Part shown: piece by piece, positions 1 through 64,000 of the stretch
How the letters are laid out: the number at the start of each line of letters is the position of its first letter
Numbering within the stretch: the stretch's first letter is position 1
IMG/VR virus record: IMGVR_UViG_3300008267_000030
Coordinates: 1-64,000 of that record
Strand: one strand, 5' to 3'
Source: a virus
DNA length: 64,000 nucleotides
The notes under the pieces: generated by a model
Databases searched by the model: none
The model's input: only the letters and a program-made list of their open reading frames with translations
Told to the model about the DNA's origin: nothing
Made by a program: the position numbers and the translations under genes

Positions 1-153
1 ACACCTGACTACATCCGACGCAATGCAGGCAGGGCAGGCGGCAGCCCTCCGCTCTTCCTTACCTGCTCTGTGCATCGGTCATCCATCGCTTCGCACGCAC
101 GCTATATATAGGGGAAATCCGGCCTGCTCAAACCTTACATGATTTGATGTAAG

Positions 154-208
154 ATTTCCTGCAATATCGTTGCAAGAAATATGCATGACTCTGCTGTATC
201 TTGCGCCC
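154..208 (+). promoter_or_regulatory. Putative first early promoter with palindromic operator-like site
   Basis: Palindrome TGCAAT-atc-GTTGCA (160-174, extendable to 154-180), then TATCTTGCGCCC (197-208), a variant of the Bacteroidota -7 element TAnnTTTG. A similar arrangement occurs at 3313-3356. Confidence 0.55.
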
Positions 209-254
209 ATCGGGCGGCAGGTCGCAGCCCACTAACCAAAAAACCTAAATACCT

Positions 255-647
255 ATGTCAGAACAAGTTAAGACAATCGAATTTGCAGGAAAGCAAGTCG
301 AAACAATTGATTGCACACCTACATGGAGGTGGGCGATGTCCGTTTATATCCTTGCAATCGCTCAGAAAGGCATGAATGCCAAAGATGCGATAGCAGACCT
401 TGAGCGTCTCGCTGATAATGTTGACGCAAAGCATAAGCAGGAAATGGAGGAGATTAAGAAACTGCAGACCATGGCCGACAATCAGGAGCGGCTGCTGCTT
501 AATCTGCGTGAGATTGCTGAGCGCAAGAGGCTGACATTCTCCAATAATGCCCTCTACGATTACGAGCGTGCCAAGTTCATCGGCATGATTGAAGCCATGC
601 GCACTCTGGGGATGGATGTCGAACCTTACAATTGGATTAACCTATGA
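255..647 (+). CDS. Hypothetical early protein, coiled-coil
   Basis: 130-aa ORF with an A-rich leader, first gene after the putative promoter. Confidence 0.75.
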   Translation: MSEQVKTIEFAGKQVETIDCTPTWRWAMSVYILAIAQKGMNAKDAIADLERLADNVDAKHKQEMEEIKKLQTMADNQERLLLNLREIAERKRLTFSNNALYDYERAKFIGMIEAMRTLGMDVEPYNWINL

Positions 648-751
648 AAGCCATCCGCAAATTTCTGAGCATTCCCGATTTCGATGTTATGCTCATCACC
701 TTGTTTTTTACCATCTGTTTCATCCTTCTAACCATTCAAATTTTCTCATGA
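644..751 (+). CDS. 35-aa single-TM peptide (not in ORF track)
   Basis: MKAIRKFLSIPDFDVMLITLFFTICFILLTIQIFS*; ATGA overlaps at both ends. Confidence 0.65.
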   Translation: MKAIRKFLSIPDFDVMLITLFFTICFILLTIQIFS

Positions 752-981
752 AAACCAACCTCACACCTTCGCCGCTGCGCCGTCTGATGACGGCCTGCGG
801 CCTTTTCGCTGCTCTGCCGTTCACGCTGCTGCTGACGGCCATCATTGCGTTCAGATTTCTCTGCTTTGTCCATGCTCCATTCGGATGCATGGAAACACCT
901 TACTACATCGTTTGCTTTGTTGGCAGCATTGCCATCATCTGCTTTGCGACTGCATCATATAGCCACATCTTCGAAGACTAA
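748..981 (+). CDS. Small two-TM membrane protein
   Basis: Internal ATG (MKTNLTP...) coupled to the upstream stop; two hydrophobic stretches. Confidence 0.65.
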   Translation: MKTNLTPSPLRRLMTACGLFAALPFTLLLTAIIAFRFLCFVHAPFGCMETPYYIVCFVGSIAIICFATASYSHIFED

Positions 982-982
982 T

Positions 983-1123
983 ATGCAGGTTCTTAACTCT
1001 CTCAAATCATGGGCAGGTCGGGCAATTACCGACCTGTTCATTTGCTTTATCATCTGCGCAGGTTTTCTCGGATTGTTCTCCGTGATTGCCTTCGCTGAAT
1101 TTCTCATTGACTTAATTTTCTAA
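983..1123 (+). CDS. 46-aa single-TM protein
   Basis: MQVLNSLK...LFICFIICAGFLGLFSVIAFAEFLIDLIF; starts 1 nt after the previous stop. Confidence 0.6.
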   Translation: MQVLNSLKSWAGRAITDLFICFIICAGFLGLFSVIAFAEFLIDLIF

Positions 1124-1143
1124 CCAACTAATTTCTTACCATT

Positions 1144-1350
1144 ATGTTACCCATGTATCTTATTGTCCTCGATTTTAACACCGGAATGGCCATCCAGTAC
1201 ACCATCACTCCGGAGCATCAAGCCATGGATGCCGATGAACTGCTGACTGCTCTCGGCCATCGGGAAAAGGACTGCCATTGGATGTTCGGCTCTGAACCGA
1301 TTGAAGAGCGTGATGCCGCTGATTATGATGACGGAATCCGTGAAATCTAA
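1144..1350 (+). CDS. Hypothetical protein
   Basis: 68-aa ORF with the TAACCAACTAA leader motif. Confidence 0.7.
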   Translation: MLPMYLIVLDFNTGMAIQYTITPEHQAMDADELLTALGHREKDCHWMFGSEPIEERDAADYDDGIREI

Positions 1351-1354
1351 GACC

Positions 1355-1807
1355 ATGCAACAACTGATTGATTTCATGCCTCCATCCGGTGTTGAAGTTA
1401 TCCCTGCCCATTATCGGGCAGGGAATACTGCTTTGACCTCTCCGCAATTGTGTGAGACCTTCCTGCGCTCCGTATGGCCTTCAATCGAATGCCGTGAGTC
1501 TTTCTATGCCGTATTTCTCAACCAATCGCTGAAGCCTATGTCATACGCTAAAATTGCGGATGGCGGAATTTCTTCGGTATTGGTCGATGTCCGGATTCTG
1601 TTCAAATACGCAGTTGATAGCATGGCCTCCGGCATGGTCATCGCTCACAACCATCCGAGCGGAAAATTTGAGGCATCCATGCATGACGAAAAACTTACCA
1701 ACAAAATCAAATTGGGATGCGAGATTTTAGAGTTTCGCCTCCTTGACCACATCATTTTAATGCCGGAATCCGGCTTCTATTCCTTCGCTGAGAACGGCAG
1801 AGTCTAA
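1355..1807 (+). CDS. radC: RadC-like JAB/MPN domain protein
   Basis: ESFYAVFLN...GGISSVLVDVR...IAHNHPSG...S-x-HD...LLDHII motifs; start taken at ATG 1355. Confidence 0.93.
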   Translation: MQQLIDFMPPSGVEVIPAHYRAGNTALTSPQLCETFLRSVWPSIECRESFYAVFLNQSLKPMSYAKIADGGISSVLVDVRILFKYAVDSMASGMVIAHNHPSGKFEASMHDEKLTNKIKLGCEILEFRLLDHIILMPESGFYSFAENGRV

Positions 1808-1812
1808 CCTCA

Positions 1813-1862
1813 TCCGGATGCCGATAGGCGGGCATTGGGTTCGATTCCCACATCCGGAGCAA
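1813..1862 (+). ncRNA. tRNA-like minihelix (acceptor stem + T-arm, no anticodon arm)
   Basis: TCCGGAT (1813-1819) pairs with ATCCGGA (1852-1858); T-arm TGGG-TTCGATT-CCCA; 3' end GCAA. Confidence 0.6.
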
Positions 1863-1895
1863 TGCATTAACGCAGATTCCAAACCAATTAAACAC

Positions 1896-2210
1896 ATGAG
1901 AAAAAGCACTGTTCTTTTTTCCTTCCTTCTCTGCTTCGGTCATGCCGTTGCAGGGCAGAATTTTATGCTGAAAAGACCCGGCACATCATCCGCCAGGCAC
2001 AAACAAATTGACCTGCGCATCCGTGAGGAACGCAGAGAAACGGCCATCAATTGCTTCTACTTGTCCGCTTTGGTGGCCGGCATCGTTCTGCCTCGTTTGT
2101 ATCCGGATAACCCCAAAATTCACATGGGCATTCCTGCAAGTATCGCAGTAAGTACCATGACTTACGCTTTTTATATTGACAACAGAAAACCAAACAAATT
2201 CAGAAAATGA
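1896..2210 (+). CDS. Membrane/exported protein
   Basis: ATG follows AAACCAATTAAACAC; signal-peptide-like N-terminus (MRKSTVLFSFLLCFGHAVAG) and two hydrophobic segments. Confidence 0.7.
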   Translation: MRKSTVLFSFLLCFGHAVAGQNFMLKRPGTSSARHKQIDLRIREERRETAINCFYLSALVAGIVLPRLYPDNPKIHMGIPASIAVSTMTYAFYIDNRKPNKFRK

Positions 2211-2437
2211 GAACTACAATCGAAAGCGACCTCCGTGTATTCATGGTGGTAACAAGAGAAGGCAAAACTGCATTCTGCAATATCGAAGACTTAAACCAAG
2301 TTGTGAAGGAATTGAAATGCCGTGAGGGTTATTTCGCCATCTATGACATTTGGAACAACAAGCCAAAAAAGGTAAGTCAGAAAAACCTTACTGCATTCTT
2401 TGAGGGCGCAGGATTAAAGCAGGAATTTTTTTATTAA
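2207..2437 (+). CDS. Hypothetical protein
   Basis: 76-aa ORF, ATGA coupling. Confidence 0.7.
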   Translation: MRTTIESDLRVFMVVTREGKTAFCNIEDLNQVVKELKCREGYFAIYDIWNNKPKKVSQKNLTAFFEGAGLKQEFFY

Positions 2438-2451
2438 ACCAATTTACAGAC

Positions 2452-2784
2452 ATGACTATTATCACGAATTTCGACATGACAAGAAAGAGCAGGGTTTTCC
2501 CCTGCTCTGCAGGATGGAAAGCAGAATTGTACGCTGAACACATTTGTCCGGAATCCTGCACTCTGGTAGATGAAACCATTGACGGCAGGACATTCCGCAC
2601 GATGTTAGAGGCAGAAACATGGGCGAGAGGAATCTGCCTGCAGAAGCCGGACAAAAGCAGGCATCCATTACTTGAAAAGGTAAACAAGTTCAGAGAAGTA
2701 GCGGAGGACATTGCGAACGATTTCGCCCTGCCTGCTGAGTCTGCAGACCACATTACCGAGACTTTACTTAAACGCTTTTGCTGA
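2452..2784 (+). CDS. Hypothetical protein
   Basis: 110-aa ORF with the AACCAATT leader. Confidence 0.7.
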   Translation: MTIITNFDMTRKSRVFPCSAGWKAELYAEHICPESCTLVDETIDGRTFRTMLEAETWARGICLQKPDKSRHPLLEKVNKFREVAEDIANDFALPAESADHITETLLKRFC

Positions 2785-2785
2785 T

Positions 2786-2992
2786 ATGAGACCGACCGAC
2801 ATCATCCACATCCGAGTAACATTCGAGGACGAATTTTCCGGAGCGACCTTAGTGAAAGAAGTATCCCGAAGCATGGAGACATTTGTCTCTATGCAGGCGA
2901 GTATCGGGCAGATTGTCCGCAGGTTTGAGAACGGCATCTCATGGGCATGGCGAGTAATCAAAATTGAGCATATTGGACATGGAGCAGACTAA
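2786..2992 (+). CDS. Hypothetical protein
   Basis: Internal ATG (MRPTDIIH...) 1 nt after the previous stop. Confidence 0.6.
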   Translation: MRPTDIIHIRVTFEDEFSGATLVKEVSRSMETFVSMQASIGQIVRRFENGISWAWRVIKIEHIGHGAD

Positions 2993-3254
2993 GCATCAGA
3001 AGTACGGCCAATACCCTCACGGGTTGAAGGCATACACGCACACCAAGAGCGTTATCTATGACCTGATGATGTACAACATCGAACAACAAAAGTTAGGCGA
3101 TTCTACCCTGCTTTCTGACGATTTTGTGGCAGGTATCGCAATGGAGTTTGAGAGGCTGAACTTTCGGCAGAAATGGAAGCCGGATTCCGAAGCATGGGAA
3201 GACCATCTTGTTGGGTTTTGCGAGATCAAGACAAAGCAGCACTTGAAAGCATGA
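2979..3254 (+). CDS. Hypothetical protein, likely paralog of the C-terminal domain of 4017..4529
   Basis: YPHG...EFERLN...W...WED pattern; last gene before the terminator. Confidence 0.65.
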   Translation: MEQTKHQKYGQYPHGLKAYTHTKSVIYDLMMYNIEQQKLGDSTLLSDDFVAGIAMEFERLNFRQKWKPDSEAWEDHLVGFCEIKTKQHLKA

Positions 3255-3274
3255 GTACTGCGGGCAGGTTAAAG

Positions 3275-3301
3275 ATAGGGGAGCAATCCCCTATTTTTTT
3301 T
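3275..3301 (+). terminator. Intrinsic terminator
   Basis: ATAGGGGA-GCAA-TCCCCTAT stem with GNRA loop, then a T-tract. Confidence 0.9.
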
Positions 3302-3312
3302 GCAGAAATTAT

Positions 3313-3356
3313 TGCAATCATATTGCAGTCTCAAATAATCCTTTAATATTGCGCCC
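3313..3356 (+). promoter_or_regulatory. Putative second early promoter with palindromic operator-like site
   Basis: TGCAAT-cat-ATTGCA (3313-3327) and TAATATTGCGCCC (3344-3356), directly after the terminator. Confidence 0.6.
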
Positions 3357-3377
3357 TTAAACCAATTAAATATTTAC

Positions 3378-4013
3378 ATGATTAACTTACAGAAAAACAA
3401 GTGCGGAGGGCAGGATGCCCATTCTGCGCTAATTTATGACCTAAAGGCAGTATTAGCCAAGCATCAGGAAATTCCGGATTGGGTTGATTCCCTTGCGGAA
3501 AAAATAATGACAGAACCCAAGAGAGTAAAGTTTGATGGAGTTAAGGTAATCCAGCAGATGGCTGAGGAAGATGTAATTTTGCAAGACCTTGAAAACCACA
3601 ACGAGATACTCAAGCAGCAATTTGAGCATGAGTGCCATCAGTATTATCTTAACCTAAATGAGCAGTTGTCCCCACTCGGTAAGGTGCTTGTATTATTCCG
3701 TAGAAACCATGAACTGCAGGGGCAGAACGAATGTCATTATGGAATGAGCGGAACGCATTGCAGGATTATTGTAATGACTCAGAGGAGCCGGATTCTTATT
3801 GATTGCCTTACCGATTCTGAGCGAGTAACGCTTCCATATTCAAAGCGTGATTGGTTTTTCAGAAAAAATGGCAAGTATTTCTGTTTATCTTATCTCAATC
3901 ACAGATTGCCATGTTACAGAGAACTAAAACCTAATGTTAATAAGTTTGAGTCAATTCAAGAATTGCTTGACTCTACCCATTTTACTGAAATGCTTCATTA
4001 CATTATCCGCTAA
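3378..4013 (+). CDS. Hypothetical protein
   Basis: 211-aa ORF with the AACCAATTAAA leader. Confidence 0.75.
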   Translation: MINLQKNKCGGQDAHSALIYDLKAVLAKHQEIPDWVDSLAEKIMTEPKRVKFDGVKVIQQMAEEDVILQDLENHNEILKQQFEHECHQYYLNLNEQLSPLGKVLVLFRRNHELQGQNECHYGMSGTHCRIIVMTQRSRILIDCLTDSERVTLPYSKRDWFFRKNGKYFCLSYLNHRLPCYRELKPNVNKFESIQELLDSTHFTEMLHYIIR

Positions 4014-4016
4014 ATA

Positions 4017-4529
4017 ATGCTTATCCAAAATGAACCAAATCAAATGGCTTCCGTCTGGGTTGACGGCAGTTTTTTGTGCGTGATTGAGCCTACGCATAAT
4101 GCGCTCCCTACGCTTACTGATGCCCTGCAGGATAAGTATCCTAATGCGATTGAGGTCATTGTCTATGGCCGTGATTTCAAAGCCGAGTGTGAGAAAATTG
4201 GCATCATCGCAAAGGTGGTATATCAGTACCAATCCGAGGCCATTGAGATTGAACTGACATGGATAACCAACCGGAGCAACCGATTCCCTAACGGATTTGA
4301 TTCTTGGCAAGAGACGCATTGCGAAATATGCTTTGCCATCGGCATCGAAGCCAACAAGGAAGACTCTTCCGGAGTAGTTGAAGATGTGCGTGAAGCCGAC
4401 GGCATGGGCGGACTATGGGAACTTGCCAAAGACCTGACAGATGCTTTTGAGAAGGCCAACGAGGGCAGGCAATGGGATGGCGAATGGATAGACGAGATAG
4501 ATGCTTACATACAATCAAAACTTAAATAA
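4017..4529 (+). CDS. Two-domain hypothetical protein
   Basis: 170 aa; C-terminal half FPNGFDSWQETH...LWELAKDLTDAFE...W...W. Confidence 0.75.
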   Translation: MLIQNEPNQMASVWVDGSFLCVIEPTHNALPTLTDALQDKYPNAIEVIVYGRDFKAECEKIGIIAKVVYQYQSEAIEIELTWITNRSNRFPNGFDSWQETHCEICFAIGIEANKEDSSGVVEDVREADGMGGLWELAKDLTDAFEKANEGRQWDGEWIDEIDAYIQSKLK

Positions 4530-4533
4530 TACC

Positions 4534-4992
4534 ATGAACAAGAACATAACACCGATGCAGATTCTTGAAGAACTGCACGATCTAAATGACCGGTTTGGCG
4601 AAATGGGATTTCCGGTTTCAGTCTTTGTGAACGGAGACCGGTATCCGGTTCAGAGCATTGATACATTCTACAACTATGACGAGCGCAGGAAGCGCACGGG
4701 AGTGCATAGCATGGACATCAACGCAGAGGTTAAGGTAATGCTCAACTCATTCCCGACATCGCAGCACAGCCTCATTGAAGCAGCAAGGAAGGTGCTTACG
4801 GATGCAGGCTATTATGTGGACAACCTTTGGCATATCGAAGATGTAACGAGCCGCTACAAATGCGATGAAACAACGGCCATGGCCATGCTTGACTCCGCCC
4901 TGACCCATAGTTGGATTGTTGAGAAAATCAACGAAACAATTGACGAAATGGCCAACGAGGATGAAATCGAAAGAAAAGACGATGATGAGTAA
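4534..4992 (+). CDS. Hypothetical protein
   Basis: ATG 4534 just after the previous stop; contains NLWHIEDV. Confidence 0.7.
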   Translation: MNKNITPMQILEELHDLNDRFGEMGFPVSVFVNGDRYPVQSIDTFYNYDERRKRTGVHSMDINAEVKVMLNSFPTSQHSLIEAARKVLTDAGYYVDNLWHIEDVTSRYKCDETTAMAMLDSALTHSWIVEKINETIDEMANEDEIERKDDDE

Positions 4993-5290
4993 GCCAGGCA
5001 TTTTAGCGAAGACCCACGCAATCCATCTGCATACCGGAACGAATGCAGATGGCCGCATCCGGAAGGAGTACATGGTAGTTGTACTTGACAAAGAGCCGGA
5101 AAGCCCGCAGGCATTGTTTGCAAAACTGCTCAGCGAAGCCAAGTCTGTATCATACTTTCACAGATTTTCATCACACGGTCTTGAGTCAGGTAGCCATTGC
5201 GTTTACCATGTTACTGCCGTGTATCCATCCCGTGAGGAACAAGTCGAAGAATACATTTACGGAGACCAAAGCGATGACTACAATGACTGA
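4982..5290 (+). CDS. Hypothetical protein
   Basis: Internal ATG overlapping the upstream gene end. Confidence 0.6.
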   Translation: MMSKPGILAKTHAIHLHTGTNADGRIRKEYMVVVLDKEPESPQALFAKLLSEAKSVSYFHRFSSHGLESGSHCVYHVTAVYPSREEQVEEYIYGDQSDDYND

Positions 5291-5600
5291 GAAATATTCA
5301 TGGGGTTTAGTCTGGGCAGACCTTGATTTCAAGACCTACAAGACCACGCATCCGATTCTGTCCGGCAGGGTAACACCTGCACGGGCAGGCAGGATTAAGC
5401 AGCACTTTGAGCGCATCAATGCTGACCTATCTGCGCCATACGGAGTATCTCCGAATGGGTATGCATATACCTGCGGATGCGAACACGATTGCTGCGGATG
5501 CCTTGTCCGGCAGCGGTACAAGGTTCTGTTTCAGCAGACCGATTTCGGTTCAGACGAGTACGATGTTCATTTGGAATTTAAGGAAACTTACAACTACTAA
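5283..5600 (+). CDS. Cys-cluster (CGCEHDCCGC) protein, putatively metal-binding
   Basis: Motif visible in the translation; start could be 5274. Confidence 0.7.
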   Translation: MTEKYSWGLVWADLDFKTYKTTHPILSGRVTPARAGRIKQHFERINADLSAPYGVSPNGYAYTCGCEHDCCGCLVRQRYKVLFQQTDFGSDEYDVHLEFKETYNY

Positions 5601-5644
5601 GCACGATGGTCGCAGGCGGGGTTCGACTCCCTGCCGTGCTGCAA
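5600..5644 (+). ncRNA. tRNA-like minihelix (acceptor stem + T-arm, no anticodon arm)
   Basis: AGCACG (5600-5605) pairs with CGTGCT (5635-5640); T-arm CGGGG-TTCGACT-CCCTG; D-loop-like TGGT; 3' end GCAA. Confidence 0.6.
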
Positions 5645-5685
5645 TGCGGGATATTCCGCAGATACTTAAACCAATTATTAAACAC

Positions 5686-5940
5686 ATGGAAATTGTGAAT
5701 TATTCCGAAAAGGCGATAGCCGTAATCGGAGAGACCCGTCCGCACTCCGATGCTCTGAAGGGCATGGGAGGCCGCTTTAACCGCTATCTTAAATGCGGTG
5801 CTGGCTGGATATTCAGCCAAAAGAAACGAGCCGAGGTAGAGGCATTCATTGCCAAGGCCGGAGCCGGATCATCGGAACCTGCCGACAGAGGCATGGCGAG
5901 TTATATTGATGCGCAACTTGAAGCCGGATACAACAGATGA
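5686..5940 (+). CDS. Small conserved phage protein (YSEKAIAV-G...GGRFN...GAGWIF family)
   Basis: ATG after AACCAATTATTAAACAC; motif pattern familiar from phage/MGE proteins. Confidence 0.75.
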   Translation: MEIVNYSEKAIAVIGETRPHSDALKGMGGRFNRYLKCGAGWIFSQKKRAEVEAFIAKAGAGSSEPADRGMASYIDAQLEAGYNR

Positions 5941-6353
5941 GAACCTGCGAGATAACCAACGAGGTACTTACCCACGAAGGGTTTGTAATCTATGATGGCG
6001 AGATGTATGCCGCCACCGAGGAAGCCGCTGAGCAGATTGCTAAAGATGCGGGTTATGAATCCTGGGCAGAGATGCACCAAGAAAATCCGGATACCTGCTA
6101 TTGGACTGAATGGGACGATTGCGAGGATTGGTTTGATGGCCAATTTGAGGAGGGTGTGGATTACCTGCCCGTGTATCATGACCAACTCGAACTTGATGAC
6201 GATATGATTACCATTTACCGGTTCTGCCCATTCCGCCTTGTGCCATCAGTAATGGCGGAGGAGTTTGGAGACCGGATGGTAAGCCTTGGCAGATGGTCAT
6301 CGTACTGCGTTCCTCAGTTATGTACTCAACCAATTCAATTTATACTGCCATGA
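5937..6353 (+). CDS. Acidic hypothetical protein (YWTEW motif)
   Basis: 138-aa ORF, ATGA coupling. Confidence 0.7.
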   Translation: MRTCEITNEVLTHEGFVIYDGEMYAATEEAAEQIAKDAGYESWAEMHQENPDTCYWTEWDDCEDWFDGQFEEGVDYLPVYHDQLELDDDMITIYRFCPFRLVPSVMAEEFGDRMVSLGRWSSYCVPQLCTQPIQFILP

Positions 6354-6658
6354 TTAAAGATTGGAGAAAATACAATCACTACGCTTTGTCAACTGCATCA
6401 ATGGAGGAATCCATTGGTGCAGCCATAGCAACCAAGTCTCCTGATTTTACCGAAGGCCACAAGACTCTGGAGAAGTTCTTGGATGCCTTTGTAACTGCCC
6501 TGCAGGAGCATTACGATTGCACCCTTGATGTCATTGACCATGATTTGCTCAAGGATGACATGAGATACACCCGAACCATTCGTGTCTTGGTGCATGGATA
6601 TGGGGAGGGCAATGAGTACTACGAGAACATTTTATTAACCCCTTTATTTATTTACTGA
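6350..6658 (+). CDS. Hypothetical protein
   Basis: ATGA coupling, AACCAATT leader. Confidence 0.7.
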   Translation: MIKDWRKYNHYALSTASMEESIGAAIATKSPDFTEGHKTLEKFLDAFVTALQEHYDCTLDVIDHDLLKDDMRYTRTIRVLVHGYGEGNEYYENILLTPLFIY

Positions 6659-6659
6659 T

Positions 6660-7076
6660 ATGGAAGTATTTGGAGAATTTGAATGGCCGGAGGATTTCCA
6701 ATGGCCTGACTCGCATTCCGAGTCTATGATTTACATGGGTCTTGTTCATGACTATGGGCAGATGGCAATGTGCGGAATTGAACTCCGGTACAAGGAGGAG
6801 GAATACGCTGCATCCAAGGCCGATTTGTTAGCCAAAGGCATGAATGTTTGCCTTGAGGACATCTTGTTTAATATCGTCAAAATGGGTAACTTATGGGAAA
6901 TTTATGACGAGGAAAACGAGGAAACGCTGGAAATGCTTAGCCTTGAACAAATGAAGCAGAACATCCGTAAGATGCCTGCAAAATGGTGGATGCAATTTGT
7001 TGAGGGCAGAGACGATTCTGAGACGGCCAATGTTGCACTTCAATGCGCTTTTTTTGGCGATATAGTTTATGGATAA
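6660..7076 (+). CDS. Hypothetical protein with C-terminal D..TA...LQ...FG.IVYG motif
   Basis: 138-aa ORF; C-terminal motif resembles a recurrent phage family. Confidence 0.75.
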   Translation: MEVFGEFEWPEDFQWPDSHSESMIYMGLVHDYGQMAMCGIELRYKEEEYAASKADLLAKGMNVCLEDILFNIVKMGNLWEIYDEENEETLEMLSLEQMKQNIRKMPAKWWMQFVEGRDDSETANVALQCAFFGDIVYG

Positions 7077-7380
7077 TTCATTTGATTGGAAATCCATTTT
7101 TGAGAGCGATAGTGTCCTTCGGGTAAGCAATTATCCGGAGGACATCCTCCAACTCGCAGGAGACATCCGGATTATGCCGTCGGTCAATGCCAGGGCGATT
7201 GATATTATCCTTTTGGAGATTGAGCGTGATAATGATCCGATTGAACTTCTTCGTGGGTTGTTATCTGTTGACCTGCCTGCACACGGCATGGGTACACTAC
7301 TAAAATTATCTTCTGCTCGGAGTAAACCTCTGGCCGAGTTAGCGAAGATGGAACTTACCATCAGAGGGCATTTAAACTAA
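7069..7380 (+). CDS. Hypothetical protein
   Basis: 103-aa ORF tiling the operon. Confidence 0.65.
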   Translation: MDNSFDWKSIFESDSVLRVSNYPEDILQLAGDIRIMPSVNARAIDIILLEIERDNDPIELLRGLLSVDLPAHGMGTLLKLSSARSKPLAELAKMELTIRGHLN

Positions 7381-7394
7381 AATTCTTTATCTCT

Positions 7395-7760
7395 ATGATT
7401 CCAGTATTTGTCGAAGCAGCAATCTCCGAACTGCAGGCCATGTGGCCGGAAGGAGAACATTTTCCAACCATGGATTGGGATGGAAGCGGTTATCGTTTGA
7501 AGGGCAAACGGCACTATTACCGCAGGGGCAAATGCCCGCTTGAATTGTATCGGGATGAAATCAAACACCGGATTGCAGAGTTTAGCCGCTTGTGCGAAGA
7601 CGATTCGTTTGTACCGGTATCCCCGTTTGACAAAATTCTGAATTGGTACAAATCTGATTGGTCAAGATATAGCGTGGCATTTGAGGCCATAACCAATGCT
7701 GAGCAGGATTACAAGTATAGTCAAATCATAAAAAAGCACAGAAGTGAAGGTGGTTGTTGA
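7395..7760 (+). CDS. Hypothetical protein
   Basis: 121-aa ORF tiling the operon. Confidence 0.65.
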   Translation: MIPVFVEAAISELQAMWPEGEHFPTMDWDGSGYRLKGKRHYYRRGKCPLELYRDEIKHRIAEFSRLCEDDSFVPVSPFDKILNWYKSDWSRYSVAFEAITNAEQDYKYSQIIKKHRSEGGC

Positions 7761-7941
7761 TTTGATTTGGGGCGGGCTGATTATATCAGCCTGCACCCTT
7801 GTTGTTGCTGCAATGATTTATCATGAAGGGCAGTTTATCAGCATAGCCATTTTGCTTGGAGGTTTGGCGGCTTCGATTAGTATGACAGAGCAGTACCATT
7901 ACCGCAAGCGCAGGGATTTTTACGATAAATTCAAACGCTGA
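7744..7941 (+). CDS. Small two-TM membrane protein
   Basis: Two hydrophobic helices and a basic tail; GTG start. Confidence 0.6.
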   Translation: MKVVVDLIWGGLIISACTLVVAAMIYHEGQFISIAILLGGLAASISMTEQYHYRKRRDFYDKFKR

Positions 7942-8123
7942 TGGAGTACGCAATCATTTTGTTCTGCACTTGCCTTGCAGGAATGGGCATCTTCCGAAAG
8001 GCCGCTGAGATTTTTGACAGAGCGGACAACTTCTGGGATCGAATGGTCGGAGTTACCGGCCTTATGTTTATTATGTTGGCCATGGTGGCCTTTGGTTTTG
8101 TAACAATGTTTTTAATATCATGA
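7941..8123 (+). CDS. Small two-TM membrane protein
   Basis: Two hydrophobic helices; TGATG and ATGA couplings. Confidence 0.65.
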   Translation: MEYAIILFCTCLAGMGIFRKAAEIFDRADNFWDRMVGVTGLMFIMLAMVAFGFVTMFLIS

Positions 8124-9025
8124 GTAATATCACAAAGTACCCCGTAAAAGACTTCTTCAATAAAGATGGAGTCAAACAGAAATTTGCCGAACTACTTGGC
8201 AAGCGTTCCACCGGATTCATGACTGCCGTGCTGCAGGTTGTTGCTATGAGCGACAAACTCGCCCAGGCGGAGCCGGAATCTGTCTTCAATGCCGCTGCTA
8301 CTGCGGCCACACTTGACCTGTCTGTCAATCCAAATCTTGGGCAGGCATACATCATCCCCTACAATGTAAAGCGCAAGAATCCGGTTACCGGACGAGACGA
8401 GTGGGCAACTATGGCGCAACTGCAGATTGGGTACAAGGCATTCATTCAGTTCGCTCAGCGCACCGGCTTGTTTCAGACCATATCCGCTGCTCCGGTTTAT
8501 GAGGGGCAGTTATCTGAGAACAACCCGCTCACCGGACCGGTGTTTGACTGGACGAAAAAAGAGTCCGATAAGATTGTTGGTTTTGTGGCATACTTCAAAC
8601 TGCTGAATGGCTTTGAGAAGTATCTCTACATGACTGCAGAGGAAATGCAGGCGCACGGCAGCAAGTATTCCAAGACTTTCTCTTATGGCGATTCGCTTTG
8701 GAAAAAGGACTTTATCGGCATGGGCAACAAGACAGTCATCAAACTCCTGCTGAGTAAGTACGCTCCACTGAGCGTAGAAATGCAGGTGCATCAGGCAATC
8801 AAGTTTGACCAGGCTGTTGTTACAGACCTTGAACACGAAGAGGTTTTGTATCCGGATAACCCTACCACCGATGCCGTCGTTGTTGACCAGGAGAGCGAAC
8901 GCTTCCTCGCTCTTATAAAGGCCGCTAAATCGCCGATTGAACTCGCAGCATACGAGAGTACGCTTGCCGACTATCCGGAGCATCAGGAAGCGTTTAACGC
9001 ACTAAAATCATCTTTTAATTCTTAA
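8120..9025 (+). CDS. recT: RecT-family single-strand annealing protein
   Basis: LDLSVNPNLGQAYIIPY...AQLQIGYKAFIQFAQRTG...MGNKTVIKLLLSKYAPLS. Confidence 0.93.
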   Translation: MSNITKYPVKDFFNKDGVKQKFAELLGKRSTGFMTAVLQVVAMSDKLAQAEPESVFNAAATAATLDLSVNPNLGQAYIIPYNVKRKNPVTGRDEWATMAQLQIGYKAFIQFAQRTGLFQTISAAPVYEGQLSENNPLTGPVFDWTKKESDKIVGFVAYFKLLNGFEKYLYMTAEEMQAHGSKYSKTFSYGDSLWKKDFIGMGNKTVIKLLLSKYAPLSVEMQVHQAIKFDQAVVTDLEHEEVLYPDNPTTDAVVVDQESERFLALIKAAKSPIELAAYESTLADYPEHQEAFNALKSSFNS

Positions 9026-9037
9026 TCTATAATCTCT

Positions 9038-10036
9038 ATGAACAAACCCGTTTTATTCCGCTGCTCAGGACTGAGCAAACTTATGACTCAACCTCAGACC
9101 AAGTCTCCGAGGGAGAAGTATGACGAGGCCGTTGCCTCACTTAATGAGACCTCTGCAAAGTATGAGGGGACTGCCAACAAGGCCACGGCAACTGCCGCCA
9201 AGATGCTTGAGAAGATTGCCAAACTCGAAGTCCAGATAAAGGAACTCGAAGGCCGCAAGGACGAGATTCATCTGTCTGTAACCGCTAAGACCTACATCAA
9301 CCAGATGATAAGGCAGTTGAAGTGGGAGCGCAGGGAGTCGGTCAGCAACAAGTACACTCAGAAAGGCAACGAGGCCGAGGGCGATAGCACCACCTTGTTT
9401 ACTCTGCAGTTGGGCATGGGCATGATCTACAAGAATCAGAACCGCCTCAACAACGATTGGATTACCGGAGAGCCAGACCTTGCCACCAAGTCCGGCGATA
9501 TTCTGCCGTATGACATCAAGTCTTCATGGGATTGGTCAACCTTCCCGTATCCGGATATGGAACTTGACAACTCATACTATTGGCAGAACATGGGCTATAT
9601 GGCATTGACCGGAGCCAAGTCCTGGACTACTGCCTACTGCCTTGTGAACACTCCTGCTGAGTTGATAGAGCGTGAGCGAAATAGCATCTGGTATCGCATG
9701 GGATGCCCCGACAAAGCGTCGGAAGAGTGGCTGGAGCAGGCCATCATCCATGAGCGCAATAGCATCTACGATATGGAAGCGTTTCAGCGCAGGCTTGCCA
9801 TTACCAACTATCCGTATGAGTGGTCGTGTAACCCCCAGGAATGGGCGCACGATGTACCGGCTGCTGAGCGCATCATGCTCTTCAAGACAGACCGGGACGA
9901 GGAAGCGATTGCCGACATCTACGCTCAAGTCGAAAAGGCAAGGCAGTACATTGCCCTCAAAGACAAGGGCGGCAACGCAGGTAAGGAAGATGTGTTTGCA
10001 ACGCTTGGTCAAATCTTGAACCCACTAATGCCTTGA
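9038..10036 (+). CDS. Lambda-exonuclease/YqaJ-like PD-(D/E)xK exonuclease
   Basis: FRCS-L...KGNEAE...ITGEPD...DIKSSW...YYWQNMGYM; adjacent to recT. Confidence 0.88.
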   Translation: MNKPVLFRCSGLSKLMTQPQTKSPREKYDEAVASLNETSAKYEGTANKATATAAKMLEKIAKLEVQIKELEGRKDEIHLSVTAKTYINQMIRQLKWERRESVSNKYTQKGNEAEGDSTTLFTLQLGMGMIYKNQNRLNNDWITGEPDLATKSGDILPYDIKSSWDWSTFPYPDMELDNSYYWQNMGYMALTGAKSWTTAYCLVNTPAELIERERNSIWYRMGCPDKASEEWLEQAIIHERNSIYDMEAFQRRLAITNYPYEWSCNPQEWAHDVPAAERIMLFKTDRDEEAIADIYAQVEKARQYIALKDKGGNAGKEDVFATLGQILNPLMP

Positions 10037-10311
10037 TACGCATTTTCTCAGACGAGACGATTGAGTCCATCCACCGCAAGGGGATGGACCAATTGCGCTC
10101 GGAACTATCCATCCACACCCAGCAAACCATCTGTCAGCAGATGGGTTGGAAGAAGAATCGTTATCGTTTATTTTTCGCAGGCAAAATTGATAACCAAGTC
10201 AGAGCCATAGAAATAACCAAGTTGAGACTTTTGATTAGGTTTAACCAATCTGCCCTGCCTGGTGTTAAGGATGTATATTTATACCGAATGTTAGGAAAAC
10301 AATCTAAATAA
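10033..10311 (+). CDS. Hypothetical protein, possibly HTH
   Basis: 92 aa, basic; TQQTICQQMGW resembles an HTH turn. Confidence 0.55.
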   Translation: MIRIFSDETIESIHRKGMDQLRSELSIHTQQTICQQMGWKKNRYRLFFAGKIDNQVRAIEITKLRLLIRFNQSALPGVKDVYLYRMLGKQSK

Positions 10312-10313
10312 TT

Positions 10314-10613
10314 ATGGCAAGAACAATAACAGACAGAGACCTTGAGTTTGCGTTTGAGTTTGAAGGCGAAAATTACGGGGCAAAAGTTGATGTCGTGTAC
10401 AAGTACATGGGTAAGTCCGGAATAGGCTCCTATGAATATTGGGGCGAAAAAGGATATGATGTGGGAGAGGATTTGTATGAGGGCAACCATGTAGCGATTA
10501 CTGAGGTAGAAGACCAGTACGGGAATCTAATTCCGGTTTCTAAGTTGTCTCAGTCAATGATTGAGTACATTTGCGAATTGGCATACGAGTACAGCGAATG
10601 CCCTGTTGATTGA
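10314..10613 (+). CDS. Acidic hypothetical protein (GIGSYEYWG motif)
   Basis: 99-aa ORF. Confidence 0.7.
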   Translation: MARTITDRDLEFAFEFEGENYGAKVDVVYKYMGKSGIGSYEYWGEKGYDVGEDLYEGNHVAITEVEDQYGNLIPVSKLSQSMIEYICELAYEYSECPVD

Positions 10614-10990
10614 TGCTAAAGCCAAAAGACATGATTCAGTTTCGCAGCCTTCTTGCCCCAGGCAAGGAGTACGAACTGCTGATGTTTATTGCCCGTGCCT
10701 GGAGGCCATCCGGATCGGGCGAGGTTGTGGTCAGGAGCGTTGGTCAGGCAATGAGTATTGTGCTTGAACTTTCAGACCTTGACCAGAACGCATGGCTTTT
10801 AAGGTCGCTGCAGGATACTACGCTGCAGGCTTTTATACACGCTCAGAAACCTTCATATATTCGCTTTGTCATTCCGCTCGAAAAGGCAGGATGGATAAAG
10901 CACAAGGTATATGATAAAGTAATTTCAAAGGATTGGGAATGGCTTACAATATCTGATAGGAATGTTTACCGCCGTCATAAGTCATCCTGA
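10613..10990 (+). CDS. Hypothetical protein, last early gene
   Basis: TGATG coupling; ends before the bidirectional terminator. Confidence 0.65.
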   Translation: MLKPKDMIQFRSLLAPGKEYELLMFIARAWRPSGSGEVVVRSVGQAMSIVLELSDLDQNAWLLRSLQDTTLQAFIHAQKPSYIRFVIPLEKAGWIKHKVYDKVISKDWEWLTISDRNVYRRHKSS

Positions 10991-11030
10991 TGCAAACACC
11001 TTGTTTTAGTGTTTAATTGGTTAGTTAGCA

Positions 11031-11064
11031 AAAATAAAGAACCCGGGTTTTGCCCGGGTTTTTT
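11031..11064. terminator. Bidirectional intrinsic terminator between convergent early and late regions
   Basis: AACCCGGG...CCCGGGTT stem (11040-11060) flanked by A-rich and T-rich tracts. Confidence 0.85.
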
Positions 11065-11065
11065 G

Positions 11066-11434
11066 CTATTTGAAGAATCCTTTTATGTTTTCCCATATTC
11101 GGTCAAGATGCCCCAACTTTCTTAGTTGCTCGACATCTACAACCAGGTCTTCTCCATCTGTCTTCTCTTTTTCTTTCTCCTTTTCGGCCATTGCCTCCTT
11201 TTTACGGACATAATTTATGCGTCTATAAAGAAGGTACATGGAACCGATTTGCCAGACCATTGTCCAGAAGAAATCAATCCAGTTGTATATCTCCCATCCG
11301 TTGAAATACTTGTAGGTTCCATCTTGAACCCAATTCCAAAAATTATAGGCAGAAACTACCCAGACGAATATGTCTTGAAAATTCTCGATCACTCTTTGTT
11401 TAATAATCAATATGTTTTCCGCCTGGGTTTGCAT
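11066..11434 (-). CDS. Membrane protein, possible holin
   Basis: Trp-rich hydrophobic segments and a charged C-terminus at the end of the late operon. Confidence 0.5.
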   Translation of the reverse strand: MQTQAENILIIKQRVIENFQDIFVWVVSAYNFWNWVQDGTYKYFNGWEIYNWIDFFWTMVWQIGSMYLLYRRINYVRKKEAMAEKEKEKEKTDGEDLVVDVEQLRKLGHLDRIWENIKGFFK

Positions 11435-11440
11435 ACCAAT

Positions 11441-11878
11441 TTAATCTTGGGTGTAAACCGGAGAAAGAACATCTGAAACATCTTCCCACTGCCAGTAAGG
11501 TTGAGCCAAAGCCGGAAGTGTAGCAAGCAGACTCTTGTAGGGAAGCGTAGTGTCAAACGAAATTTCTACAGATGTTTTCTGCAGGTCTTTCACTTCCTTA
11601 ATCATAGCCAGCGTTCCGTCTGCATCAAATTCGTACTGACCTTTTTCGTTCCGGATAATTTTGTTAGAAGCCGAGTCTTTTAGACAATGCTTAATCCGAA
11701 TAGTTTCAATTGCCTCTTCGTATTCTTCAAGGGCTTTGTTGATTTTCTTAGACACCCTGGCAAGTAATACCCTTGGTGCTACATTTTCATTGTCCTCGTT
11801 GTACGGGGCGCTTGTGATTTGCTGAACCTTTGCCTGGAACTCAAGCAATTCACGATAGGTTTTTTCCACTTTTTGCAT
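11441..11878 (-). CDS. Putative tail-fibre-associated/chaperone protein
   Basis: Coiled-coil KINKALEEYEEA...KHC.KD...NEKGQYEF pattern downstream of the fibre gene. Confidence 0.5.
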   Translation of the reverse strand: MQKVEKTYRELLEFQAKVQQITSAPYNEDNENVAPRVLLARVSKKINKALEEYEEAIETIRIKHCLKDSASNKIIRNEKGQYEFDADGTLAMIKEVKDLQKTSVEISFDTTLPYKSLLATLPALAQPYWQWEDVSDVLSPVYTQD

Positions 11879-11888
11879 ATATTAAAAT

Positions 11889-12296
11889 TTAGATTGTATG
11901 CTTAGAATTAGAGATCAGGCTTTCCCATGTGGCTTTCTTCCAGTTCTGCATACCAACAAGTCTTGCGATACCTTGTGGCGGAGAAAGTTTTGTGCCATCA
12001 AAATGAGTTCTGCCAAGCATTTCAAACAGTTTATCCGTGTGATATTCCGGACTGCCGAAATATTGAAGCGTTACACGGGAATGTGGGCCGATGTCTCGCT
12101 TGTAATCATGAAGCGTAGGGCCAAAGAGCCATCCCGCAAAAGGATGATACCGAAACACAACGGCGTTACTACGCTGAGCCAGGTCTGTAATTTCCCAAAT
12201 TATGACGGCATCCGTGTATTCTCCATGCCAAAATTTATCCCAGGCATTTGCGGACTTTTTCAGTAAGACCGTAAGTTGTCCAGTTGGCTGCTCCAT
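11889..12296 (-). CDS. Hypothetical protein
   Basis: 135-aa ORF tiling the - strand operon. Confidence 0.65.
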   Translation of the reverse strand: MEQPTGQLTVLLKKSANAWDKFWHGEYTDAVIIWEITDLAQRSNAVVFRYHPFAGWLFGPTLHDYKRDIGPHSRVTLQYFGSPEYHTDKLFEMLGRTHFDGTKLSPPQGIARLVGMQNWKKATWESLISNSKHTI

Positions 12297-12317
12297 TGTG
12301 GCTCAAATATATTTTTT

Positions 12318-12677
12318 TTAATTAAATTTTCCTTGAGTATCTGCCCAAAGAATCAATTCTTCAACCACATCGTCAATAATAATTGGCGTACCAAGCATAC
12401 TCATGTAGTATTCGTACTGGGTCATTGCACGGTCCGGCGAATCACACGGGACAACCACGCCCTTGCTATCGACGCAGGTGTTATTGTCGGCAATCAACGG
12501 AACAGATTTTACCGGGATGAGGGTTATTTCTGTGCCGTCCTGGTAGTAGTGAATATCGCAGGTCAGTACGATCTGGTAGCCGTATGTTGCGTTAGCGCCG
12601 ATTGAAATGCCGCCCATCCAAACCATTCTTTCAACGGTTGGATATAAGGGGTCGTTTGAAATTGGTACTGGATTCAT
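12318..12677 (-). CDS. Small fibre-associated protein
   Basis: 119 aa, immediately after the fibre gene. Confidence 0.6.
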   Translation of the reverse strand: MNPVPISNDPLYPTVERMVWMGGISIGANATYGYQIVLTCDIHYYQDGTEITLIPVKSVPLIADNNTCVDSKGVVVPCDSPDRAMTQYEYYMSMLGTPIIIDDVVEELILWADTQGKFN

Positions 12678-12689
12678 GTCTTATTATTT

Positions 12690-15600
12690 TTAACTTATTT
12701 GTAACCAAGCCGCTCCTGTGTTGTAGAACAATTTAGCAAGTGTAGTATCAAAAACTACAAGCCCGGCAGTGTTTGCAATGGCCGTTCTCTGGGCTGTAGT
12801 CATATTCGGGAACCTAACTCCCTTTGTAGTTGATACCACCTCAAGAGCCGCCGTTGCCGTTAATGTACTGGCCAGTGTCGCAGCAGAGTCAATCAAAATA
12901 CCGCCATTAAACCCAGCCTTATCAGATTCTGCAAACACACTCCAAGGAGGATTAGCATAGGTCTGACCAGTTGTAACCGTAGCCCCTGTCCTTGGATTTG
13001 TTATTGACGCTGTTGTTGTTTGATTGTCAATATAAATCGCCGCTTTGGATAGCATTGACCCGCCACCAACGCTTCTTCTTATTCTTAGCATTGTTGCTAC
13101 CCCAGTAGCGAGGGAGTTGCCAGGGTAGAAGTTCCACAAAACCATTTGGTCATAATTCGTGAATCCGGTATTGTTACCCCCTGAGTTTAGATTATACTCA
13201 TTAAAATGACCTATTAAACTGTTATACGTTTGGCCAACGTTGCTACCTTGAGAATTTACCAATTGTGCAGTTCCTATTCTTGCAGCAGTCATTGTGCTTC
13301 CAGCACCACTATTTGGAACCAAGCACTCAACTAATTCTCCAATATAGGGGTTTGTTGTAGTAATTCCGGCAATAGAAAAAGCCTGAGTAGCCAAACTTGA
13401 CGTGTTGGCAGAATATCTTATGTACCCCGTTACTACAAGGTCTGTTGCCGCAGATGAAATAGTAAGCCCCGCACTTGGGGAAATATCTACAAAATACTTA
13501 TAATGATTATTGGCTGAAGATCGAGCAACATTATCTGTTATAGAATGGTTGCCAAAATAAATCCCTCCAGGCAGCCCGACCGAAAATGTTGTGTGATAAA
13601 TATTTCCTGTATTCGATGTTAAAAAAGAATTATTACTTGCAGTGTTTCTTGCAACTACAAAATTCCAGTTATTCCCAAGCGTACCTGACCCGATCATTGA
13701 TGTGTTCCAGTCAGCCCAAACACCAATCCTATTTGCAGGAGTCGATGACGTGCCACTTAACGTAATCCCCACACCAAGTTGTACTTGCGTCCCAGTGTCT
13801 GTGTTTGTTATTTGAGCCTGGGTAGTATTGGTAGTTGTGTTTGCCCAAGAAACAGTTTGTCGAGTCGTAAAAGTTTGCGCCAAATTTAGCACCGCAAAAG
13901 ATGTGTTTGCTGTAAGCGTCGGGATGGTTAATATATAACTCCCGGCAGTAGCCCCTCCCGCAATTGTTGTTGTCTGAGTATTTCCAGCATTTCTAAGCAG
14001 AAGCGTACTACTATTAAATGTTTGTGCTGCCGTCCAAGTTTGAGCCAGAGAGAGCATTGCAAGCGTTCCGGTAGCGTCTGGTAGCGTTGCTGTTCTTGCT
14101 GCCGAGGCTGCAGTAGCCATAGTCGTACTTGCTGTAGCGCCAGCATTTCTTATGGCCAAGGAGCCTACCGCAAATGTTTTAACACCTATGTTTAATTGAT
14201 TAGACGCAAGCACCATATCTCCCGATCCGGCAACGGTTTGCCAAGTACCATCAGCACGAAGGAACTTGCCAACATCTGTAACAAGAACTGGGGCTGGGAC
14301 AAGGCCCTTTGCTGTGGCAACTGCCGAGGTCCCTTCAAAAACATCCAAAATTGCTGTAACATCTGTTGGCGTAGACCAAGACGGCTGCTGCGTTACCCCT
14401 GTTGCGTTAGCCAAAATAACTGGCCCCGTAACAGCGGCAAAGTTGTTTGTAACATCAGCATCTATATTGACAGGAGTCCAAACTGTACCGCCTCCCGAAA
14501 CAGTTACTTGTCCATAGGTTCCGTCAACTACGCTTCCCGCAGCCGCCCAGGCCAGTTGTCCACTTCCATTAGTTGACAACACCTCCCCAGATGAACCATC
14601 GGTAAGCGGCAAAATATAAGTTTCGCTTGAAGTTGCCCCTGCGCTGGCTTGGATGGCAGTAGTAAAATTACCGCCACTGCTGTAAAGCAATAATTTTCCG
14701 GTCTTTGAACTTGCCTGTCCAAGGGCTAACTGTGAGACAGTTGATGTTGCGGTAAATCTACCCCATTCGCTAACGGTGGTCCCTCCAGCAACAGCGCCCC
14801 TAAATGTTAGGTATGTACCCGTTGCTGTATTTGTCCACGCTTCAGAAGCGTAGATATAGAATCCGCCAACCGTGTCGCTCCAGGCAGAGGTTTTATAGCC
14901 CCTTGCGCTAAGAGATGTAATTCTATCGTTTGCTAAAAGGGCTGAAGGAGTGTTTTTATTTCCTCTGCCTCTTGCCCCAATAAATTTGGCTTGGTTATCT
15001 GCATTGCTATCAAAGTGCATATTCATTATGCCCTTGATGTTTGCGCTGCCAGATGTAACTACATGAAGGCCAGACTCAGGTACGGCAGTGCCGATGCCAA
15101 GAAACTTATTTGTGTTGTCGTAAAAGAAATCTCCGTTCTCCTGCTCCAAAATACCACCAATTCCAGCAAACAAAACGCTACCTTGAGTGGCGCCGGTAAT
15201 AGGGTCTCCTATTGCAATTCCGCCGGTTGCTCCCGCCCATTCTAAAGCAGTGCCGCCAGCATTTACTCGTAAATATTTATTAGCATTACCTGCCGCAGTT
15301 AGAGAGGTCAGCGTTCCTAAACTGTCGCTACTGTACCATATTGTCCCAGGGTCAGGAGCGCCTATGTCAATTTTTGTGCCGCTGCTTAAAGTTTTATCTT
15401 TAAGCGACTGAGCAAAATCTTCTCCAACAAATGTGTCATTTGCGGTTATAGCAGGGATCGCCCATGTTAGTGCGCCGCCAGTTACGTTTGGTACTGATAT
15501 ATAAACTCCGTTGTTTGGATTATTTGCATCATCTACAATTCCAAATGTGCCTGTTGTTACAAATGTATTACTACCATTATCGGTAGCCATATTATTTAGC

Positions 15601-17720
15601 CCACCAAAAGCACCGCCATCATTCCATTGTATTTGCAAATCATTACCTCCTGGTAGTGTAGTGCCGCCAACTCCTAATTGCCAGGTATTGTTTGCTGCCA
15701 AAAAGTAATCTTGCTTTGTTTTGCCTGCCGCAGGAGTAAAACTGGACGCAGGAACAACGCCTTTGGTAAGACCAGTAATGGAGTCTTGCAATGGGAGCAT
15801 TGCTACAACATTTTCGGGAGTTAATGCTGCCGGTATGGCTGCACCAACCGCATTGTTGCCCAGGATTGTATTGGTAGCAATTGTTTGGATTTTGCCAAGC
15901 GTAACTTTGTTGGCTCCAATTAAAAACTCCGGAAATGGTGTCCCGGTTGTGTTAATCGAATAGGTTAAATCTCCGCCGACTTCACCCCAAATCAATTTAA
16001 TATCAAGTGGAGCAGTTGTTCCTACATACGGAGTAAGTAGGTAGCCTTTGGTTGCATAGTCAACAGGAAGCGGAAGTCTTTCAAGTACGTTAGCCCCACT
16101 TGATGTAAGCAGGTCTCCGGCATCTACAAGAGATGGCGGATTTGGAACAAGTAATCCTATTTCGCCGCTTGTTGAATTATAGTTGAACGCAAGTGGATCA
16201 AGCGTCATTTGCTGCATTGGCCCTTGTCCTGAAGAAAATCTTCCAAGCAGTATCGGCCTGATCGCATTTGATGGGCTGTCTGGAACATCGGCAAATTTTG
16301 CGTAAGTAACAGCCTTGTTCGCTATCGTAAAAGTAGCAGTGTTTATGCCAGAGGGTTCGCTGTAAACAGCGGTTAAATCTCCAGCCACCTTGGATTGTGC
16401 GGCTACCCCACTACCATTTCCCATGTAAATCAGGGAAGTGTTTAGGCCAGCGCTCAACTTAGAATTTAGCGCAGAGGGTAGGTTATCAATATTTGCCTGC
16501 GGTATGCCCGTAGGAATGTCTGCGGCAACCAACGCTCTAAATCCCGGAGCAGTCGCTGAACCACTTTGGGGGCCTGCCCATACAGTGTTTGGATTTTGAT
16601 TGCCAAGGCCAAGACCAATTTCAACATCTGCAGGAGTGCCGCCATTGATTGCGGTAAATACACCACCTCCAGGGACATCAAATGTAACAGTGTTTACTTG
16701 ACCTCCACTTGAAGATGATACATTTGAAATGTTGGTAACCCGACCATAGGCATCTACGGTAATAACTGGTATGGTGATGTTACTACCAAATGTACCAGTT
16801 GGAGTGCCGGAAGTAGGCAAGTCTGCCGCAATTAAGGCTCTGAAATCGGGCTGGCCCGTTCCACCGCCAATTGGACCGGCAAATACGCTGTTCTGAGCCT
16901 GTGATTTGAATGTTGCGCTCAAAGGAGCGGCCCCAGAAAGGTACGGCCCTGCTGTGTAGTTAAATACGTTTGATGGCATCGAAAACGATACGCTACTTAT
17001 CGTGCCTACACCAGACGATACAGTTAGAAGATTGGCGTTTAATTTTTGAATTGCAGAAACAATCGTGTCCGCAGAAGTAATACTACCAGCAGGACCAAGA
17101 GGGTCAAAACTGGTTAATTGCTGGGTGATGACGGCGTTGTTGCTCAAGCCAGGATTCGGGTAGAACCCAGTAAGGCCACCGCCTGCAGCAGTTGAAGAAA
17201 GACTTGCGGAAGTGAGATAGGTGGTATTGTCATAGGTAATGCTTGTGCCATTTGCCCGTACAAGACCAACCCCATTTAATTGCTGTTGTTTTTGATCAAA
17301 AAGAGCAGCAAACTCAATGTTTTGCGTGTAACTGCCCTGTAAATTACCCCAGGTTATGTCCGATAAGCCCGCCTTGGCAAACAGAGTTGTTTTTTCTTGA
17401 GTTGTCAGGTGCAAATAATTCCCCTGGTCAAGTCCGTCAAGGTCGTTATGTATGCCAGCATACTTCTGCAGGTTTTCATAGGTTACTGTCAGCGGAAAGT
17501 ATGGCGGCAATGCCTTTTCAAGCAAATCACCAATATTTATAAGCGCCGTAAGCGCCGTAAGCCTGGTTGTGCTTGACAAGTTTAAATCATTAGCCGTGCT
17601 TTTAAGGGCCGACATAAGATTTGCCTTGTCAACATTTTCCTGTTGAACCGCCTCAGTAATTGCCAGAGACGCTTTGGCATTGTATATTGATAATTGGTCA
17701 AGAAATGTAAGTGTAGGCAT
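12690..17720 (-). CDS. Tail fibre / receptor-binding protein
   Basis: 1676 aa, G/T/S/A-rich; IPVITVDAYGRVT; FRAL.AAD.P repeats; C-terminal STTKG.RFP.MTTAQR.AI...GL.VFDTT domain. Confidence 0.85.
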   Translation of the reverse strand: MPTLTFLDQLSIYNAKASLAITEAVQQENVDKANLMSALKSTANDLNLSSTTRLTALTALINIGDLLEKALPPYFPLTVTYENLQKYAGIHNDLDGLDQGNYLHLTTQEKTTLFAKAGLSDITWGNLQGSYTQNIEFAALFDQKQQQLNGVGLVRANGTSITYDNTTYLTSASLSSTAAGGGLTGFYPNPGLSNNAVITQQLTSFDPLGPAGSITSADTIVSAIQKLNANLLTVSSGVGTISSVSFSMPSNVFNYTAGPYLSGAAPLSATFKSQAQNSVFAGPIGGGTGQPDFRALIAADLPTSGTPTGTFGSNITIPVITVDAYGRVTNISNVSSSSGGQVNTVTFDVPGGGVFTAINGGTPADVEIGLGLGNQNPNTVWAGPQSGSATAPGFRALVAADIPTGIPQANIDNLPSALNSKLSAGLNTSLIYMGNGSGVAAQSKVAGDLTAVYSEPSGINTATFTIANKAVTYAKFADVPDSPSNAIRPILLGRFSSGQGPMQQMTLDPLAFNYNSTSGEIGLLVPNPPSLVDAGDLLTSSGANVLERLPLPVDYATKGYLLTPYVGTTAPLDIKLIWGEVGGDLTYSINTTGTPFPEFLIGANKVTLGKIQTIATNTILGNNAVGAAIPAALTPENVVAMLPLQDSITGLTKGVVPASSFTPAAGKTKQDYFLAANNTWQLGVGGTTLPGGNDLQIQWNDGGAFGGLNNMATDNGSNTFVTTGTFGIVDDANNPNNGVYISVPNVTGGALTWAIPAITANDTFVGEDFAQSLKDKTLSSGTKIDIGAPDPGTIWYSSDSLGTLTSLTAAGNANKYLRVNAGGTALEWAGATGGIAIGDPITGATQGSVLFAGIGGILEQENGDFFYDNTNKFLGIGTAVPESGLHVVTSGSANIKGIMNMHFDSNADNQAKFIGARGRGNKNTPSALLANDRITSLSARGYKTSAWSDTVGGFYIYASEAWTNTATGTYLTFRGAVAGGTTVSEWGRFTATSTVSQLALGQASSKTGKLLLYSSGGNFTTAIQASAGATSSETYILPLTDGSSGEVLSTNGSGQLAWAAAGSVVDGTYGQVTVSGGGTVWTPVNIDADVTNNFAAVTGPVILANATGVTQQPSWSTPTDVTAILDVFEGTSAVATAKGLVPAPVLVTDVGKFLRADGTWQTVAGSGDMVLASNQLNIGVKTFAVGSLAIRNAGATASTTMATAASAARTATLPDATGTLAMLSLAQTWTAAQTFNSSTLLLRNAGNTQTTTIAGGATAGSYILTIPTLTANTSFAVLNLAQTFTTRQTVSWANTTTNTTQAQITNTDTGTQVQLGVGITLSGTSSTPANRIGVWADWNTSMIGSGTLGNNWNFVVARNTASNNSFLTSNTGNIYHTTFSVGLPGGIYFGNHSITDNVARSSANNHYKYFVDISPSAGLTISSAATDLVVTGYIRYSANTSSLATQAFSIAGITTTNPYIGELVECLVPNSGAGSTMTAARIGTAQLVNSQGSNVGQTYNSLIGHFNEYNLNSGGNNTGFTNYDQMVLWNFYPGNSLATGVATMLRIRRSVGGGSMLSKAAIYIDNQTTTASITNPRTGATVTTGQTYANPPWSVFAESDKAGFNGGILIDSAATLASTLTATAALEVVSTTKGVRFPNMTTAQRTAIANTAGLVVFDTTLAKLFYNTGAAWLQIS

Positions 17721-17729
17721 ATCCTTTAT

Positions 17730-19949
17730 TTAGCATCCGCAGGAAACATCCGAATCTTCTAAGCATATCTGCTTTAATTTTTCATAGAACTCAATAGCGG
17801 TATCCCATTCGGTAATTTCTATTGCCGATAGCATGGCAACATAAATTGCGTAGAAGTCCAGATAGTCCTGGTTGCATTTTCCGCACATTACTTGTTGAAG
17901 GAACTCGTATCGCTTTCTGTTAATGCAATTGATTACATTATCATCAATCATGATGCCCACTTTATCGTAGTACCACCCAGGAAACTCGGTCGCTATTTCC
18001 ACGATATTTTGCTTGCCTTTATAGTCGGCATAGTTTGCAGTTTCCGTGTTTAGCGTCCATGATGAAACCAGTATGTCTGCAGTCTGAGGATTGCCAGCAA
18101 TTGGATCAAGCATCCAAACAACAGTTGGACTGTAGATTTCAAATATTTGACCAATATTGATGTAAACATTGGCCGGGCTTTCCAGATAAAAAATATACTG
18201 CCCCTTTGTAAAATTATTTACAAAGTTGGTCCCACTGCCTATTACGCTGTAGTATGTCCCATTTTCAAAATCCTTGAAGCGGCCATCAACGTCCTTAAAA
18301 TTTAGGACATTAGGATTGCCCCATATCCAATCGCCCGGTTCAATAGGTATGTCGTTTGGATTGTAAAACAACATCACAGTGTCGGTTGGAATTGAATCCG
18401 CCTGACCAAGCAAATTGTATTTGTACTGATCTTCCCCGTATGTATTGCTTACAACATAAATGGAGTCTCCAACATTAAACTGAGTTGTAAATTCCGTGCT
18501 GAATCCTTGAAATACATAACAAGACTGTTCTGAACCAAGCGAGGTTATCTGGCCAAAAGATGTACCCAGAAAAACAGTAGATGAATTTGAAGCGTACAAT
18601 TGACTGCCTACGGTTATAGATAAGAAAACCGGAGCGGCCAACGTAATTTCTGTGTCGCTAACAATTTCGTCAATAATTCCAATTAAGGCTGTTTCTGCAT
18701 AGTCTTTATCGCTGTAGTACAGGTATTGCCCTACTTGGTATTTGGTAAACTCAGTATCAGTTCCCAGGACTGTAGTGCCGGATGCAGACAAAAATGTACC
18801 TCCAGAATATACAAAGTCGGTAACCTCCGTCCATGAATACATGATAAAATCAAAGTTGCCTGGGATGTTACCGGTCAGGTCTTTTACGTTCAAAACCGTT
18901 TCGCTTACAACCTCAAGAACTTTACCGGTCAGAACAAATTCTTTTGTAGTGTTGTCCTTGTAATAAACATATTGGTCGTAGGCAAAACTCGTACTTACAA
19001 AACCAGCGTTTAAAGATGTAAGCGCAGAGTACGCAACCTCGGTATATGGGTCAACATTACTTACCAGACCATTGGCGTTTGCCATGTCTTGTATCTCTGT
19101 TGCATAACCATATAGCCGATTACCTTCTGAGGCATTAAACTCCTGAAGGTCTTTAAGATTAAGTCTGGTAGAGGTAAATACTTTGTCAACCTGCTCAATC
19201 TTTTCGAGCGCTCCCGTGGCCGGGCTTACACAATACAAATAGTCATCGGGAACTAAAATATTAAAATCTATTCCCTCAAGGCCATTAACAATATTGTAAG
19301 ACCCTGTATCGTCATCATCGTATGACCCGCCGGATAATTTCTCGTTAAAATAAGGAGCGGCAATTAGAATAATTTCATAAATGCCTCTTATTATCTCCTC
19401 TTCTCCTGCTGCGTTTAACTTTGTTGGAAAAGTTAACCCAAAATTGTACGGTTCTTCGTCTTGATCTGGCTGAGTTTCTGGGAACTGTATTTGGTCTTTA
19501 TATACATCCCAAATTCTGTAAACCGTCCACAGTCTTACATTTTCCCGATATGGCCTGTATTGATTATATGGCGCTGGCAGGACATTGTATCCGCCAGGAT
19601 TATTAAGCGGGTTAGCGGGGTCGTAATAACCGGTTGCGTCTGGTACATTTAAAAGCAAATAATCAGCATCCGTAGATAGCGTCCCAATTTTCAATTTCAA
19701 TTCCTTGATTTGATTTGGGTTCGCTGTTTCAACATACGAAATGATATTTGATGGGGTCTTAACTACCGGTCCATCAAAATTTGTAACAAAACTCCCGGAG
19801 ATTTCGGCGGTTGTTTTAATTAAAACATCTGCGCTTACAGTGTTAAAAAACGCCCGAATCAATCTGGACGATATTACAATAGGAGATTCCACCGGCGTAC
19901 CAGTGTACGCAGTGAAAAACCCGGGCGTTTTGAATACTATTTGAGCCAC
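17730..19949 (-). CDS. Tail hub-like structural protein with five inserted beta-rich repeats
   Basis: DATGYYD...NPGGY motif and C-terminal CxxC...LKQIC...CGC, as I recall for crAss-like hub proteins; probable GTG start at 19949. Confidence 0.6.
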   Translation of the reverse strand: MAQIVFKTPGFFTAYTGTPVESPIVISSRLIRAFFNTVSADVLIKTTAEISGSFVTNFDGPVVKTPSNIISYVETANPNQIKELKLKIGTLSTDADYLLLNVPDATGYYDPANPLNNPGGYNVLPAPYNQYRPYRENVRLWTVYRIWDVYKDQIQFPETQPDQDEEPYNFGLTFPTKLNAAGEEEIIRGIYEIILIAAPYFNEKLSGGSYDDDDTGSYNIVNGLEGIDFNILVPDDYLYCVSPATGALEKIEQVDKVFTSTRLNLKDLQEFNASEGNRLYGYATEIQDMANANGLVSNVDPYTEVAYSALTSLNAGFVSTSFAYDQYVYYKDNTTKEFVLTGKVLEVVSETVLNVKDLTGNIPGNFDFIMYSWTEVTDFVYSGGTFLSASGTTVLGTDTEFTKYQVGQYLYYSDKDYAETALIGIIDEIVSDTEITLAAPVFLSITVGSQLYASNSSTVFLGTSFGQITSLGSEQSCYVFQGFSTEFTTQFNVGDSIYVVSNTYGEDQYKYNLLGQADSIPTDTVMLFYNPNDIPIEPGDWIWGNPNVLNFKDVDGRFKDFENGTYYSVIGSGTNFVNNFTKGQYIFYLESPANVYINIGQIFEIYSPTVVWMLDPIAGNPQTADILVSSWTLNTETANYADYKGKQNIVEIATEFPGWYYDKVGIMIDDNVINCINRKRYEFLQQVMCGKCNQDYLDFYAIYVAMLSAIEITEWDTAIEFYEKLKQICLEDSDVSCGC

Positions 19950-19959
19950 AAATTTTTTA

Positions 19960-20823
19960 TTAGTTTTGACCCGGCTGATTATTGCCAGCATCTACTCCAG
20001 TAGAAATATTATTATATCCAGCATTTTGCAAATCAGAGCCAAGTGTTTGAGCGCCAACCTCAATTCCATCCATATACTCCTGAGTTACAAATCTGTACAA
20101 TGTTTGACTGTTAAAACTTGTGCTGCTCCCAATTTGCGGAGTTACTTTAATCCAGACAAACTGGGGAAGAGAACCCGAGTCAAGCCAGTATTTTGTTGTT
20201 ACATCTACACTGGAAGCAACCGTAAATTGGTTTATGGTTTCAAAAGTAAACGAAATCTTAGTTAGCGTAGCAGCATTAGACAATGGAGTTCCAATAATTG
20301 AAACCTGCTCAATATAACTTTGAGTGTCTTTATTGAGACCAGTAAGCCCGTTACCAATTCTCCATTTATCTAACCCAAAGTCTGGGATATATTTTTTCCC
20401 GTTTGGCGCAAATGGAGGGCCAACTGTTTGAATCCTCATGTAAATTGACTCCCCGGTTGTTATAAGTGAATAGGAGGCGTACAAATTAGATGTGCCAGCA
20501 ATCCAAGTGCTATTTATCGGATCGGTAGTCAGAATCAAGTTTAGGTTATCAACAAAACTGGCAATTTGCCCTACCAATTTGAAATCTCCAGTTGCCGCAT
20601 CATTGTAATAAACATACATATTTGGCTTCCATAGAGTTTGAAACTGGCTGGATACTCCGGTTACCTTTTTTAAAGCCGGATCATAGGCGCTAAACTTGCC
20701 GCTTTGCAAAGGCGGCTCTATTGGCTCTGTTGGTGTGCCAGTTCCAAGATTGCTTTGAGCAATACCAGTATTATTGGCGTTTATCCTATAATACGCAATT
20801 GAGGGACTTGTAAATTTAGGCAT
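19960..20823 (-). CDS. Structural protein, paralog of 20830..21696
   Basis: Shares the V.GV...F...Y.YY...L.G.IA...L repeat and the I.MRI...W pattern. Confidence 0.7.
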   Translation of the reverse strand: MPKFTSPSIAYYRINANNTGIAQSNLGTGTPTEPIEPPLQSGKFSAYDPALKKVTGVSSQFQTLWKPNMYVYYNDAATGDFKLVGQIASFVDNLNLILTTDPINSTWIAGTSNLYASYSLITTGESIYMRIQTVGPPFAPNGKKYIPDFGLDKWRIGNGLTGLNKDTQSYIEQVSIIGTPLSNAATLTKISFTFETINQFTVASSVDVTTKYWLDSGSLPQFVWIKVTPQIGSSTSFNSQTLYRFVTQEYMDGIEVGAQTLGSDLQNAGYNNISTGVDAGNNQPGQN

Positions 20824-20829
20824 GACTTT

Positions 20830-21696
20830 TTAGTATCCTGATGTTGTGAGAAATAAAACTGGGTAATTTACTGTAGCCAAAATTCCGTTTTCGGCAAAAG
20901 ATTCATTGGCAAACATTTTATACAGCGTGTTCGCTGGCAAACTTTGTGTTAAAGAATCTCCGTATGGGTCCAAAAGTGCGTAAGCGTAATTTGGAAACAA
21001 ACTTTGATTTGCAAACACATATTGATTTCCGCCAGTTGTAATTTTTGGATATTCCCATATTGCCTTAATGGTAAATTGAACCGACACTGGGCTTACCGCA
21101 GACTGGCTCGGGTCGTTTATTTGGCTGTAAGTAGCCATACTAACCGAAGACGCTTTATTAAAACTCGTTAACTCGTTTGCTGTAATTCTGTACGCATTCC
21201 AATTTGGAAGCCATATCTGCCCAGGAGCCTTTGTTACAACCGGGATTCTCATAATTATTTGCTCGGTTGTCCCAATAAGGGTTTTTGTCTTGCCGCAATA
21301 TGTTGAATACAATTGACCTCCAGTGGGAGTTGCGCTTATTCCGACGGGACTGTTGGCCGTCAAAGTTATTTGAGTTGGCCCGTCAACATTTGCAATCTTA
21401 CCCAATAAAACTGGCTGCGCTCCGGCGGTATAATAAAACATATAATCGCCCTGCAAAAAGTCATTCTCAAAATCCGTATTGACTCCTTGAACTGTAGGTG
21501 AGTTTGTCGCTGCCGACAATATTTTACCTGTGGCCAGAGTAACGGGCGTGAATATATCGGTAAGTGCGTCTGCAGATGCGTTTATTAACTTGGCAACCTG
21601 CAAATTTGCTTCAGTTGCTTTTGCAAATACGATTCCAGATGCGGTATATATTCCCTTTACTATGTTTGCCGTATTAGGGCCTGATGCTGCTGCCAT
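20830..21696 (-). CDS. Structural protein, paralog of 19960..20823
   Basis: Same shared motifs; own promoter-like element upstream. Confidence 0.7.
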   Translation of the reverse strand: MAAASGPNTANIVKGIYTASGIVFAKATEANLQVAKLINASADALTDIFTPVTLATGKILSAATNSPTVQGVNTDFENDFLQGDYMFYYTAGAQPVLLGKIANVDGPTQITLTANSPVGISATPTGGQLYSTYCGKTKTLIGTTEQIIMRIPVVTKAPGQIWLPNWNAYRITANELTSFNKASSVSMATYSQINDPSQSAVSPVSVQFTIKAIWEYPKITTGGNQYVFANQSLFPNYAYALLDPYGDSLTQSLPANTLYKMFANESFAENGILATVNYPVLFLTTSGY

Positions 21697-21712
21697 AATC
21701 TACAGATTTTCG

Positions 21713-21720
21713 CAAATATA
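21713..21720 (-). promoter_or_regulatory. Bacteroidota -7 promoter element
   Basis: TATATTTG (exact TAnnTTTG), 16 nt upstream of ATG 21696. Confidence 0.6.
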
Positions 21721-21751
21721 GAATTTTTAAGTTGTCTTAATTTTTTTTCTA

Positions 21752-21952
21752 CTACCTGTAATTCGTTGCTGTATAGGTTAGTAACTGATTGGCAGTAATC
21801 TGATCGTTTACCTGCGCACTAAGCCTAAAAATAACTTCTTGGTAAAAAGCAAGCAACTCATTAGTCATCTGCGATGGCCTTACGCATCCTCCAGCAATGT
21901 CATTGGTAAGAGAATTTATATACTTCGTGTAAAGGCTTTGAATGGTATCCAT
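21752..21952 (-). CDS. Small hypothetical protein
   Basis: 66-aa ORF in an otherwise intergenic gap. Confidence 0.6.
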   Translation of the reverse strand: MDTIQSLYTKYINSLTNDIAGGCVRPSQMTNELLAFYQEVIFRLSAQVNDQITANQLLTYTATNYR

Positions 21953-21977
21953 TTTAGTAAATGCTTGGCGTAAATAT

Positions 21978-22004
21978 AAAAAAAATCCCCCGCAATGCAG
22001 GGGA
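21978..22004 (-). terminator. Intrinsic terminator
   Basis: On the - strand, TCCCCTGC-ATT-GCGGGGGA followed by a T8 tract. Confidence 0.8.
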
Positions 22005-22055
22005 CCTTTTATTTAGAGGTAAAAGTGGGAGTAGAGAGCAATCTCTTGCTCAGTA

Positions 22056-23012
22056 TTATTCTCCGGATACGACCGTTTTAAGGGCCTTTTCCAGTTCTTT
22101 CTGCATAATCAACTTGTCTGCAGCGCCTTTGCTTCCAAGCAGGTAGTTGACCAGGGTCTGCTTTTGCGACTTTTCATCAGTGTCTTCCGCAAAATTAACA
22201 ATGCCCTTGTTGCCGGTTTTGCCTTTGGTAAAGTACCAGCCCAGTCCTGCCTTGTCATTGACAATGATGCCCATGGTAATAGCATCATCGATTTGCTGAC
22301 GGATTTTAAGAGCATCAAGGTCCTGAATTGCTTCAACGACTTTGTTGGGATCGTTTTGAACAAAGGCATCCAGATAAACGATGAGCGGCTGCAGGGCTTT
22401 TGTCCCTGTGTATGGAGCGACCGGATTAAGTTGCTGACTCAACGCATACAGCACCTCAACATCGGTAATCTGCTCAAGCGCACGTTCGGCGGAACGACGC
22501 TGCTCAATCATAGACGCCCTGGCGTTAATCATTGCGGCCTCATTAACGTACTCTACCAGATACGGAGAACCGTTGTTGTCAAGGCCAAGTACATTATCCT
22601 TGTTAAACGGCGCCAGCATAAGAGCATACCAGGCAAGTTGATCCTCTACATTATTTTTGTAAAGAGTAATCATGCCGTTTTCGTCGCCAAAGAACACCTT
22701 CCGAATTGCAACTGGCCTGCCTTCTTGAGTATTGATAAAAGCGCAAATTTTATAGGCGTTTCCAGATTCTCTGTCCAGAAGAGTGTATCCTAATTTGATG
22801 CTAAAAGTGCCAATTGATTTGACGTAAAAAGGAGTTCCATCTTCTTTGCCGCCATCACGAACTCGAACTGGAACCCACCAACTTTGGCCAACTCGAAACT
22901 TTTCCTCCTCCTGCATTGGAGGGACTTTTTTAAACAACTGTGGGCAATTGTTGTAAATTTCGCTATCGCTTACTTTGTAAACCGGTAGCCCCACATTTTC
23001 ATTTTCTTTCAT
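22056..23012 (-). CDS. Conserved hypothetical protein downstream of the major capsid gene
   Basis: Start MKENEN at 23012, below the terminator; position typical of crAss-like capsid modules. Confidence 0.7.
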   Translation of the reverse strand: MKENENVGLPVYKVSDSEIYNNCPQLFKKVPPMQEEEKFRVGQSWWVPVRVRDGGKEDGTPFYVKSIGTFSIKLGYTLLDRESGNAYKICAFINTQEGRPVAIRKVFFGDENGMITLYKNNVEDQLAWYALMLAPFNKDNVLGLDNNGSPYLVEYVNEAAMINARASMIEQRRSAERALEQITDVEVLYALSQQLNPVAPYTGTKALQPLIVYLDAFVQNDPNKVVEAIQDLDALKIRQQIDDAITMGIIVNDKAGLGWYFTKGKTGNKGIVNFAEDTDEKSQKQTLVNYLLGSKGAADKLIMQKELEKALKTVVSGE

Positions 23013-23043
23013 AAGTATTTTTTTATTTGGTTGCAAAATACAT

Positions 23044-23065
23044 AAAAAAGGGGCATTACTGCCCC
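23044..23065 (-). terminator. Intrinsic terminator after the major capsid gene
   Basis: GGGGCA-GTAA-TGCCCC followed by T6 on the - strand. Confidence 0.85.
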
Positions 23066-23085
23066 CTTTTCTTTTTTTGGCACTA

Positions 23086-24543
23086 TTAGGCTGTGCGTAC
23101 AAAGAACATTGACTTTTTGGCTCCCTGCATACGGAATGCGGTAGTTTCAGTCAGTGTCATGCGGCTTGCCTCATAGCCAAGGATGGCAGAACCCTGAAAA
23201 ATTTCATTGCGAAGAGCCTGAGTTCCATCTCCATTGCGCTGCTCAAGGTTGAGGATAGCAAATTCAGGAACAGAACCAGGAGTTGCGAATGAATTTTGGT
23301 CCTGAGCATCAGCGTAGCCACGTCCGGCAGATACGATGGTGTTTGACCTTTCGTAGTAAGACGCAGTAATAGAAGATGCAAAGGTCTTGGTGTTCATCAA
23401 CTCTGGGTGAGCATATTCACGAACCGGTTTGATGTGGTGCGTAAATCCTGCTTCAGCATCAACAATTGACGCAAAACCAAGTTTAATTGCACGATCCCGG
23501 GCGCCAGTATCTCCACCAAATGCGTCATAGCGCAGGTTGGTTTGAGTAGCAGTACCCTGATCGAGCAGACCGGAAAGACCAACCTTGAACTCAAATCCCA
23601 TAAAGTGAGTCAGTTCAGAACCCATTTGACCAGCGCCCCTTGCATAACGAACAACTTCACGAAGCCATTCTCTGGCGAGAACATTGGTTGACAAATCGGT
23701 TGTGAGGTCAGAGTATCCAAAAGCCTGGGCAAGCGGAATAAGACCAACGGTTTTCTGGCGTCCGTTGTAGGAAGAGCCGTCAGCAATCAGAACGTCAATT
23801 GACTTGAGGATTTCATGACGAACGTAGGTGTCCAGTTTTGCAATCAGGTCTTCAAAGTATTTACCCTGTACGCTGTACTGCTTCATCAGTGAGCCAGCAA
23901 GCATGGTAATTTCCGGCTGAGAGGTCATCATATACTGGAACAGCACGTCAAAACGGCTGTCTGTCTGACTCATTCCCTGTGGAAAAGTATCTTTTTCCTT
24001 AGATGCGTCGGCCAGGAAAGAGATTTTTTTACCGGCAGTAAAAAGGGCGGCATCTCCAGCGCTTGCGCAAGCAATGGTAATTGTGTGGTTGTTGTTTGTG
24101 GCAACAGGCTTACTTACAGCGGTAATCTGGCCTTGTACAGGACCGCCATCAAGAAGCACATATTGACGAACAATACCGGGAGACACATAGTTAGGAGCCG
24201 CAACAGTACCAATGTTAAACACAGAGTTTGTGTTCAGAGTAATGGTTACGTTTGAACCGGAAACGGTTGGGCTGGCTCCAATTGTCGCTGCTTTAAAGCG
24301 GCTACCACGCTCAAAGTGAGTGTGTTTGGTGGTGTTGGTCGTTACGGTACGTCCGGTTTTCATGAAATACGTTGACATTGACTCCATGAAAAAATTCATG
24401 TCCTCAAAGTTTTGAAACGCTTTCTCGACTACATCACGACGAGTAACAAAATCTGCAATAATTTGTTGGGCCACTTCGGATTCGCCTGCGGCGTACCCAA
24501 ACGGGCCTTGCCCGGTGGTAATTAAAAGATCATTTGCTGCCAT
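23086..24543 (-). CDS. Major capsid protein (HK97 fold, crAss-like)
   Basis: 485 aa; follows portal and scaffold and precedes a strong terminator; KTVGLIP...G, IKLGF.SI...G.T.HIK...HP. Confidence 0.8.
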   Translation of the reverse strand: MAANDLLITTGQGPFGYAAGESEVAQQIIADFVTRRDVVEKAFQNFEDMNFFMESMSTYFMKTGRTVTTNTTKHTHFERGSRFKAATIGASPTVSGSNVTITLNTNSVFNIGTVAAPNYVSPGIVRQYVLLDGGPVQGQITAVSKPVATNNNHTITIACASAGDAALFTAGKKISFLADASKEKDTFPQGMSQTDSRFDVLFQYMMTSQPEITMLAGSLMKQYSVQGKYFEDLIAKLDTYVRHEILKSIDVLIADGSSYNGRQKTVGLIPLAQAFGYSDLTTDLSTNVLAREWLREVVRYARGAGQMGSELTHFMGFEFKVGLSGLLDQGTATQTNLRYDAFGGDTGARDRAIKLGFASIVDAEAGFTHHIKPVREYAHPELMNTKTFASSITASYYERSNTIVSAGRGYADAQDQNSFATPGSVPEFAILNLEQRNGDGTQALRNEIFQGSAILGYEASRMTLTETTAFRMQGAKKSMFFVRTA

Positions 24544-24574
24544 TTTCTTTTTTCTTTAATAGTTTTGATAATAA

Positions 24575-25756
24575 TTAAGACCCGATCATCGGGTTAAGTT
24601 TTTTGTAGAACTCATCCGCTTTGTTTCGGACTGCGTCTTTGCGCATCTCCTCTTCGCTCTGGGCCGGAGTTTCGCTCTTAATCAATCCTAAATTTTTGCG
24701 GAGTTCATCCACAGATTTTCCGGAACCTTCCGCCATCCCGTCGGCGTAGCGGCGCTCTCCGATTCTTTGCCCGTACTTATCCAGCAGTTTGGGCAATGAC
24801 GCTTCCAGGGCCTCCAACTGCAGTATTTTCTGGATGTCCAATGACGTCGGCTTTCCATCAGGACCGACTTTCATGAACTTAGATTCCAGATACGCTTGTG
24901 GGTCAGATATAATCTGTTGCGCCCTTTCCCGAAAACCCTCCAATTCATCAATGGGGACTTCCAGGCTGTCATCGCCTGCGAAATTGATTTGATACTGCGT
25001 GAACGAGTTAACTTCATCCTGGAAGTTCTTTCTGTCCTCTTCGCTCAAACCTCGCATTTTTTGACTGCCAGATGTACCGGCGTATTCTGCCAAGGCGGGA
25101 ACCAGTCCTTTGTAGAACTCAGAAAGTTCATTTTTCTTGCTCTGGGCAAGACCGTCGAACTTCTCTTTGTAATACGGGGACAAACCGTAGCCCTCCAAGT
25201 CAAAGTCTATTAAAAGGTTGGGGTCTCCCAACTCCTTCTTCAATTCTACAAGCCAACCGTCCTGAATTGCTTCGGGACTCATGTTGGGGTTGTTCTTTGC
25301 AAATACATCCATCAAAACGTGGTCGATACCCATTTCATCGACGTTTGTATCCGCAAGTCCCATAATGCGATATGCCTCCGGGCCATATTGTTTGTATAAC
25401 TCAACAATCTGCTTTTCCCGGGGGTCTTGCTGACCAAGAAGAGCCATTAGGTCTTCAACGCTTTTAACTTTACCGCCAGTCAATTCCTCAATGTTTGGAA
25501 TTGAATTAGGGTCTGGTGGCGCCTGTTGCGCTGCGGCCTGCTGCTGCATTGCAGCCATTTCTTCCGGAGACATTTCCTGTCCGCCTTGCTGCTGTGCCAT
25601 TTGCTGTTCTGCAGCCATTTGCGCAGCGGCCTGATCGTCAAGTTCGCTATTCATGCCGGGAATTACCGGACTTTGCCCACCTTCACCGCCTTGAGCGGCT
25701 TCTTCTTCTTGCTTCAACCGACGGTATTCTTCGATTGGGTCTTGGATTTCAGCCAT
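24575..25756 (-). CDS. Probable scaffolding protein
   Basis: Acidic, Q/E-rich and helical; lies between portal and capsid genes. Confidence 0.6.
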   Translation of the reverse strand: MAEIQDPIEEYRRLKQEEEAAQGGEGGQSPVIPGMNSELDDQAAAQMAAEQQMAQQQGGQEMSPEEMAAMQQQAAAQQAPPDPNSIPNIEELTGGKVKSVEDLMALLGQQDPREKQIVELYKQYGPEAYRIMGLADTNVDEMGIDHVLMDVFAKNNPNMSPEAIQDGWLVELKKELGDPNLLIDFDLEGYGLSPYYKEKFDGLAQSKKNELSEFYKGLVPALAEYAGTSGSQKMRGLSEEDRKNFQDEVNSFTQYQINFAGDDSLEVPIDELEGFRERAQQIISDPQAYLESKFMKVGPDGKPTSLDIQKILQLEALEASLPKLLDKYGQRIGERRYADGMAEGSGKSVDELRKNLGLIKSETPAQSEEEMRKDAVRNKADEFYKKLNPMIGS

Positions 25757-25796
25757 ATTTTGCAAATTAAAAATTAGAAATGTTAGTTTTCAAATA

Positions 25797-28112
25797 TTAC
25801 GATTCTTTTTTCTTGTCCTCTTTCAGCAATTGTGCAACTTTTGTTGCTATTGCTTCGATATGAGACTCGTCAAGTTGCATTTTCTGGATTTCCTGCTGAT
25901 GTTTTTGGCCTTCAATTTCAGACTCATTCTCAGCCTTCAAATCCTCGAGACCCATAGCCCCTTCATTTTTGGCCTGTTGTACGGCCATATCCGCCTGGCC
26001 CTTACCTTGTGCTTTTGCTTGCTCGACTGCTATTTTAGAATCGGTCTGCATTTGGACAAACTGAGCCTGGGTCTGGTTGTTCTGCTCCATCTGCTGCTGA
26101 GCCGCTGCTTCCTGGGCCATACGAGCCTTTTTCTCTTTTAACGCAAAAATCTGCTGAGCGTACTTAACGTCATTAATGTTTTCAATTTCAAACACATCAG
26201 ACATATCAAGCGTTCCATTTTCAATTGCCCGGTCCATAAACTGATACAGGCGCTCCCAACGCTGCTCCGTTGGAACATTTTCAACGTACAGGTTGTACAC
26301 GTTCTGCCATACATCATCGCTGTTAATTTCGTATGGTATCCCCTGAAAATTACCCTTTGTCCCCATGTACTTAAACATAAGAATAAGGTATTTGCAAGAC
26401 CGGATATAGATGTTTTGTACTGCGTCGTAGTATGGTTTAAGAGACACGGTTGCGTTGTTAATCATCAACTCGCTGACTCCCTTTCCGGTTCTTGTCCCTG
26501 GTAGCGTACCGGTCATCTGTGGAGGCACGGACATAAATTCTCTTAAAGAAGATACGTTTGCCGCCATAAGATCAAGCAAGGCTCGGAGTTTACCGACATC
26601 ATCCGCATTCTCAATACCAATTGGCATATCACGGTTCTGGTTCATGTTCCGGGTGTAACTCTCGGAATTGTAAATGGCAATACCATCTGTAAACAATTCT
26701 TTGGCAAGTTCAAATCCGGTAACCTTCCCGCCGCCTGGCTTCATCATTACGTTCTGGAAACCCTTCATGTCCACCTTAATAATAGGAGGCAGAATGTTCT
26801 TGGCAATCCTTCTGGCCTTAACCCAGCATTGCTGGATCATGTCGATATACTCTACAGCCTTTTCTACGGGGCTGCTGTTTTGACCGTCTAAGGCAGCGGG
26901 CCTATAGCCTACAAATCCGCTATGGCAGGTAAAATAATCTACCAAATCGCTGTCTCTTTCTTGTCCGTATTCCCGGGCCGACGGCGTAACTTTACCCCAT
27001 TGGTACATTTCTTTCGTACCAATAATAAGTTTGCCCGCATACCTATACTGTAGCGCTTTCTCGTTAATAATGTCTTTGCCAGACTTATTCATCCCGACAA
27101 AGGTTCTTTCACGACCATCGCTACAGGTTCTTCTGGAGATAGTCAGCCTTTCCGTGCGCTGATATTCATAGTCCAGGACCGGGATAACCTTATCTGCTTT
27201 AAGCAGCGGCATATATCCAGCCATGAAGAATGTATTGATTGACCCACGGCCAGTAGTTAGCGCCGTAAACCTTTGAAAAAAGTTTTCCGCCGTTGTAGCC
27301 ATCGCCGCAACCTGGTCCCAGTTTTCAATCCATCCTTCGCCTTCATATTCCAGTTCGTCCAGCGGTACAAGAATGATTTCTGAAAACCATTGCGAATCAG
27401 ACAGGTCATTGTGCCTTGTGTAGTTTGATTGACAGTAAAGCGGATTCCATGCCCGTAGTTTGACTCTTCTGGACATTGAGTCTATTCTGATCCCGCCTAC
27501 TCCGTACACAATAAGATATTGCCTGAGCGCTTCAAGCACTGCAGGCATATTCTGATTGTTAAAAAAGTTTTTTAGAGCCATCTGCATATTTGCTTCGTCG
27601 GCAAACTGCTTGTTTTGAATGGTGCGCTCCAGATCAAACGGGTCAATCGGAAGTTCGTCAATTGACATTCCGAGTTCATCAAATAGGTTTTGAATGGCAA
27701 TATTGGTCTTTTTCAGGTCCATTGCCAGTTCAAGTTTTGATTTAAAATCGGCCCGGAGGTCATTGGCCCTTGCGTCAACCCGATACACCGTAGGCGTAAA
27801 AACCTGCTGGCTCATGTTGCCAAGCAGGGTAACGATAACCTGGTTAAGGATTTTTAGGTTTCGTCCCACATCTTCGGTAAACGGCTCCGGGTTCTGTACG
27901 TTAATGTCGTACTTTGACCGGTATCTGGTTTGGTCCTGGATGCCGAGAGCATACATAGCCAGTTCTTTAAACCTGGTTACGTTCCACTGACTGTTGTAGC
28001 GAGTGCCGAGGCTGTAGTTGTAATACATCCTTTCGGCGTTTTTAATCAACTTTTGTTTCAGTTTATCTCCTGAACTCGCTTTTAATTCTTCAATCAGTCT
28101 TTCCTCTTCCAT
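25797..28112 (-). CDS. Portal protein
   Basis: About 770 aa; YALGIQDQ..Y, Y.GK.IIGT, S.VE...YID.IQ, Q-rich C-terminal barrel. Confidence 0.85.
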   Translation of the reverse strand: MEEERLIEELKASSGDKLKQKLIKNAERMYYNYSLGTRYNSQWNVTRFKELAMYALGIQDQTRYRSKYDINVQNPEPFTEDVGRNLKILNQVIVTLLGNMSQQVFTPTVYRVDARANDLRADFKSKLELAMDLKKTNIAIQNLFDELGMSIDELPIDPFDLERTIQNKQFADEANMQMALKNFFNNQNMPAVLEALRQYLIVYGVGGIRIDSMSRRVKLRAWNPLYCQSNYTRHNDLSDSQWFSEIILVPLDELEYEGEGWIENWDQVAAMATTAENFFQRFTALTTGRGSINTFFMAGYMPLLKADKVIPVLDYEYQRTERLTISRRTCSDGRERTFVGMNKSGKDIINEKALQYRYAGKLIIGTKEMYQWGKVTPSAREYGQERDSDLVDYFTCHSGFVGYRPAALDGQNSSPVEKAVEYIDMIQQCWVKARRIAKNILPPIIKVDMKGFQNVMMKPGGGKVTGFELAKELFTDGIAIYNSESYTRNMNQNRDMPIGIENADDVGKLRALLDLMAANVSSLREFMSVPPQMTGTLPGTRTGKGVSELMINNATVSLKPYYDAVQNIYIRSCKYLILMFKYMGTKGNFQGIPYEINSDDVWQNVYNLYVENVPTEQRWERLYQFMDRAIENGTLDMSDVFEIENINDVKYAQQIFALKEKKARMAQEAAAQQQMEQNNQTQAQFVQMQTDSKIAVEQAKAQGKGQADMAVQQAKNEGAMGLEDLKAENESEIEGQKHQQEIQKMQLDESHIEAIATKVAQLLKEDKKKES

Positions 28113-28122
28113 GATTTTATTT

Positions 28123-29004
28123 TTATACGCCGCCAGTAACGAACCCCTGGCCAATACTGCTTAGGCCGCTTCCAATATCTTTGTACAGGGCTTGCTTTGT
28201 TGCGTCAATTTGGCTTTGAATGTTCTTTCTTTCTTTTTCCCGCAAAAAGCCCATCTGCATTTCGAGATTTCTGGCTTGGCCACCAAGTTGCTGAGCAAAC
28301 TGCTTACGCTGACCTTGGGTAGCAAGACCTTCGGCCCCCAGTTGTCTGATGCCTTGATTTTTTACTTGTTGCGCCCTAATGGCGGCATTCTGAACTTGAT
28401 CCGGAGTTTGAGCCGCAAGCATTGCGGTTTGCGTTGCTTGATTAGAAGCCTGCTGCAACTGCTCTCTACGGAAAGCATCATCTGCAGTTCTGGCTGAAGC
28501 AGCAGCCAAATTTGCACCAGCCTGTTCGCCCCTTACTTCTCCAATACTTGACTTTAGTTCTTTGGGAATAAAGTCTTCTGGATTCAACTTCTTTAATTTT
28601 TTTAGGGCTTGCAGTTTATCGTATATGCCTATACCAGCATTTATCACTCCGGGGATAGCGCCAGCCATTGCATTACCAGTGTAGGAACTTCTTGCAGCAC
28701 TTAGGTCTTGCATTTTGCCCTGAATTTCGGCCATCTTCTCAGCGTTTTCTACGCTTTGCGGAAGCGCCCCCAGGTCGGCAAGTTGCTGACCGTACTGGTT
28801 CATTTCGTTTCTGTAGCGAAATCCGGATGCCTGCGGTGGCATTCCGCCATATCCGTACATACTTGCATAGGCTCCGGAACGAAACGGGTTGTAACCCCCC
28901 ATGCCATATCCTCCGCCTTGCATTGCGCCAATCTGATTATAAAACGCTTGCTTTTCCGAATCCGACATCTTGGCAAGCATTGCCTGGAACTCTTGCTCGT
29001 TCAT
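28123..29004 (-). CDS. Probable small ejection (internal virion) protein
   Basis: G/A/Q/M-rich with amphipathic Gly-rich helices. Confidence 0.55.
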   Translation of the reverse strand: MNEQEFQAMLAKMSDSEKQAFYNQIGAMQGGGYGMGGYNPFRSGAYASMYGYGGMPPQASGFRYRNEMNQYGQQLADLGALPQSVENAEKMAEIQGKMQDLSAARSSYTGNAMAGAIPGVINAGIGIYDKLQALKKLKKLNPEDFIPKELKSSIGEVRGEQAGANLAAASARTADDAFRREQLQQASNQATQTAMLAAQTPDQVQNAAIRAQQVKNQGIRQLGAEGLATQGQRKQFAQQLGGQARNLEMQMGFLREKERKNIQSQIDATKQALYKDIGSGLSSIGQGFVTGGV

Positions 29005-29010
29005 AGTATT

Positions 29011-32000
29011 TTATTGTGCAGGTGGTAATGTAAATCCAATTTCAGCAAATATAAGGTTTTTATATTTTTCATCCCCAAGCAGGGTAATTTCTATAAACGG
29101 CCCAGTGATAAGAGGCCCGTCAAAAGGGTCAATTTGATCGCTGGTTTTAATTGTGGCTTGATAGTAATAATTACGTTTAGTAAAGTCTGCCGCCATTATG
29201 CTTGTTGTATCTGACGGGCTTACTCCAAGTTGCCCCTGATTATATCCTTCAATAATTGCAGACCAGTCAATAGTATCAACTCCATTGTTGTACTCTGCCA
29301 TTAACTTTATGAATGAAAAAACTTTGTGTTTGTTTATTTCATGATTAGCCACAAATTTAATGAATTGCTGTATCGGGAAGCCATTTACGGTAACAATACC
29401 AGACGGCGGCGGGTCGTTTAAAAATCTGTATGCTTCACCATTATAAAAACCGTACATCGTTCTTGGCTGAACTTCGCTTGCAACAAAGGTTAGCAAATCA
29501 TTTTTAATAAATCTTCTTCTGCCTTGATACTTTTCCTCAACAATATTATAAGCAAGACCACTACTATCGTCAATTAGTACGACCTCCATATTAAATGGGT
29601 CAAAACCAATGACGGAAGTATCGTATATTTTCCTTGTGTCGGTTTGAAATTTGCGTTGTTCCGATATAGAATCCTGCCCACTCGCAGATACTTGAACCAA
29701 TACTTTGTTTGCCGAATCAAAATAATAGGTCATTCCGGCTGTTGTTTGCGTAACTTGTTTTGGGTTTTTAGGTCCATAAGGAAGACGCATAACATTGGTT
29801 GTTCCGAATATATTTGTTGATAGGGAAAGAACGCCAGTACCATCAGTTCCTACTTGCTGAACCTTGCCCAGATAAACCATTTCAACTCCCTGTGTGCAAT
29901 AGAGGTAAATGTTTTCGCCCTGGTTTGTGGTAAGGGATTGATTCATAACCCTAACAATGTTGCCTACGTTTCCAGAAACCGTTCTACGATTTGTTGGATT
30001 AAACAGAAACCAATTGTTTAACTTAGTTCCTTCAATGAATTGCTCTCCGTGCGCATAAATTCTTAGCAAGTTTTCTTTTTTCGGAAATTGATTTTCAGCC
30101 GCAACATTTCCTATGTCTTGAGTATAGTCAACATCTGTGTTACCGGCCATTGTTGCCGAGGCCACTATGAAAAATCCATCAACTGGAGAAAGGTCTCCTC
30201 CGCCACTTGTTTTATCACCATAAGCAAAATTTGGAACTTTTTGAACGCCTGTTTTTATAACACTGCTTTGACTTTCAAAATAAAAATACAAATCAATTAC
30301 CGTCGGACTTTGGACCTGTTGAAAATTATTTATTTTGTATGAGTCCCCGTAATACGATACTGTTCTATTAGTATTTTGGTCATACAAGTTTTCTGCAGTC
30401 CAAAAAATATCTGGTATAACATTATATTGATTGTCGCTTATTTCGTTTTTTGAGTAAATTACTGCGTCCACAATTGTTTGAGCAAAACGCTTGTATGTAA
30501 TAAAATCAAATTTCCATCCAGTAAATACAGTTTTATCATCGCTGCCAACAACCATTTCATACAGGTTTGTAAGAAAATTATCATCTTCGTTAGTATTATA
30601 TGTACCCGCTACAAATCTGGCATCTACAGTGGGCAACCTAAGATTGTTTATATCATATCCATTTTGAGTCCATGAGGACTTGCACAGCAAAACCGTTTTA
30701 TCAATCCCGGTAACTTTAAAATCTTGTTCAAAAAAATAATTTTGTTCTTTGCTTCTAACATAATTTGGATCGGCGGTGTCTGTAATTCCCCTTACGCTAA
30801 TATATAAATTTTGCTCATTTGAAAAATTGATAGGCAAGCCTTCGGGTATTTGAAACCCTATGCCATAAAATTTAAGAGACCCAGACCAATCGTCGCAGTT
30901 TTTACCGTTAATGCTGGGGTATCCATAGATCAATTTACCATTCTGGTCTTCAAAAACCCAATATGCCCTTAACTGCCCTCTTAAAAAATTAGGTATGTCA
31001 AACTCGTCTCTTACAGAAAGTCCAATCTTTTGCACATCTGACTTCTGAAACGATTCGGTTATTTCAGTAGTTAATGTTGGTATTGTTACGTCAATTGCAA
31101 ATTTACCATCGTCTAAATCATTGACAATTGTATTTGTCCCAAGCGCCTTCCATTTTTCTGACAAAGAGGAGCCTGCCATATCAAGTCCATACAACCCAAT
31201 AAAAACACCTGGGTTAAAAGGAGCGTTTACGCTTCCCACTCTCTTCGTTCCTATTATTCTATTTTTTGAATCATAAAAAACTAAAGAAAAAAACTTTTTC
31301 CTTTTTATCGGCAAAAATGTTCTGTAGTAGGACCTGTTAGTAATCTCATTCTGGTCAGTTATTTTTCTTACGCTAAGCGTAGCAGATGGCATAATGAGGT
31401 CTTCTCCAATTTGAAGACCGGCATGAATAATTCTGTTATCTGCAAAAATGTTATCAACAACTCTTTTTGCAATACCATCAACCGCCAATGCTGCAGAAGG
31501 TGATATTGCGCCTATTGAATATAATAAATCAATTCTTGGAACAGCGACCCCATAGGTTCCTAAAGTTTGGTTAGCATAAAGAACTTTTACATCAAAATTA
31601 CTCCCGTTTGGTGTCGTTTCTGCAAACCATTTCCATTCACCCGTATTCCCCTGTCTAACATACCATTTAATCTTAGATACTACATTTTGAAATAAAACAA
31701 ATGTTCGGTCTTGCCAATCTAAATAGATTATATGTTGGACATTATTTAATGACAAAGGCGCTCCAGATGGAAGCAACCCAAAAAATGCTTTGCTTGGTTC
31801 GCTTAATCGACTTTCTGTAAAATCGTAATAAACAAAATTATATGCAAATTGATAACCGTATTTTGTTACAAAAGAAAGCGGCCTTTTTGTTCCATTTGAA
31901 GATATTTCACTAAGAACGACGGCAGCATTTATGCCAGTTGTAGGATCGGTATTGCTACTGTATGCAACTTGTCCAAAACCCATTGGGGGTTGTTTCAACT

Positions 32001-32547
32001 GGTCAAAATTGTAACTGGTGTATTGACCGGAAGGAGATAGGGGTAGTATGGGTCCAACTATCTGATTGGTTTTTTTGTATATTTCTGTATTGATGCCTTT
32101 TTGAACATCTAAATACCTCGGCTCTGTATGTGGACAGGACCAGATTATTGTTCCACGGTTATAGGCCATGCTAACATAATCATCCTTTTGAAATAATAAA
32201 CCACCCCAAGTAAGCACTGATTGAAATTCCTCAACTCCAGTCGCTGTGTTGGTGTTCATTACATATATGGCGTGGTCTCCGTCTTCATTACAGTTTGCAA
32301 AGAAAATTCTACCCTCAACATTGTCAACGCATGAACCAACTGTAAAATTTTTGCCAGGGGGCAGCAATGGATTTTTTACCAACTCATTTCCTGTAATACT
32401 CCTGACGCCGACATTCCTGCCGGCAGACGCCGTGTGCTTTGTCAATCTTACATTTATGGCGTCTGTAAGTTGCTGAGGCGTAACCGAATCGATGTTAGCA
32501 TCCGGAACTACTACCTCTGGCCTGTGGATAATTGACTGGACGTTCAT
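29011..32547 (-). CDS. Tail muzzle/stabilisation (nozzle) protein
   Basis: 1178 aa; DAINVR...GNELV...VGSCVD N-terminus, YQFAY..VY.D..ES..S, YYFD...VLV. Confidence 0.75.
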   Translation of the reverse strand: MNVQSIIHRPEVVVPDANIDSVTPQQLTDAINVRLTKHTASAGRNVGVRSITGNELVKNPLLPPGKNFTVGSCVDNVEGRIFFANCNEDGDHAIYVMNTNTATGVEEFQSVLTWGGLLFQKDDYVSMAYNRGTIIWSCPHTEPRYLDVQKGINTEIYKKTNQIVGPILPLSPSGQYTSYNFDQLKQPPMGFGQVAYSSNTDPTTGINAAVVLSEISSNGTKRPLSFVTKYGYQFAYNFVYYDFTESRLSEPSKAFFGLLPSGAPLSLNNVQHIIYLDWQDRTFVLFQNVVSKIKWYVRQGNTGEWKWFAETTPNGSNFDVKVLYANQTLGTYGVAVPRIDLLYSIGAISPSAALAVDGIAKRVVDNIFADNRIIHAGLQIGEDLIMPSATLSVRKITDQNEITNRSYYRTFLPIKRKKFFSLVFYDSKNRIIGTKRVGSVNAPFNPGVFIGLYGLDMAGSSLSEKWKALGTNTIVNDLDDGKFAIDVTIPTLTTEITESFQKSDVQKIGLSVRDEFDIPNFLRGQLRAYWVFEDQNGKLIYGYPSINGKNCDDWSGSLKFYGIGFQIPEGLPINFSNEQNLYISVRGITDTADPNYVRSKEQNYFFEQDFKVTGIDKTVLLCKSSWTQNGYDINNLRLPTVDARFVAGTYNTNEDDNFLTNLYEMVVGSDDKTVFTGWKFDFITYKRFAQTIVDAVIYSKNEISDNQYNVIPDIFWTAENLYDQNTNRTVSYYGDSYKINNFQQVQSPTVIDLYFYFESQSSVIKTGVQKVPNFAYGDKTSGGGDLSPVDGFFIVASATMAGNTDVDYTQDIGNVAAENQFPKKENLLRIYAHGEQFIEGTKLNNWFLFNPTNRRTVSGNVGNIVRVMNQSLTTNQGENIYLYCTQGVEMVYLGKVQQVGTDGTGVLSLSTNIFGTTNVMRLPYGPKNPKQVTQTTAGMTYYFDSANKVLVQVSASGQDSISEQRKFQTDTRKIYDTSVIGFDPFNMEVVLIDDSSGLAYNIVEEKYQGRRRFIKNDLLTFVASEVQPRTMYGFYNGEAYRFLNDPPPSGIVTVNGFPIQQFIKFVANHEINKHKVFSFIKLMAEYNNGVDTIDWSAIIEGYNQGQLGVSPSDTTSIMAADFTKRNYYYQATIKTSDQIDPFDGPLITGPFIEITLLGDEKYKNLIFAEIGFTLPPAQ

Positions 32548-32565
32548 ACGGTAAAATTATAAACT

Positions 32566-35500
32566 TTATTCCGGTATATCGTATGCTAACGATCCCTTCT
32601 TTTTCATGCGCCTCATGATAGAATAACTTTGCGGAAGAGAACCTTCTCCTGGACCCTCTGGCTTAAAGAATTTTTCAAGCGCATTGCCCAGAATTGGATT
32701 GACCTCTTTTAAGGTTTCGATCATTTTCATGTCCTCCTGATATTGGTTCTCATACCTTTGGACAATCCGGCGGATGTCTCCCTCATTAAGGTAGCCACGA
32801 CCCATAAGAACGTCAATGTTTCCGGTTATCCCTTCGGGCAAAGTAACATTTATTTCCTTGCCAGCAAATCCAAGTCCGTAAGCAAGAGCGCCAAAATAAT
32901 CCGAACCTTTCATTTGACTTCTAACACGGTCTGTCTGCAGATGATCCATGATAGCCTGGAATGTCTTGTTATAATTTTCATTATAATTTTCGGATACAAC
33001 CGGGCCTACCATTTTTTCAAAAATGGTTTGGGCGTAATCCTCATGGCCTTCTTTTAGATACTTAAACAACTTGGTTTTGCGCTCATCAAACTTTTTCTCC
33101 CCAAGCAGGTCTGTCTTCTCAGCAAGTTTTGCATCCTTTCTCTTAGGGCTTTCCGACATTTCCTTAGTGGTCTTGGCTGTAATCCTTTCAATCGTAGCAA
33201 ATCCCGTAACAAAGGAAGCAAGCATCCCGGCAGTTCTGGCCAGTTCATATCCATCGTCTTCTTTTTTAATGTTTTTTCCTATTTGCTCCATTTGCCTTAC
33301 AGCAAGGTCAACAACTGGCACTCCGGTAGGATCGTAGAACAGGTCTGTGTTAGGGTCTTTGAGCGTCCCTTTGTTTTCCTCTGTCTGCTCCTTGTCTTTG
33401 TAAAACGCTGCAAACCCAAGCGCAAACGCCACTTTAGGAATTATTTTGGCAATGTTTCCATACTTGCCTACAAACAGGTTGAATACACCAAGTAAAGCAG
33501 ACGTTGCCAGACTTCTATTTTGCCTTCTCTTTCTTTCCTCCTCATCCTCGTCTTCAAAGTCAATACCCAGCGCCCACAAGGCAATTGCAATTGCCACCTG
33601 CTGGTAAAGTATGTCCATGCCAATTTTTACAGCAGCATACGTCTGAGTATTTGCAAGGATGCCAAAAACCTTTGCTCCGGCACTCCACCTTTCTTTTGCG
33701 TCAACTGTGCCGGACATATCCATAATAGTCCTCCAGTTGTTGCGAAAGTTATTGTATGCGTTAAGGTCAAATTGAGCAAGCATCCAGTTGATTTCTTTTC
33801 GGGTGAAATCATTTATGGACTTTTTCTCCGACCTTAGAACCTCTGCCTTGGTGGTTTGATTTGACGGTACGTTGATCTCATCAGAAAGGTTTTCTGCAGC
33901 GGCAAGCGCATTGTAGTTAGGATTTTTTATTTCCTCGTCCCAGTTAATTTCGGATGGGTCTTGAATTAAACCCTGCTTATTCAAACTGTTTGCATATCCC
34001 GCAAACAGGGCTGCTGCAGATACAAACCGGTCGGCCTTTTCAATTGTGTATTTGGCCATAAAATTTCGGGTGTTTTTAATCGCATCCCCGATTTTTACCA
34101 ACAATTTTTTAGCCCAGGTCTTACCAGCAAACTTGTTCAATTCCGCATACTGCTTTGAAACAAGACTCTCTGATTGATATGTTCTTTCACGAAGAGTTGT
34201 TGTGCTGTCAAGCCATCTCTTTTGCGCCTCCGTTGGCAATATGGCTGTTTTTAACGCCCATCCAGTAAGTTTAAAACTTACCCTTGCCTTAATCTGCAGC
34301 GCACCAATAGACTGTTTTGCATACTGTCCAAGGTCAACCAGAACTGCGCCAATGTTACCATTAACCAGTTTCTTAATCATCGGCTGGTCGCTTACGCCAA
34401 TGTACCCGAAATATCTTTGGCCATCCACTACGCCCTCCATAAAGGCCAGGATGACTTTAGTAGTACGGTCTGAGTACTGCGGGTCAAACAGATTTCTGAA
34501 CTGCTCAGACTTAATCATTCGGTCCATAACAAACAGTTCTTCTGTCATCTTCGCCTGATAAAGCGTCTGGTAATAGCGCTTCCGGAAGTTTGCAAGCAGG
34601 TCAGTGCCATAAACTACCGCATTATTGGTAAAGGTAGTTCGCTCAATGGCAGTCCTTGACTCTCGTCTGTCAATTCTGGCCTCCTCAAATACAGTGTCTG
34701 TGAGCGTAGGGTTTGATGATTCGTCTATGCCCCCTTTGCCCAGTCTGTCAATTACGTTTAGTGAAACGTACATTGGGTTTTCGGTTGGGTCAAACAACTT
34801 AGAGAAGAACGCTGCTGTGTTCTGGCGGAACTCCTCAGAGATTTCAGCGTAGAAATTGCGAACCATCTGCGCCAATTCGGCCTGCGACCGGTCTATTGTG
34901 GTGGCAAGGGTTTGATGCTGATCCGGGTCAAAGTCATTCTCAAGAATGTTTAGCGTCTGCTCGGCAATTCTAATTTCCTCTGCAAGAATATCCTTTTCAA
35001 AAATATTAGTGTAGCCGGATGACATCAACCGCTGCTCCTCCATTTTCTTGTTAAGATACTTATTCCAGTTAATCATCATCGCTTCCCTCCAAGCCTGCCA
35101 TGTTGAATTTTGGCTACCGGCCTGAGCAAGGATATTAAATACCTCCGTTGCTCTTACCGCTCTTTCATCCATATCGTTTTCAATGATATGAGTTTCAAGC
35201 GCCTGCAGATTATCGTCAGTTCTTTTCTTTACGTCTCCAAACAACACTTCCTCCCGCTGATAAAGTTCCGCCCGGAGTGTATCCTTGGCCTCCTCACTAC
35301 TTGATACGTTTTCAAGCAGGTTGTTAAGGGAAAACTTGGTAACGTCTCCTTTGTACTGCCTAAATTTGTTAACAAGCGTGTTTAGCCTGCTAAGCCTTTC
35401 CTGGGCCTCTCCTCTGGCTGCGTAAACTCCAAGGTCGCTCAGGTCATCCAGTTCAATGTAATCGTTCAGGATGTTGTGCAATCTCTTCAGTTCATTATCG

Positions 35501-38500
35501 GTAAGCGTGTTCAGGTTTATCTTTCCTGTCCAACGCATCATCCGTTTAACGAATGGAGTACCAGAAATTGCGGCCTTGTCTCTGGCCTGGGACATTAGTC
35601 CAGTGATTTCCGGAATCAACAAGTCTGCGGTTTCGCTTTGCTGTGCTGGTGCTGCTGGTGCTGCTGCCTGGTTCTGCGCCTCCTGTTCTGCCTGCTCTAT
35701 AAGCATTTGCTCGTAATCATCTACGCTTGTGCCTGCCGGTAGCGCTCCGGAGTCAATCATGCGGTCAACTCTGGCCTGCATCATCGCTCTGCGACGAATC
35801 TTTGTCTGCTGGTCAATGTATGCCCCCTGGTCAACAAGCATTTCCACAAGCCTTTGAATGCTTACGGCCTTGTAGTTTTTACCGGCCATCTGCTGAATGA
35901 AAGCATACAGCATACTGGACAATATGTCCATCTTGTCCGGATCGACCTTGTGAGCCTCGATTGTTCTCAGCAATGGCTTTAACCTTGCTTTCATCTCCGC
36001 TCCAGCGTAAGACTTGTCAAGTTCAGTTTTGGCCTTGTCAACCAGACTCTGCAGTGCTTTGATTTTTTCTGCAGACTGAATCATACCAACCGCATACTCG
36101 ATGAAGTTAAGCATGGCTTTGTCCGTGTTTGAGTTCGGGAACCTGGCCAAAATCTTCTCAATCAAGTTAGGGTTCAGCGGGACTTTAGCGCCACCCAGGA
36201 TTGTCTTCATCAGATTGATGGCCTGCTTGCGGGCCTGCTTCATGCCTTCTTTAGCAATCAGCGCCGACATTTTCTCAAATGCCTTGTCTGTGGCCTTGGT
36301 AATTTCGGCAACCAGTTCTGAGTTTTCTGTTACTACCTCAACGGCTACATCAACTGGGTTGACAGGCTGAATGAGTTTAGATACCCGCTTAACCATGTCT
36401 TCTACCTGAGACGGCTTGAACTTGGTCGGGTCGGACATATAGTTGCGCACATACTGCTCTGCAGCAGCAAGCGCATCCTGCATTGTCTTCTTGGTAAAGT
36501 TGTTTGCCGCCTTAGCCGCCATGATAACAGCCTTTGCCGCTCTGAGCGCACCGATCGAAATAGCCCTTGCCACCTGCGGCGGAATAGGTACGATACTGCT
36601 GTACGCTACGCTGCCTGGAGGCAGGTTCTTTTCACGCTCAATGAGTTGTTCAATCTTTGTAATTAAGCGGTCGAACAGGCTTTGCGGAATTTGCGTAGTC
36701 TCAGCACTTTGCTCATACATTGCCTGCTCAGCACTTTGCTGAAACTTTGCCGCATCCGAACCCTTCTCAAACAAAAATCCTCTGGCAGTGCTTGAATAAA
36801 ACCCATTGTTTGCACTTGCAATCCTGCGCAAGGTTGTAAAGTCGGCATCAGACAAACTGCGGTATCTGGCCATAACCATCTTCTTGCCGTTATCGGTTCT
36901 TGTGTACTCGTCAAGACCAACAATGACTGGGTTGTATTCTTTTTTAGCCGCATCCGCAGTTGCCTGAATAGAGGATGCAGAGGACGCAACTTCTTGTCCT
37001 TGCTGGCGCATTCGCTCGTTAATTTCAGCAACAACTTCTGGAGGCATTTTGTCCCCAGGAATGGTTAACATAAATTTACTTCCGGCCAATACTTTAAGCG
37101 CCTGCTTAGCGTTTTCTCCATTAAATCTGGCCTGCATATTTCTACCGTAAGACCTAAATTCGCCAGAATCGCTTAGTGAAAGCAGTTCTTCATCATTAAA
37201 ATATTTGCCTCCTAATTTTGTTGATTTTGGAACCAGTATTAAAATGCTATCCCTTGTGTTATATTCAATTGTAACTTCTCCGTTAGTTGATGTTACATCC
37301 CGCCTTGTATTCATCACTTGGTCATACGCATTTGTTATTGGCGTTTGACCCGCAAGTTCTTCAAGTTTTAATTGGCCTGGTCGATACAGTATCCCTTTTC
37401 GACTTTTGCCATCCTTAGTTGTATAAGAAACCAGATTGCCTTTCATTTGGCCATATCCCATCAGGATATTCCCCGACATGATAAACCTAATCTCCCTGTC
37501 CTTTAGTTTTTTCGTCTCCTTATCCCATTTATCAAAAAACGAATCCAGATTTTCTTGTTCAACATTATTGCTTCTTACAACTATCTGTTGAAGAATCAAT
37601 GATTTAGACAATGGAATTTTAATTTGGCTTCTACCATCCCTAATTGCAATTACAAACGTGATGTTTGATGGAGCAAATGGATTCTTGGTTTTTTTACCAA
37701 ACTCAATATTCATAACCACGCCCACAGAAGAAAGCGGAGAAGAATCTCTTTCTGAAATCATCATAGGCACTTTTACAATTTTGCCTATTTTTAAAGCATT
37801 CAGATACTGCTTTACAAGGATTTTTTGGTCGTTGATTCTTTTCAAAGATTTCTCCATTCTTTGCGCATAAGCATCTCTGATTGCATCTTCTGCTTGTTGC
37901 TTTGCCCTCTCTCTTTGCGCTTCTGCTTCACTTGCTAAAGGGAAATCTTTGTCAAAATTCTCATTAGCCGTAATCTGTTCTTTAGCAACTACTATTTCTT
38001 TTTCCATAAGGCCGGTTATTCGCTCCCGCTCCTCATTTGTAAGATTTTCATAGTATGAATTGACTTCATCAATTTTATCCGCCATGTATTTGGTCGGCGC
38101 TACTCCTTCGGTAGCCTTTTCCATATTTTTTCTAACCTGCTCTGCAGGCATTGGCTTTCTCAGAACATTAGCCTCAACAACTTCAATTACGGCATCTTCT
38201 CCAAATGGGCTACCGGTATGCTGGCCCTCAAAAAATACTTGTCGATACAGTGTCTCTGCTTGTAGTGGAACGCTAACAACTTTTAGGTCGTTTTCGTCCA
38301 TGCTATTCAAATAGTTTATTAGCGCTTCATACCTTGCGCTAATCTCCGTATAAAAAGCCTCTTGCTCTTTAGTGTATAGCAAGGCAACTCTTTTAAGAAC
38401 CTCTGTGGCCGCATTGTCTTGAACAGTAACTTTTGACAAATCCTCCTGCTCCCCAATTTTTAATGGGTCGTTAAGCAGCATATTTATCTCAGGGTTTTCA

Positions 38501-41500
38501 ACAAGATACTCGGTTACTATTTGGTCTCCGTATTTATTGATAATGTCCGCAACCTGTATATCGACGCTGCTGGATTCCTGTTGAGCCGTAGTGTTTGCAA
38601 GCAGCGATGCCACTTTCTTTTTCAGCATGATCTGAAACCTTCCCTCGGCAGGGATGGAACTGAGCATGATGTTGTAAGCGCCTCGAACAACCTGACCTGT
38701 TCTGTCAATACGGCCAAGCATTTGAATGAAAGTGTTTACGTCAAACGGAGGCTGCGCAATAATCATTATGCGCTGCCTTTTATCTTTGACCTTTTCATCT
38801 TCGCTTGCGTGCATAGACAGGCCGGTTGCTGCAGATGCGTTAATTAACAGAACATCAATATTGCCGTTATTAAATTCGGCAACCATTTTCTTTTTATCGG
38901 GCTTTGCCCTTTTGCTTAAAATGGCTCCTTGATTTGGCAGTATCTGAATGACTGTTTCTCTACCAGTAAGTTCAGCAACTTTGTACCCAGCCTTTTCAAT
39001 TTTTGTTTTAATTACATCAATCGGACTAATAGTAATCCCAGATACGGCCTGCTGTATTTCTGCTCTTAATCGATAGTAAGCCGCCGTACCCTCCGATCCA
39101 AGTTGCTCCGGCGAAAGCGTTTTTGTTTTTTTCTTTCCAGCAGCATCGTCTTCGGTGTATTCAAGGGTTTTGTCAAGACCTCTAATAAGCGTTAGTGAAA
39201 AATCAATATTTGGAATTACCTCCTGCATGGCAAAACCCATGTCATCAAGAAATGATTCCATTGTGTTTTGAAACCCAATTACTGGCTTCCTATTGTTTTT
39301 TAACTCATTTATTGCTTCTTCGGCAACTTGCTCTGCTTTAATGCTAAAAATCAATTGCTGCATTACATTGAAAAGTTTGCTGGCAAAAGGCGTGTTCTTT
39401 ACGCCCATGTCGCTGCTTTTCTTTTTTTCATCAACCCTAACTCCCTCTGTCAACTTATCCTCTCTTATACTTTTTATCGCTGGGGAAACGTAGGACCTTT
39501 GAAATGCTATAATTAACCTAACCAATCTTATAACTTGGTCGGCCTGCTGTTTTTGAGTTTGGGCTACCTCTTCACTTTCTGGATATGTATAATTCATTTC
39601 CACACCCTGAAAATCTCTTTCTCGGCGCACCATTTGCCCGGCTTGTGCTAATTGAGCAGAAATAATTTCCTGCAACGCCACGCCTCCGGTTGTAATTGCC
39701 TCAATCAATTTTTCATTGCTTAGCCCAGTGTCCCTAATAGATGTTTTTAGGGCATATATTGGCATATTCTCCGGGGTTTTGGCCCATGTTGCCGATAAGA
39801 AAAGTGTTCCTTGAGAGTTTTGAACTAACCCTCCAATGTACTCACCAGTTTGAGAAGTGCCAGACGCATTGTGAGATTCATCCATTATTAAGATGTTTCC
39901 TGGAGCAAGCAAATTGAGAAGCGACCTTTTGTCTGGGAACCTGTCGCTATTTACCTGAGAATAGGTTACCATTACATAGTTGAACTGTTTTGGCAATTCT
40001 CCTTTCTGCCTTAAATATTCCAGCGCCTTAGTAAACTCTGGCTTAGACTGATGTTTGTAAATTAACTTTTGTTCGTCCGTGGCTAAATCAGTTTCTGTAA
40101 CATTTGACTTAGTATCGGTATTAACTATAAATGGCACAAGCGCCTCGGCTCCAATACCTTTAAGGTCTCGGTACATATCAGAGAACAGCGCTCCATCTTG
40201 CGTGATAAATATTGGCGTCTTACCCTGCTTTACTCCATATCGGATCATGGCCGCTGCTATACGCCCCTTTCCCACGCCGGTCATATCGCCCACAATTAGG
40301 CTGTTGCCGGTTTTGATTTGAGCGATAGCCATAGCAACCGCATCAACCTGCTCTGCATACAAGCCCTTGTGCAGTTCTCCTATGTTTTTATATCCAAGTT
40401 CCCTGGCCACAAACTCGTCAATATCTCCGTACTGCTCCTGAATTTGATTTAGCACTCGCCTGGTTTCCGCAGCCATTGCAGTTGGCTGATAAGTACCCAC
40501 TGACTTGCCCTTAGACATTGGCTTGTAAAGAACCTTTTCAGCCTCAATGTCAATGTCGGTTTCGTCGAGTTCTTGAGTTTCGCCGGTTTTGGTTTCGCCG
40601 GTAAAATCCTCGCCAATCCCGGTGCGGTCTCCTTCTTCCAGTTCTGCTTCTTCCTTTTCCTTTTTTGTAGTAGTAGTGCCAGCGCCTCTGCCAGCACCCC
40701 TGCCGCCTCCTACACCACCAGCACCCTTGCCGGTCCCGGTTTGACCTTGTTTTCCGCTGTCAACTATTCCCTGATCCAGTTTAGACTGCAACAAAACGTC
40801 TTTAGCGTTCTGAACCCGAGCCATCAACGTATTGTAATCCGTTACCGGAGCAATCATTTCATCTGATACCTGACTACGAATAGGCGCAATTCCTCCAGGA
40901 GTTTGCTTCCTTCCGTTTATGAGAATGAGCCTGGTCGGATATGTTGTTCCCTGCTTGTAGTACAGTTTGCCATCGACGTTGATTACGTCAAGTACGTTAT
41001 AATAATGGTATAGGTAGTTTAGTAACTTTCTGTATTTAGTACTTTCGATTAAGCCATCGTCAGCATAACTATTATGTTCGCCAACAATAATTGCAGCCAC
41101 CCCATTGTTGGTCATGCTATCGAGAGCGTTTGCGACCATAATCGGATCAAGGCCGGTTAGATTGTATTTGGTTTCGGTTCCAAATACCCGCAATCCTTTA
41201 GAGCCGAAAGGGGGATTCATTACAACGGCATCGTATGTGCCGTCAAAAGGCAGTAGCGCATCCTGATTGGTTACCTCGGCAAATCCCTGGCTTTGAAGAT
41301 TGGAAAGTCTTTCCTGGTCAATTTCGTTGGCAACAACCCTTGCCGGGTCCATTGCAATTGTAAGCGCTCCATTTCCTGCGCTTGGCTCCAGCGTAAGTGT
41401 TGGGTTCTTTGCGGCAGCAAAGGAAGAAGCAATGAATGCGTATGGCAGCGGAGTTGAGTACTGTTGTAATTTAACCCGTGTACTATCTTTCTGCGCAAGT

Positions 41501-44500
41501 GTCGGCTGATAGTTATAGATGTTTTCAATAGCGTTCAGTTTCTCTGCATCGCTCATGGTGGTCTGGGCAATGTCCCGGGCCATTTTGACAACGATGCTTT
41601 CTACACGCTCCTGAATATCCGTATCGCTTATCCCGGGCAATAGTTTGCGCATGGCAACTATATTCAGCGGAGTCTTGTTCTTAATCGACTCCCGGATAGC
41701 GTTCTCAAACGGGTCTTCCTCAACAACCTCATCTGCTGGAGCAAAAATGTCTGTCAGAAGAGTGCCACGGATGTCTCTTGCGGTGTCCATCTGATCGAAC
41801 ACGTCCTCCTCAGCGTCCGATGCGTAGGCCAGGTAGGCTTTTTTCATCGCCTGAAACAGTTCGTCGGAGACGTCTCCAAGTTGCTGCTGTACCTGAATGA
41901 TGATGTCAGCAAACTTGTAAATGCCGACCTTAATCATAATGCCCACAACCTTAACGGCCTTCTCCAGAACCTCAGTCCTGATACCGTTCATTGTTGCCGG
42001 GCCTTGCTTTTTCATTTCGCCAAGCAGGTCCTTAAAGGCATCTTTAAGTTCATCCATACTGCCCTTCAACTTCTCTGCATTCTTAGCAGCAGCGTCGGCA
42101 AGTTTGGTGTCCTTAATTGTCTGAGTTCTTGACTTTTTGCCAGTCGTAGTTGTTACGGGCGGTCTTTCGACTTTTTCGTCTGGCTTGCTTCTCAAATCAA
42201 AATACATCTGGCCATTAGGTTTGGCTGGATTGTTATCCACAAACCCAAGGCTTTTGTAATATTGATATAGTTTGCTATCTACGCCAGTAAAGCCCATTCC
42301 CATATCCGCTCTGAGCGTAAGAATGTCTGCGCCAAGTTCCTTGGCTTTTCGCTTCATAGCCTCGATTACGGTCTTGCCATCGCCTTTGCCCTTCCCTTCT
42401 GCCCTACCAGCGTTTTCTATATTATTAAGATACGCTTCGTTTTTAGCCCAATCCGGCAGTTTTTGGTCTCCCTCTTCTTCAACAGTACTTACAATACCAC
42501 CGTCAAAATTCAGGACGCCAGTAACGTCATTTAAGGCAAACGTGTATTCATTGCCTTCCTGAGTAATTTTTATTTCGCCCGGCTTTGTAGCAGATAGTTT
42601 ATTCTTCTCCCTTTCATATACTGCATTTATGGCCTCAATTCTCGGGGCATCTACTTCTAATTCTCTATCATATTTGTCTGCTCTTTCGGTTTCGGATATT
42701 GATTGCCCTGCTATAGAAACGTATCTATGCATTATTGGGATAACCCTTTCTAATTCGGGGATTGTGTAGCCATAATAATTATAAATTTCAATGGCCTTTT
42801 TGTAAGCCCCATAAATCATGTCCCTTATTTCTTCGGGAACTTTATAAAAATTTTCTCTGGCTTTATCCTTGTTAGAAAATTCGGATAGACTTATACGTTT
42901 AAACCATTCTTTACCTGTCTCTATACTTTCAATTAAGTCAGAAGGATATGGAAGTCCGGCCTTTCTGGCCTCTTCTTTTATTTTTTCAACTCTGTATTGA
43001 TCTACTATTTCATTTGCTCTTTCGGCAGGCATTTTTTCAATTTTGAATCTTATGCCTTGCTTGTTGTTAGCAAACAATCGAATCATTTCAGCCGCTTTAT
43101 TGATACCTTCTTTTTCGGCACTATCGGCAATCGCAAGCAAAACCTTGCGTTCTTCTTCCGTGTGGACAAACGGTCGCTTTTCTTTTTCGGCTTGCTCCTG
43201 TTCTTTTCTTTGATTGCTGTAATCGGTATAAACTTGGCTTTGATTTGCTAAAGTAACTTTGCCTGCAGCCCCAAATTGTTTTAAATTTTCATTTTTGTAT
43301 ATTTTATCATACAATATACTTGCGGCTTTTTGCAGTTTATCACTATTTAAAATTTCCTCTATTGCGTCTTTTGCAGAGAAAGAAATTTCAATGGTTAATT
43401 TTAAGCCAGACGCTAATTCATATATTTCATACTGTAAGCCATCTTTTACAAGTATTAAATCAATTTGGTCATAAATTGGATTGCCTGTTTTTATTCTTTC
43501 GCCAACTAACTCTTTGCCGTTATTGGTATTAAAAGTAATTTGCTTTTCAGGCTTTTGTCCTCCAAACAAATCTCCCTGCCTGGTCTCCATGCCCATCTCA
43601 CGCTGATATGCAGCCAGCGCCTTGTCGGCTACTGCCTGGGCCATGTCAACGGCGGTTTTTAGCCTGTCAAGTTTGTCTTTCAGCGCTTGCGGGCTTTCGT
43701 TCTGAACAAAGCCTAATGGATTGCTGCCAAATAATTCCTGCTGCGATCCACGGGCCTGCTTCTTTACTTCGTTCTCGTATGCCTCTTTTGCGTTGGACAA
43801 ACCAAGCATAGCCAATTCCAGATTGGCCAGGGCCTGCTTTTGTTCCGGGGTTAGGTTTCTTGTGAACTCACGCTCAGCAAACTCATTGTCCCAGGCGGAG
43901 CGCATTTTTTCGTACTCTTCATCGGACAGCGGTTTGCCAAACATCTTTTCAGACTCTTCAGCATCCTCCTGCTCCCGCTTAATGTACTCTTCCGCAATCT
44001 GCCTCTCCAGTTCTTGAAACTCTTCTTCAGACAATGCCTTGCGACCGGTCTCTTCCTGTTCCGCCTCTTCTTGAGTCTCTTCTTGCTGCATCATGTATTT
44101 GACGTACTCGTCTTCGTACTTGCTTGCATCATACTCGCCTGCGATTTCAAGAATCCTGCGGGCCATTTCAGCGAAATTTCTATAGTCTTGGATAGCGGTC
44201 TCAATAGCACTTGCAGCCTCCTGATAATCATAATCATTTGGAACAGCATCTGGGTTGCCGCTATTTTCAGCCATGTAAGTCATAACCAACTCAGCCATAA
44301 CATCTACTGTTTTTGGCCCAGTTTTTCTTATCATGAACTTCCTTGCCTTTACCTCACCCTCTATCTGCTTCTTATCATATTCAGCAAATCCGGTATTTTT
44401 ACCGTACATACTGAACAACAATTCCTTGGTTATACCCTTTGACATTAAGACCTGCAGAGCCGAAACTTCGTAGTTGTTCGGCATATCTACCAATGCAGCC

Positions 44501-44646
44501 TTTTTCATCAGACCCGGCTCACGCTCAACGGCGCCTCTCTTTTCCTCCCAAAACTTTGGGTTTTCGTAAAGGAACTGGCGGAACTCGTCGTAGTTGTACC
44601 GCTTACCTGTTTTCAGGTCGATGAATACGCAGGGCTTTAAAGACAT
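32566..44646 (-). CDS. Giant polyvalent virion protein: GNAT + N6-adenine MTase + Strawberry-notch SF2 helicase (DarB-like)
   Basis: GKGKGDG...LYQYYKSLGF (GNAT); QYSTP, LEPSAGNGAL, MNPPFG (MTase); GDMTGVGKGR, DESH, FLSAT, QMLGRIDRTGQ (helicase). Confidence 0.9.
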   Translation of the reverse strand: MSLKPCVFIDLKTGKRYNYDEFRQFLYENPKFWEEKRGAVEREPGLMKKAALVDMPNNYEVSALQVLMSKGITKELLFSMYGKNTGFAEYDKKQIEGEVKARKFMIRKTGPKTVDVMAELVMTYMAENSGNPDAVPNDYDYQEAASAIETAIQDYRNFAEMARRILEIAGEYDASKYEDEYVKYMMQQEETQEEAEQEETGRKALSEEEFQELERQIAEEYIKREQEDAEESEKMFGKPLSDEEYEKMRSAWDNEFAEREFTRNLTPEQKQALANLELAMLGLSNAKEAYENEVKKQARGSQQELFGSNPLGFVQNESPQALKDKLDRLKTAVDMAQAVADKALAAYQREMGMETRQGDLFGGQKPEKQITFNTNNGKELVGERIKTGNPIYDQIDLILVKDGLQYEIYELASGLKLTIEISFSAKDAIEEILNSDKLQKAASILYDKIYKNENLKQFGAAGKVTLANQSQVYTDYSNQRKEQEQAEKEKRPFVHTEEERKVLLAIADSAEKEGINKAAEMIRLFANNKQGIRFKIEKMPAERANEIVDQYRVEKIKEEARKAGLPYPSDLIESIETGKEWFKRISLSEFSNKDKARENFYKVPEEIRDMIYGAYKKAIEIYNYYGYTIPELERVIPIMHRYVSIAGQSISETERADKYDRELEVDAPRIEAINAVYEREKNKLSATKPGEIKITQEGNEYTFALNDVTGVLNFDGGIVSTVEEEGDQKLPDWAKNEAYLNNIENAGRAEGKGKGDGKTVIEAMKRKAKELGADILTLRADMGMGFTGVDSKLYQYYKSLGFVDNNPAKPNGQMYFDLRSKPDEKVERPPVTTTTGKKSRTQTIKDTKLADAAAKNAEKLKGSMDELKDAFKDLLGEMKKQGPATMNGIRTEVLEKAVKVVGIMIKVGIYKFADIIIQVQQQLGDVSDELFQAMKKAYLAYASDAEEDVFDQMDTARDIRGTLLTDIFAPADEVVEEDPFENAIRESIKNKTPLNIVAMRKLLPGISDTDIQERVESIVVKMARDIAQTTMSDAEKLNAIENIYNYQPTLAQKDSTRVKLQQYSTPLPYAFIASSFAAAKNPTLTLEPSAGNGALTIAMDPARVVANEIDQERLSNLQSQGFAEVTNQDALLPFDGTYDAVVMNPPFGSKGLRVFGTETKYNLTGLDPIMVANALDSMTNNGVAAIIVGEHNSYADDGLIESTKYRKLLNYLYHYYNVLDVINVDGKLYYKQGTTYPTRLILINGRKQTPGGIAPIRSQVSDEMIAPVTDYNTLMARVQNAKDVLLQSKLDQGIVDSGKQGQTGTGKGAGGVGGGRGAGRGAGTTTTKKEKEEAELEEGDRTGIGEDFTGETKTGETQELDETDIDIEAEKVLYKPMSKGKSVGTYQPTAMAAETRRVLNQIQEQYGDIDEFVARELGYKNIGELHKGLYAEQVDAVAMAIAQIKTGNSLIVGDMTGVGKGRIAAAMIRYGVKQGKTPIFITQDGALFSDMYRDLKGIGAEALVPFIVNTDTKSNVTETDLATDEQKLIYKHQSKPEFTKALEYLRQKGELPKQFNYVMVTYSQVNSDRFPDKRSLLNLLAPGNILIMDESHNASGTSQTGEYIGGLVQNSQGTLFLSATWAKTPENMPIYALKTSIRDTGLSNEKLIEAITTGGVALQEIISAQLAQAGQMVRRERDFQGVEMNYTYPESEEVAQTQKQQADQVIRLVRLIIAFQRSYVSPAIKSIREDKLTEGVRVDEKKKSSDMGVKNTPFASKLFNVMQQLIFSIKAEQVAEEAINELKNNRKPVIGFQNTMESFLDDMGFAMQEVIPNIDFSLTLIRGLDKTLEYTEDDAAGKKKTKTLSPEQLGSEGTAAYYRLRAEIQQAVSGITISPIDVIKTKIEKAGYKVAELTGRETVIQILPNQGAILSKRAKPDKKKMVAEFNNGNIDVLLINASAATGLSMHASEDEKVKDKRQRIMIIAQPPFDVNTFIQMLGRIDRTGQVVRGAYNIMLSSIPAEGRFQIMLKKKVASLLANTTAQQESSSVDIQVADIINKYGDQIVTEYLVENPEINMLLNDPLKIGEQEDLSKVTVQDNAATEVLKRVALLYTKEQEAFYTEISARYEALINYLNSMDENDLKVVSVPLQAETLYRQVFFEGQHTGSPFGEDAVIEVVEANVLRKPMPAEQVRKNMEKATEGVAPTKYMADKIDEVNSYYENLTNEERERITGLMEKEIVVAKEQITANENFDKDFPLASEAEAQRERAKQQAEDAIRDAYAQRMEKSLKRINDQKILVKQYLNALKIGKIVKVPMMISERDSSPLSSVGVVMNIEFGKKTKNPFAPSNITFVIAIRDGRSQIKIPLSKSLILQQIVVRSNNVEQENLDSFFDKWDKETKKLKDREIRFIMSGNILMGYGQMKGNLVSYTTKDGKSRKGILYRPGQLKLEELAGQTPITNAYDQVMNTRRDVTSTNGEVTIEYNTRDSILILVPKSTKLGGKYFNDEELLSLSDSGEFRSYGRNMQARFNGENAKQALKVLAGSKFMLTIPGDKMPPEVVAEINERMRQQGQEVASSASSIQATADAAKKEYNPVIVGLDEYTRTDNGKKMVMARYRSLSDADFTTLRRIASANNGFYSSTARGFLFEKGSDAAKFQQSAEQAMYEQSAETTQIPQSLFDRLITKIEQLIEREKNLPPGSVAYSSIVPIPPQVARAISIGALRAAKAVIMAAKAANNFTKKTMQDALAAAEQYVRNYMSDPTKFKPSQVEDMVKRVSKLIQPVNPVDVAVEVVTENSELVAEITKATDKAFEKMSALIAKEGMKQARKQAINLMKTILGGAKVPLNPNLIEKILARFPNSNTDKAMLNFIEYAVGMIQSAEKIKALQSLVDKAKTELDKSYAGAEMKARLKPLLRTIEAHKVDPDKMDILSSMLYAFIQQMAGKNYKAVSIQRLVEMLVDQGAYIDQQTKIRRRAMMQARVDRMIDSGALPAGTSVDDYEQMLIEQAEQEAQNQAAAPAAPAQQSETADLLIPEITGLMSQARDKAAISGTPFVKRMMRWTGKINLNTLTDNELKRLHNILNDYIELDDLSDLGVYAARGEAQERLSRLNTLVNKFRQYKGDVTKFSLNNLLENVSSSEEAKDTLRAELYQREEVLFGDVKKRTDDNLQALETHIIENDMDERAVRATEVFNILAQAGSQNSTWQAWREAMMINWNKYLNKKMEEQRLMSSGYTNIFEKDILAEEIRIAEQTLNILENDFDPDQHQTLATTIDRSQAELAQMVRNFYAEISEEFRQNTAAFFSKLFDPTENPMYVSLNVIDRLGKGGIDESSNPTLTDTVFEEARIDRRESRTAIERTTFTNNAVVYGTDLLANFRKRYYQTLYQAKMTEELFVMDRMIKSEQFRNLFDPQYSDRTTKVILAFMEGVVDGQRYFGYIGVSDQPMIKKLVNGNIGAVLVDLGQYAKQSIGALQIKARVSFKLTGWALKTAILPTEAQKRWLDSTTTLRERTYQSESLVSKQYAELNKFAGKTWAKKLLVKIGDAIKNTRNFMAKYTIEKADRFVSAAALFAGYANSLNKQGLIQDPSEINWDEEIKNPNYNALAAAENLSDEINVPSNQTTKAEVLRSEKKSINDFTRKEINWMLAQFDLNAYNNFRNNWRTIMDMSGTVDAKERWSAGAKVFGILANTQTYAAVKIGMDILYQQVAIAIALWALGIDFEDEDEEERKRRQNRSLATSALLGVFNLFVGKYGNIAKIIPKVAFALGFAAFYKDKEQTEENKGTLKDPNTDLFYDPTGVPVVDLAVRQMEQIGKNIKKEDDGYELARTAGMLASFVTGFATIERITAKTTKEMSESPKRKDAKLAEKTDLLGEKKFDERKTKLFKYLKEGHEDYAQTIFEKMVGPVVSENYNENYNKTFQAIMDHLQTDRVRSQMKGSDYFGALAYGLGFAGKEINVTLPEGITGNIDVLMGRGYLNEGDIRRIVQRYENQYQEDMKMIETLKEVNPILGNALEKFFKPEGPGEGSLPQSYSIMRRMKKKGSLAYDIPE

Positions 44647-44647
44647 A

Positions 44648-45139
44648 TTACTTGTTTCCTAATTCTTGGTCAAACAAAAGGGCTGCTGCAGAATTGCCAT
44701 TTACAATGTTGTACCTGGCTAAAAGGTCTCCATACTCTCCAACTGCAAGTCGTTGTATATTAACCATTTCGTGCAGAAAAACTTGAAGCGACGCATCTTT
44801 TGTGTTCATGTATGCGTCCTCGTAAAAATCGTATAAATTTTTCTCTAATTCATACGCTTCTTCCAATACTTCTCCAAGTTCTTCACATTCCACCGTTACC
44901 GAATCAATTACCGGAGAATCGATGATGTCGTTCTGGTCGTTTACAAAGTCCCGAATCTTGTAATAATGCTCGATTTCATCTGCTGATTCTTTCTCAAAAA
45001 ACTTCTGCGCACCAAAATATCCCAGGCTCTGGCTCTTTGCTGCGGCGCTTTTGTAAAAATGGCTTGCGTACAATTCGTGTTCTGCAGCCTTGTTCATTGT
45101 CTTCTTCCCCTGGGAAGAAAGGATTGATTTTATTTTCAT
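44648..45139 (-). CDS. ftnA: Non-haem ferritin (FtnA-like)
   Basis: HELYASHFY...GYFGAQKFF.KESADEIEH...AYELE...L.FDQEL. Confidence 0.9.
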   Translation of the reverse strand: MKIKSILSSQGKKTMNKAAEHELYASHFYKSAAAKSQSLGYFGAQKFFEKESADEIEHYYKIRDFVNDQNDIIDSPVIDSVTVECEELGEVLEEAYELEKNLYDFYEDAYMNTKDASLQVFLHEMVNIQRLAVGEYGDLLARYNIVNGNSAAALLFDQELGNK

Positions 45140-48100
45140 GGACAGTCTTTTTTGATTTTGTTATCGTTCTCCAGTCTTGCTACAATTTTTTCAAAGTCTT
45201 TGGTAATCTTTCGCATTGCCGAAAACTTTTCGTCTCCAATTTCAGCACGGAGGTCGGCCCGCATCTTTTCCCCTTGCTTGCCAGTTGCGTCAAGGGCTGC
45301 GTCCATCCGGGTCCACTCGGTTTCTTCGACTTCTTCCTCTTCAGGAGCCTCCTCTTCCTTGCCCGCTTCCTCCTCGATAGCACCAGGCAAATACTCTGGC
45401 CGGATCGCCATTATTGTGTCCGGAGGCCAGGCCGCAAGGTCCTCGTTAAATAATTCGGTAAGCGAATCGTCCTGCTCGTTTATGCCAAACAATATCTCGC
45501 CGTCTGCAAGCCGCTTCTCAGCGTCCATCTTGCTTTCTACGCCTTCTCCAAACTCCCCGACAGCATCGTGTAGTTCGTCCCCGACGTTGGCTACCCGCCT
45601 TTCTTTTCCGGTGTCTTGGACTCCTGGGGTCTTTTTCTTTCCAGTATCCTCCTGTTCAACTTTGCCAGCACCTTCTGCGCCCGGCTCCCTTCCGAATTTT
45701 TGATAGTGTTCATACCAAAGTGTATTTAATAAATTCTGTAACTCTTCAATCATGTCAAGAGCGTAGGAGTTGTCAGACTCCTTTTCTCTTAACTCTGCTA
45801 TTCTTCCCTCTGCCCACAGCCTTGTCTGCAGGAAATCCGTATCGTCCGTCTGGTCGGTTATGCCGTTCTCAAGCAGGTTTGCTATCCTGTCGGTCATATC
45901 CTTTTCAATGATGGCCTGGACTGATGTCCTGCGGTTTGGAGGCAATTCAGAATACAGTTCCTGCAACTGGCGCTCCTGCTCTTCCGGCGTCTCCTTTACT
46001 TCCAGTTTGTGCCTCTGGATGTCAACGTCAATAAGTACGTTCTCGTCTCTTATCTCAATCTTGCCGTCAGTAAGGTAAATGGAATTGCCTTTGGGGTCTT
46101 TGTTGATCCGGAACTCTTTGCCATTAACCATGGCGGTGTTCTCGTCAATAACTTTGACCTGCTTTTTAGCCCGGTCTTTGCGCTGCTGCAGTTTGCTTTT
46201 AAGTCTTTCGGCTGCTGTCTTGCCCTGAACTTGTGTTGGCTCGGTGTACAATTTTGCGCCCAAATCCTGCAGTGTTTGGCCTGCCGGTATCTCAATAGTT
46301 TTTGTAGGCGTTTCAATTGCAAGTTTGCCAGCGCCTTCGTCAATTACAGTACCTTTCTCGCCGCCAATAATTACTGTCTGGCCGACTTCTGGAGTTGGTA
46401 TGCTTTCTACTTTTGGTTCTTTTGCTTTGTTATAAGCCTCTAAAAGTTGTGTTGCTTTTTCGTCATCAAGGCTAAACCAAACTTTTAAATTTTTAACATT
46501 AACTTCTTTGTAGGAATCCTTGAACATTTTTTCAAGTTCCTGCATTTCCCCAAAAGTGTATTCTTGCTTTTCTCCCGATGTTGAATCGGTCCAAATTATA
46601 GTATCGTCAACCGACTTGTCTTCTGTCTCATCGGTCAATCCCTCCGCCCGTTTTTTTATTTCTGGCAGGAAATGGTTGTACATCTCCACATACCGCTGGT
46701 CGATGTTCGGGATCGTACTAAAATCAACGTCGTTCAAATAATCGTCGATAAACGCAAGCATCCGCTCCTCGTCAACCTTGTTCTCGTTTTTGAACCTGGA
46801 ATACTCCTCGTCATCTACCAGAACTTCCTCGTCGGCTACATCTGTTGCAGCAGCCGTTGTTGTGGCTTTAGTTGTAACAGCCTTGCCCTTTCTTCTTCCA
46901 AAGGTTTTAAATTCATTAACAATGTCTGAATAAAACTTCAACATTGTCTTTTGAAAATCAGTAGCCTTTTCTGTATTTTTATTTATTTCGGCTTGATACT
47001 CTTCTTGTTTTGACTGAAAATACGCTATTGGACTTTCTTTTAGCAAAGCCAGTTCTTTCTTATAATTTTCAAGGTCTTCTTTTTCGACTTTATCGAGGTC
47101 CGGATTACTGCTTAAATCGTTTATTTCCCTTTCTAAGGTTTGGGTTGCTATTTCAACCCTGCTTTTTAACCTATCGTCAGTTGGCGTTTGGTTAAGGTCC
47201 TGCTTTAGCGCATCGTTAAACAAATTTTGAACCTCAACGTAATCAGGGTTTTTCTTGTTGTCAAAGTACCCGCCAAATGCTATTTCCCTTTTTTTGATAA
47301 ATTCTTTAAAAAGGTCGTTTTCAAACAACTTTACAGCCTGTTCTTTTGTATAAAAATACTCGTCTCCGTTTAGTAGAGTTACGGCAAACAAATCTGGCGA
47401 AGCGCCTTTTTGAAAAACATTATTGAAAAGTTCTTTGTACCGAGCAGCATCTTCTAAGCGACCTTCTTTTTCAGCGTTTTCATACTGATTAAGCAGCAAG
47501 AAACCAACCTTTGTGGCAAGCGGAGTCAATTTACTTTTGCTTGCCATCTGTTGAAACTTGTCAAAGTTATCAACCTGAATCGCAAGCGCATCTGCCTGTT
47601 CTTTGGATAACTTACCGCCTGTAAACAAATTGCTTACAAGCGCCCCAGTAAAGTTTTTGCCTTTTTCTCGCTGTATGTCCATAAAGGACTGGGACATATT
47701 CACGTCATTAAATAGCAGGCTTTGCTTTGCCAGGAATGACTTGGCCTCCCTTTCGGCCATAGTTTTTGCTGTGTATTCTCTGGCTCCTGTAAATGCTGCT
47801 GGCGCTCCTCCCATAAAAAAAGACGGCGCAGTTGCAACCATTGTCTCTCTGAACTTTTCATAGTTCATTGCCTTGTATGCGTTGTAGAACTTATCGTTGT
47901 TAGCGATAACCTCCTCCATTGCATTTTGCGGGAACTCTTGCAGTACGCCTTCTGTAAAATATTCTAATGACCCCGACTTTAACGCTTTTGTCAAGGTGCT
48001 TCCTTTCATTACATTAAAAAAGGGAAGAACCTCCAACGTGTAAGTTGGCATCATAAAGATTTGCCCGGCCAATAGTTCATTAACTGCATCCTTTGCTTTG

Positions 48101-50373
48101 ATTGGATCGCCAGTTTTTGCAAGAACCTGGTCGTACATACCTCCCATCATATCTGCAGTTTCTGCACCCCATGAGGCAAGTGTTGCCCCCATGATTTCGG
48201 TAGCCTTACCAACGCCTGCGCCCCTTAGTGCCATAACTGTTCCTGCGGCGCCTATGATTCCCGGAGTCATTCTTCCAAGCAGCATACCCGTATTCCCAGC
48301 CATTTTTGTGGCGTCAAACAGGTCCATCCAACTATCGTTTTTATAGTTGGCTAATTTGTAATTGCTTTCAATAATCTCGCCGAATCCCCTTAGTTGGTCT
48401 GAGCCAAAAATTATTCCAAAGTTTTTTAAGGATGACCCAAGGTTAGAATAGGTTTGATCTAATAGATTGCTAAGAAATGAATTAGCCTGGTCCTTCTTAA
48501 ACTTAGCCGCTTCTTTGGCTCCAACAATATCGTCTATCTCTTTTTCATAAACTTGAGTGCTTACCTTTTGAACCAACGACTCAAGCGCCGGGTCCATTTT
48601 GTATTTTTTCTTAAACTCATCAAACGCTGTTTTAATTTCTCCATCTGCAGAGGCAACTATTTCATCTCGCATTCGGATAAATTTTGCCTGCTTTCTTGAA
48701 TTTAGTTGATTGACAGAGTTTGTATAGTTCTGCCAAGCAGTACCAAACTCTTTGCCATATTTCTTTACCGCAAACTGCGTAGTTTGTTCGCTAATTTTTT
48801 TGCGCCTTTCCTCGTTTTGCAGCATTTCATTGGCTTTTTCTACAGTCAATTGACCGTTTTTAACCATCCCCTGCAACCGGTTAAAGTCTTGTTTTTCAAG
48901 ACCTCTTTGATATTCTACAACCTCTGGATCATCAAATGCTTTTTTCTGTATAGCCTCGAACTCCTTTGTGTAGGCGTCTTTTAGTGGCGCTCCTTCGTTT
49001 TTAGTTTCTGCATTTATATCTTGCAATAGTGCAGTTTGCTGAGCCTTGGCCCTGGCTTTAATACCTTCTGCCGCAGTAAACTTTGAAACAAAATCCTTTT
49101 TTAGGTCTTCCTGCAGATTGGCTGCAGTTACCTTTCCGGTTTTTGAATCTTTTAAGGTTTTTAATTTCCCATACTCCTCAGCAATCTTTTTTTCAATTGC
49201 CGGTTTTCTTTTTGCTAATTCTGGGGCAATATTTTTTTGAAAATCCGCTATGCCCTGAATCCTGTTTTTAATCATGCTGTAGGCAAACCCATCTGTAGGT
49301 ACGCCCATTTCGGCTGCAATAGTTTTTGCGACTTTGTCAACCTCCGCAATATTATAACCAGTGTGTCCAGTTCCTGGATTGTATTGAAAAAACTTGTCTG
49401 CCCCATTCTTTTTTACAGCATCGCTTGCCAGTTTTTCAATTACCGGAGTGGTTGATTTAAGAGTAAGATTGTATTTCTGCCTTTTTAATTCATGCTCTTC
49501 AAGCAACTTTTTGCTTTCTGGGCTTACCGGAATCGCTTTTTCTTGTTCTGTTATTCCTTTAATAGACCTTGCAGCCGCAGCAGACCTTTCTCCAAGGTCT
49601 CCAAAACCAGTCTCCGGCGCTATTGCAATTTTTCTTTGTTCATCATACGCTCTTTTTTTATCGTCTATTTCTCTAAACGATTTAATTTCAGACTCATACT
49701 GCTGAAGCATTTTTGCTTCCTTAGTTGAACTTTTGCCTGCTTTAACTTCTGGCTTGCCAGTAATTCGGTCCCAGACATTTTTGGCTGTTTGGGCTATTTG
49801 TAAATTAGGCATTGCCATCATGCCCAATCCTTGCCACGCTTTTTCAAAAAACCCAGGCTCTTCTTCTTTTGGCGCTGGAGGCACTACGGGTTTTTGCTGA
49901 GTTTGCTCAACCGGAACCTGGGCCTGCTGTTCAGGAGTAGCAACTGGTTGAGTCTGTTCCACTGGCGTTTCTGCAGGTGCTTGCGCTGCCTCTTGAGGCG
50001 CAGGTTGCTCCTGCGGTGTTTCTGCTTGCGCTGGCTTAGGCTCATCCGGACTTGTGTCCAGCAACATGGCTTTAAATTGCGCCTGATCTGATGGGAGGCC
50101 CTTGGCTTTGCCAGTTGATGAAACGGAAAGAAATATTTGCCTTGCGTTATCGTCGCTTTTAGATATGTAATCCTTTAGCCACTTCTCGTCAACGCCCTTG
50201 TATCGCTCAGGAAACGAAGCATTAAGCAACTTGGCTATTTGAGCCAATCGCCTATCGCCCTTTGACCCAGGCCCACCGGCTATTTCTGTGGCCTCCGGAG
50301 ACTCAATGGCCTCCGGGGTTTCAATTACTTCTGGCTGAATATATTCTTCACCTATCATATTATTCAAACTCAA
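45136..50373 (-). CDS. Large ejection/internal virion protein
   Basis: 1745 aa, helical, with a central Gly-rich hydrophobic region (EYFTEGVLQE...Q). Confidence 0.65.
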   Translation of the reverse strand: MSLNNMIGEEYIQPEVIETPEAIESPEATEIAGGPGSKGDRRLAQIAKLLNASFPERYKGVDEKWLKDYISKSDDNARQIFLSVSSTGKAKGLPSDQAQFKAMLLDTSPDEPKPAQAETPQEQPAPQEAAQAPAETPVEQTQPVATPEQQAQVPVEQTQQKPVVPPAPKEEEPGFFEKAWQGLGMMAMPNLQIAQTAKNVWDRITGKPEVKAGKSSTKEAKMLQQYESEIKSFREIDDKKRAYDEQRKIAIAPETGFGDLGERSAAAARSIKGITEQEKAIPVSPESKKLLEEHELKRQKYNLTLKSTTPVIEKLASDAVKKNGADKFFQYNPGTGHTGYNIAEVDKVAKTIAAEMGVPTDGFAYSMIKNRIQGIADFQKNIAPELAKRKPAIEKKIAEEYGKLKTLKDSKTGKVTAANLQEDLKKDFVSKFTAAEGIKARAKAQQTALLQDINAETKNEGAPLKDAYTKEFEAIQKKAFDDPEVVEYQRGLEKQDFNRLQGMVKNGQLTVEKANEMLQNEERRKKISEQTTQFAVKKYGKEFGTAWQNYTNSVNQLNSRKQAKFIRMRDEIVASADGEIKTAFDEFKKKYKMDPALESLVQKVSTQVYEKEIDDIVGAKEAAKFKKDQANSFLSNLLDQTYSNLGSSLKNFGIIFGSDQLRGFGEIIESNYKLANYKNDSWMDLFDATKMAGNTGMLLGRMTPGIIGAAGTVMALRGAGVGKATEIMGATLASWGAETADMMGGMYDQVLAKTGDPIKAKDAVNELLAGQIFMMPTYTLEVLPFFNVMKGSTLTKALKSGSLEYFTEGVLQEFPQNAMEEVIANNDKFYNAYKAMNYEKFRETMVATAPSFFMGGAPAAFTGAREYTAKTMAEREAKSFLAKQSLLFNDVNMSQSFMDIQREKGKNFTGALVSNLFTGGKLSKEQADALAIQVDNFDKFQQMASKSKLTPLATKVGFLLLNQYENAEKEGRLEDAARYKELFNNVFQKGASPDLFAVTLLNGDEYFYTKEQAVKLFENDLFKEFIKKREIAFGGYFDNKKNPDYVEVQNLFNDALKQDLNQTPTDDRLKSRVEIATQTLEREINDLSSNPDLDKVEKEDLENYKKELALLKESPIAYFQSKQEEYQAEINKNTEKATDFQKTMLKFYSDIVNEFKTFGRRKGKAVTTKATTTAAATDVADEEVLVDDEEYSRFKNENKVDEERMLAFIDDYLNDVDFSTIPNIDQRYVEMYNHFLPEIKKRAEGLTDETEDKSVDDTIIWTDSTSGEKQEYTFGEMQELEKMFKDSYKEVNVKNLKVWFSLDDEKATQLLEAYNKAKEPKVESIPTPEVGQTVIIGGEKGTVIDEGAGKLAIETPTKTIEIPAGQTLQDLGAKLYTEPTQVQGKTAAERLKSKLQQRKDRAKKQVKVIDENTAMVNGKEFRINKDPKGNSIYLTDGKIEIRDENVLIDVDIQRHKLEVKETPEEQERQLQELYSELPPNRRTSVQAIIEKDMTDRIANLLENGITDQTDDTDFLQTRLWAEGRIAELREKESDNSYALDMIEELQNLLNTLWYEHYQKFGREPGAEGAGKVEQEDTGKKKTPGVQDTGKERRVANVGDELHDAVGEFGEGVESKMDAEKRLADGEILFGINEQDDSLTELFNEDLAAWPPDTIMAIRPEYLPGAIEEEAGKEEEAPEEEEVEETEWTRMDAALDATGKQGEKMRADLRAEIGDEKFSAMRKITKDFEKIVARLENDNKIKKDCP

Positions 50374-52264
50374 ATTCTTCTACTTGATTTGACCCTCCTT
50401 GCGCTGGCTGCATTGCTCCTCCAAGAGAATTTAAGGTAGCATTATTTTGAACTTTTTCGGCGTCTTCGATCAATTTTCGCACCTTTTCCTGGCCCATATT
50501 TCTTTGAGCAATTGTCTTAATACTACTGCCTGCTTTTGCAGGGTAATATATTGATGCTGGCAACCCAGGACTTCCAATGTTAATGGTTGTTGCGCCCTGG
50601 GTTGTTGTCATATTTCCTGATTTTGGGTCTATATTTCTGGTTTCTTTAGGCGCAGGCCCCACGGGTTTTTCTTGACCTGTAGGCAAATCAACTTTAAAAT
50701 ATGCGCTTGTTACAAATGAACCTGGAACACTTGCTAAGTCCTTTACTCCGCTAATTGCAACCTCCTCGCCACCTCGGCTTTTTACTTTAGTTGTGTATCC
50801 TTTGCTGTTTGCATACTTTATAAATTCTTCTGTCGAACGAATGTTTAATTCTCCTCCGGTTCCAAATGAGCCATTTCTTGAAAAATAAGCATTTTTAAAA
50901 TTTTTGCCCAGGTTTGGAAAAGCCTGATTTACATCTACCCTTTTCCCGCTTTTGTCATATACAATTATGCCACTTGGGTTTAAAGATGTCCTTGCAACAA
51001 TTTTATAGGATTGATCCGCCCCTTGACTAATATTTTGGACATCCTTACCTATTGGACTCAACCTTCCATACTGATCCATGGTATAGGCCGTTCTTATATC
51101 AGGTTTTAAATTTGCCGCTTGCTCTCTGGTCATTTGCGCAGAAACTGTTGTTTCTTTACCTGATTGAGCATTATTGTGAGCCGGGCTTGTAATAATTTCT
51201 ACCTGCGGAGTGCCTGCGTACTCAGCGTCTTCTTTTTCCATCTGCTCTCTGGTTGGAGCAACGTATTGTCTTATAGCCTCTGTGCCTTCTGACTTTGCAA
51301 AGAAATCCTCCCACCTTTTGCCTTGGCCGAAATATGGGAAGATAAACTCTTCCGCATTAATTTTATTCATTGCAGATTGTAACTTGGCCGGATCGGATGC
51401 ATATTTTGTCTGCAACTTTGCAACTGCATCATCATAGTCTTTTTTAAAATTAGGGTCTTTAAGTTTTTCCTCTCTATTGGCAACATATAATTGCTGCGTT
51501 GGAGTGCCAGGAGTAGTGTAATCGCCATAAAACCCATCAAAATCAAATCCGGTAATTTTGCCTGTTTTTGGATTTAATTGCCAATAAGCCTGAGCCTCTG
51601 CGCTGCTACCAGTTTTGTAAAGCCCGCTTGGGTCTTTTGCTACCTGAACCTTGTTTTTCCTTTCGTTTGCTGTTTTTACAAATGCACTATTTATGTTTGA
51701 TTGCTGAAGAGTTTTAAGTTGCTTTTTGGCATCGTCAACATCAGCCTGAATATCAGTTTGCAGGTATTGTTTCGGGTCTAATTTACCGGTAGCATCTTTT
51801 GCCAAAAATCTCTGATATTGTTTTTGCTTGACATAATCAAGTAAAACTCCCGGGTCATAAACATTTTCCATGCCTTTCATGGCATTGGCTACCGCTTCCC
51901 TTGTTTCTTTGGCAAGAACTTGATATTGCTTTGCCTTTGACTCTAAATCTCCTGTTACGGCAAGTTTATTTGCTTCGGTAAGCATCCCCTGCTGCTTTAA
52001 GGTAAGCAGTTTTTTTATCGAGGGATTTATATCCTGGTTATTATAAATTTCTTGAAAGTAGTCTGCGTCTCCGGCTTTAAGTGTTAGAAGGTCTTTATCC
52101 TCCTGTGCTTTTTTGGCTTTCAGGGCGGCATCGGCCATAGCCTTTGCTTTCATGCCCATCATGTCCATTTGCATCATACGATTTTTAGTATCGTATGCCG
52201 TCTTTTCAACCGGTAGTTGGCCAACTGATATGGCGCTACCCATCCCCGGGGTGTATGTTTCCAT
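50360..52264 (-). CDS. Probable ejection/internal virion protein
   Basis: 634 aa, K/Q/A-rich; first of the large-gene series after the ring genes. Confidence 0.55.
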   Translation of the reverse strand: METYTPGMGSAISVGQLPVEKTAYDTKNRMMQMDMMGMKAKAMADAALKAKKAQEDKDLLTLKAGDADYFQEIYNNQDINPSIKKLLTLKQQGMLTEANKLAVTGDLESKAKQYQVLAKETREAVANAMKGMENVYDPGVLLDYVKQKQYQRFLAKDATGKLDPKQYLQTDIQADVDDAKKQLKTLQQSNINSAFVKTANERKNKVQVAKDPSGLYKTGSSAEAQAYWQLNPKTGKITGFDFDGFYGDYTTPGTPTQQLYVANREEKLKDPNFKKDYDDAVAKLQTKYASDPAKLQSAMNKINAEEFIFPYFGQGKRWEDFFAKSEGTEAIRQYVAPTREQMEKEDAEYAGTPQVEIITSPAHNNAQSGKETTVSAQMTREQAANLKPDIRTAYTMDQYGRLSPIGKDVQNISQGADQSYKIVARTSLNPSGIIVYDKSGKRVDVNQAFPNLGKNFKNAYFSRNGSFGTGGELNIRSTEEFIKYANSKGYTTKVKSRGGEEVAISGVKDLASVPGSFVTSAYFKVDLPTGQEKPVGPAPKETRNIDPKSGNMTTTQGATTINIGSPGLPASIYYPAKAGSSIKTIAQRNMGQEKVRKLIEDAEKVQNNATLNSLGGAMQPAQGGSNQVEEFEFE

Positions 52265-52977
52265 TAGTACATTACTCGTCTAAAGTCCGAAATTATTTCT
52301 TGAGCAGAAGGGGCTACCCTTTGCCTCATTTTACTTATCTCGGCATCAAGACGCTGCTCATACAATGCCGTTTCTGTTCTTTTGCTTGGCGTATGACACG
52401 AAATCCAAAACATCATGTGAGCCATAAGGGCTGTTTGGAAGAACGGATGAATAAGTATTCCGCACGAAACGTCCACGCAGTCCGCCAGATATTCCATGTA
52501 AAAATTTGGAATCTTAACCATTGGGTCCAATTTGATCTGGCGCTCTTTGTAGTCTATCTGCCAGGTAGGAATATAATTCCTTGGTATAAACATTGGACTG
52601 TCCGGATAGTTGCTTGCTGGCCACGGAAATGGAATTGCAACGGAATCAAGAACAGTTGGAATAGAAACGACATTACCGTTTAGCGCAAGATTTTCGCTTT
52701 TGGCCAAAGGAGCAATTTGACTTCCAACCTGATACCCCATTTTCATCCAGTCGATAAAATCGTTTGGAAACGTAATGGTTTTATTTGGGTTGATTTTGCC
52801 CTGAAATAATTTTATTGTGTGAAACGTATCGTTATTTAAATCACGCAGAAAATCTTCTGCGTAATCATACAGCCTATCCTCGTCATCTTCTGGCAAACGC
52901 ATTTGCCGCATCACTTTAGCGACAATACTTTCCAGATTCTGCGTAAACTTTACATCCGGAATATTGTTGTTCATCAT
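52264..52977 (-). CDS. Tail ring/tubular protein
   Basis: FPNDFIDW.K.G...IDY...QI......MEYLAD pattern. Confidence 0.65.
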   Translation of the reverse strand: MMNNNIPDVKFTQNLESIVAKVMRQMRLPEDDEDRLYDYAEDFLRDLNNDTFHTIKLFQGKINPNKTITFPNDFIDWMKMGYQVGSQIAPLAKSENLALNGNVVSIPTVLDSVAIPFPWPASNYPDSPMFIPRNYIPTWQIDYKERQIKLDPMVKIPNFYMEYLADCVDVSCGILIHPFFQTALMAHMMFWISCHTPSKRTETALYEQRLDAEISKMRQRVAPSAQEIISDFRRVMY

Positions 52978-53630
52978 GAGATTCTTTCAGATTGGTCTGG
53001 GTTTCCGTCTTTTATTTCTGGCCTGCGGAATAATTTAATCACCTCTGAAATAACAATGTATTCAGTTGCCTCGTCCAAATTTGTGCTGTCCGCAATCATG
53101 CAGTAAATGTTAGCCTTATCTATTTTCGGCAATTCCTTAAAGCATTTTGTGTTTATCAGAATTTTTTTTCCGATCCAGGTCCAGTAGTAATCGTTTGCCA
53201 CGGCCCGCATAAAACTTGACTTTGTCCTGTCTGTAGGCTGCAGCCTGGTCATTTTCTTTTCAGGATTTTTATCGCCCGAATAGGTTACCATGTACACGCC
53301 CCTTGACTTCGGCAAATTCATTACCTTTTGTGGTAATGTTGCCTCCTTGGTAAACTTGTCTGCGTTGTACGGCGTTAAAACAACATCGTAAAAAGGGACA
53401 ATAAAGTTGGCTGTGTTGTGCCACTGCTGTTCCAGTTTATACTTTTCAAGCATATCCCGGTTTGCATAGTACGCCGCTATTTGCCTTACCCTTAATTCAA
53501 CCTCCCTTAACTTTGGAACGCTTTCTACGGCGCCACCAGTAATCATACGCCAGCACTGCTCAGCAAGCCTTGAAACCGTAATTTCCGGCTGAGGTGCAAT
53601 AGTAATTGGTGGTTGTTGTACGAATGCCAT
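52974..53630 (-). CDS. Tail ring/adaptor protein
   Basis: 218 aa; ATLP...NLP..RGV..V; one of three similar-sized genes after the terminase. Confidence 0.55.
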   Translation of the reverse strand: MAFVQQPPITIAPQPEITVSRLAEQCWRMITGGAVESVPKLREVELRVRQIAAYYANRDMLEKYKLEQQWHNTANFIVPFYDVVLTPYNADKFTKEATLPQKVMNLPKSRGVYMVTYSGDKNPEKKMTRLQPTDRTKSSFMRAVANDYYWTWIGKKILINTKCFKELPKIDKANIYCMIADSTNLDEATEYIVISEVIKLFRRPEIKDGNPDQSERIS

Positions 53631-53632
53631 GA

Positions 53633-54322
53633 TTATAATGATTGGATTCTTTGCTGCCCTGCAGCCTGAATAAGGGCCGGAGCCATAATCTCAATACCAA
53701 ACATACCCAGAATAAGATATACTAAACTGTCGTATGCTCTTTGATTCCATAGAGTTGGAGTTGTTGTTTGAGGATTTATGTTCTGGGTGTTTGAAACAAA
53801 CTTGACCGTAATCTCCGGGTCTCCTGCAATTACCAGTGCCGTAACGCCATCTTTTGGGAATGGCCAAACTCTGATCCTGCCACTGCCCACATCCTGACCA
53901 TAAGGCTCAGTCTCAACCGGAAAGTTAATTTGACTGCGCAGATATAGGTTTAATTGATTCTCTGGCGGAAAGTGAATTGAATATCCAAATGCCTGCCAGT
54001 CCTCGTATTTAAATATCTGTCTTTTTGCTGCATCAAACGGCGTTTCATCTGGAACCCAAATGTCGCTTCCATTGTTCGTGTACGCTATTGAGGCTCTAAA
54101 AGCCGACAGCAAATTATCAATGTCGGATGTAGTTTGAGACGAAAATGTTGCGCTCGGTCTTTGGTCTTTGTACTGATATATTGGGCCAATCAGCATATTA
54201 AGCAACTGGTCCGATGCAACCCGAAAATTACTTTGCAGTTCATACGCCGTAGCATACTGGTCAGTCCTTGTTCGGAGCATGGTCTGAACCCTGGTAAGTA
54301 CCTCTGCCGTGCCGTTAGCCAT
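53633..54322 (-). CDS. Head-tail adaptor/ring protein
   Basis: 229 aa; P...EPYG...IRVWP, W....D.LV..IL...GI. Confidence 0.55.
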   Translation of the reverse strand: MANGTAEVLTRVQTMLRTRTDQYATAYELQSNFRVASDQLLNMLIGPIYQYKDQRPSATFSSQTTSDIDNLLSAFRASIAYTNNGSDIWVPDETPFDAAKRQIFKYEDWQAFGYSIHFPPENQLNLYLRSQINFPVETEPYGQDVGSGRIRVWPFPKDGVTALVIAGDPEITVKFVSNTQNINPQTTTPTLWNQRAYDSLVYLILGMFGIEIMAPALIQAAGQQRIQSL

Positions 54323-54326
54323 ACAG

Positions 54327-54334
54327 CAAAAGTA
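54327..54334 (-). promoter_or_regulatory. Bacteroidota -7 element, probable leaderless transcript
   Basis: TACTTTTG only 4 nt upstream of ATG 54322. Confidence 0.55.
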
Positions 54335-54343
54335 AATCTTTTT

Positions 54344-56692
54344 TTATTTTTTCAATACCGCATCCAAAAAGTCATCGCTTATAGTGCTTTCAGTTTCATG
54401 GTAATACATTTTATCGTATAATCTATTTTCCATAAGCACAAGGCCCGGCAGCGTACTCATGGTCAAATCGTACTTTGTCCTGTTTACCGGGTCGAAATCG
54501 AGCATATCTTTAGCCAGACTTAAAAACGGGAACCGGTCCATTTCTATGTCAACATCGTAATAGTACCCACGCAAATAATCATCCCGGCCATTTAGAAACC
54601 TTGCAAGCGTCTGAATGCAGATAGAGGCGTTTGCTCCCATGTTAATACCATACGACCCTACCCTTTCGCTTTTGCGCTCTTCTGGAGGGAAAAAATCATT
54701 TGTCGGAACCAGAAATGCCTCCAATCCCCGGCGCTTAAAGTGCGGGGTCAGTCCGTCTTTGTTGTTTTCGTGGGCCATTTCAACCCCGAAATAAATAGAC
54801 GCCATAACCATATCTTCATAGAACTCGTCTATGTCCATCGGCCTTGCGTGATACTGCAGGAAAAATGATGGCGTTGGATAGTAACCGTCTCGAATTTCCC
54901 CGGGCGATTCTCTGCTGAACTTTGTCTTCTCGTTACGTTCATCAAAAAAGAAAATGCCATGAGCCGCTCCTTTTGAGCCGTGTCGTTTATCAATTACAAT
55001 TCCCTTTTCGTATGGGTCAACCGATATTACACCTTTGTTTACGTTCAGTGGCTCAGCCTCTTTGCCCAACCAATTAACTCGGTTTGCCTCGTTGTGCCAG
55101 TCATTGTGAAGAAAGTTTGTAACAAATTTGCCGCTGGCTGGGTTATCTATCCATATTACCTGTTTCTTTACACGGCTTTCCAGGTACTGAAAATCTCCCC
55201 TTCTTACCGACTGACTCCTGTAACTGCTGCTTTGCAGCCTGCTTATTAGGTTGTGCAGCCTTTGGGTGTTGAACACCTGCTTGCCGCTGGTCGGCATGAA
55301 TATATCCTCCAGTTTCCTCGGGTGCGCCCGCAGGAACTTTGTGTATAAGTCCCACTTGCCATGTTGAATATATTGGTCAAGAGACTCTTGGATGTGCCTT
55401 CTGGAGCCTTTTAGCGGATGGCCTGGATACTTGTCAAGCAGGTAATCAATAACGTGCTTTTCGGTCGGGTCATCAATAATGCTTTCCCCATGCGGGCCGA
55501 TAAACATTTCAAGACCGTCTTCGGCGGAAGTAAAGTAGAATCTAAAACCAGACACAGTTCTTTTTGTTACTGCGCTGTACGTCTCCCGGTAACTGTCCTC
55601 AATAAACTTTTTATACTGCGTACCGCCCTTTTCCATGTCTTCCACGGTTGTTGGGATGTACAGCAATCCTATTCGCTTTCCTCCTGCGCCCAGGGTTATA
55701 CAATATTTCAATACGGACAACAGCGCCTCCAGGTCTATTTCGTACTTACCGGTTTCGTCTATCAGCGCAAAACGCAACTTCTTACCGTTGTATGCCTGAA
55801 TAGTGTTTGGCTTGTAGTTTATCAAACTGCCAGTACCCTGAATGCGCCCAGTCTTCTTGTTCTTGTAAGATAGCGTAACAGAGTTTGCGTCTGGGGCAAC
55901 TTCCTTGGGGCCTCTTAGCCAGATCGGCAAATCGTTGAATGGGGCAACAAAAAATTGCTGAAACTCTTCTTTTGCCTTGCTACCATCATCAGCCATGTAT
56001 CCCGTGTTGTGCTTTAAGCCCTTCCTGGCATACAGGTAGTTCATAGCAAACCCTCTCATGGACGCTCCCTTCCGTCGAAACTTTGGCTCAGTAACGCCGT
56101 ACTCGGTTTCGTTTATCTCAACGTCTCTCCAGAAAAACCAGAACCTGCGGTCTGCATCCCGATACTCTTTCAATCCATCGTCTGTCTCTGCGCCTATGTT
56201 CCAGTAGTTCAACTCAAAATAATGAAACCCATGTATCCAAGTCAGAACGCCATTGTTGAAGAACCAGTAGCCGTCAATCCAGATTCTGTCCTCCTCACGC
56301 TCTTTGAATTGCTGTTGACGCTTGTCGAGAACAATGTCTATAACAGAATTTTTTGCGTCAAAGACTTTTTGAATAGCGTCATCAGACATCCATTCTGGTA
56401 TCTGGGTCTTTCTGAACTTTTGCTCTATCGGGTTTTTTATGTCATACCCATCAACCCTGCGCAAGTCTTTTGGAATTGGAGGCGTAAGGCATTCGTATCC
56501 CATTATATCCTCCGCAATGCATCCGTCTTTAATATACTGCCCAGGAAGTAATTTTATTTCAAACTGCTCAACCTTGATCGGGGCATCAACTTTTAAGTCA
56601 ACCTTGACTGCCTTCTGCCGTTTTTTGCGTGGCTTTACCTCAATTTCGTATGGCCTTTCAAATACAGGTTTTTCAATTTTTAGTATGTCCAT
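54344..56692 (-). CDS. terL: Terminase large subunit
   Basis: GYWFFNNG..T.I.G.HYF.LNYW, KFRRKGAS, LIDETGK, PTTVE, VDPY, HENNK. Confidence 0.93.
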   Translation of the reverse strand: MDILKIEKPVFERPYEIEVKPRKKRQKAVKVDLKVDAPIKVEQFEIKLLPGQYIKDGCIAEDIMGYECLTPPIPKDLRRVDGYDIKNPIEQKFRKTQIPEWMSDDAIQKVFDAKNSVIDIVLDKRQQQFKEREEDRIWIDGYWFFNNGVLTWIHGFHYFELNYWNIGAETDDGLKEYRDADRRFWFFWRDVEINETEYGVTEPKFRRKGASMRGFAMNYLYARKGLKHNTGYMADDGSKAKEEFQQFFVAPFNDLPIWLRGPKEVAPDANSVTLSYKNKKTGRIQGTGSLINYKPNTIQAYNGKKLRFALIDETGKYEIDLEALLSVLKYCITLGAGGKRIGLLYIPTTVEDMEKGGTQYKKFIEDSYRETYSAVTKRTVSGFRFYFTSAEDGLEMFIGPHGESIIDDPTEKHVIDYLLDKYPGHPLKGSRRHIQESLDQYIQHGKWDLYTKFLRAHPRKLEDIFMPTSGKQVFNTQRLHNLISRLQSSSYRSQSVRRGDFQYLESRVKKQVIWIDNPASGKFVTNFLHNDWHNEANRVNWLGKEAEPLNVNKGVISVDPYEKGIVIDKRHGSKGAAHGIFFFDERNEKTKFSRESPGEIRDGYYPTPSFFLQYHARPMDIDEFYEDMVMASIYFGVEMAHENNKDGLTPHFKRRGLEAFLVPTNDFFPPEERKSERVGSYGINMGANASICIQTLARFLNGRDDYLRGYYYDVDIEMDRFPFLSLAKDMLDFDPVNRTKYDLTMSTLPGLVLMENRLYDKMYYHETESTISDDFLDAVLKK

Positions 56693-56693
56693 A

Positions 56694-58244
56694 CTATTTT
56701 ATTTGGTATGTCCGAGGCATTGTAAGTTCTTTCTCAAACACTGTTGCCTCTGTTTCTGTGGCCAACCAATTTAGCATGAACTGCTCGATGTGTTCATACA
56801 CCGCCGTTTGCTTATAAATTGCCCGGTCAACAACTGGCCCAGGTTCGTAAAAAGTTAAATTTAGCGATTTTATAGTTTCGATCCAATCGCTTACGCCCTC
56901 GAACACTTCGGTTGGCTCAAATATTGTCTCCCATTTTTGGCTTACCTTACTAAACAATTCTTCGTAATTTGTAAGTATTACAGATGAAATTCTGTGGTAT
57001 CCAGCGAAACAAAGGCAAGACATCCACTTGCACGGATCAAGCGCAAAACTGACAATCAATTCGATTTCCAGGTTCGGGGTGTAGTGATGAACCGTTCCAA
57101 GAAAACCTTGAAGCATTTTTGCTTCATCAATGTTTTTTATTTCGACTCTTAACTTGTCTGCCCAGAAATTTTTGTAATGCCGGTAAACAAAATAGTAAAT
57201 GCTGCGGTCTGGCTTAATTGGGATGGATGCAATTGGCGTTGCTATATCCACGTTTTTGCAGGCTTCTGTCATTTCATCCATAGCCTTGCAATAATCATCG
57301 GGGTTGTCTATCCGGTCTTTTGGCCACAAGCCTATTGACGCCGCAAGTCCCATCCCGACTTTATTTTTGTTCTGGAACTCCAAACCCATGTTGTTTACAT
57401 ACTTGAAGTCCTGGTCGATGTGATAGGCGTCCTTTGATTTGTTGTACCGATGGTTTTTGTTTTTCCCGTATCTGGCAAGAAGAAAGGCGGCAAGGTTGGG
57501 ATTGTTAGACTTAACCAAAATGTCTGGGTTGCAAAACAATTTACTGCAGGTCATTATGGTTTCGTCGTAGGAAATAGGCGTTCCGTTTACCATTGCTGGG
57601 CTTAGCCTTACTTTGTTTCCTTCTGCAAGCACTTTCTTTTCGCTTACAATTACAGCCTGCCTGGGGAATACAGACTTCTGCACCAAAGCCATGTCGTGAG
57701 CCTTCTCACGCATTACCTCAATAACCTTAACCAGATCGTATGGGTTAGTGTAGGATTGCTGGTATAGAGTATTAGGCATAGGCTTAATTGCCTTTTCGGA
57801 AACAAACTCAACAAAAGGTATTTCGCAATTGCTCCCGGAAAACACAATTATTTTTCCGTATGCGCTTGTTTCTCCAATGGCATCTGAATGCCTTTCTCCG
57901 GGCATTATTGTAAACCTATGTTTTAACGAGGCAAAATCATCGCCTACAAAAACACTGATTTCTCCATTCGTTTCGCTGTGGTTTATTCTCAGGATAGTTG
58001 CCTTCCGTCCCAGTTCAATTGCTATGTATCCAGCATCCAAAAACATCCCTTTGTTTTTACCAGGAGACTTTGAAACAGAATCGTGATGATAGCAATGCCG
58101 GAAACACTCCTGGACATCTCCTATTGCATCGATCCAAAAAACCTGGTCTGGGTGCAGGTAAACTTTTTTTTGAGGCGCACTTGATTCGTACTTGTCCCTT
58201 TCTCTTACCGTTGGTGCATAAACACCAGTGCGCCTACTTTTCAT
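56694..58244 (-). CDS. Hypothetical multidomain protein
   Basis: 516-aa ORF coupled to neighbours on both sides. Confidence 0.75.
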   Translation of the reverse strand: MKSRRTGVYAPTVRERDKYESSAPQKKVYLHPDQVFWIDAIGDVQECFRHCYHHDSVSKSPGKNKGMFLDAGYIAIELGRKATILRINHSETNGEISVFVGDDFASLKHRFTIMPGERHSDAIGETSAYGKIIVFSGSNCEIPFVEFVSEKAIKPMPNTLYQQSYTNPYDLVKVIEVMREKAHDMALVQKSVFPRQAVIVSEKKVLAEGNKVRLSPAMVNGTPISYDETIMTCSKLFCNPDILVKSNNPNLAAFLLARYGKNKNHRYNKSKDAYHIDQDFKYVNNMGLEFQNKNKVGMGLAASIGLWPKDRIDNPDDYCKAMDEMTEACKNVDIATPIASIPIKPDRSIYYFVYRHYKNFWADKLRVEIKNIDEAKMLQGFLGTVHHYTPNLEIELIVSFALDPCKWMSCLCFAGYHRISSVILTNYEELFSKVSQKWETIFEPTEVFEGVSDWIETIKSLNLTFYEPGPVVDRAIYKQTAVYEHIEQFMLNWLATETEATVFEKELTMPRTYQIK

Positions 58245-58914
58245 TGTTTCTTTGTTTCAGCCTTTGTGGTAACGATTCCAGTATGTCTGTTGTTTTGGCG
58301 GTTTGTATTTTGGCCTCGCTTGAACCCATAAACAACTCCCACCTAATCCTTTCCGCCTGTTCCAAAATCTCCGGAGCGCTCAGCGTCATGGCCATTTTCA
58401 ACTTCATTTTAGCCTCTCGCTTGTCCATGTCTCCAGTAACATACCGGCTGGCCTCAGTAAGTACCAGAAAGTAGTTTTCCATTGTGGCAAAATACAAAGC
58501 GGTCTTGCTGCCAAAATGAAATATTACCCAGGCAAACTGCAGTTTTAACACCTCATCGTTTCTTAGCAACCCGACAATTTCGTCCTGCCTTTCCTGCTCA
58601 AACAAATATACCTCAAGGCCCTTTCCCTCAATTAACTTAAATGCCTCAGATTCTTCGTCTGTTGACTCCGCATTGTCAATGCCATATTCCAGGTCATCCA
58701 GAATATTTAAAAGCGCCATGCTCACGCTGGAGTTGTTTAGCCGTGAATCTCCGCCGGAATAGTACGTCTCAAACACTTTGATCCACATATCCCGCTCTTC
58801 TTTTGAAAGTTCGCAATTCTGATATGCCGGGCTGTCAAAAAACGGCTCAAACGTATTTATGGCTTTGCCATTTTTAAAATCTTCGATAATCTGGCTCATA
58901 GCGTTATCTGGCAA
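58234..58914 (-). CDS. Hypothetical acidic helical protein (terminase small subunit candidate)
   Basis: 226 aa, near terL; function inferred from position only. Confidence 0.45.
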   Translation of the reverse strand: MPDNAMSQIIEDFKNGKAINTFEPFFDSPAYQNCELSKEERDMWIKVFETYYSGGDSRLNNSSVSMALLNILDDLEYGIDNAESTDEESEAFKLIEGKGLEVYLFEQERQDEIVGLLRNDEVLKLQFAWVIFHFGSKTALYFATMENYFLVLTEASRYVTGDMDKREAKMKLKMAMTLSAPEILEQAERIRWELFMGSSEAKIQTAKTTDILESLPQRLKQRNNEK

Positions 58915-59645
58915 ATTATTTCGTCCGTCTCAATCCCGTAGTACGTCTGATTTCTCAAGCAGGTTTTAAAATTAGGGTCGTTATCGTGGTTGTAGTCCCT
59001 AATGTTAATCTCGATTGGTATTGCCCAGTCAAAATTGTAAAGGACCAAATCCCCCTTTCTTTCCTCGCTAATAATCTCAAATACGGTATAAGTGTTTCTG
59101 ACCATGTCTCTATTTTCATCGAGCAGGGCCAGACTTGAGTATTGACTTCTGAATATTTTGTCGTACAGGTCTTCTCTCTGGACGCAAAAGTTATATCCAG
59201 TTTTGTACCTGTGGACGTATGATGCCGTTGGAGTATATCTCGGGTCTGGGTTGACGCTGTTTAACTTGTGAGTCCTTTCAACGTCAACTTCCTTTATCTC
59301 CAATATTGTATTTCCATATATTTTCCCGTCCCGCTCGTAGGCAATAATATTTTGCTTATTTGCTATTTGAGGAAAGGCATGATGGCTATCCTGCCAGGCA
59401 TTATTGTACAAATTGAAATCGCTTAATACCCGGTCCCCCTTTTGAAGTTTACAGATATTGCCGTACAAATCTGGGGCTGGGTTCTCTTGCTCAACAGTAC
59501 CGTATCTGGCCAGGTGGTTTATTAAACTCTGGTCGATATGTATCCCTGCCTCAATTTCAAATCCAGAATCCGTAGAATAATAATCCCTGGTCCTGCTTCT
59601 TGCCTCAAGTAAAATGTATTTGGCTCCTAATCCTTTGTATTCCAT
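58896..59645 (-). CDS. GroES-like domain protein
   Basis: KYILLE...STDSGF.I...YGTV...LQKGDRVL resembles Cpn10; a second RKGDLVLY segment follows. Confidence 0.5.
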   Translation of the reverse strand: MEYKGLGAKYILLEARSRTRDYYSTDSGFEIEAGIHIDQSLINHLARYGTVEQENPAPDLYGNICKLQKGDRVLSDFNLYNNAWQDSHHAFPQIANKQNIIAYERDGKIYGNTILEIKEVDVERTHKLNSVNPDPRYTPTASYVHRYKTGYNFCVQREDLYDKIFRSQYSSLALLDENRDMVRNTYTVFEIISEERKGDLVLYNFDWAIPIEINIRDYNHDNDPNFKTCLRNQTYYGIETDEIICQITL

Positions 59646-59646
59646 G

Positions 59647-60060
59647 TTATTTTATTTTTCCCACTATAAGCATTGCGGCATCCCGCTCTTCGCTGTTTGT
59701 CCTCTTTTTCCAGCCAGTGTACAAATGAAATTCCCTACCATCCACTTTTGACCTTAACGGCCTAACTAATTCGTATGTCCTGCTCATATACTGGCAATAC
59801 TCTTCAAGAAGTTTGCCAATCTGCCAATTAGCGCCAACATTGGCTCCAATCTTTGCTGCGGTAAATTTGTTTTGAGTCGGATGGTAATTGTGTGTCTTAT
59901 TTAACCAACCGCCCTCAATTACAATATGAGCGTCTGCATTGGCATCCAAAAAATCTATCAAAGACCAGAAATCCATCGTATGCAATTGCTCTAATTTGCC
60001 ATCAATAGCAACAGCAACTCCGCTACGCCTTATGTCTGGGTCTATTCCAATAAATCTCAC
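59647..60060 (-). CDS. RuvC-like Holliday junction resolvase
   Basis: FIGIDPD...SGVA...IVIE...NSEERDAAML. Confidence 0.8.
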   Translation of the reverse strand: MRFIGIDPDIRRSGVAVAIDGKLEQLHTMDFWSLIDFLDANADAHIVIEGGWLNKTHNYHPTQNKFTAAKIGANVGANWQIGKLLEEYCQYMSRTYELVRPLRSKVDGREFHLYTGWKKRTNSEERDAAMLIVGKIK

Positions 60061-60245
60061 TGCGTTCTGTGTCTTATTACATCCCTACTTAAACCATCCT
60101 TTCGCAAAACAACAACATCTTCCGTAATCATTCGCAGAGTAATTGTGTTTTCTTCTTCAATTATTACCCTACCTTCTTGCCATTTTGAAACCTTGTTCTC
60201 TTTATACCTGACAAAGTCTCCTTTCTTAAAACGATTCGCCTCCAT
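60057..60245 (-). CDS. Small SH3/KOW-like protein
   Basis: MEANRFKKGDFVRY...W.EGRV; internal ATG at 60245. Confidence 0.55.
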   Translation of the reverse strand: MEANRFKKGDFVRYKENKVSKWQEGRVIIEEENTITLRMITEDVVVLRKDGLSRDVIRHRTQ

Positions 60246-60528
60246 CGGTCTTTTTTCTATTCCTTGATTTTTCGCAATACGTCTTGCCCTCCTGGCTAAT
60301 TTTGTAGTAAACCTTAGTGCCAAAAGAAGTTTTGTCTCTTAACACTACTTTAATGAACCCTATTTTTATCAATTCATTACAAGTTCTAACTTGTAACTCT
60401 TCCTCTCTCAGGTCGGCAATCCAGGCTTTTTCATTATCCTCAATACACAAAGTATGGTCGCTGTCCATAAGGAACAGCAACCTCTTCTGTGCTTGTGATT
60501 TTATTTTAGATTGCCTTATTGCCATCAA
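60226..60528 (-). CDS. Hypothetical protein, winged-HTH-like
   Basis: TCNELIKIGFIK...YYKISQEGK. Confidence 0.55.
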   Translation of the reverse strand: MMAIRQSKIKSQAQKRLLFLMDSDHTLCIEDNEKAWIADLREEELQVRTCNELIKIGFIKVVLRDKTSFGTKVYYKISQEGKTYCEKSRNRKKTDGGESF

Positions 60529-60944
60529 AAAGGAAGATCATCTGAAAACGATTGGCTTGCCGGAAGGCTTACTGGGGTTGTTGTTGCCTGAGCCTCTTTT
60601 GGCGATGATGATGTTTGAGCAGCACTTTCGCCAGACTTTCTCAGAATTTCCAACTGATTGACAAATACGTCCAGGCTTGCCCCCTGTACACCAGAATTTG
60701 TAGTGTAAACTCTGACTGGATTTGGCCTGCAATTAACCAAAACCAAGTCCCCTTTCTTTGGCATATCAAGCGCATTTGCCTGCTGATTTGCAGCCAGCCA
60801 CTTGCCACAATTGACCCAAAGGGTTTGATTATTTCCGTCTTTGTCTTTTCCGGCATAGACGGCAACACTGTACTCGATAACGGATTTCCCGCCCACACTT
60901 TTAACTTCGGCATCTTTGCCCACATTTCCTGTAAATTGAAACAT
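60525..60944 (-). CDS. ssb: Single-stranded DNA-binding protein
   Basis: TGNVGKDAE...SVAV...T.WV...KKG..V.V; C-terminal DDLPF. Confidence 0.93.
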   Translation of the reverse strand: MFQFTGNVGKDAEVKSVGGKSVIEYSVAVYAGKDKDGNNQTLWVNCGKWLAANQQANALDMPKKGDLVLVNCRPNPVRVYTTNSGVQGASLDVFVNQLEILRKSGESAAQTSSSPKEAQATTTPVSLPASQSFSDDLPF

Positions 60945-60946
60945 AA

Positions 60947-61333
60947 TTATAAATTTTCGTTTGGTAAAGGTATTAAAATTGAATATTCTGTCAAAGCCCA
61001 AATGCGAATATTTTCGTAATACTGCTCCGCTTGTTCTGTTGTAAGACCGGTTGTGCTTTTTGCAAACCGCTCTACCTCTCCTGTGATCTGGTTTGGTTTT
61101 TCGTAGGCAAGAAACAGCCTTTTTAGAACATCGTGCATTTCATCCGGAAGGTATCCAAACTCGTCGCTTAGAATTTTTACCACAACTCCCCAGTAATACT
61201 TGTTCTCTTGACTGGAACGCTTTTTCCTAAATTTTTTAATGGTTACAACTTGTAACCCCTTCAGGTGTTTTAGCGTGTTGTACAAACTCTGTTTCTGATG
61301 GTCTTTGTCAAAATCCACTGCCAGCGTTATCAT
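60947..61333 (-). CDS. NinB/Orf-like recombination accessory protein
   Basis: KRSSQENKYYWG...EMHDVLK..FL...STTGL. Confidence 0.75.
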   Translation of the reverse strand: MITLAVDFDKDHQKQSLYNTLKHLKGLQVVTIKKFRKKRSSQENKYYWGVVVKILSDEFGYLPDEMHDVLKRLFLAYEKPNQITGEVERFAKSTTGLTTEQAEQYYENIRIWALTEYSILIPLPNENL

Positions 61334-62660
61334 AGTTACTCATTCGCATTAGTGGTCCATCAAATCTTAAAGCAATCTGGCCAGTGTTCCCAGAACGCAT
61401 CTTTGCCTGGTCTATGATGCATACGTTTGCAAGGTCATAGGACTTCCCAGATATTTCCACCTGACCGGTCATTTTGTAGTAATCCGGCCTCATAAGAAAC
61501 CAAACGCAATCGGCATCCTGCTCAATACTTCCAGATTCACGAAGGTCAGATAACTGAGGCATTTTGTCCGGCCTTTCCTCCACACGCCTGCTTAACTGGC
61601 TAAGCGCAATTACGGGTATGGCTAACTCTCTGGCAAGTATTTTTAGACCTCTGGAAATCTCAGCAATGTCATTTTCTCGGTTGTTTCCTTTCTTGTCGGA
61701 CCCGGACATCAACTGCAGGTAGTCAATGAACAAAACCTTAATGCCATACTTTTTCTGCCACATGATTGCCCGGCTTCTTAATTTCCTAAGATTCATTTCG
61801 CCCTCGTCAAAAATCCGGATGTTCCAACCTCGCATTTTCTGCTTGCAAACATTTAGCGTGTTTTTCTCCCATTCGCTTAACTCCCCGCTTTTAATCTTAA
61901 AGGCAAACACCTGACTTTCCTGACTTACAAGCCTTTGCGCAAGTTCATGTTTAGACATTTCAAGACTAAAAATGCCGCATGGTATTCCCTGCTTTGCAAG
62001 GTTTCTAATAAGCGAAACTACAAGCGCCGTCTTACCTTGCCCTGGCCTTGCGCCCACAATTGTAAGTTCTCCGTCCGTTAAGCCTCCAGAAATTCTGTCC
62101 AATTCTGCAAGTCCGGTTGAATGCCCGCTAAGCCCGTTATTTGACCCCTTTAGCCATTTCTTCTGCGTATCTTCTAATACATCGTCAAAGGTCTGCTCCC
62201 CTCCACCTATTGCGTTTTGTAGCAGTTTTTCGGTCTCTGTTTGCATTGATGCTATGTGTGAAAAAACATCTACATCATCCTCGTTTGCTTTAATTAGCAA
62301 CTCCCTGGCCATGTTTGTTGCAGCCCTCCTTATATACATTTCCAGCAATATCCGTGCATGATTTTCAGCATGACCAAAATGGGTCGGCGCCGATACGATT
62401 TTTGCAAGACCGGCGGCCCCCCCTATAATCTGGAAAGATTTATTGGTTTTCATGTCATGAACCGTTGAGATCATGTCAACTGGTTTATCTTCCTCGTACT
62501 GCCTTTTTATTGATTCAAAAACTGCTCTGTTTCCTTCGTCGTAGAAAACCTGAGAGTTTGGTATGATGCTCATGCAAACCATTAGGTCATCTGGCATCAA
62601 AAACATTGCAGTCAAAACTGATTTTTCTGCATCTAAATCGAAAAATTTTCCCGTTTTCAT
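61308..62660 (-). CDS. dnaB: Replicative DNA helicase
   Basis: GARPGQGKT, FSLEM, IDYLQL, LSQLSR, SDLRESGSIEQDAD. Confidence 0.96.
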   Translation of the reverse strand: MKTGKFFDLDAEKSVLTAMFLMPDDLMVCMSIIPNSQVFYDEGNRAVFESIKRQYEEDKPVDMISTVHDMKTNKSFQIIGGAAGLAKIVSAPTHFGHAENHARILLEMYIRRAATNMARELLIKANEDDVDVFSHIASMQTETEKLLQNAIGGGEQTFDDVLEDTQKKWLKGSNNGLSGHSTGLAELDRISGGLTDGELTIVGARPGQGKTALVVSLIRNLAKQGIPCGIFSLEMSKHELAQRLVSQESQVFAFKIKSGELSEWEKNTLNVCKQKMRGWNIRIFDEGEMNLRKLRSRAIMWQKKYGIKVLFIDYLQLMSGSDKKGNNRENDIAEISRGLKILARELAIPVIALSQLSRRVEERPDKMPQLSDLRESGSIEQDADCVWFLMRPDYYKMTGQVEISGKSYDLANVCIIDQAKMRSGNTGQIALRFDGPLMRMSNYDNAGSGF

Positions 62661-62662
62661 GA

Positions 62663-63352
62663 TTATTTAAAATTGAATTTAACCTCTGTTGATTTTGTAA
62701 ATGTTTGTTCTTTGGACTTAATCTCGTCTGCCTTTTCCTTCCAAGTTCCAGAAACTGCTGATTTCCAGTTTTTCATAGGACTTCTTCCTACCAACCATCC
62801 TTTGCTTTCATAAAAATTCCAGAACTTATCAGCAAACATCTTTGCCTGATTTGCAGTAAATCCATGCTTGTCCTTTGCGTACTCCAAAACCTCCTCAAGG
62901 GTCGGTTTTAAAAATTTTTGTACATATAATGTTTCTTTTGTATTCTGTTTATTTAGTAGGTGTACATTTTGTACATCGGGGCAGTGTACATTTTGTACAC
63001 CGGAAACCTCGATTTCCCGGTGTACATTTTGTACATCGGTAGCATCCTGAGACTCGCCGTAAATGATGTAACCCTTGCCGGCAAATCTGGTCCCCTGGGA
63101 GACTACATCAACCTCAAACAGGTAGCCAGCATTTTTCAATTCTTGAAAACACTTGTCAACGATCCTGCGACCAACCCGTAACCTTTCCTGCAAATCGTTT
63201 TTTCGGATAACCCAATCATCCGGGAGGCAAAGGATTGAAACCAAAACGCCAAGCGACTCCATGCTTAATCGTTCGTCTGTGATTGTTTTGTTTAGGATGA
63301 CCGTAAAATTTACCTCTGCTTTGGCCTTCCTGATGTAAATCTGATTTTCCAT
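62663..63352 (-). CDS. Replication initiator (wHTH N-terminus, iteron-containing)
   Basis: NFT.I.N....D.RLS...G.L...LP.DW; C-terminal FWNFYESKGW..G..PMKNWK; directly upstream of dnaB. Confidence 0.85.
   Translation of the reverse strand: MENQIYIRKAKAEVNFTVILNKTITDERLSMESLGVLVSILCLPDDWVIRKNDLQERLRVGRRIVDKCFQELKNAGYLFEVDVVSQGTRFAGKGYIIYGESQDATDVQNVHREIEVSGVQNVHCPDVQNVHLLNKQNTKETLYVQKFLKPTLEEVLEYAKDKHGFTANQAKMFADKFWNFYESKGWLVGRSPMKNWKSAVSGTWKEKADEIKSKEQTFTKSTEVKFNFK
62960..63039. repeat. Three 20-bp iterons, probable replication origin
   Basis: GTGTACATTTTGTACAYCGG at 62960, 62984 and 63020, next to an AT-rich tract. Confidence 0.85.
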
Positions 63353-63356
63353 AAAT

Positions 63357-63447
63357 AAAAAAATCCTTTGTCAGCCTTTCGGGGTAGCGGTCCCTACTTG
63401 GCTAACAAAGGACATGAATGTTTTAAACTCATCGCCGCTACTCGATG
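63357..63447 (-). promoter_or_regulatory. Structured leader: two hairpins with complementary loops plus a terminator U-tract
   Basis: CATCG-AGTAGCGG-CGATG hairpin; 13-bp stem enclosing loop ACCGCTAC; then T7 just before the initiator ATG. Confidence 0.7.
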
Positions 63448-63461
63448 GTCCGAAGACGCAG

Positions 63462-63494
63462 CAAATGTAGAATATTTACTAACTTGCAAACAAA
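63462..63494 (-). promoter_or_regulatory. Bacteroidota primary-sigma promoter for the replication operon
   Basis: TTTG (63494-63491), 21-nt spacer, TACATTTG (63469-63462). Confidence 0.7.
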
Positions 63495-63498
63495 AACA

Positions 63499-63822
63499 AT
63501 GAAAAATATTATTGCAGTTTTATTGCTGTTTGCCGCTTCTTGCACCAGCGAACAACGTGAAAACATTAAAATTCAGGGAGAAGCCTACGAGGCAAAACCA
63601 GAATTGGTCATCGACAGCGTTTTGACTGCCCGGGTTGCCGCACTGGAAAAACACGCTCATTTCCAGGATTCAGTTATCAAGGTTCTTGCGCTTCATGCAA
63701 CTCATGCAGACAGCGTAAACGTACAGAAACAATTTAAGTCAGATCGTGCCGAGCGTAGAGGCCGTTTTCTGGGCGGTTTGATTAAGGGCCTGATTCCAGG
63801 TCTATCCGGAGCCGGTCGTTGA
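63499..63822 (+). CDS. Lipoprotein (possible spanin/lysis-associated)
   Basis: MKNIIAVLLLFAAS-C lipobox and coiled coil. Confidence 0.7.
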   Translation: MKNIIAVLLLFAASCTSEQRENIKIQGEAYEAKPELVIDSVLTARVAALEKHAHFQDSVIKVLALHATHADSVNVQKQFKSDRAERRGRFLGGLIKGLIPGLSGAGR

Positions 63823-63849
63823 TTTAACACATATCTCTGAGCCTGTACG

Positions 63850-64000
63850 ATGAATTTTAATCGCATTATGCAAGCAGTGTCCTACGGGGTGATAACAATC
63901 ATGACCTGTGGGCTGCTTGCGGGTGTGGGATACCTTTACAAATTTGACAAAATAAATCCGTCAGACGGGATATTAGTTTACGTCCTGGGCCAGTTTATTA
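63850..64000 (+). CDS. Membrane protein, truncated by the window end (holin-like)
   Basis: MNFNRIMQAVSYGVITIMTCGLLAGVGYLY...ILVYVLGQFI, open to the window end. Confidence 0.5.
   Translation, partial: MNFNRIMQAVSYGVITIMTCGLLAGVGYLYKFDKINPSDGILVYVLGQFI

Follow-up and report, generated by a model that had tools for sequence, protein, structure and literature searches.

OppZ of Vibrio cholerae and PcrX of Rhodobacter sphaeroides are sRNAs derived from 3' untranslated regions (3'UTRs) that act on their own operons, OppZ on an intergenic region and PcrX on its parental mRNA (PMC9438474). Both are demonstrated RNAs that are made by RNase E, depend on Hfq and carry conserved seeds. Among phages, C4 of P1 and P7, encoded in the immI operon, acts on ant (PMC8201110). 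C4 lies in the same transcription unit as its target and upstream of it, and is a processed, structured RNA that uses two short seeds and serves one gene pair for immunity. Citron and Schuster reportedly described the c4 mechanism in 1990, in which translation of downstream genes is blocked where short segments of the RNA base-pair with the ribosome-binding region. C4 is the nearest phage precedent for an RNA that occludes this region in genes of its own unit. T4 RegA is a protein that represses translation of many early mRNAs, and a short A/U-rich element shared at early-gene starts would let one such factor silence the set.

Here we analyze a convergent gene junction in a 64,000-nucleotide window (the whole stretch of DNA considered), with which an IMG/VR record of 72,149 bases begins; the record is linear and ~75% complete. 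A preliminary description of this junction had noticed that a 14-nt word at the 3' end of the plus-strand gene block is antisense to a motif in front of that block's genes, and had proposed a 3'UTR-derived sRNA that could shut off many early genes at once. The resemblance to OppZ and PcrX lies in a candidate seed that follows the last stop codon and precedes the intrinsic terminator of the operon, in predicted targets that are intergenic leaders of the same block, and in the feedback logic. Unlike OppZ and PcrX, the phage candidate is predicted from sequence, belongs to a phage of a probably Hfq-less host, and would address a leader box that recurs through the block, not one individual site. 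Like C4, it would be a phage RNA from the same transcription unit as its target with short complementarity at the ribosome-binding region; unlike C4, it is located at the 3' end, has no structure beyond the terminator, and would face several leaders. The short A/U-rich element shared at gene starts recalls RegA-type repression, but that factor is a protein, and we identified no RegA-like gene in the phage studied. A RegA-type protein acting on AACCAA would give the outcome envisaged in the preliminary description, with the inverted copy then irrelevant or a decoy. The reading that we prefer, and hold with slightly less than even confidence, is that positions 10991-11065 form a terminator spacer that carries an orphan inverted copy of the box and has no regulatory role in trans.

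Gene blocks and plausible host

The plus-strand block (1-10990) holds ~27 small genes, including those for a RadC-like JAB protein, RecT and an exonuclease. From 11066 onward all genes lie on the minus strand and include tail-fibre-like genes and those for portal, TerL, DnaB and a 4026-aa Strawberry-notch/methylase polyvalent protein. The earlier description of the plus block as early genes is itself an assumption. Two tRNA-mimic cassettes lie in the block (1811-1895 and 5600-5685), and two of the leader boxes described below ride on them; no tRNA was called in the window by ARAGORN.

TerL matches 87 phage records, all of them Flavobacteriia phages or uncultured (Flavobacterium 68, Cellulophaga 15, Tenacibaculum 2, Maribacter 1, uncultured 1), with 26-27% identity among the matches listed. 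None of 27 plus-block starts has GGAG, GAGG or AGGA at -20 to -4, and plus-block leaders are G-poor (14% vs 24%). Together with the TerL matches, the missing Shine-Dalgarno-like words and the scarcity of G make a host of the Bacteroidota type plausible. Hfq is not known from the likely host phylum. The 20 listed runs that contain the stretch are DNA, from freshwater metagenomes in 16 studies, and the lack of an RNA run among them weighs neither for nor against a transcript here.

A two-way terminator between convergent genes

The junction holds the following features:

10613-10990, plus strand: last plus-block ORF, 125 aa from ATG 10613, no family match, stop TGA at 10988-10990
10994-11014, plus strand: weak 6-bp hairpin, AAACAC (10994-10999) with GTGTTT (11009-11014), 9-nt loop
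11009-11022, plus strand: inverted 14-mer GTGTTTAATTGGTT, exact reverse complement of 1882-1895
11026-11068, both strands: two-way intrinsic terminator, a hairpin with an A-run and a T-run between convergent ORFs
11066-11434, minus strand: convergent ORF, 122 aa, no family match, its stop (11066-11068) touching the terminator

The core stem of the terminator consists of AACCCGGG (11040-11047) and CCCGGGTT (11053-11060) around a TTTTG loop, with an outer pairing of UAGCAAA and UUUGCUA. On the plus strand a T-run lies at 11059-11064, and an A-run at 11030-11034 is a T-run on the minus strand; a G+C-rich hairpin with a U-tract is therefore present on both strands, between convergent genes. Positions 10985-11070 fold at -27.7 kcal/mol on the plus strand (z = -3.85) and at -26.7 kcal/mol on the minus strand (z = -4.82), with none of 200 shuffles as good in either case. 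A terminator scan places the 11026-11068 terminator on the minus strand. Rfam gave no match at gathering scores; sub-threshold matches over 10907-11092 (rimP leader, Leu leader, ncr1015, anti-hemB and others) had E values of at least 0.16 and aligned the terminator hairpin only, and were set aside.

The terminator role of this segment is ordinary. Compared with bidirectional intrinsic terminators between convergent genes we found no difference, and only the 14-nt box copy in the spacer is unusual. As modeled from the fold, plus-strand transcripts should end near 11064 and minus-strand transcripts near 11030, and this two-way termination means that 11009-11022 would be transcribed mainly as the strand antisense to the leaders. 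The 14-mer lies between the last plus-strand stop (10988-10990) and the hairpin with its T-run ending at 11064, as had been described, 17 nt upstream of the terminator hairpin; the candidate seed spans 11009-11025. The preliminary description had also noted that GTGTTT can fold back on AAACAC. These pairs do appear in the minimum free energy structure of 10985-11070, but 10991-11040 folded alone is no better than its shuffles (-4.9 kcal/mol, z = +0.56, 139 of 200 shuffles equally good). If formed, the hairpin would hide some of the anti-leader's 5'-most third.

A strong terminator on both strands between convergent ORFs gives the segment an ordinary and sufficient function. Positions 10991-11065 are the spacer and two-way terminator that close the plus block (1-10990) and the minus block (11066 onward), and in the orphan-copy reading the inverted copy would be a by-product of descent at the block boundary. 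Its origin could be the leftover leader of a lost minus-strand gene, a past rearrangement at a short shared box, or an A/T-rich coincidence. The first of these requires a lost minus-strand gene, and the ORFs at the junction hold no trace of one. We infer that the inverted copy is functionless.

A strand-specific leader box ahead of plus-block starts

The motif in front of plus-block genes has the consensus of about tAAACCAATTAAAyAy, and precedes about one third of plus-block starts with a spacing of 8-16 nt. The following instances bear on the inverted copy:

233-239, plus strand: leader-box variant TAACCAA, 15 nt before ATG 255, with a 9-bp complement ACTAACCAA to 11017-11025
1121-1131, plus strand: leader-box variant TAACCAACTAA, before ATG 1144, with an 8-bp complement
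1882-1895, plus strand: leader box AACCAATTAAACAC, adjoining ATG 1896, final part of the tRNA-mimic cassette 1811-1895
2188-2193, plus strand: AACCAA, 13 nt before ATG 2207
2437-2444, plus strand: AACCAATT, 7 nt before ATG 2452
3360-3370, plus strand: AACCAATTAAA, the partial match listed earlier, before ATG 3378
3360-3373, plus strand: leader box AACCAATTAAATAT, 4 nt before ATG 3378, 15 bp with the 3'UTR, two of them G-U
5669-5685, plus strand: leader box AACCAATTATTAAACAC, adjoining ATG 5686, end of the second tRNA-mimic cassette 5600-5685
6328-6335, plus strand: AACCAATT, 14 nt before ATG 6350, which has an ATGA overlap with the preceding ORF

All six partial matches that had been reported before other starts are present, each ~8-16 nt before a plausible ATG. 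In 1-11000, AACCAA occurs 19 times on the plus strand vs 4 times on the minus strand. It lies at most 30 nt upstream of 8 of the 27 plus-block starts, where 0.73 are expected (Poisson p = 1e-6); this count is somewhat inflated, since the starts were curated by hand and three of them (1896, 5686 and 6350) were picked partly by their box or cassette. For the minus block, in which we took the first ATG of 49 greedily tiled ORFs, the corresponding figure is 3 of 49 (Fisher p = 0.013 vs the plus block). The strand-specific leader box in front of plus-block genes is thus real, and it is common to at least three uncultured phage genomes. L065, tried as a further carrier, has many AACCAA words, none of them at a leader, and was rejected.

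The inverted copy scores like a true leader box

Sequence reading and pattern search agree that 11009-11022 is the exact reverse complement of AACCAATTAAACAC at 1882-1895. The latter adjoins ATG 1896, as had been stated; this ATG is in frame with the ORF 1818-2210 and opens a signal-peptide-like MRKSTVLFSFLL. On the minus strand, 11009-11022 has the form of a full leader-box instance, cTAACCAATTAAACAC. The similarity between the two copies stops at the 14 nt, and their flanks are unlike.

By a plain count of inverted repeats, the exact 14-mer match is not beyond chance. The window contains 21 exact 14-mer inverted pairs, compared with 13.1 +/- 4.3 in 30 dinucleotide shuffles (maximum 24), and the 14-mer with at most 3 mismatches has 10 matches where 11.7 +/- 4.0 are expected. 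We also built a weight matrix from nine leaders, leaving out 1882. The held-out 1882 copy scores 17.8 bits and the inverted copy 15.4 bits, or 17.1 bits when 1882 is included; true instances span 12.6-21.5 bits, which puts the inverted copy at their level. It is the top box match in the 72-kb record outside the training leaders, the runner-up scoring 14.0 bits. Dinucleotide shuffles give 0.83 expected matches of at least 15.4 bits per genome. When the 21 intergenic segments (2519 nt in all) are shuffled 2000 times with composition kept, 1.4% of trials contain an equal match somewhere (p ~0.014), and for this segment and orientation 0.1% of 20,000 shuffles do; like all match statistics here, these are post hoc, the site having been picked for its match. 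The intergenic figure makes pure coincidence a strained explanation of the copy.

Predicted pairing with the leaders

One alternative takes up the idea of an anti-leader RNA. In this account the 3' end of the plus-block transcript pairs through GUGUUUAAUUGGUUAGU with a few leader boxes of its own block and blocks their translation, as negative feedback; the anti-leader would act either within the mRNA or after release as a short species with its 3' end at the terminator, and would cover the last 14-18 nt before the AUG. Its main candidate targets are 1896 and 3378 and its weaker ones 255, 1144 and 5686, all of them leaders without a Shine-Dalgarno sequence. We consider this possible and, on balance, unlikely.

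We modeled the pairing as an ungapped helix plus accessibility against the 27 plus-block leaders. RNA duplexfold on 50-nt partners had proved uninformative, with 24 of 27 leaders reaching -10 kcal/mol or lower through long interior loops. The ungapped calculation ranks two leaders as strong partners of the 3'UTR, 1896 at -12.7 kcal/mol (14 bp, -14 to -1) and 3378 at -9.2 kcal/mol (15 bp including two G-U, -18 to -4); the predicted duplexes end at -1 and -4 relative to the AUG. Pairing with 255 (-8.2 kcal/mol), 1144 (-6.3) and 5686 (-5.8) is moderate. Opening the predicted targets costs 0-1.1 kcal/mol, leaving them predicted to be open. The two differences of the 3378 leader are C-to-U, which means that its pairing with G residues of the 3'UTR is kept; these G residues tolerate C/U variation in the leaders, and the 3' part, UUGGUUAGU, also pairs with ACUAACCAA, the form that the box takes at 255 and 1144.

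For the other 22 of the 27 leaders, predicted pairing is -5.0 kcal/mol or weaker. The proposal that many early genes are shut off at once is therefore overstated; two strong and three moderate partners are predicted. None of 300 seed shuffles reaches the best energy or the top-5 sum of the 3'UTR. With targets of -25 to +6, the 3'UTR is the only locus in the record to reach its top-5 pairing sum; it is one of 7 loci by best single energy, and 50 loci equal it by the number of leaders at -6 kcal/mol or lower. With wide targets (-60 to +30), in contrast, 140,828 natural 35-nt windows of the record were compared, and the site ranks no higher than their top 1.3%.

The location suits an anti-leader, with the candidate seed behind the last stop (10988-10990) and just upstream of the strong, shared terminator hairpin (11040-11064), and so does its rank as the top box match outside the training set (intergenic p = 0.014). 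OppZ and PcrX offer a precedent for action on the own operon or parental mRNA (PMC9438474). Weighing on the other side are inverted-repeat statistics at chance level, the weak pairing of most leaders, and the post hoc nature of all the statistics for a site picked for its match. An RNA made in step with its targets would moreover be a damper and not a timed shut-off. The likely host phylum is also not known to have Hfq.

In its fuller form, in which a 3'UTR anti-leader in a phage of an Hfq-less, Shine-Dalgarno-less host of the Bacteroidota type masks the shared box of own-block genes, we regard the proposal as doubtful. Rising transcript levels would then lead the block to damp its own translation, acting on target genes that tRNA-mimic cassettes would otherwise release from the long transcript. 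If true, it would mean that phages use self-regulating 3'UTR RNAs of the OppZ/PcrX kind, this being the first phage case of feedback by a 3'UTR RNA inside its own operon, and one directed at a repeated box instead of a single site. A whole family of leaders that lack Shine-Dalgarno sequences would come under one short RNA, in hosts whose RNA control is little understood, and this RNA would be linked to the tRNA-mimic processing cassettes of the plus block. The solid results are a real strand-specific leader box, an ordinary two-way terminator and one well-placed inverted box copy; together they offer a cheap and well-defined target for small-RNA sequencing if the host is found.

Distant relatives

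The tRNA-mimic cassette led to a pair of distant relatives, here called G1 (65 kb) and G2 (68 kb), whose virion genes are syntenic at 22-55% identity. G1 has 9 cassettes and G2 7-8, and their leaders often hold AAACCAA. In both, the cassette block likewise stops where genes converge, at what looks like a two-way terminator, behind a non-orthologous terminal gene. TTGGTT is found in the block-terminal 3'UTR of neither relative (0 of 2; non-orthologous 3'UTRs), which speaks against an anti-leader. The G1 terminal spacer GCATGTGTG (GCAUGUGUG) is nevertheless predicted to pair across TACACATGC (UACACAUGC) at one start codon, and across several other starts via G-U pairs. This pairing, which would favor an anti-leader, has p = 0.012 by best energy and 0.010 by top-5 sum in 500 shuffles, though CATG is self-complementary and shuffles flatter such matches. 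For G2 the corresponding values (0.056 and 0.158) are not significant and count against it.

The orphan-copy reading draws on several of these results: the commonness of 14-mer inverted pairs, the 10 near matches vs 11.7, the 0.83 equal matches per genome, the missing counterpart in both relatives, the unlike flanks, the mosaic end of the block (see below), the mere 2 of 27 leaders that pair strongly and the unstructured spacer. Opposed to it are the rank of the copy as top box match in the record, the 1.4% of intergenic shuffles, the top-5 pairing sum with 0 of 300 shuffles reaching it, transcription antisense to the leaders, the pairing kept through C-to-U changes, and a G1 3'UTR that does better than 99% of shuffles.

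Minus-strand and DNA-level roles

The inverted box might instead serve the minus strand. Here it would mark the start of a minus-strand transcript at a host-type promoter, giving either the leader of an unrecognized tiny ORF or an RNA antisense to gene 10613-10990 at its 3' end. TATTTTTG at 11036-11029 is a perfect match to TAnnTTTG, which we take to be the Bacteroidota -7 element of a host-type promoter (TACATTTG), and lies 6 nt upstream of the box; the box is in sense orientation there and scores like true leaders, and an 8-bp hairpin is possible just downstream in the minus RNA. The same match is, however, the terminator's own T-tract. For an opposite-strand promoter of the lambda OOP kind, TATTTTTG is present but within that tract, and there is no TTTG or TTG -33 element upstream, the hairpin filling that space. 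TAnnTTTG occurs 75 times in the record without a link to the box, and in three genomes only 3 other cases lie before an AACCAA-like word on either strand, none at a gene start. We found no consistent association and rejected the box as a start site behind such promoters.

A minus-strand leader fares no better. On the minus strand a TAA follows the inverted box, and no ORF of at least 20 aa that uses it was found behind 11009-11022, which answers the concern, raised with the first proposal, that the motif might serve a translated minus-strand ORF. The nearest minus-strand ATGs lie 31 and 39 nt past the AACCAA core, opening frames of 13 and 17 codons and falling outside the 6-16 nt start-codon spacing of true leaders. 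We consider a minus-strand function improbable.

A role at the DNA level is, in our judgment, more improbable still. The 14-bp copies could be the ends of a past or active 9.1-kb inversion, or the box could be bound by a phage protein in either orientation. In favor, the two repeats match exactly in inverted orientation, and the second lies exactly at the junction of the opposed blocks. In G1 and G2 the cassette block is differently placed and oriented relative to the virion genes, which indicates that rearrangements have happened in the lineage. Flipping would give, along the minus strand, the order terminator, TATTTTTG, box and ATG of gene 1896; the conserved cassette 1811-1895 would be left without its gene. 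No serine or tyrosine recombinase was detected (PF00239 and PF00589, 0 matches in the 72-kb record, which is ~75% complete), and the 7 joints listed from four runs include no strand change, in contigs that hide rare forms. Contigs run straight through both copies (X15 through 10979-11129, X17 across 1824-1895), and both orientations were not seen among the contigs of the four runs; we rejected an inversion switch. The strand bias of the box, 19 vs 4 in 1-11000, argues for an RNA-level rather than a DNA-level signal.

Natural variation at the junction

DNA relatives of the flanking genes were found in none of INPHARED, IMG/VR, the JGI metagenomes and the GTDB genomes, and a search with the exonuclease returned only loci of 35% identity, which were left out of the comparison. 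In a protein collection, the product of 10613-10990 has relatives P0001 (99%), P0002 (84%, encoded on a Logan contig of 71.8 kb) and P0003 (78%). P0002 ends in ...PSANTLF, which 10992-11008 encodes in another frame. The ...ANTLF terminus suggests that this part of the spacer is probably kept in the 84% relative; it is silent on 11009-11022. A ~90%-alike contig in run X17 is unlike the record after 10405, making the end of the block mosaic. The four aligned runs show 692 differences in total, 3 of them in the X15 contig through the junction.

A composite tRNA-mimic cassette in the window and in distant phages

The block of small plus-strand genes at the start of the window carries a composite element that joins an armless tRNA mimic to the leader of the following gene:

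1811-1895 and 5600-5685, plus strand: composite tRNA-mimic cassette, two copies
1-30: truncated copy of the cassette

The 5' part of the cassette consists of an acceptor stem and a T-arm (GGTTCGAyTCCC), without an anticodon arm. It is followed in order by GCAA, a short trailer hairpin (TGCnn..nnGCA), GATT or GATA, the AACCAA leader and the ATG. The stem sequence of the trailer hairpin varies among cassette copies while its pairing is kept. ARAGORN called no tRNA in the cassette copies. Against the mascRNA-menRNA model, positions 5600-5640 score 23.7 bits (E 0.42), which falls short of the threshold.

Cassettes of the same kind precede nearly all genes in a 5-kb block of G1 and G2, two uncultured phages of 65-68 kb that are distant relatives of the window's phage:

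G1 (record of loci L005 and L018), about 10.0-15.9 kb: 9 cassette copies
G2 (record of loci L030 and L041), about 10.1-15.4 kb: 7-8 cassette copies

Their acceptor-stem words, TCCGGAG/CTCCGGA, resemble those of the window cassettes, and the trailer hairpins co-vary.

The trailer accompanies mimics and genuine tRNAs

About 35 IMG/VR contigs (among L004-L054) also carry the trailer (GCAATGC-hairpin-GCAG), placed 3' of a tRNA-like element and upstream of one conserved gene, beginning ATGGCAACTTCTAAATTGAAC. Two examples are:

L013, 8535-8650: trailer after a tRNA-like element
L065, 6532-6640: trailer preceded by a genuine tRNA-Arg(tct)

The trailer is thus an independent unit, accompanying real tRNAs and mimics alike.

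Internal and terminal boundaries of the plus-strand block

A terminator-like feature lies inside the block:

1009-1041, plus strand: 13-bp hairpin with a T-rich tail

It lies about 80 nt upstream of the leader of the gene starting at 1144, and the block may comprise more than one transcription unit.

P0002, a relative of the last plus-block protein at 84% identity, is 5 residues longer than its counterpart in the window and ends in ANTLF. These residues correspond to window positions 10992-11008 in another reading frame (region 10988-11008), so a small indel shifts the stop codon of this gene between strains. A contig from the metagenome run X17, roughly 90% alike, tracks the window as far as 10405 and is unlike it beyond. 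The terminal plus-block genes are thus exchanged in that relative, with a mosaic boundary at about 10405.

Features of the late block

Two minus-strand features stand out:

22990-23085, minus strand: hairpin and T-run, then TATTTTG-c-AACCAAATAAAAAAATACTT-ATG, before a 348-aa ORF (region 22056-23102)
32566-44646, minus strand: 4026-aa protein with Strawberry-notch helicase domains (PF13872, PF13871)

The first looks like a terminator, promoter and leader box in series. The 4026-aa protein also has a weak DNA methyltransferase match, and this combination of domains marks it as polyvalent-protein-like.
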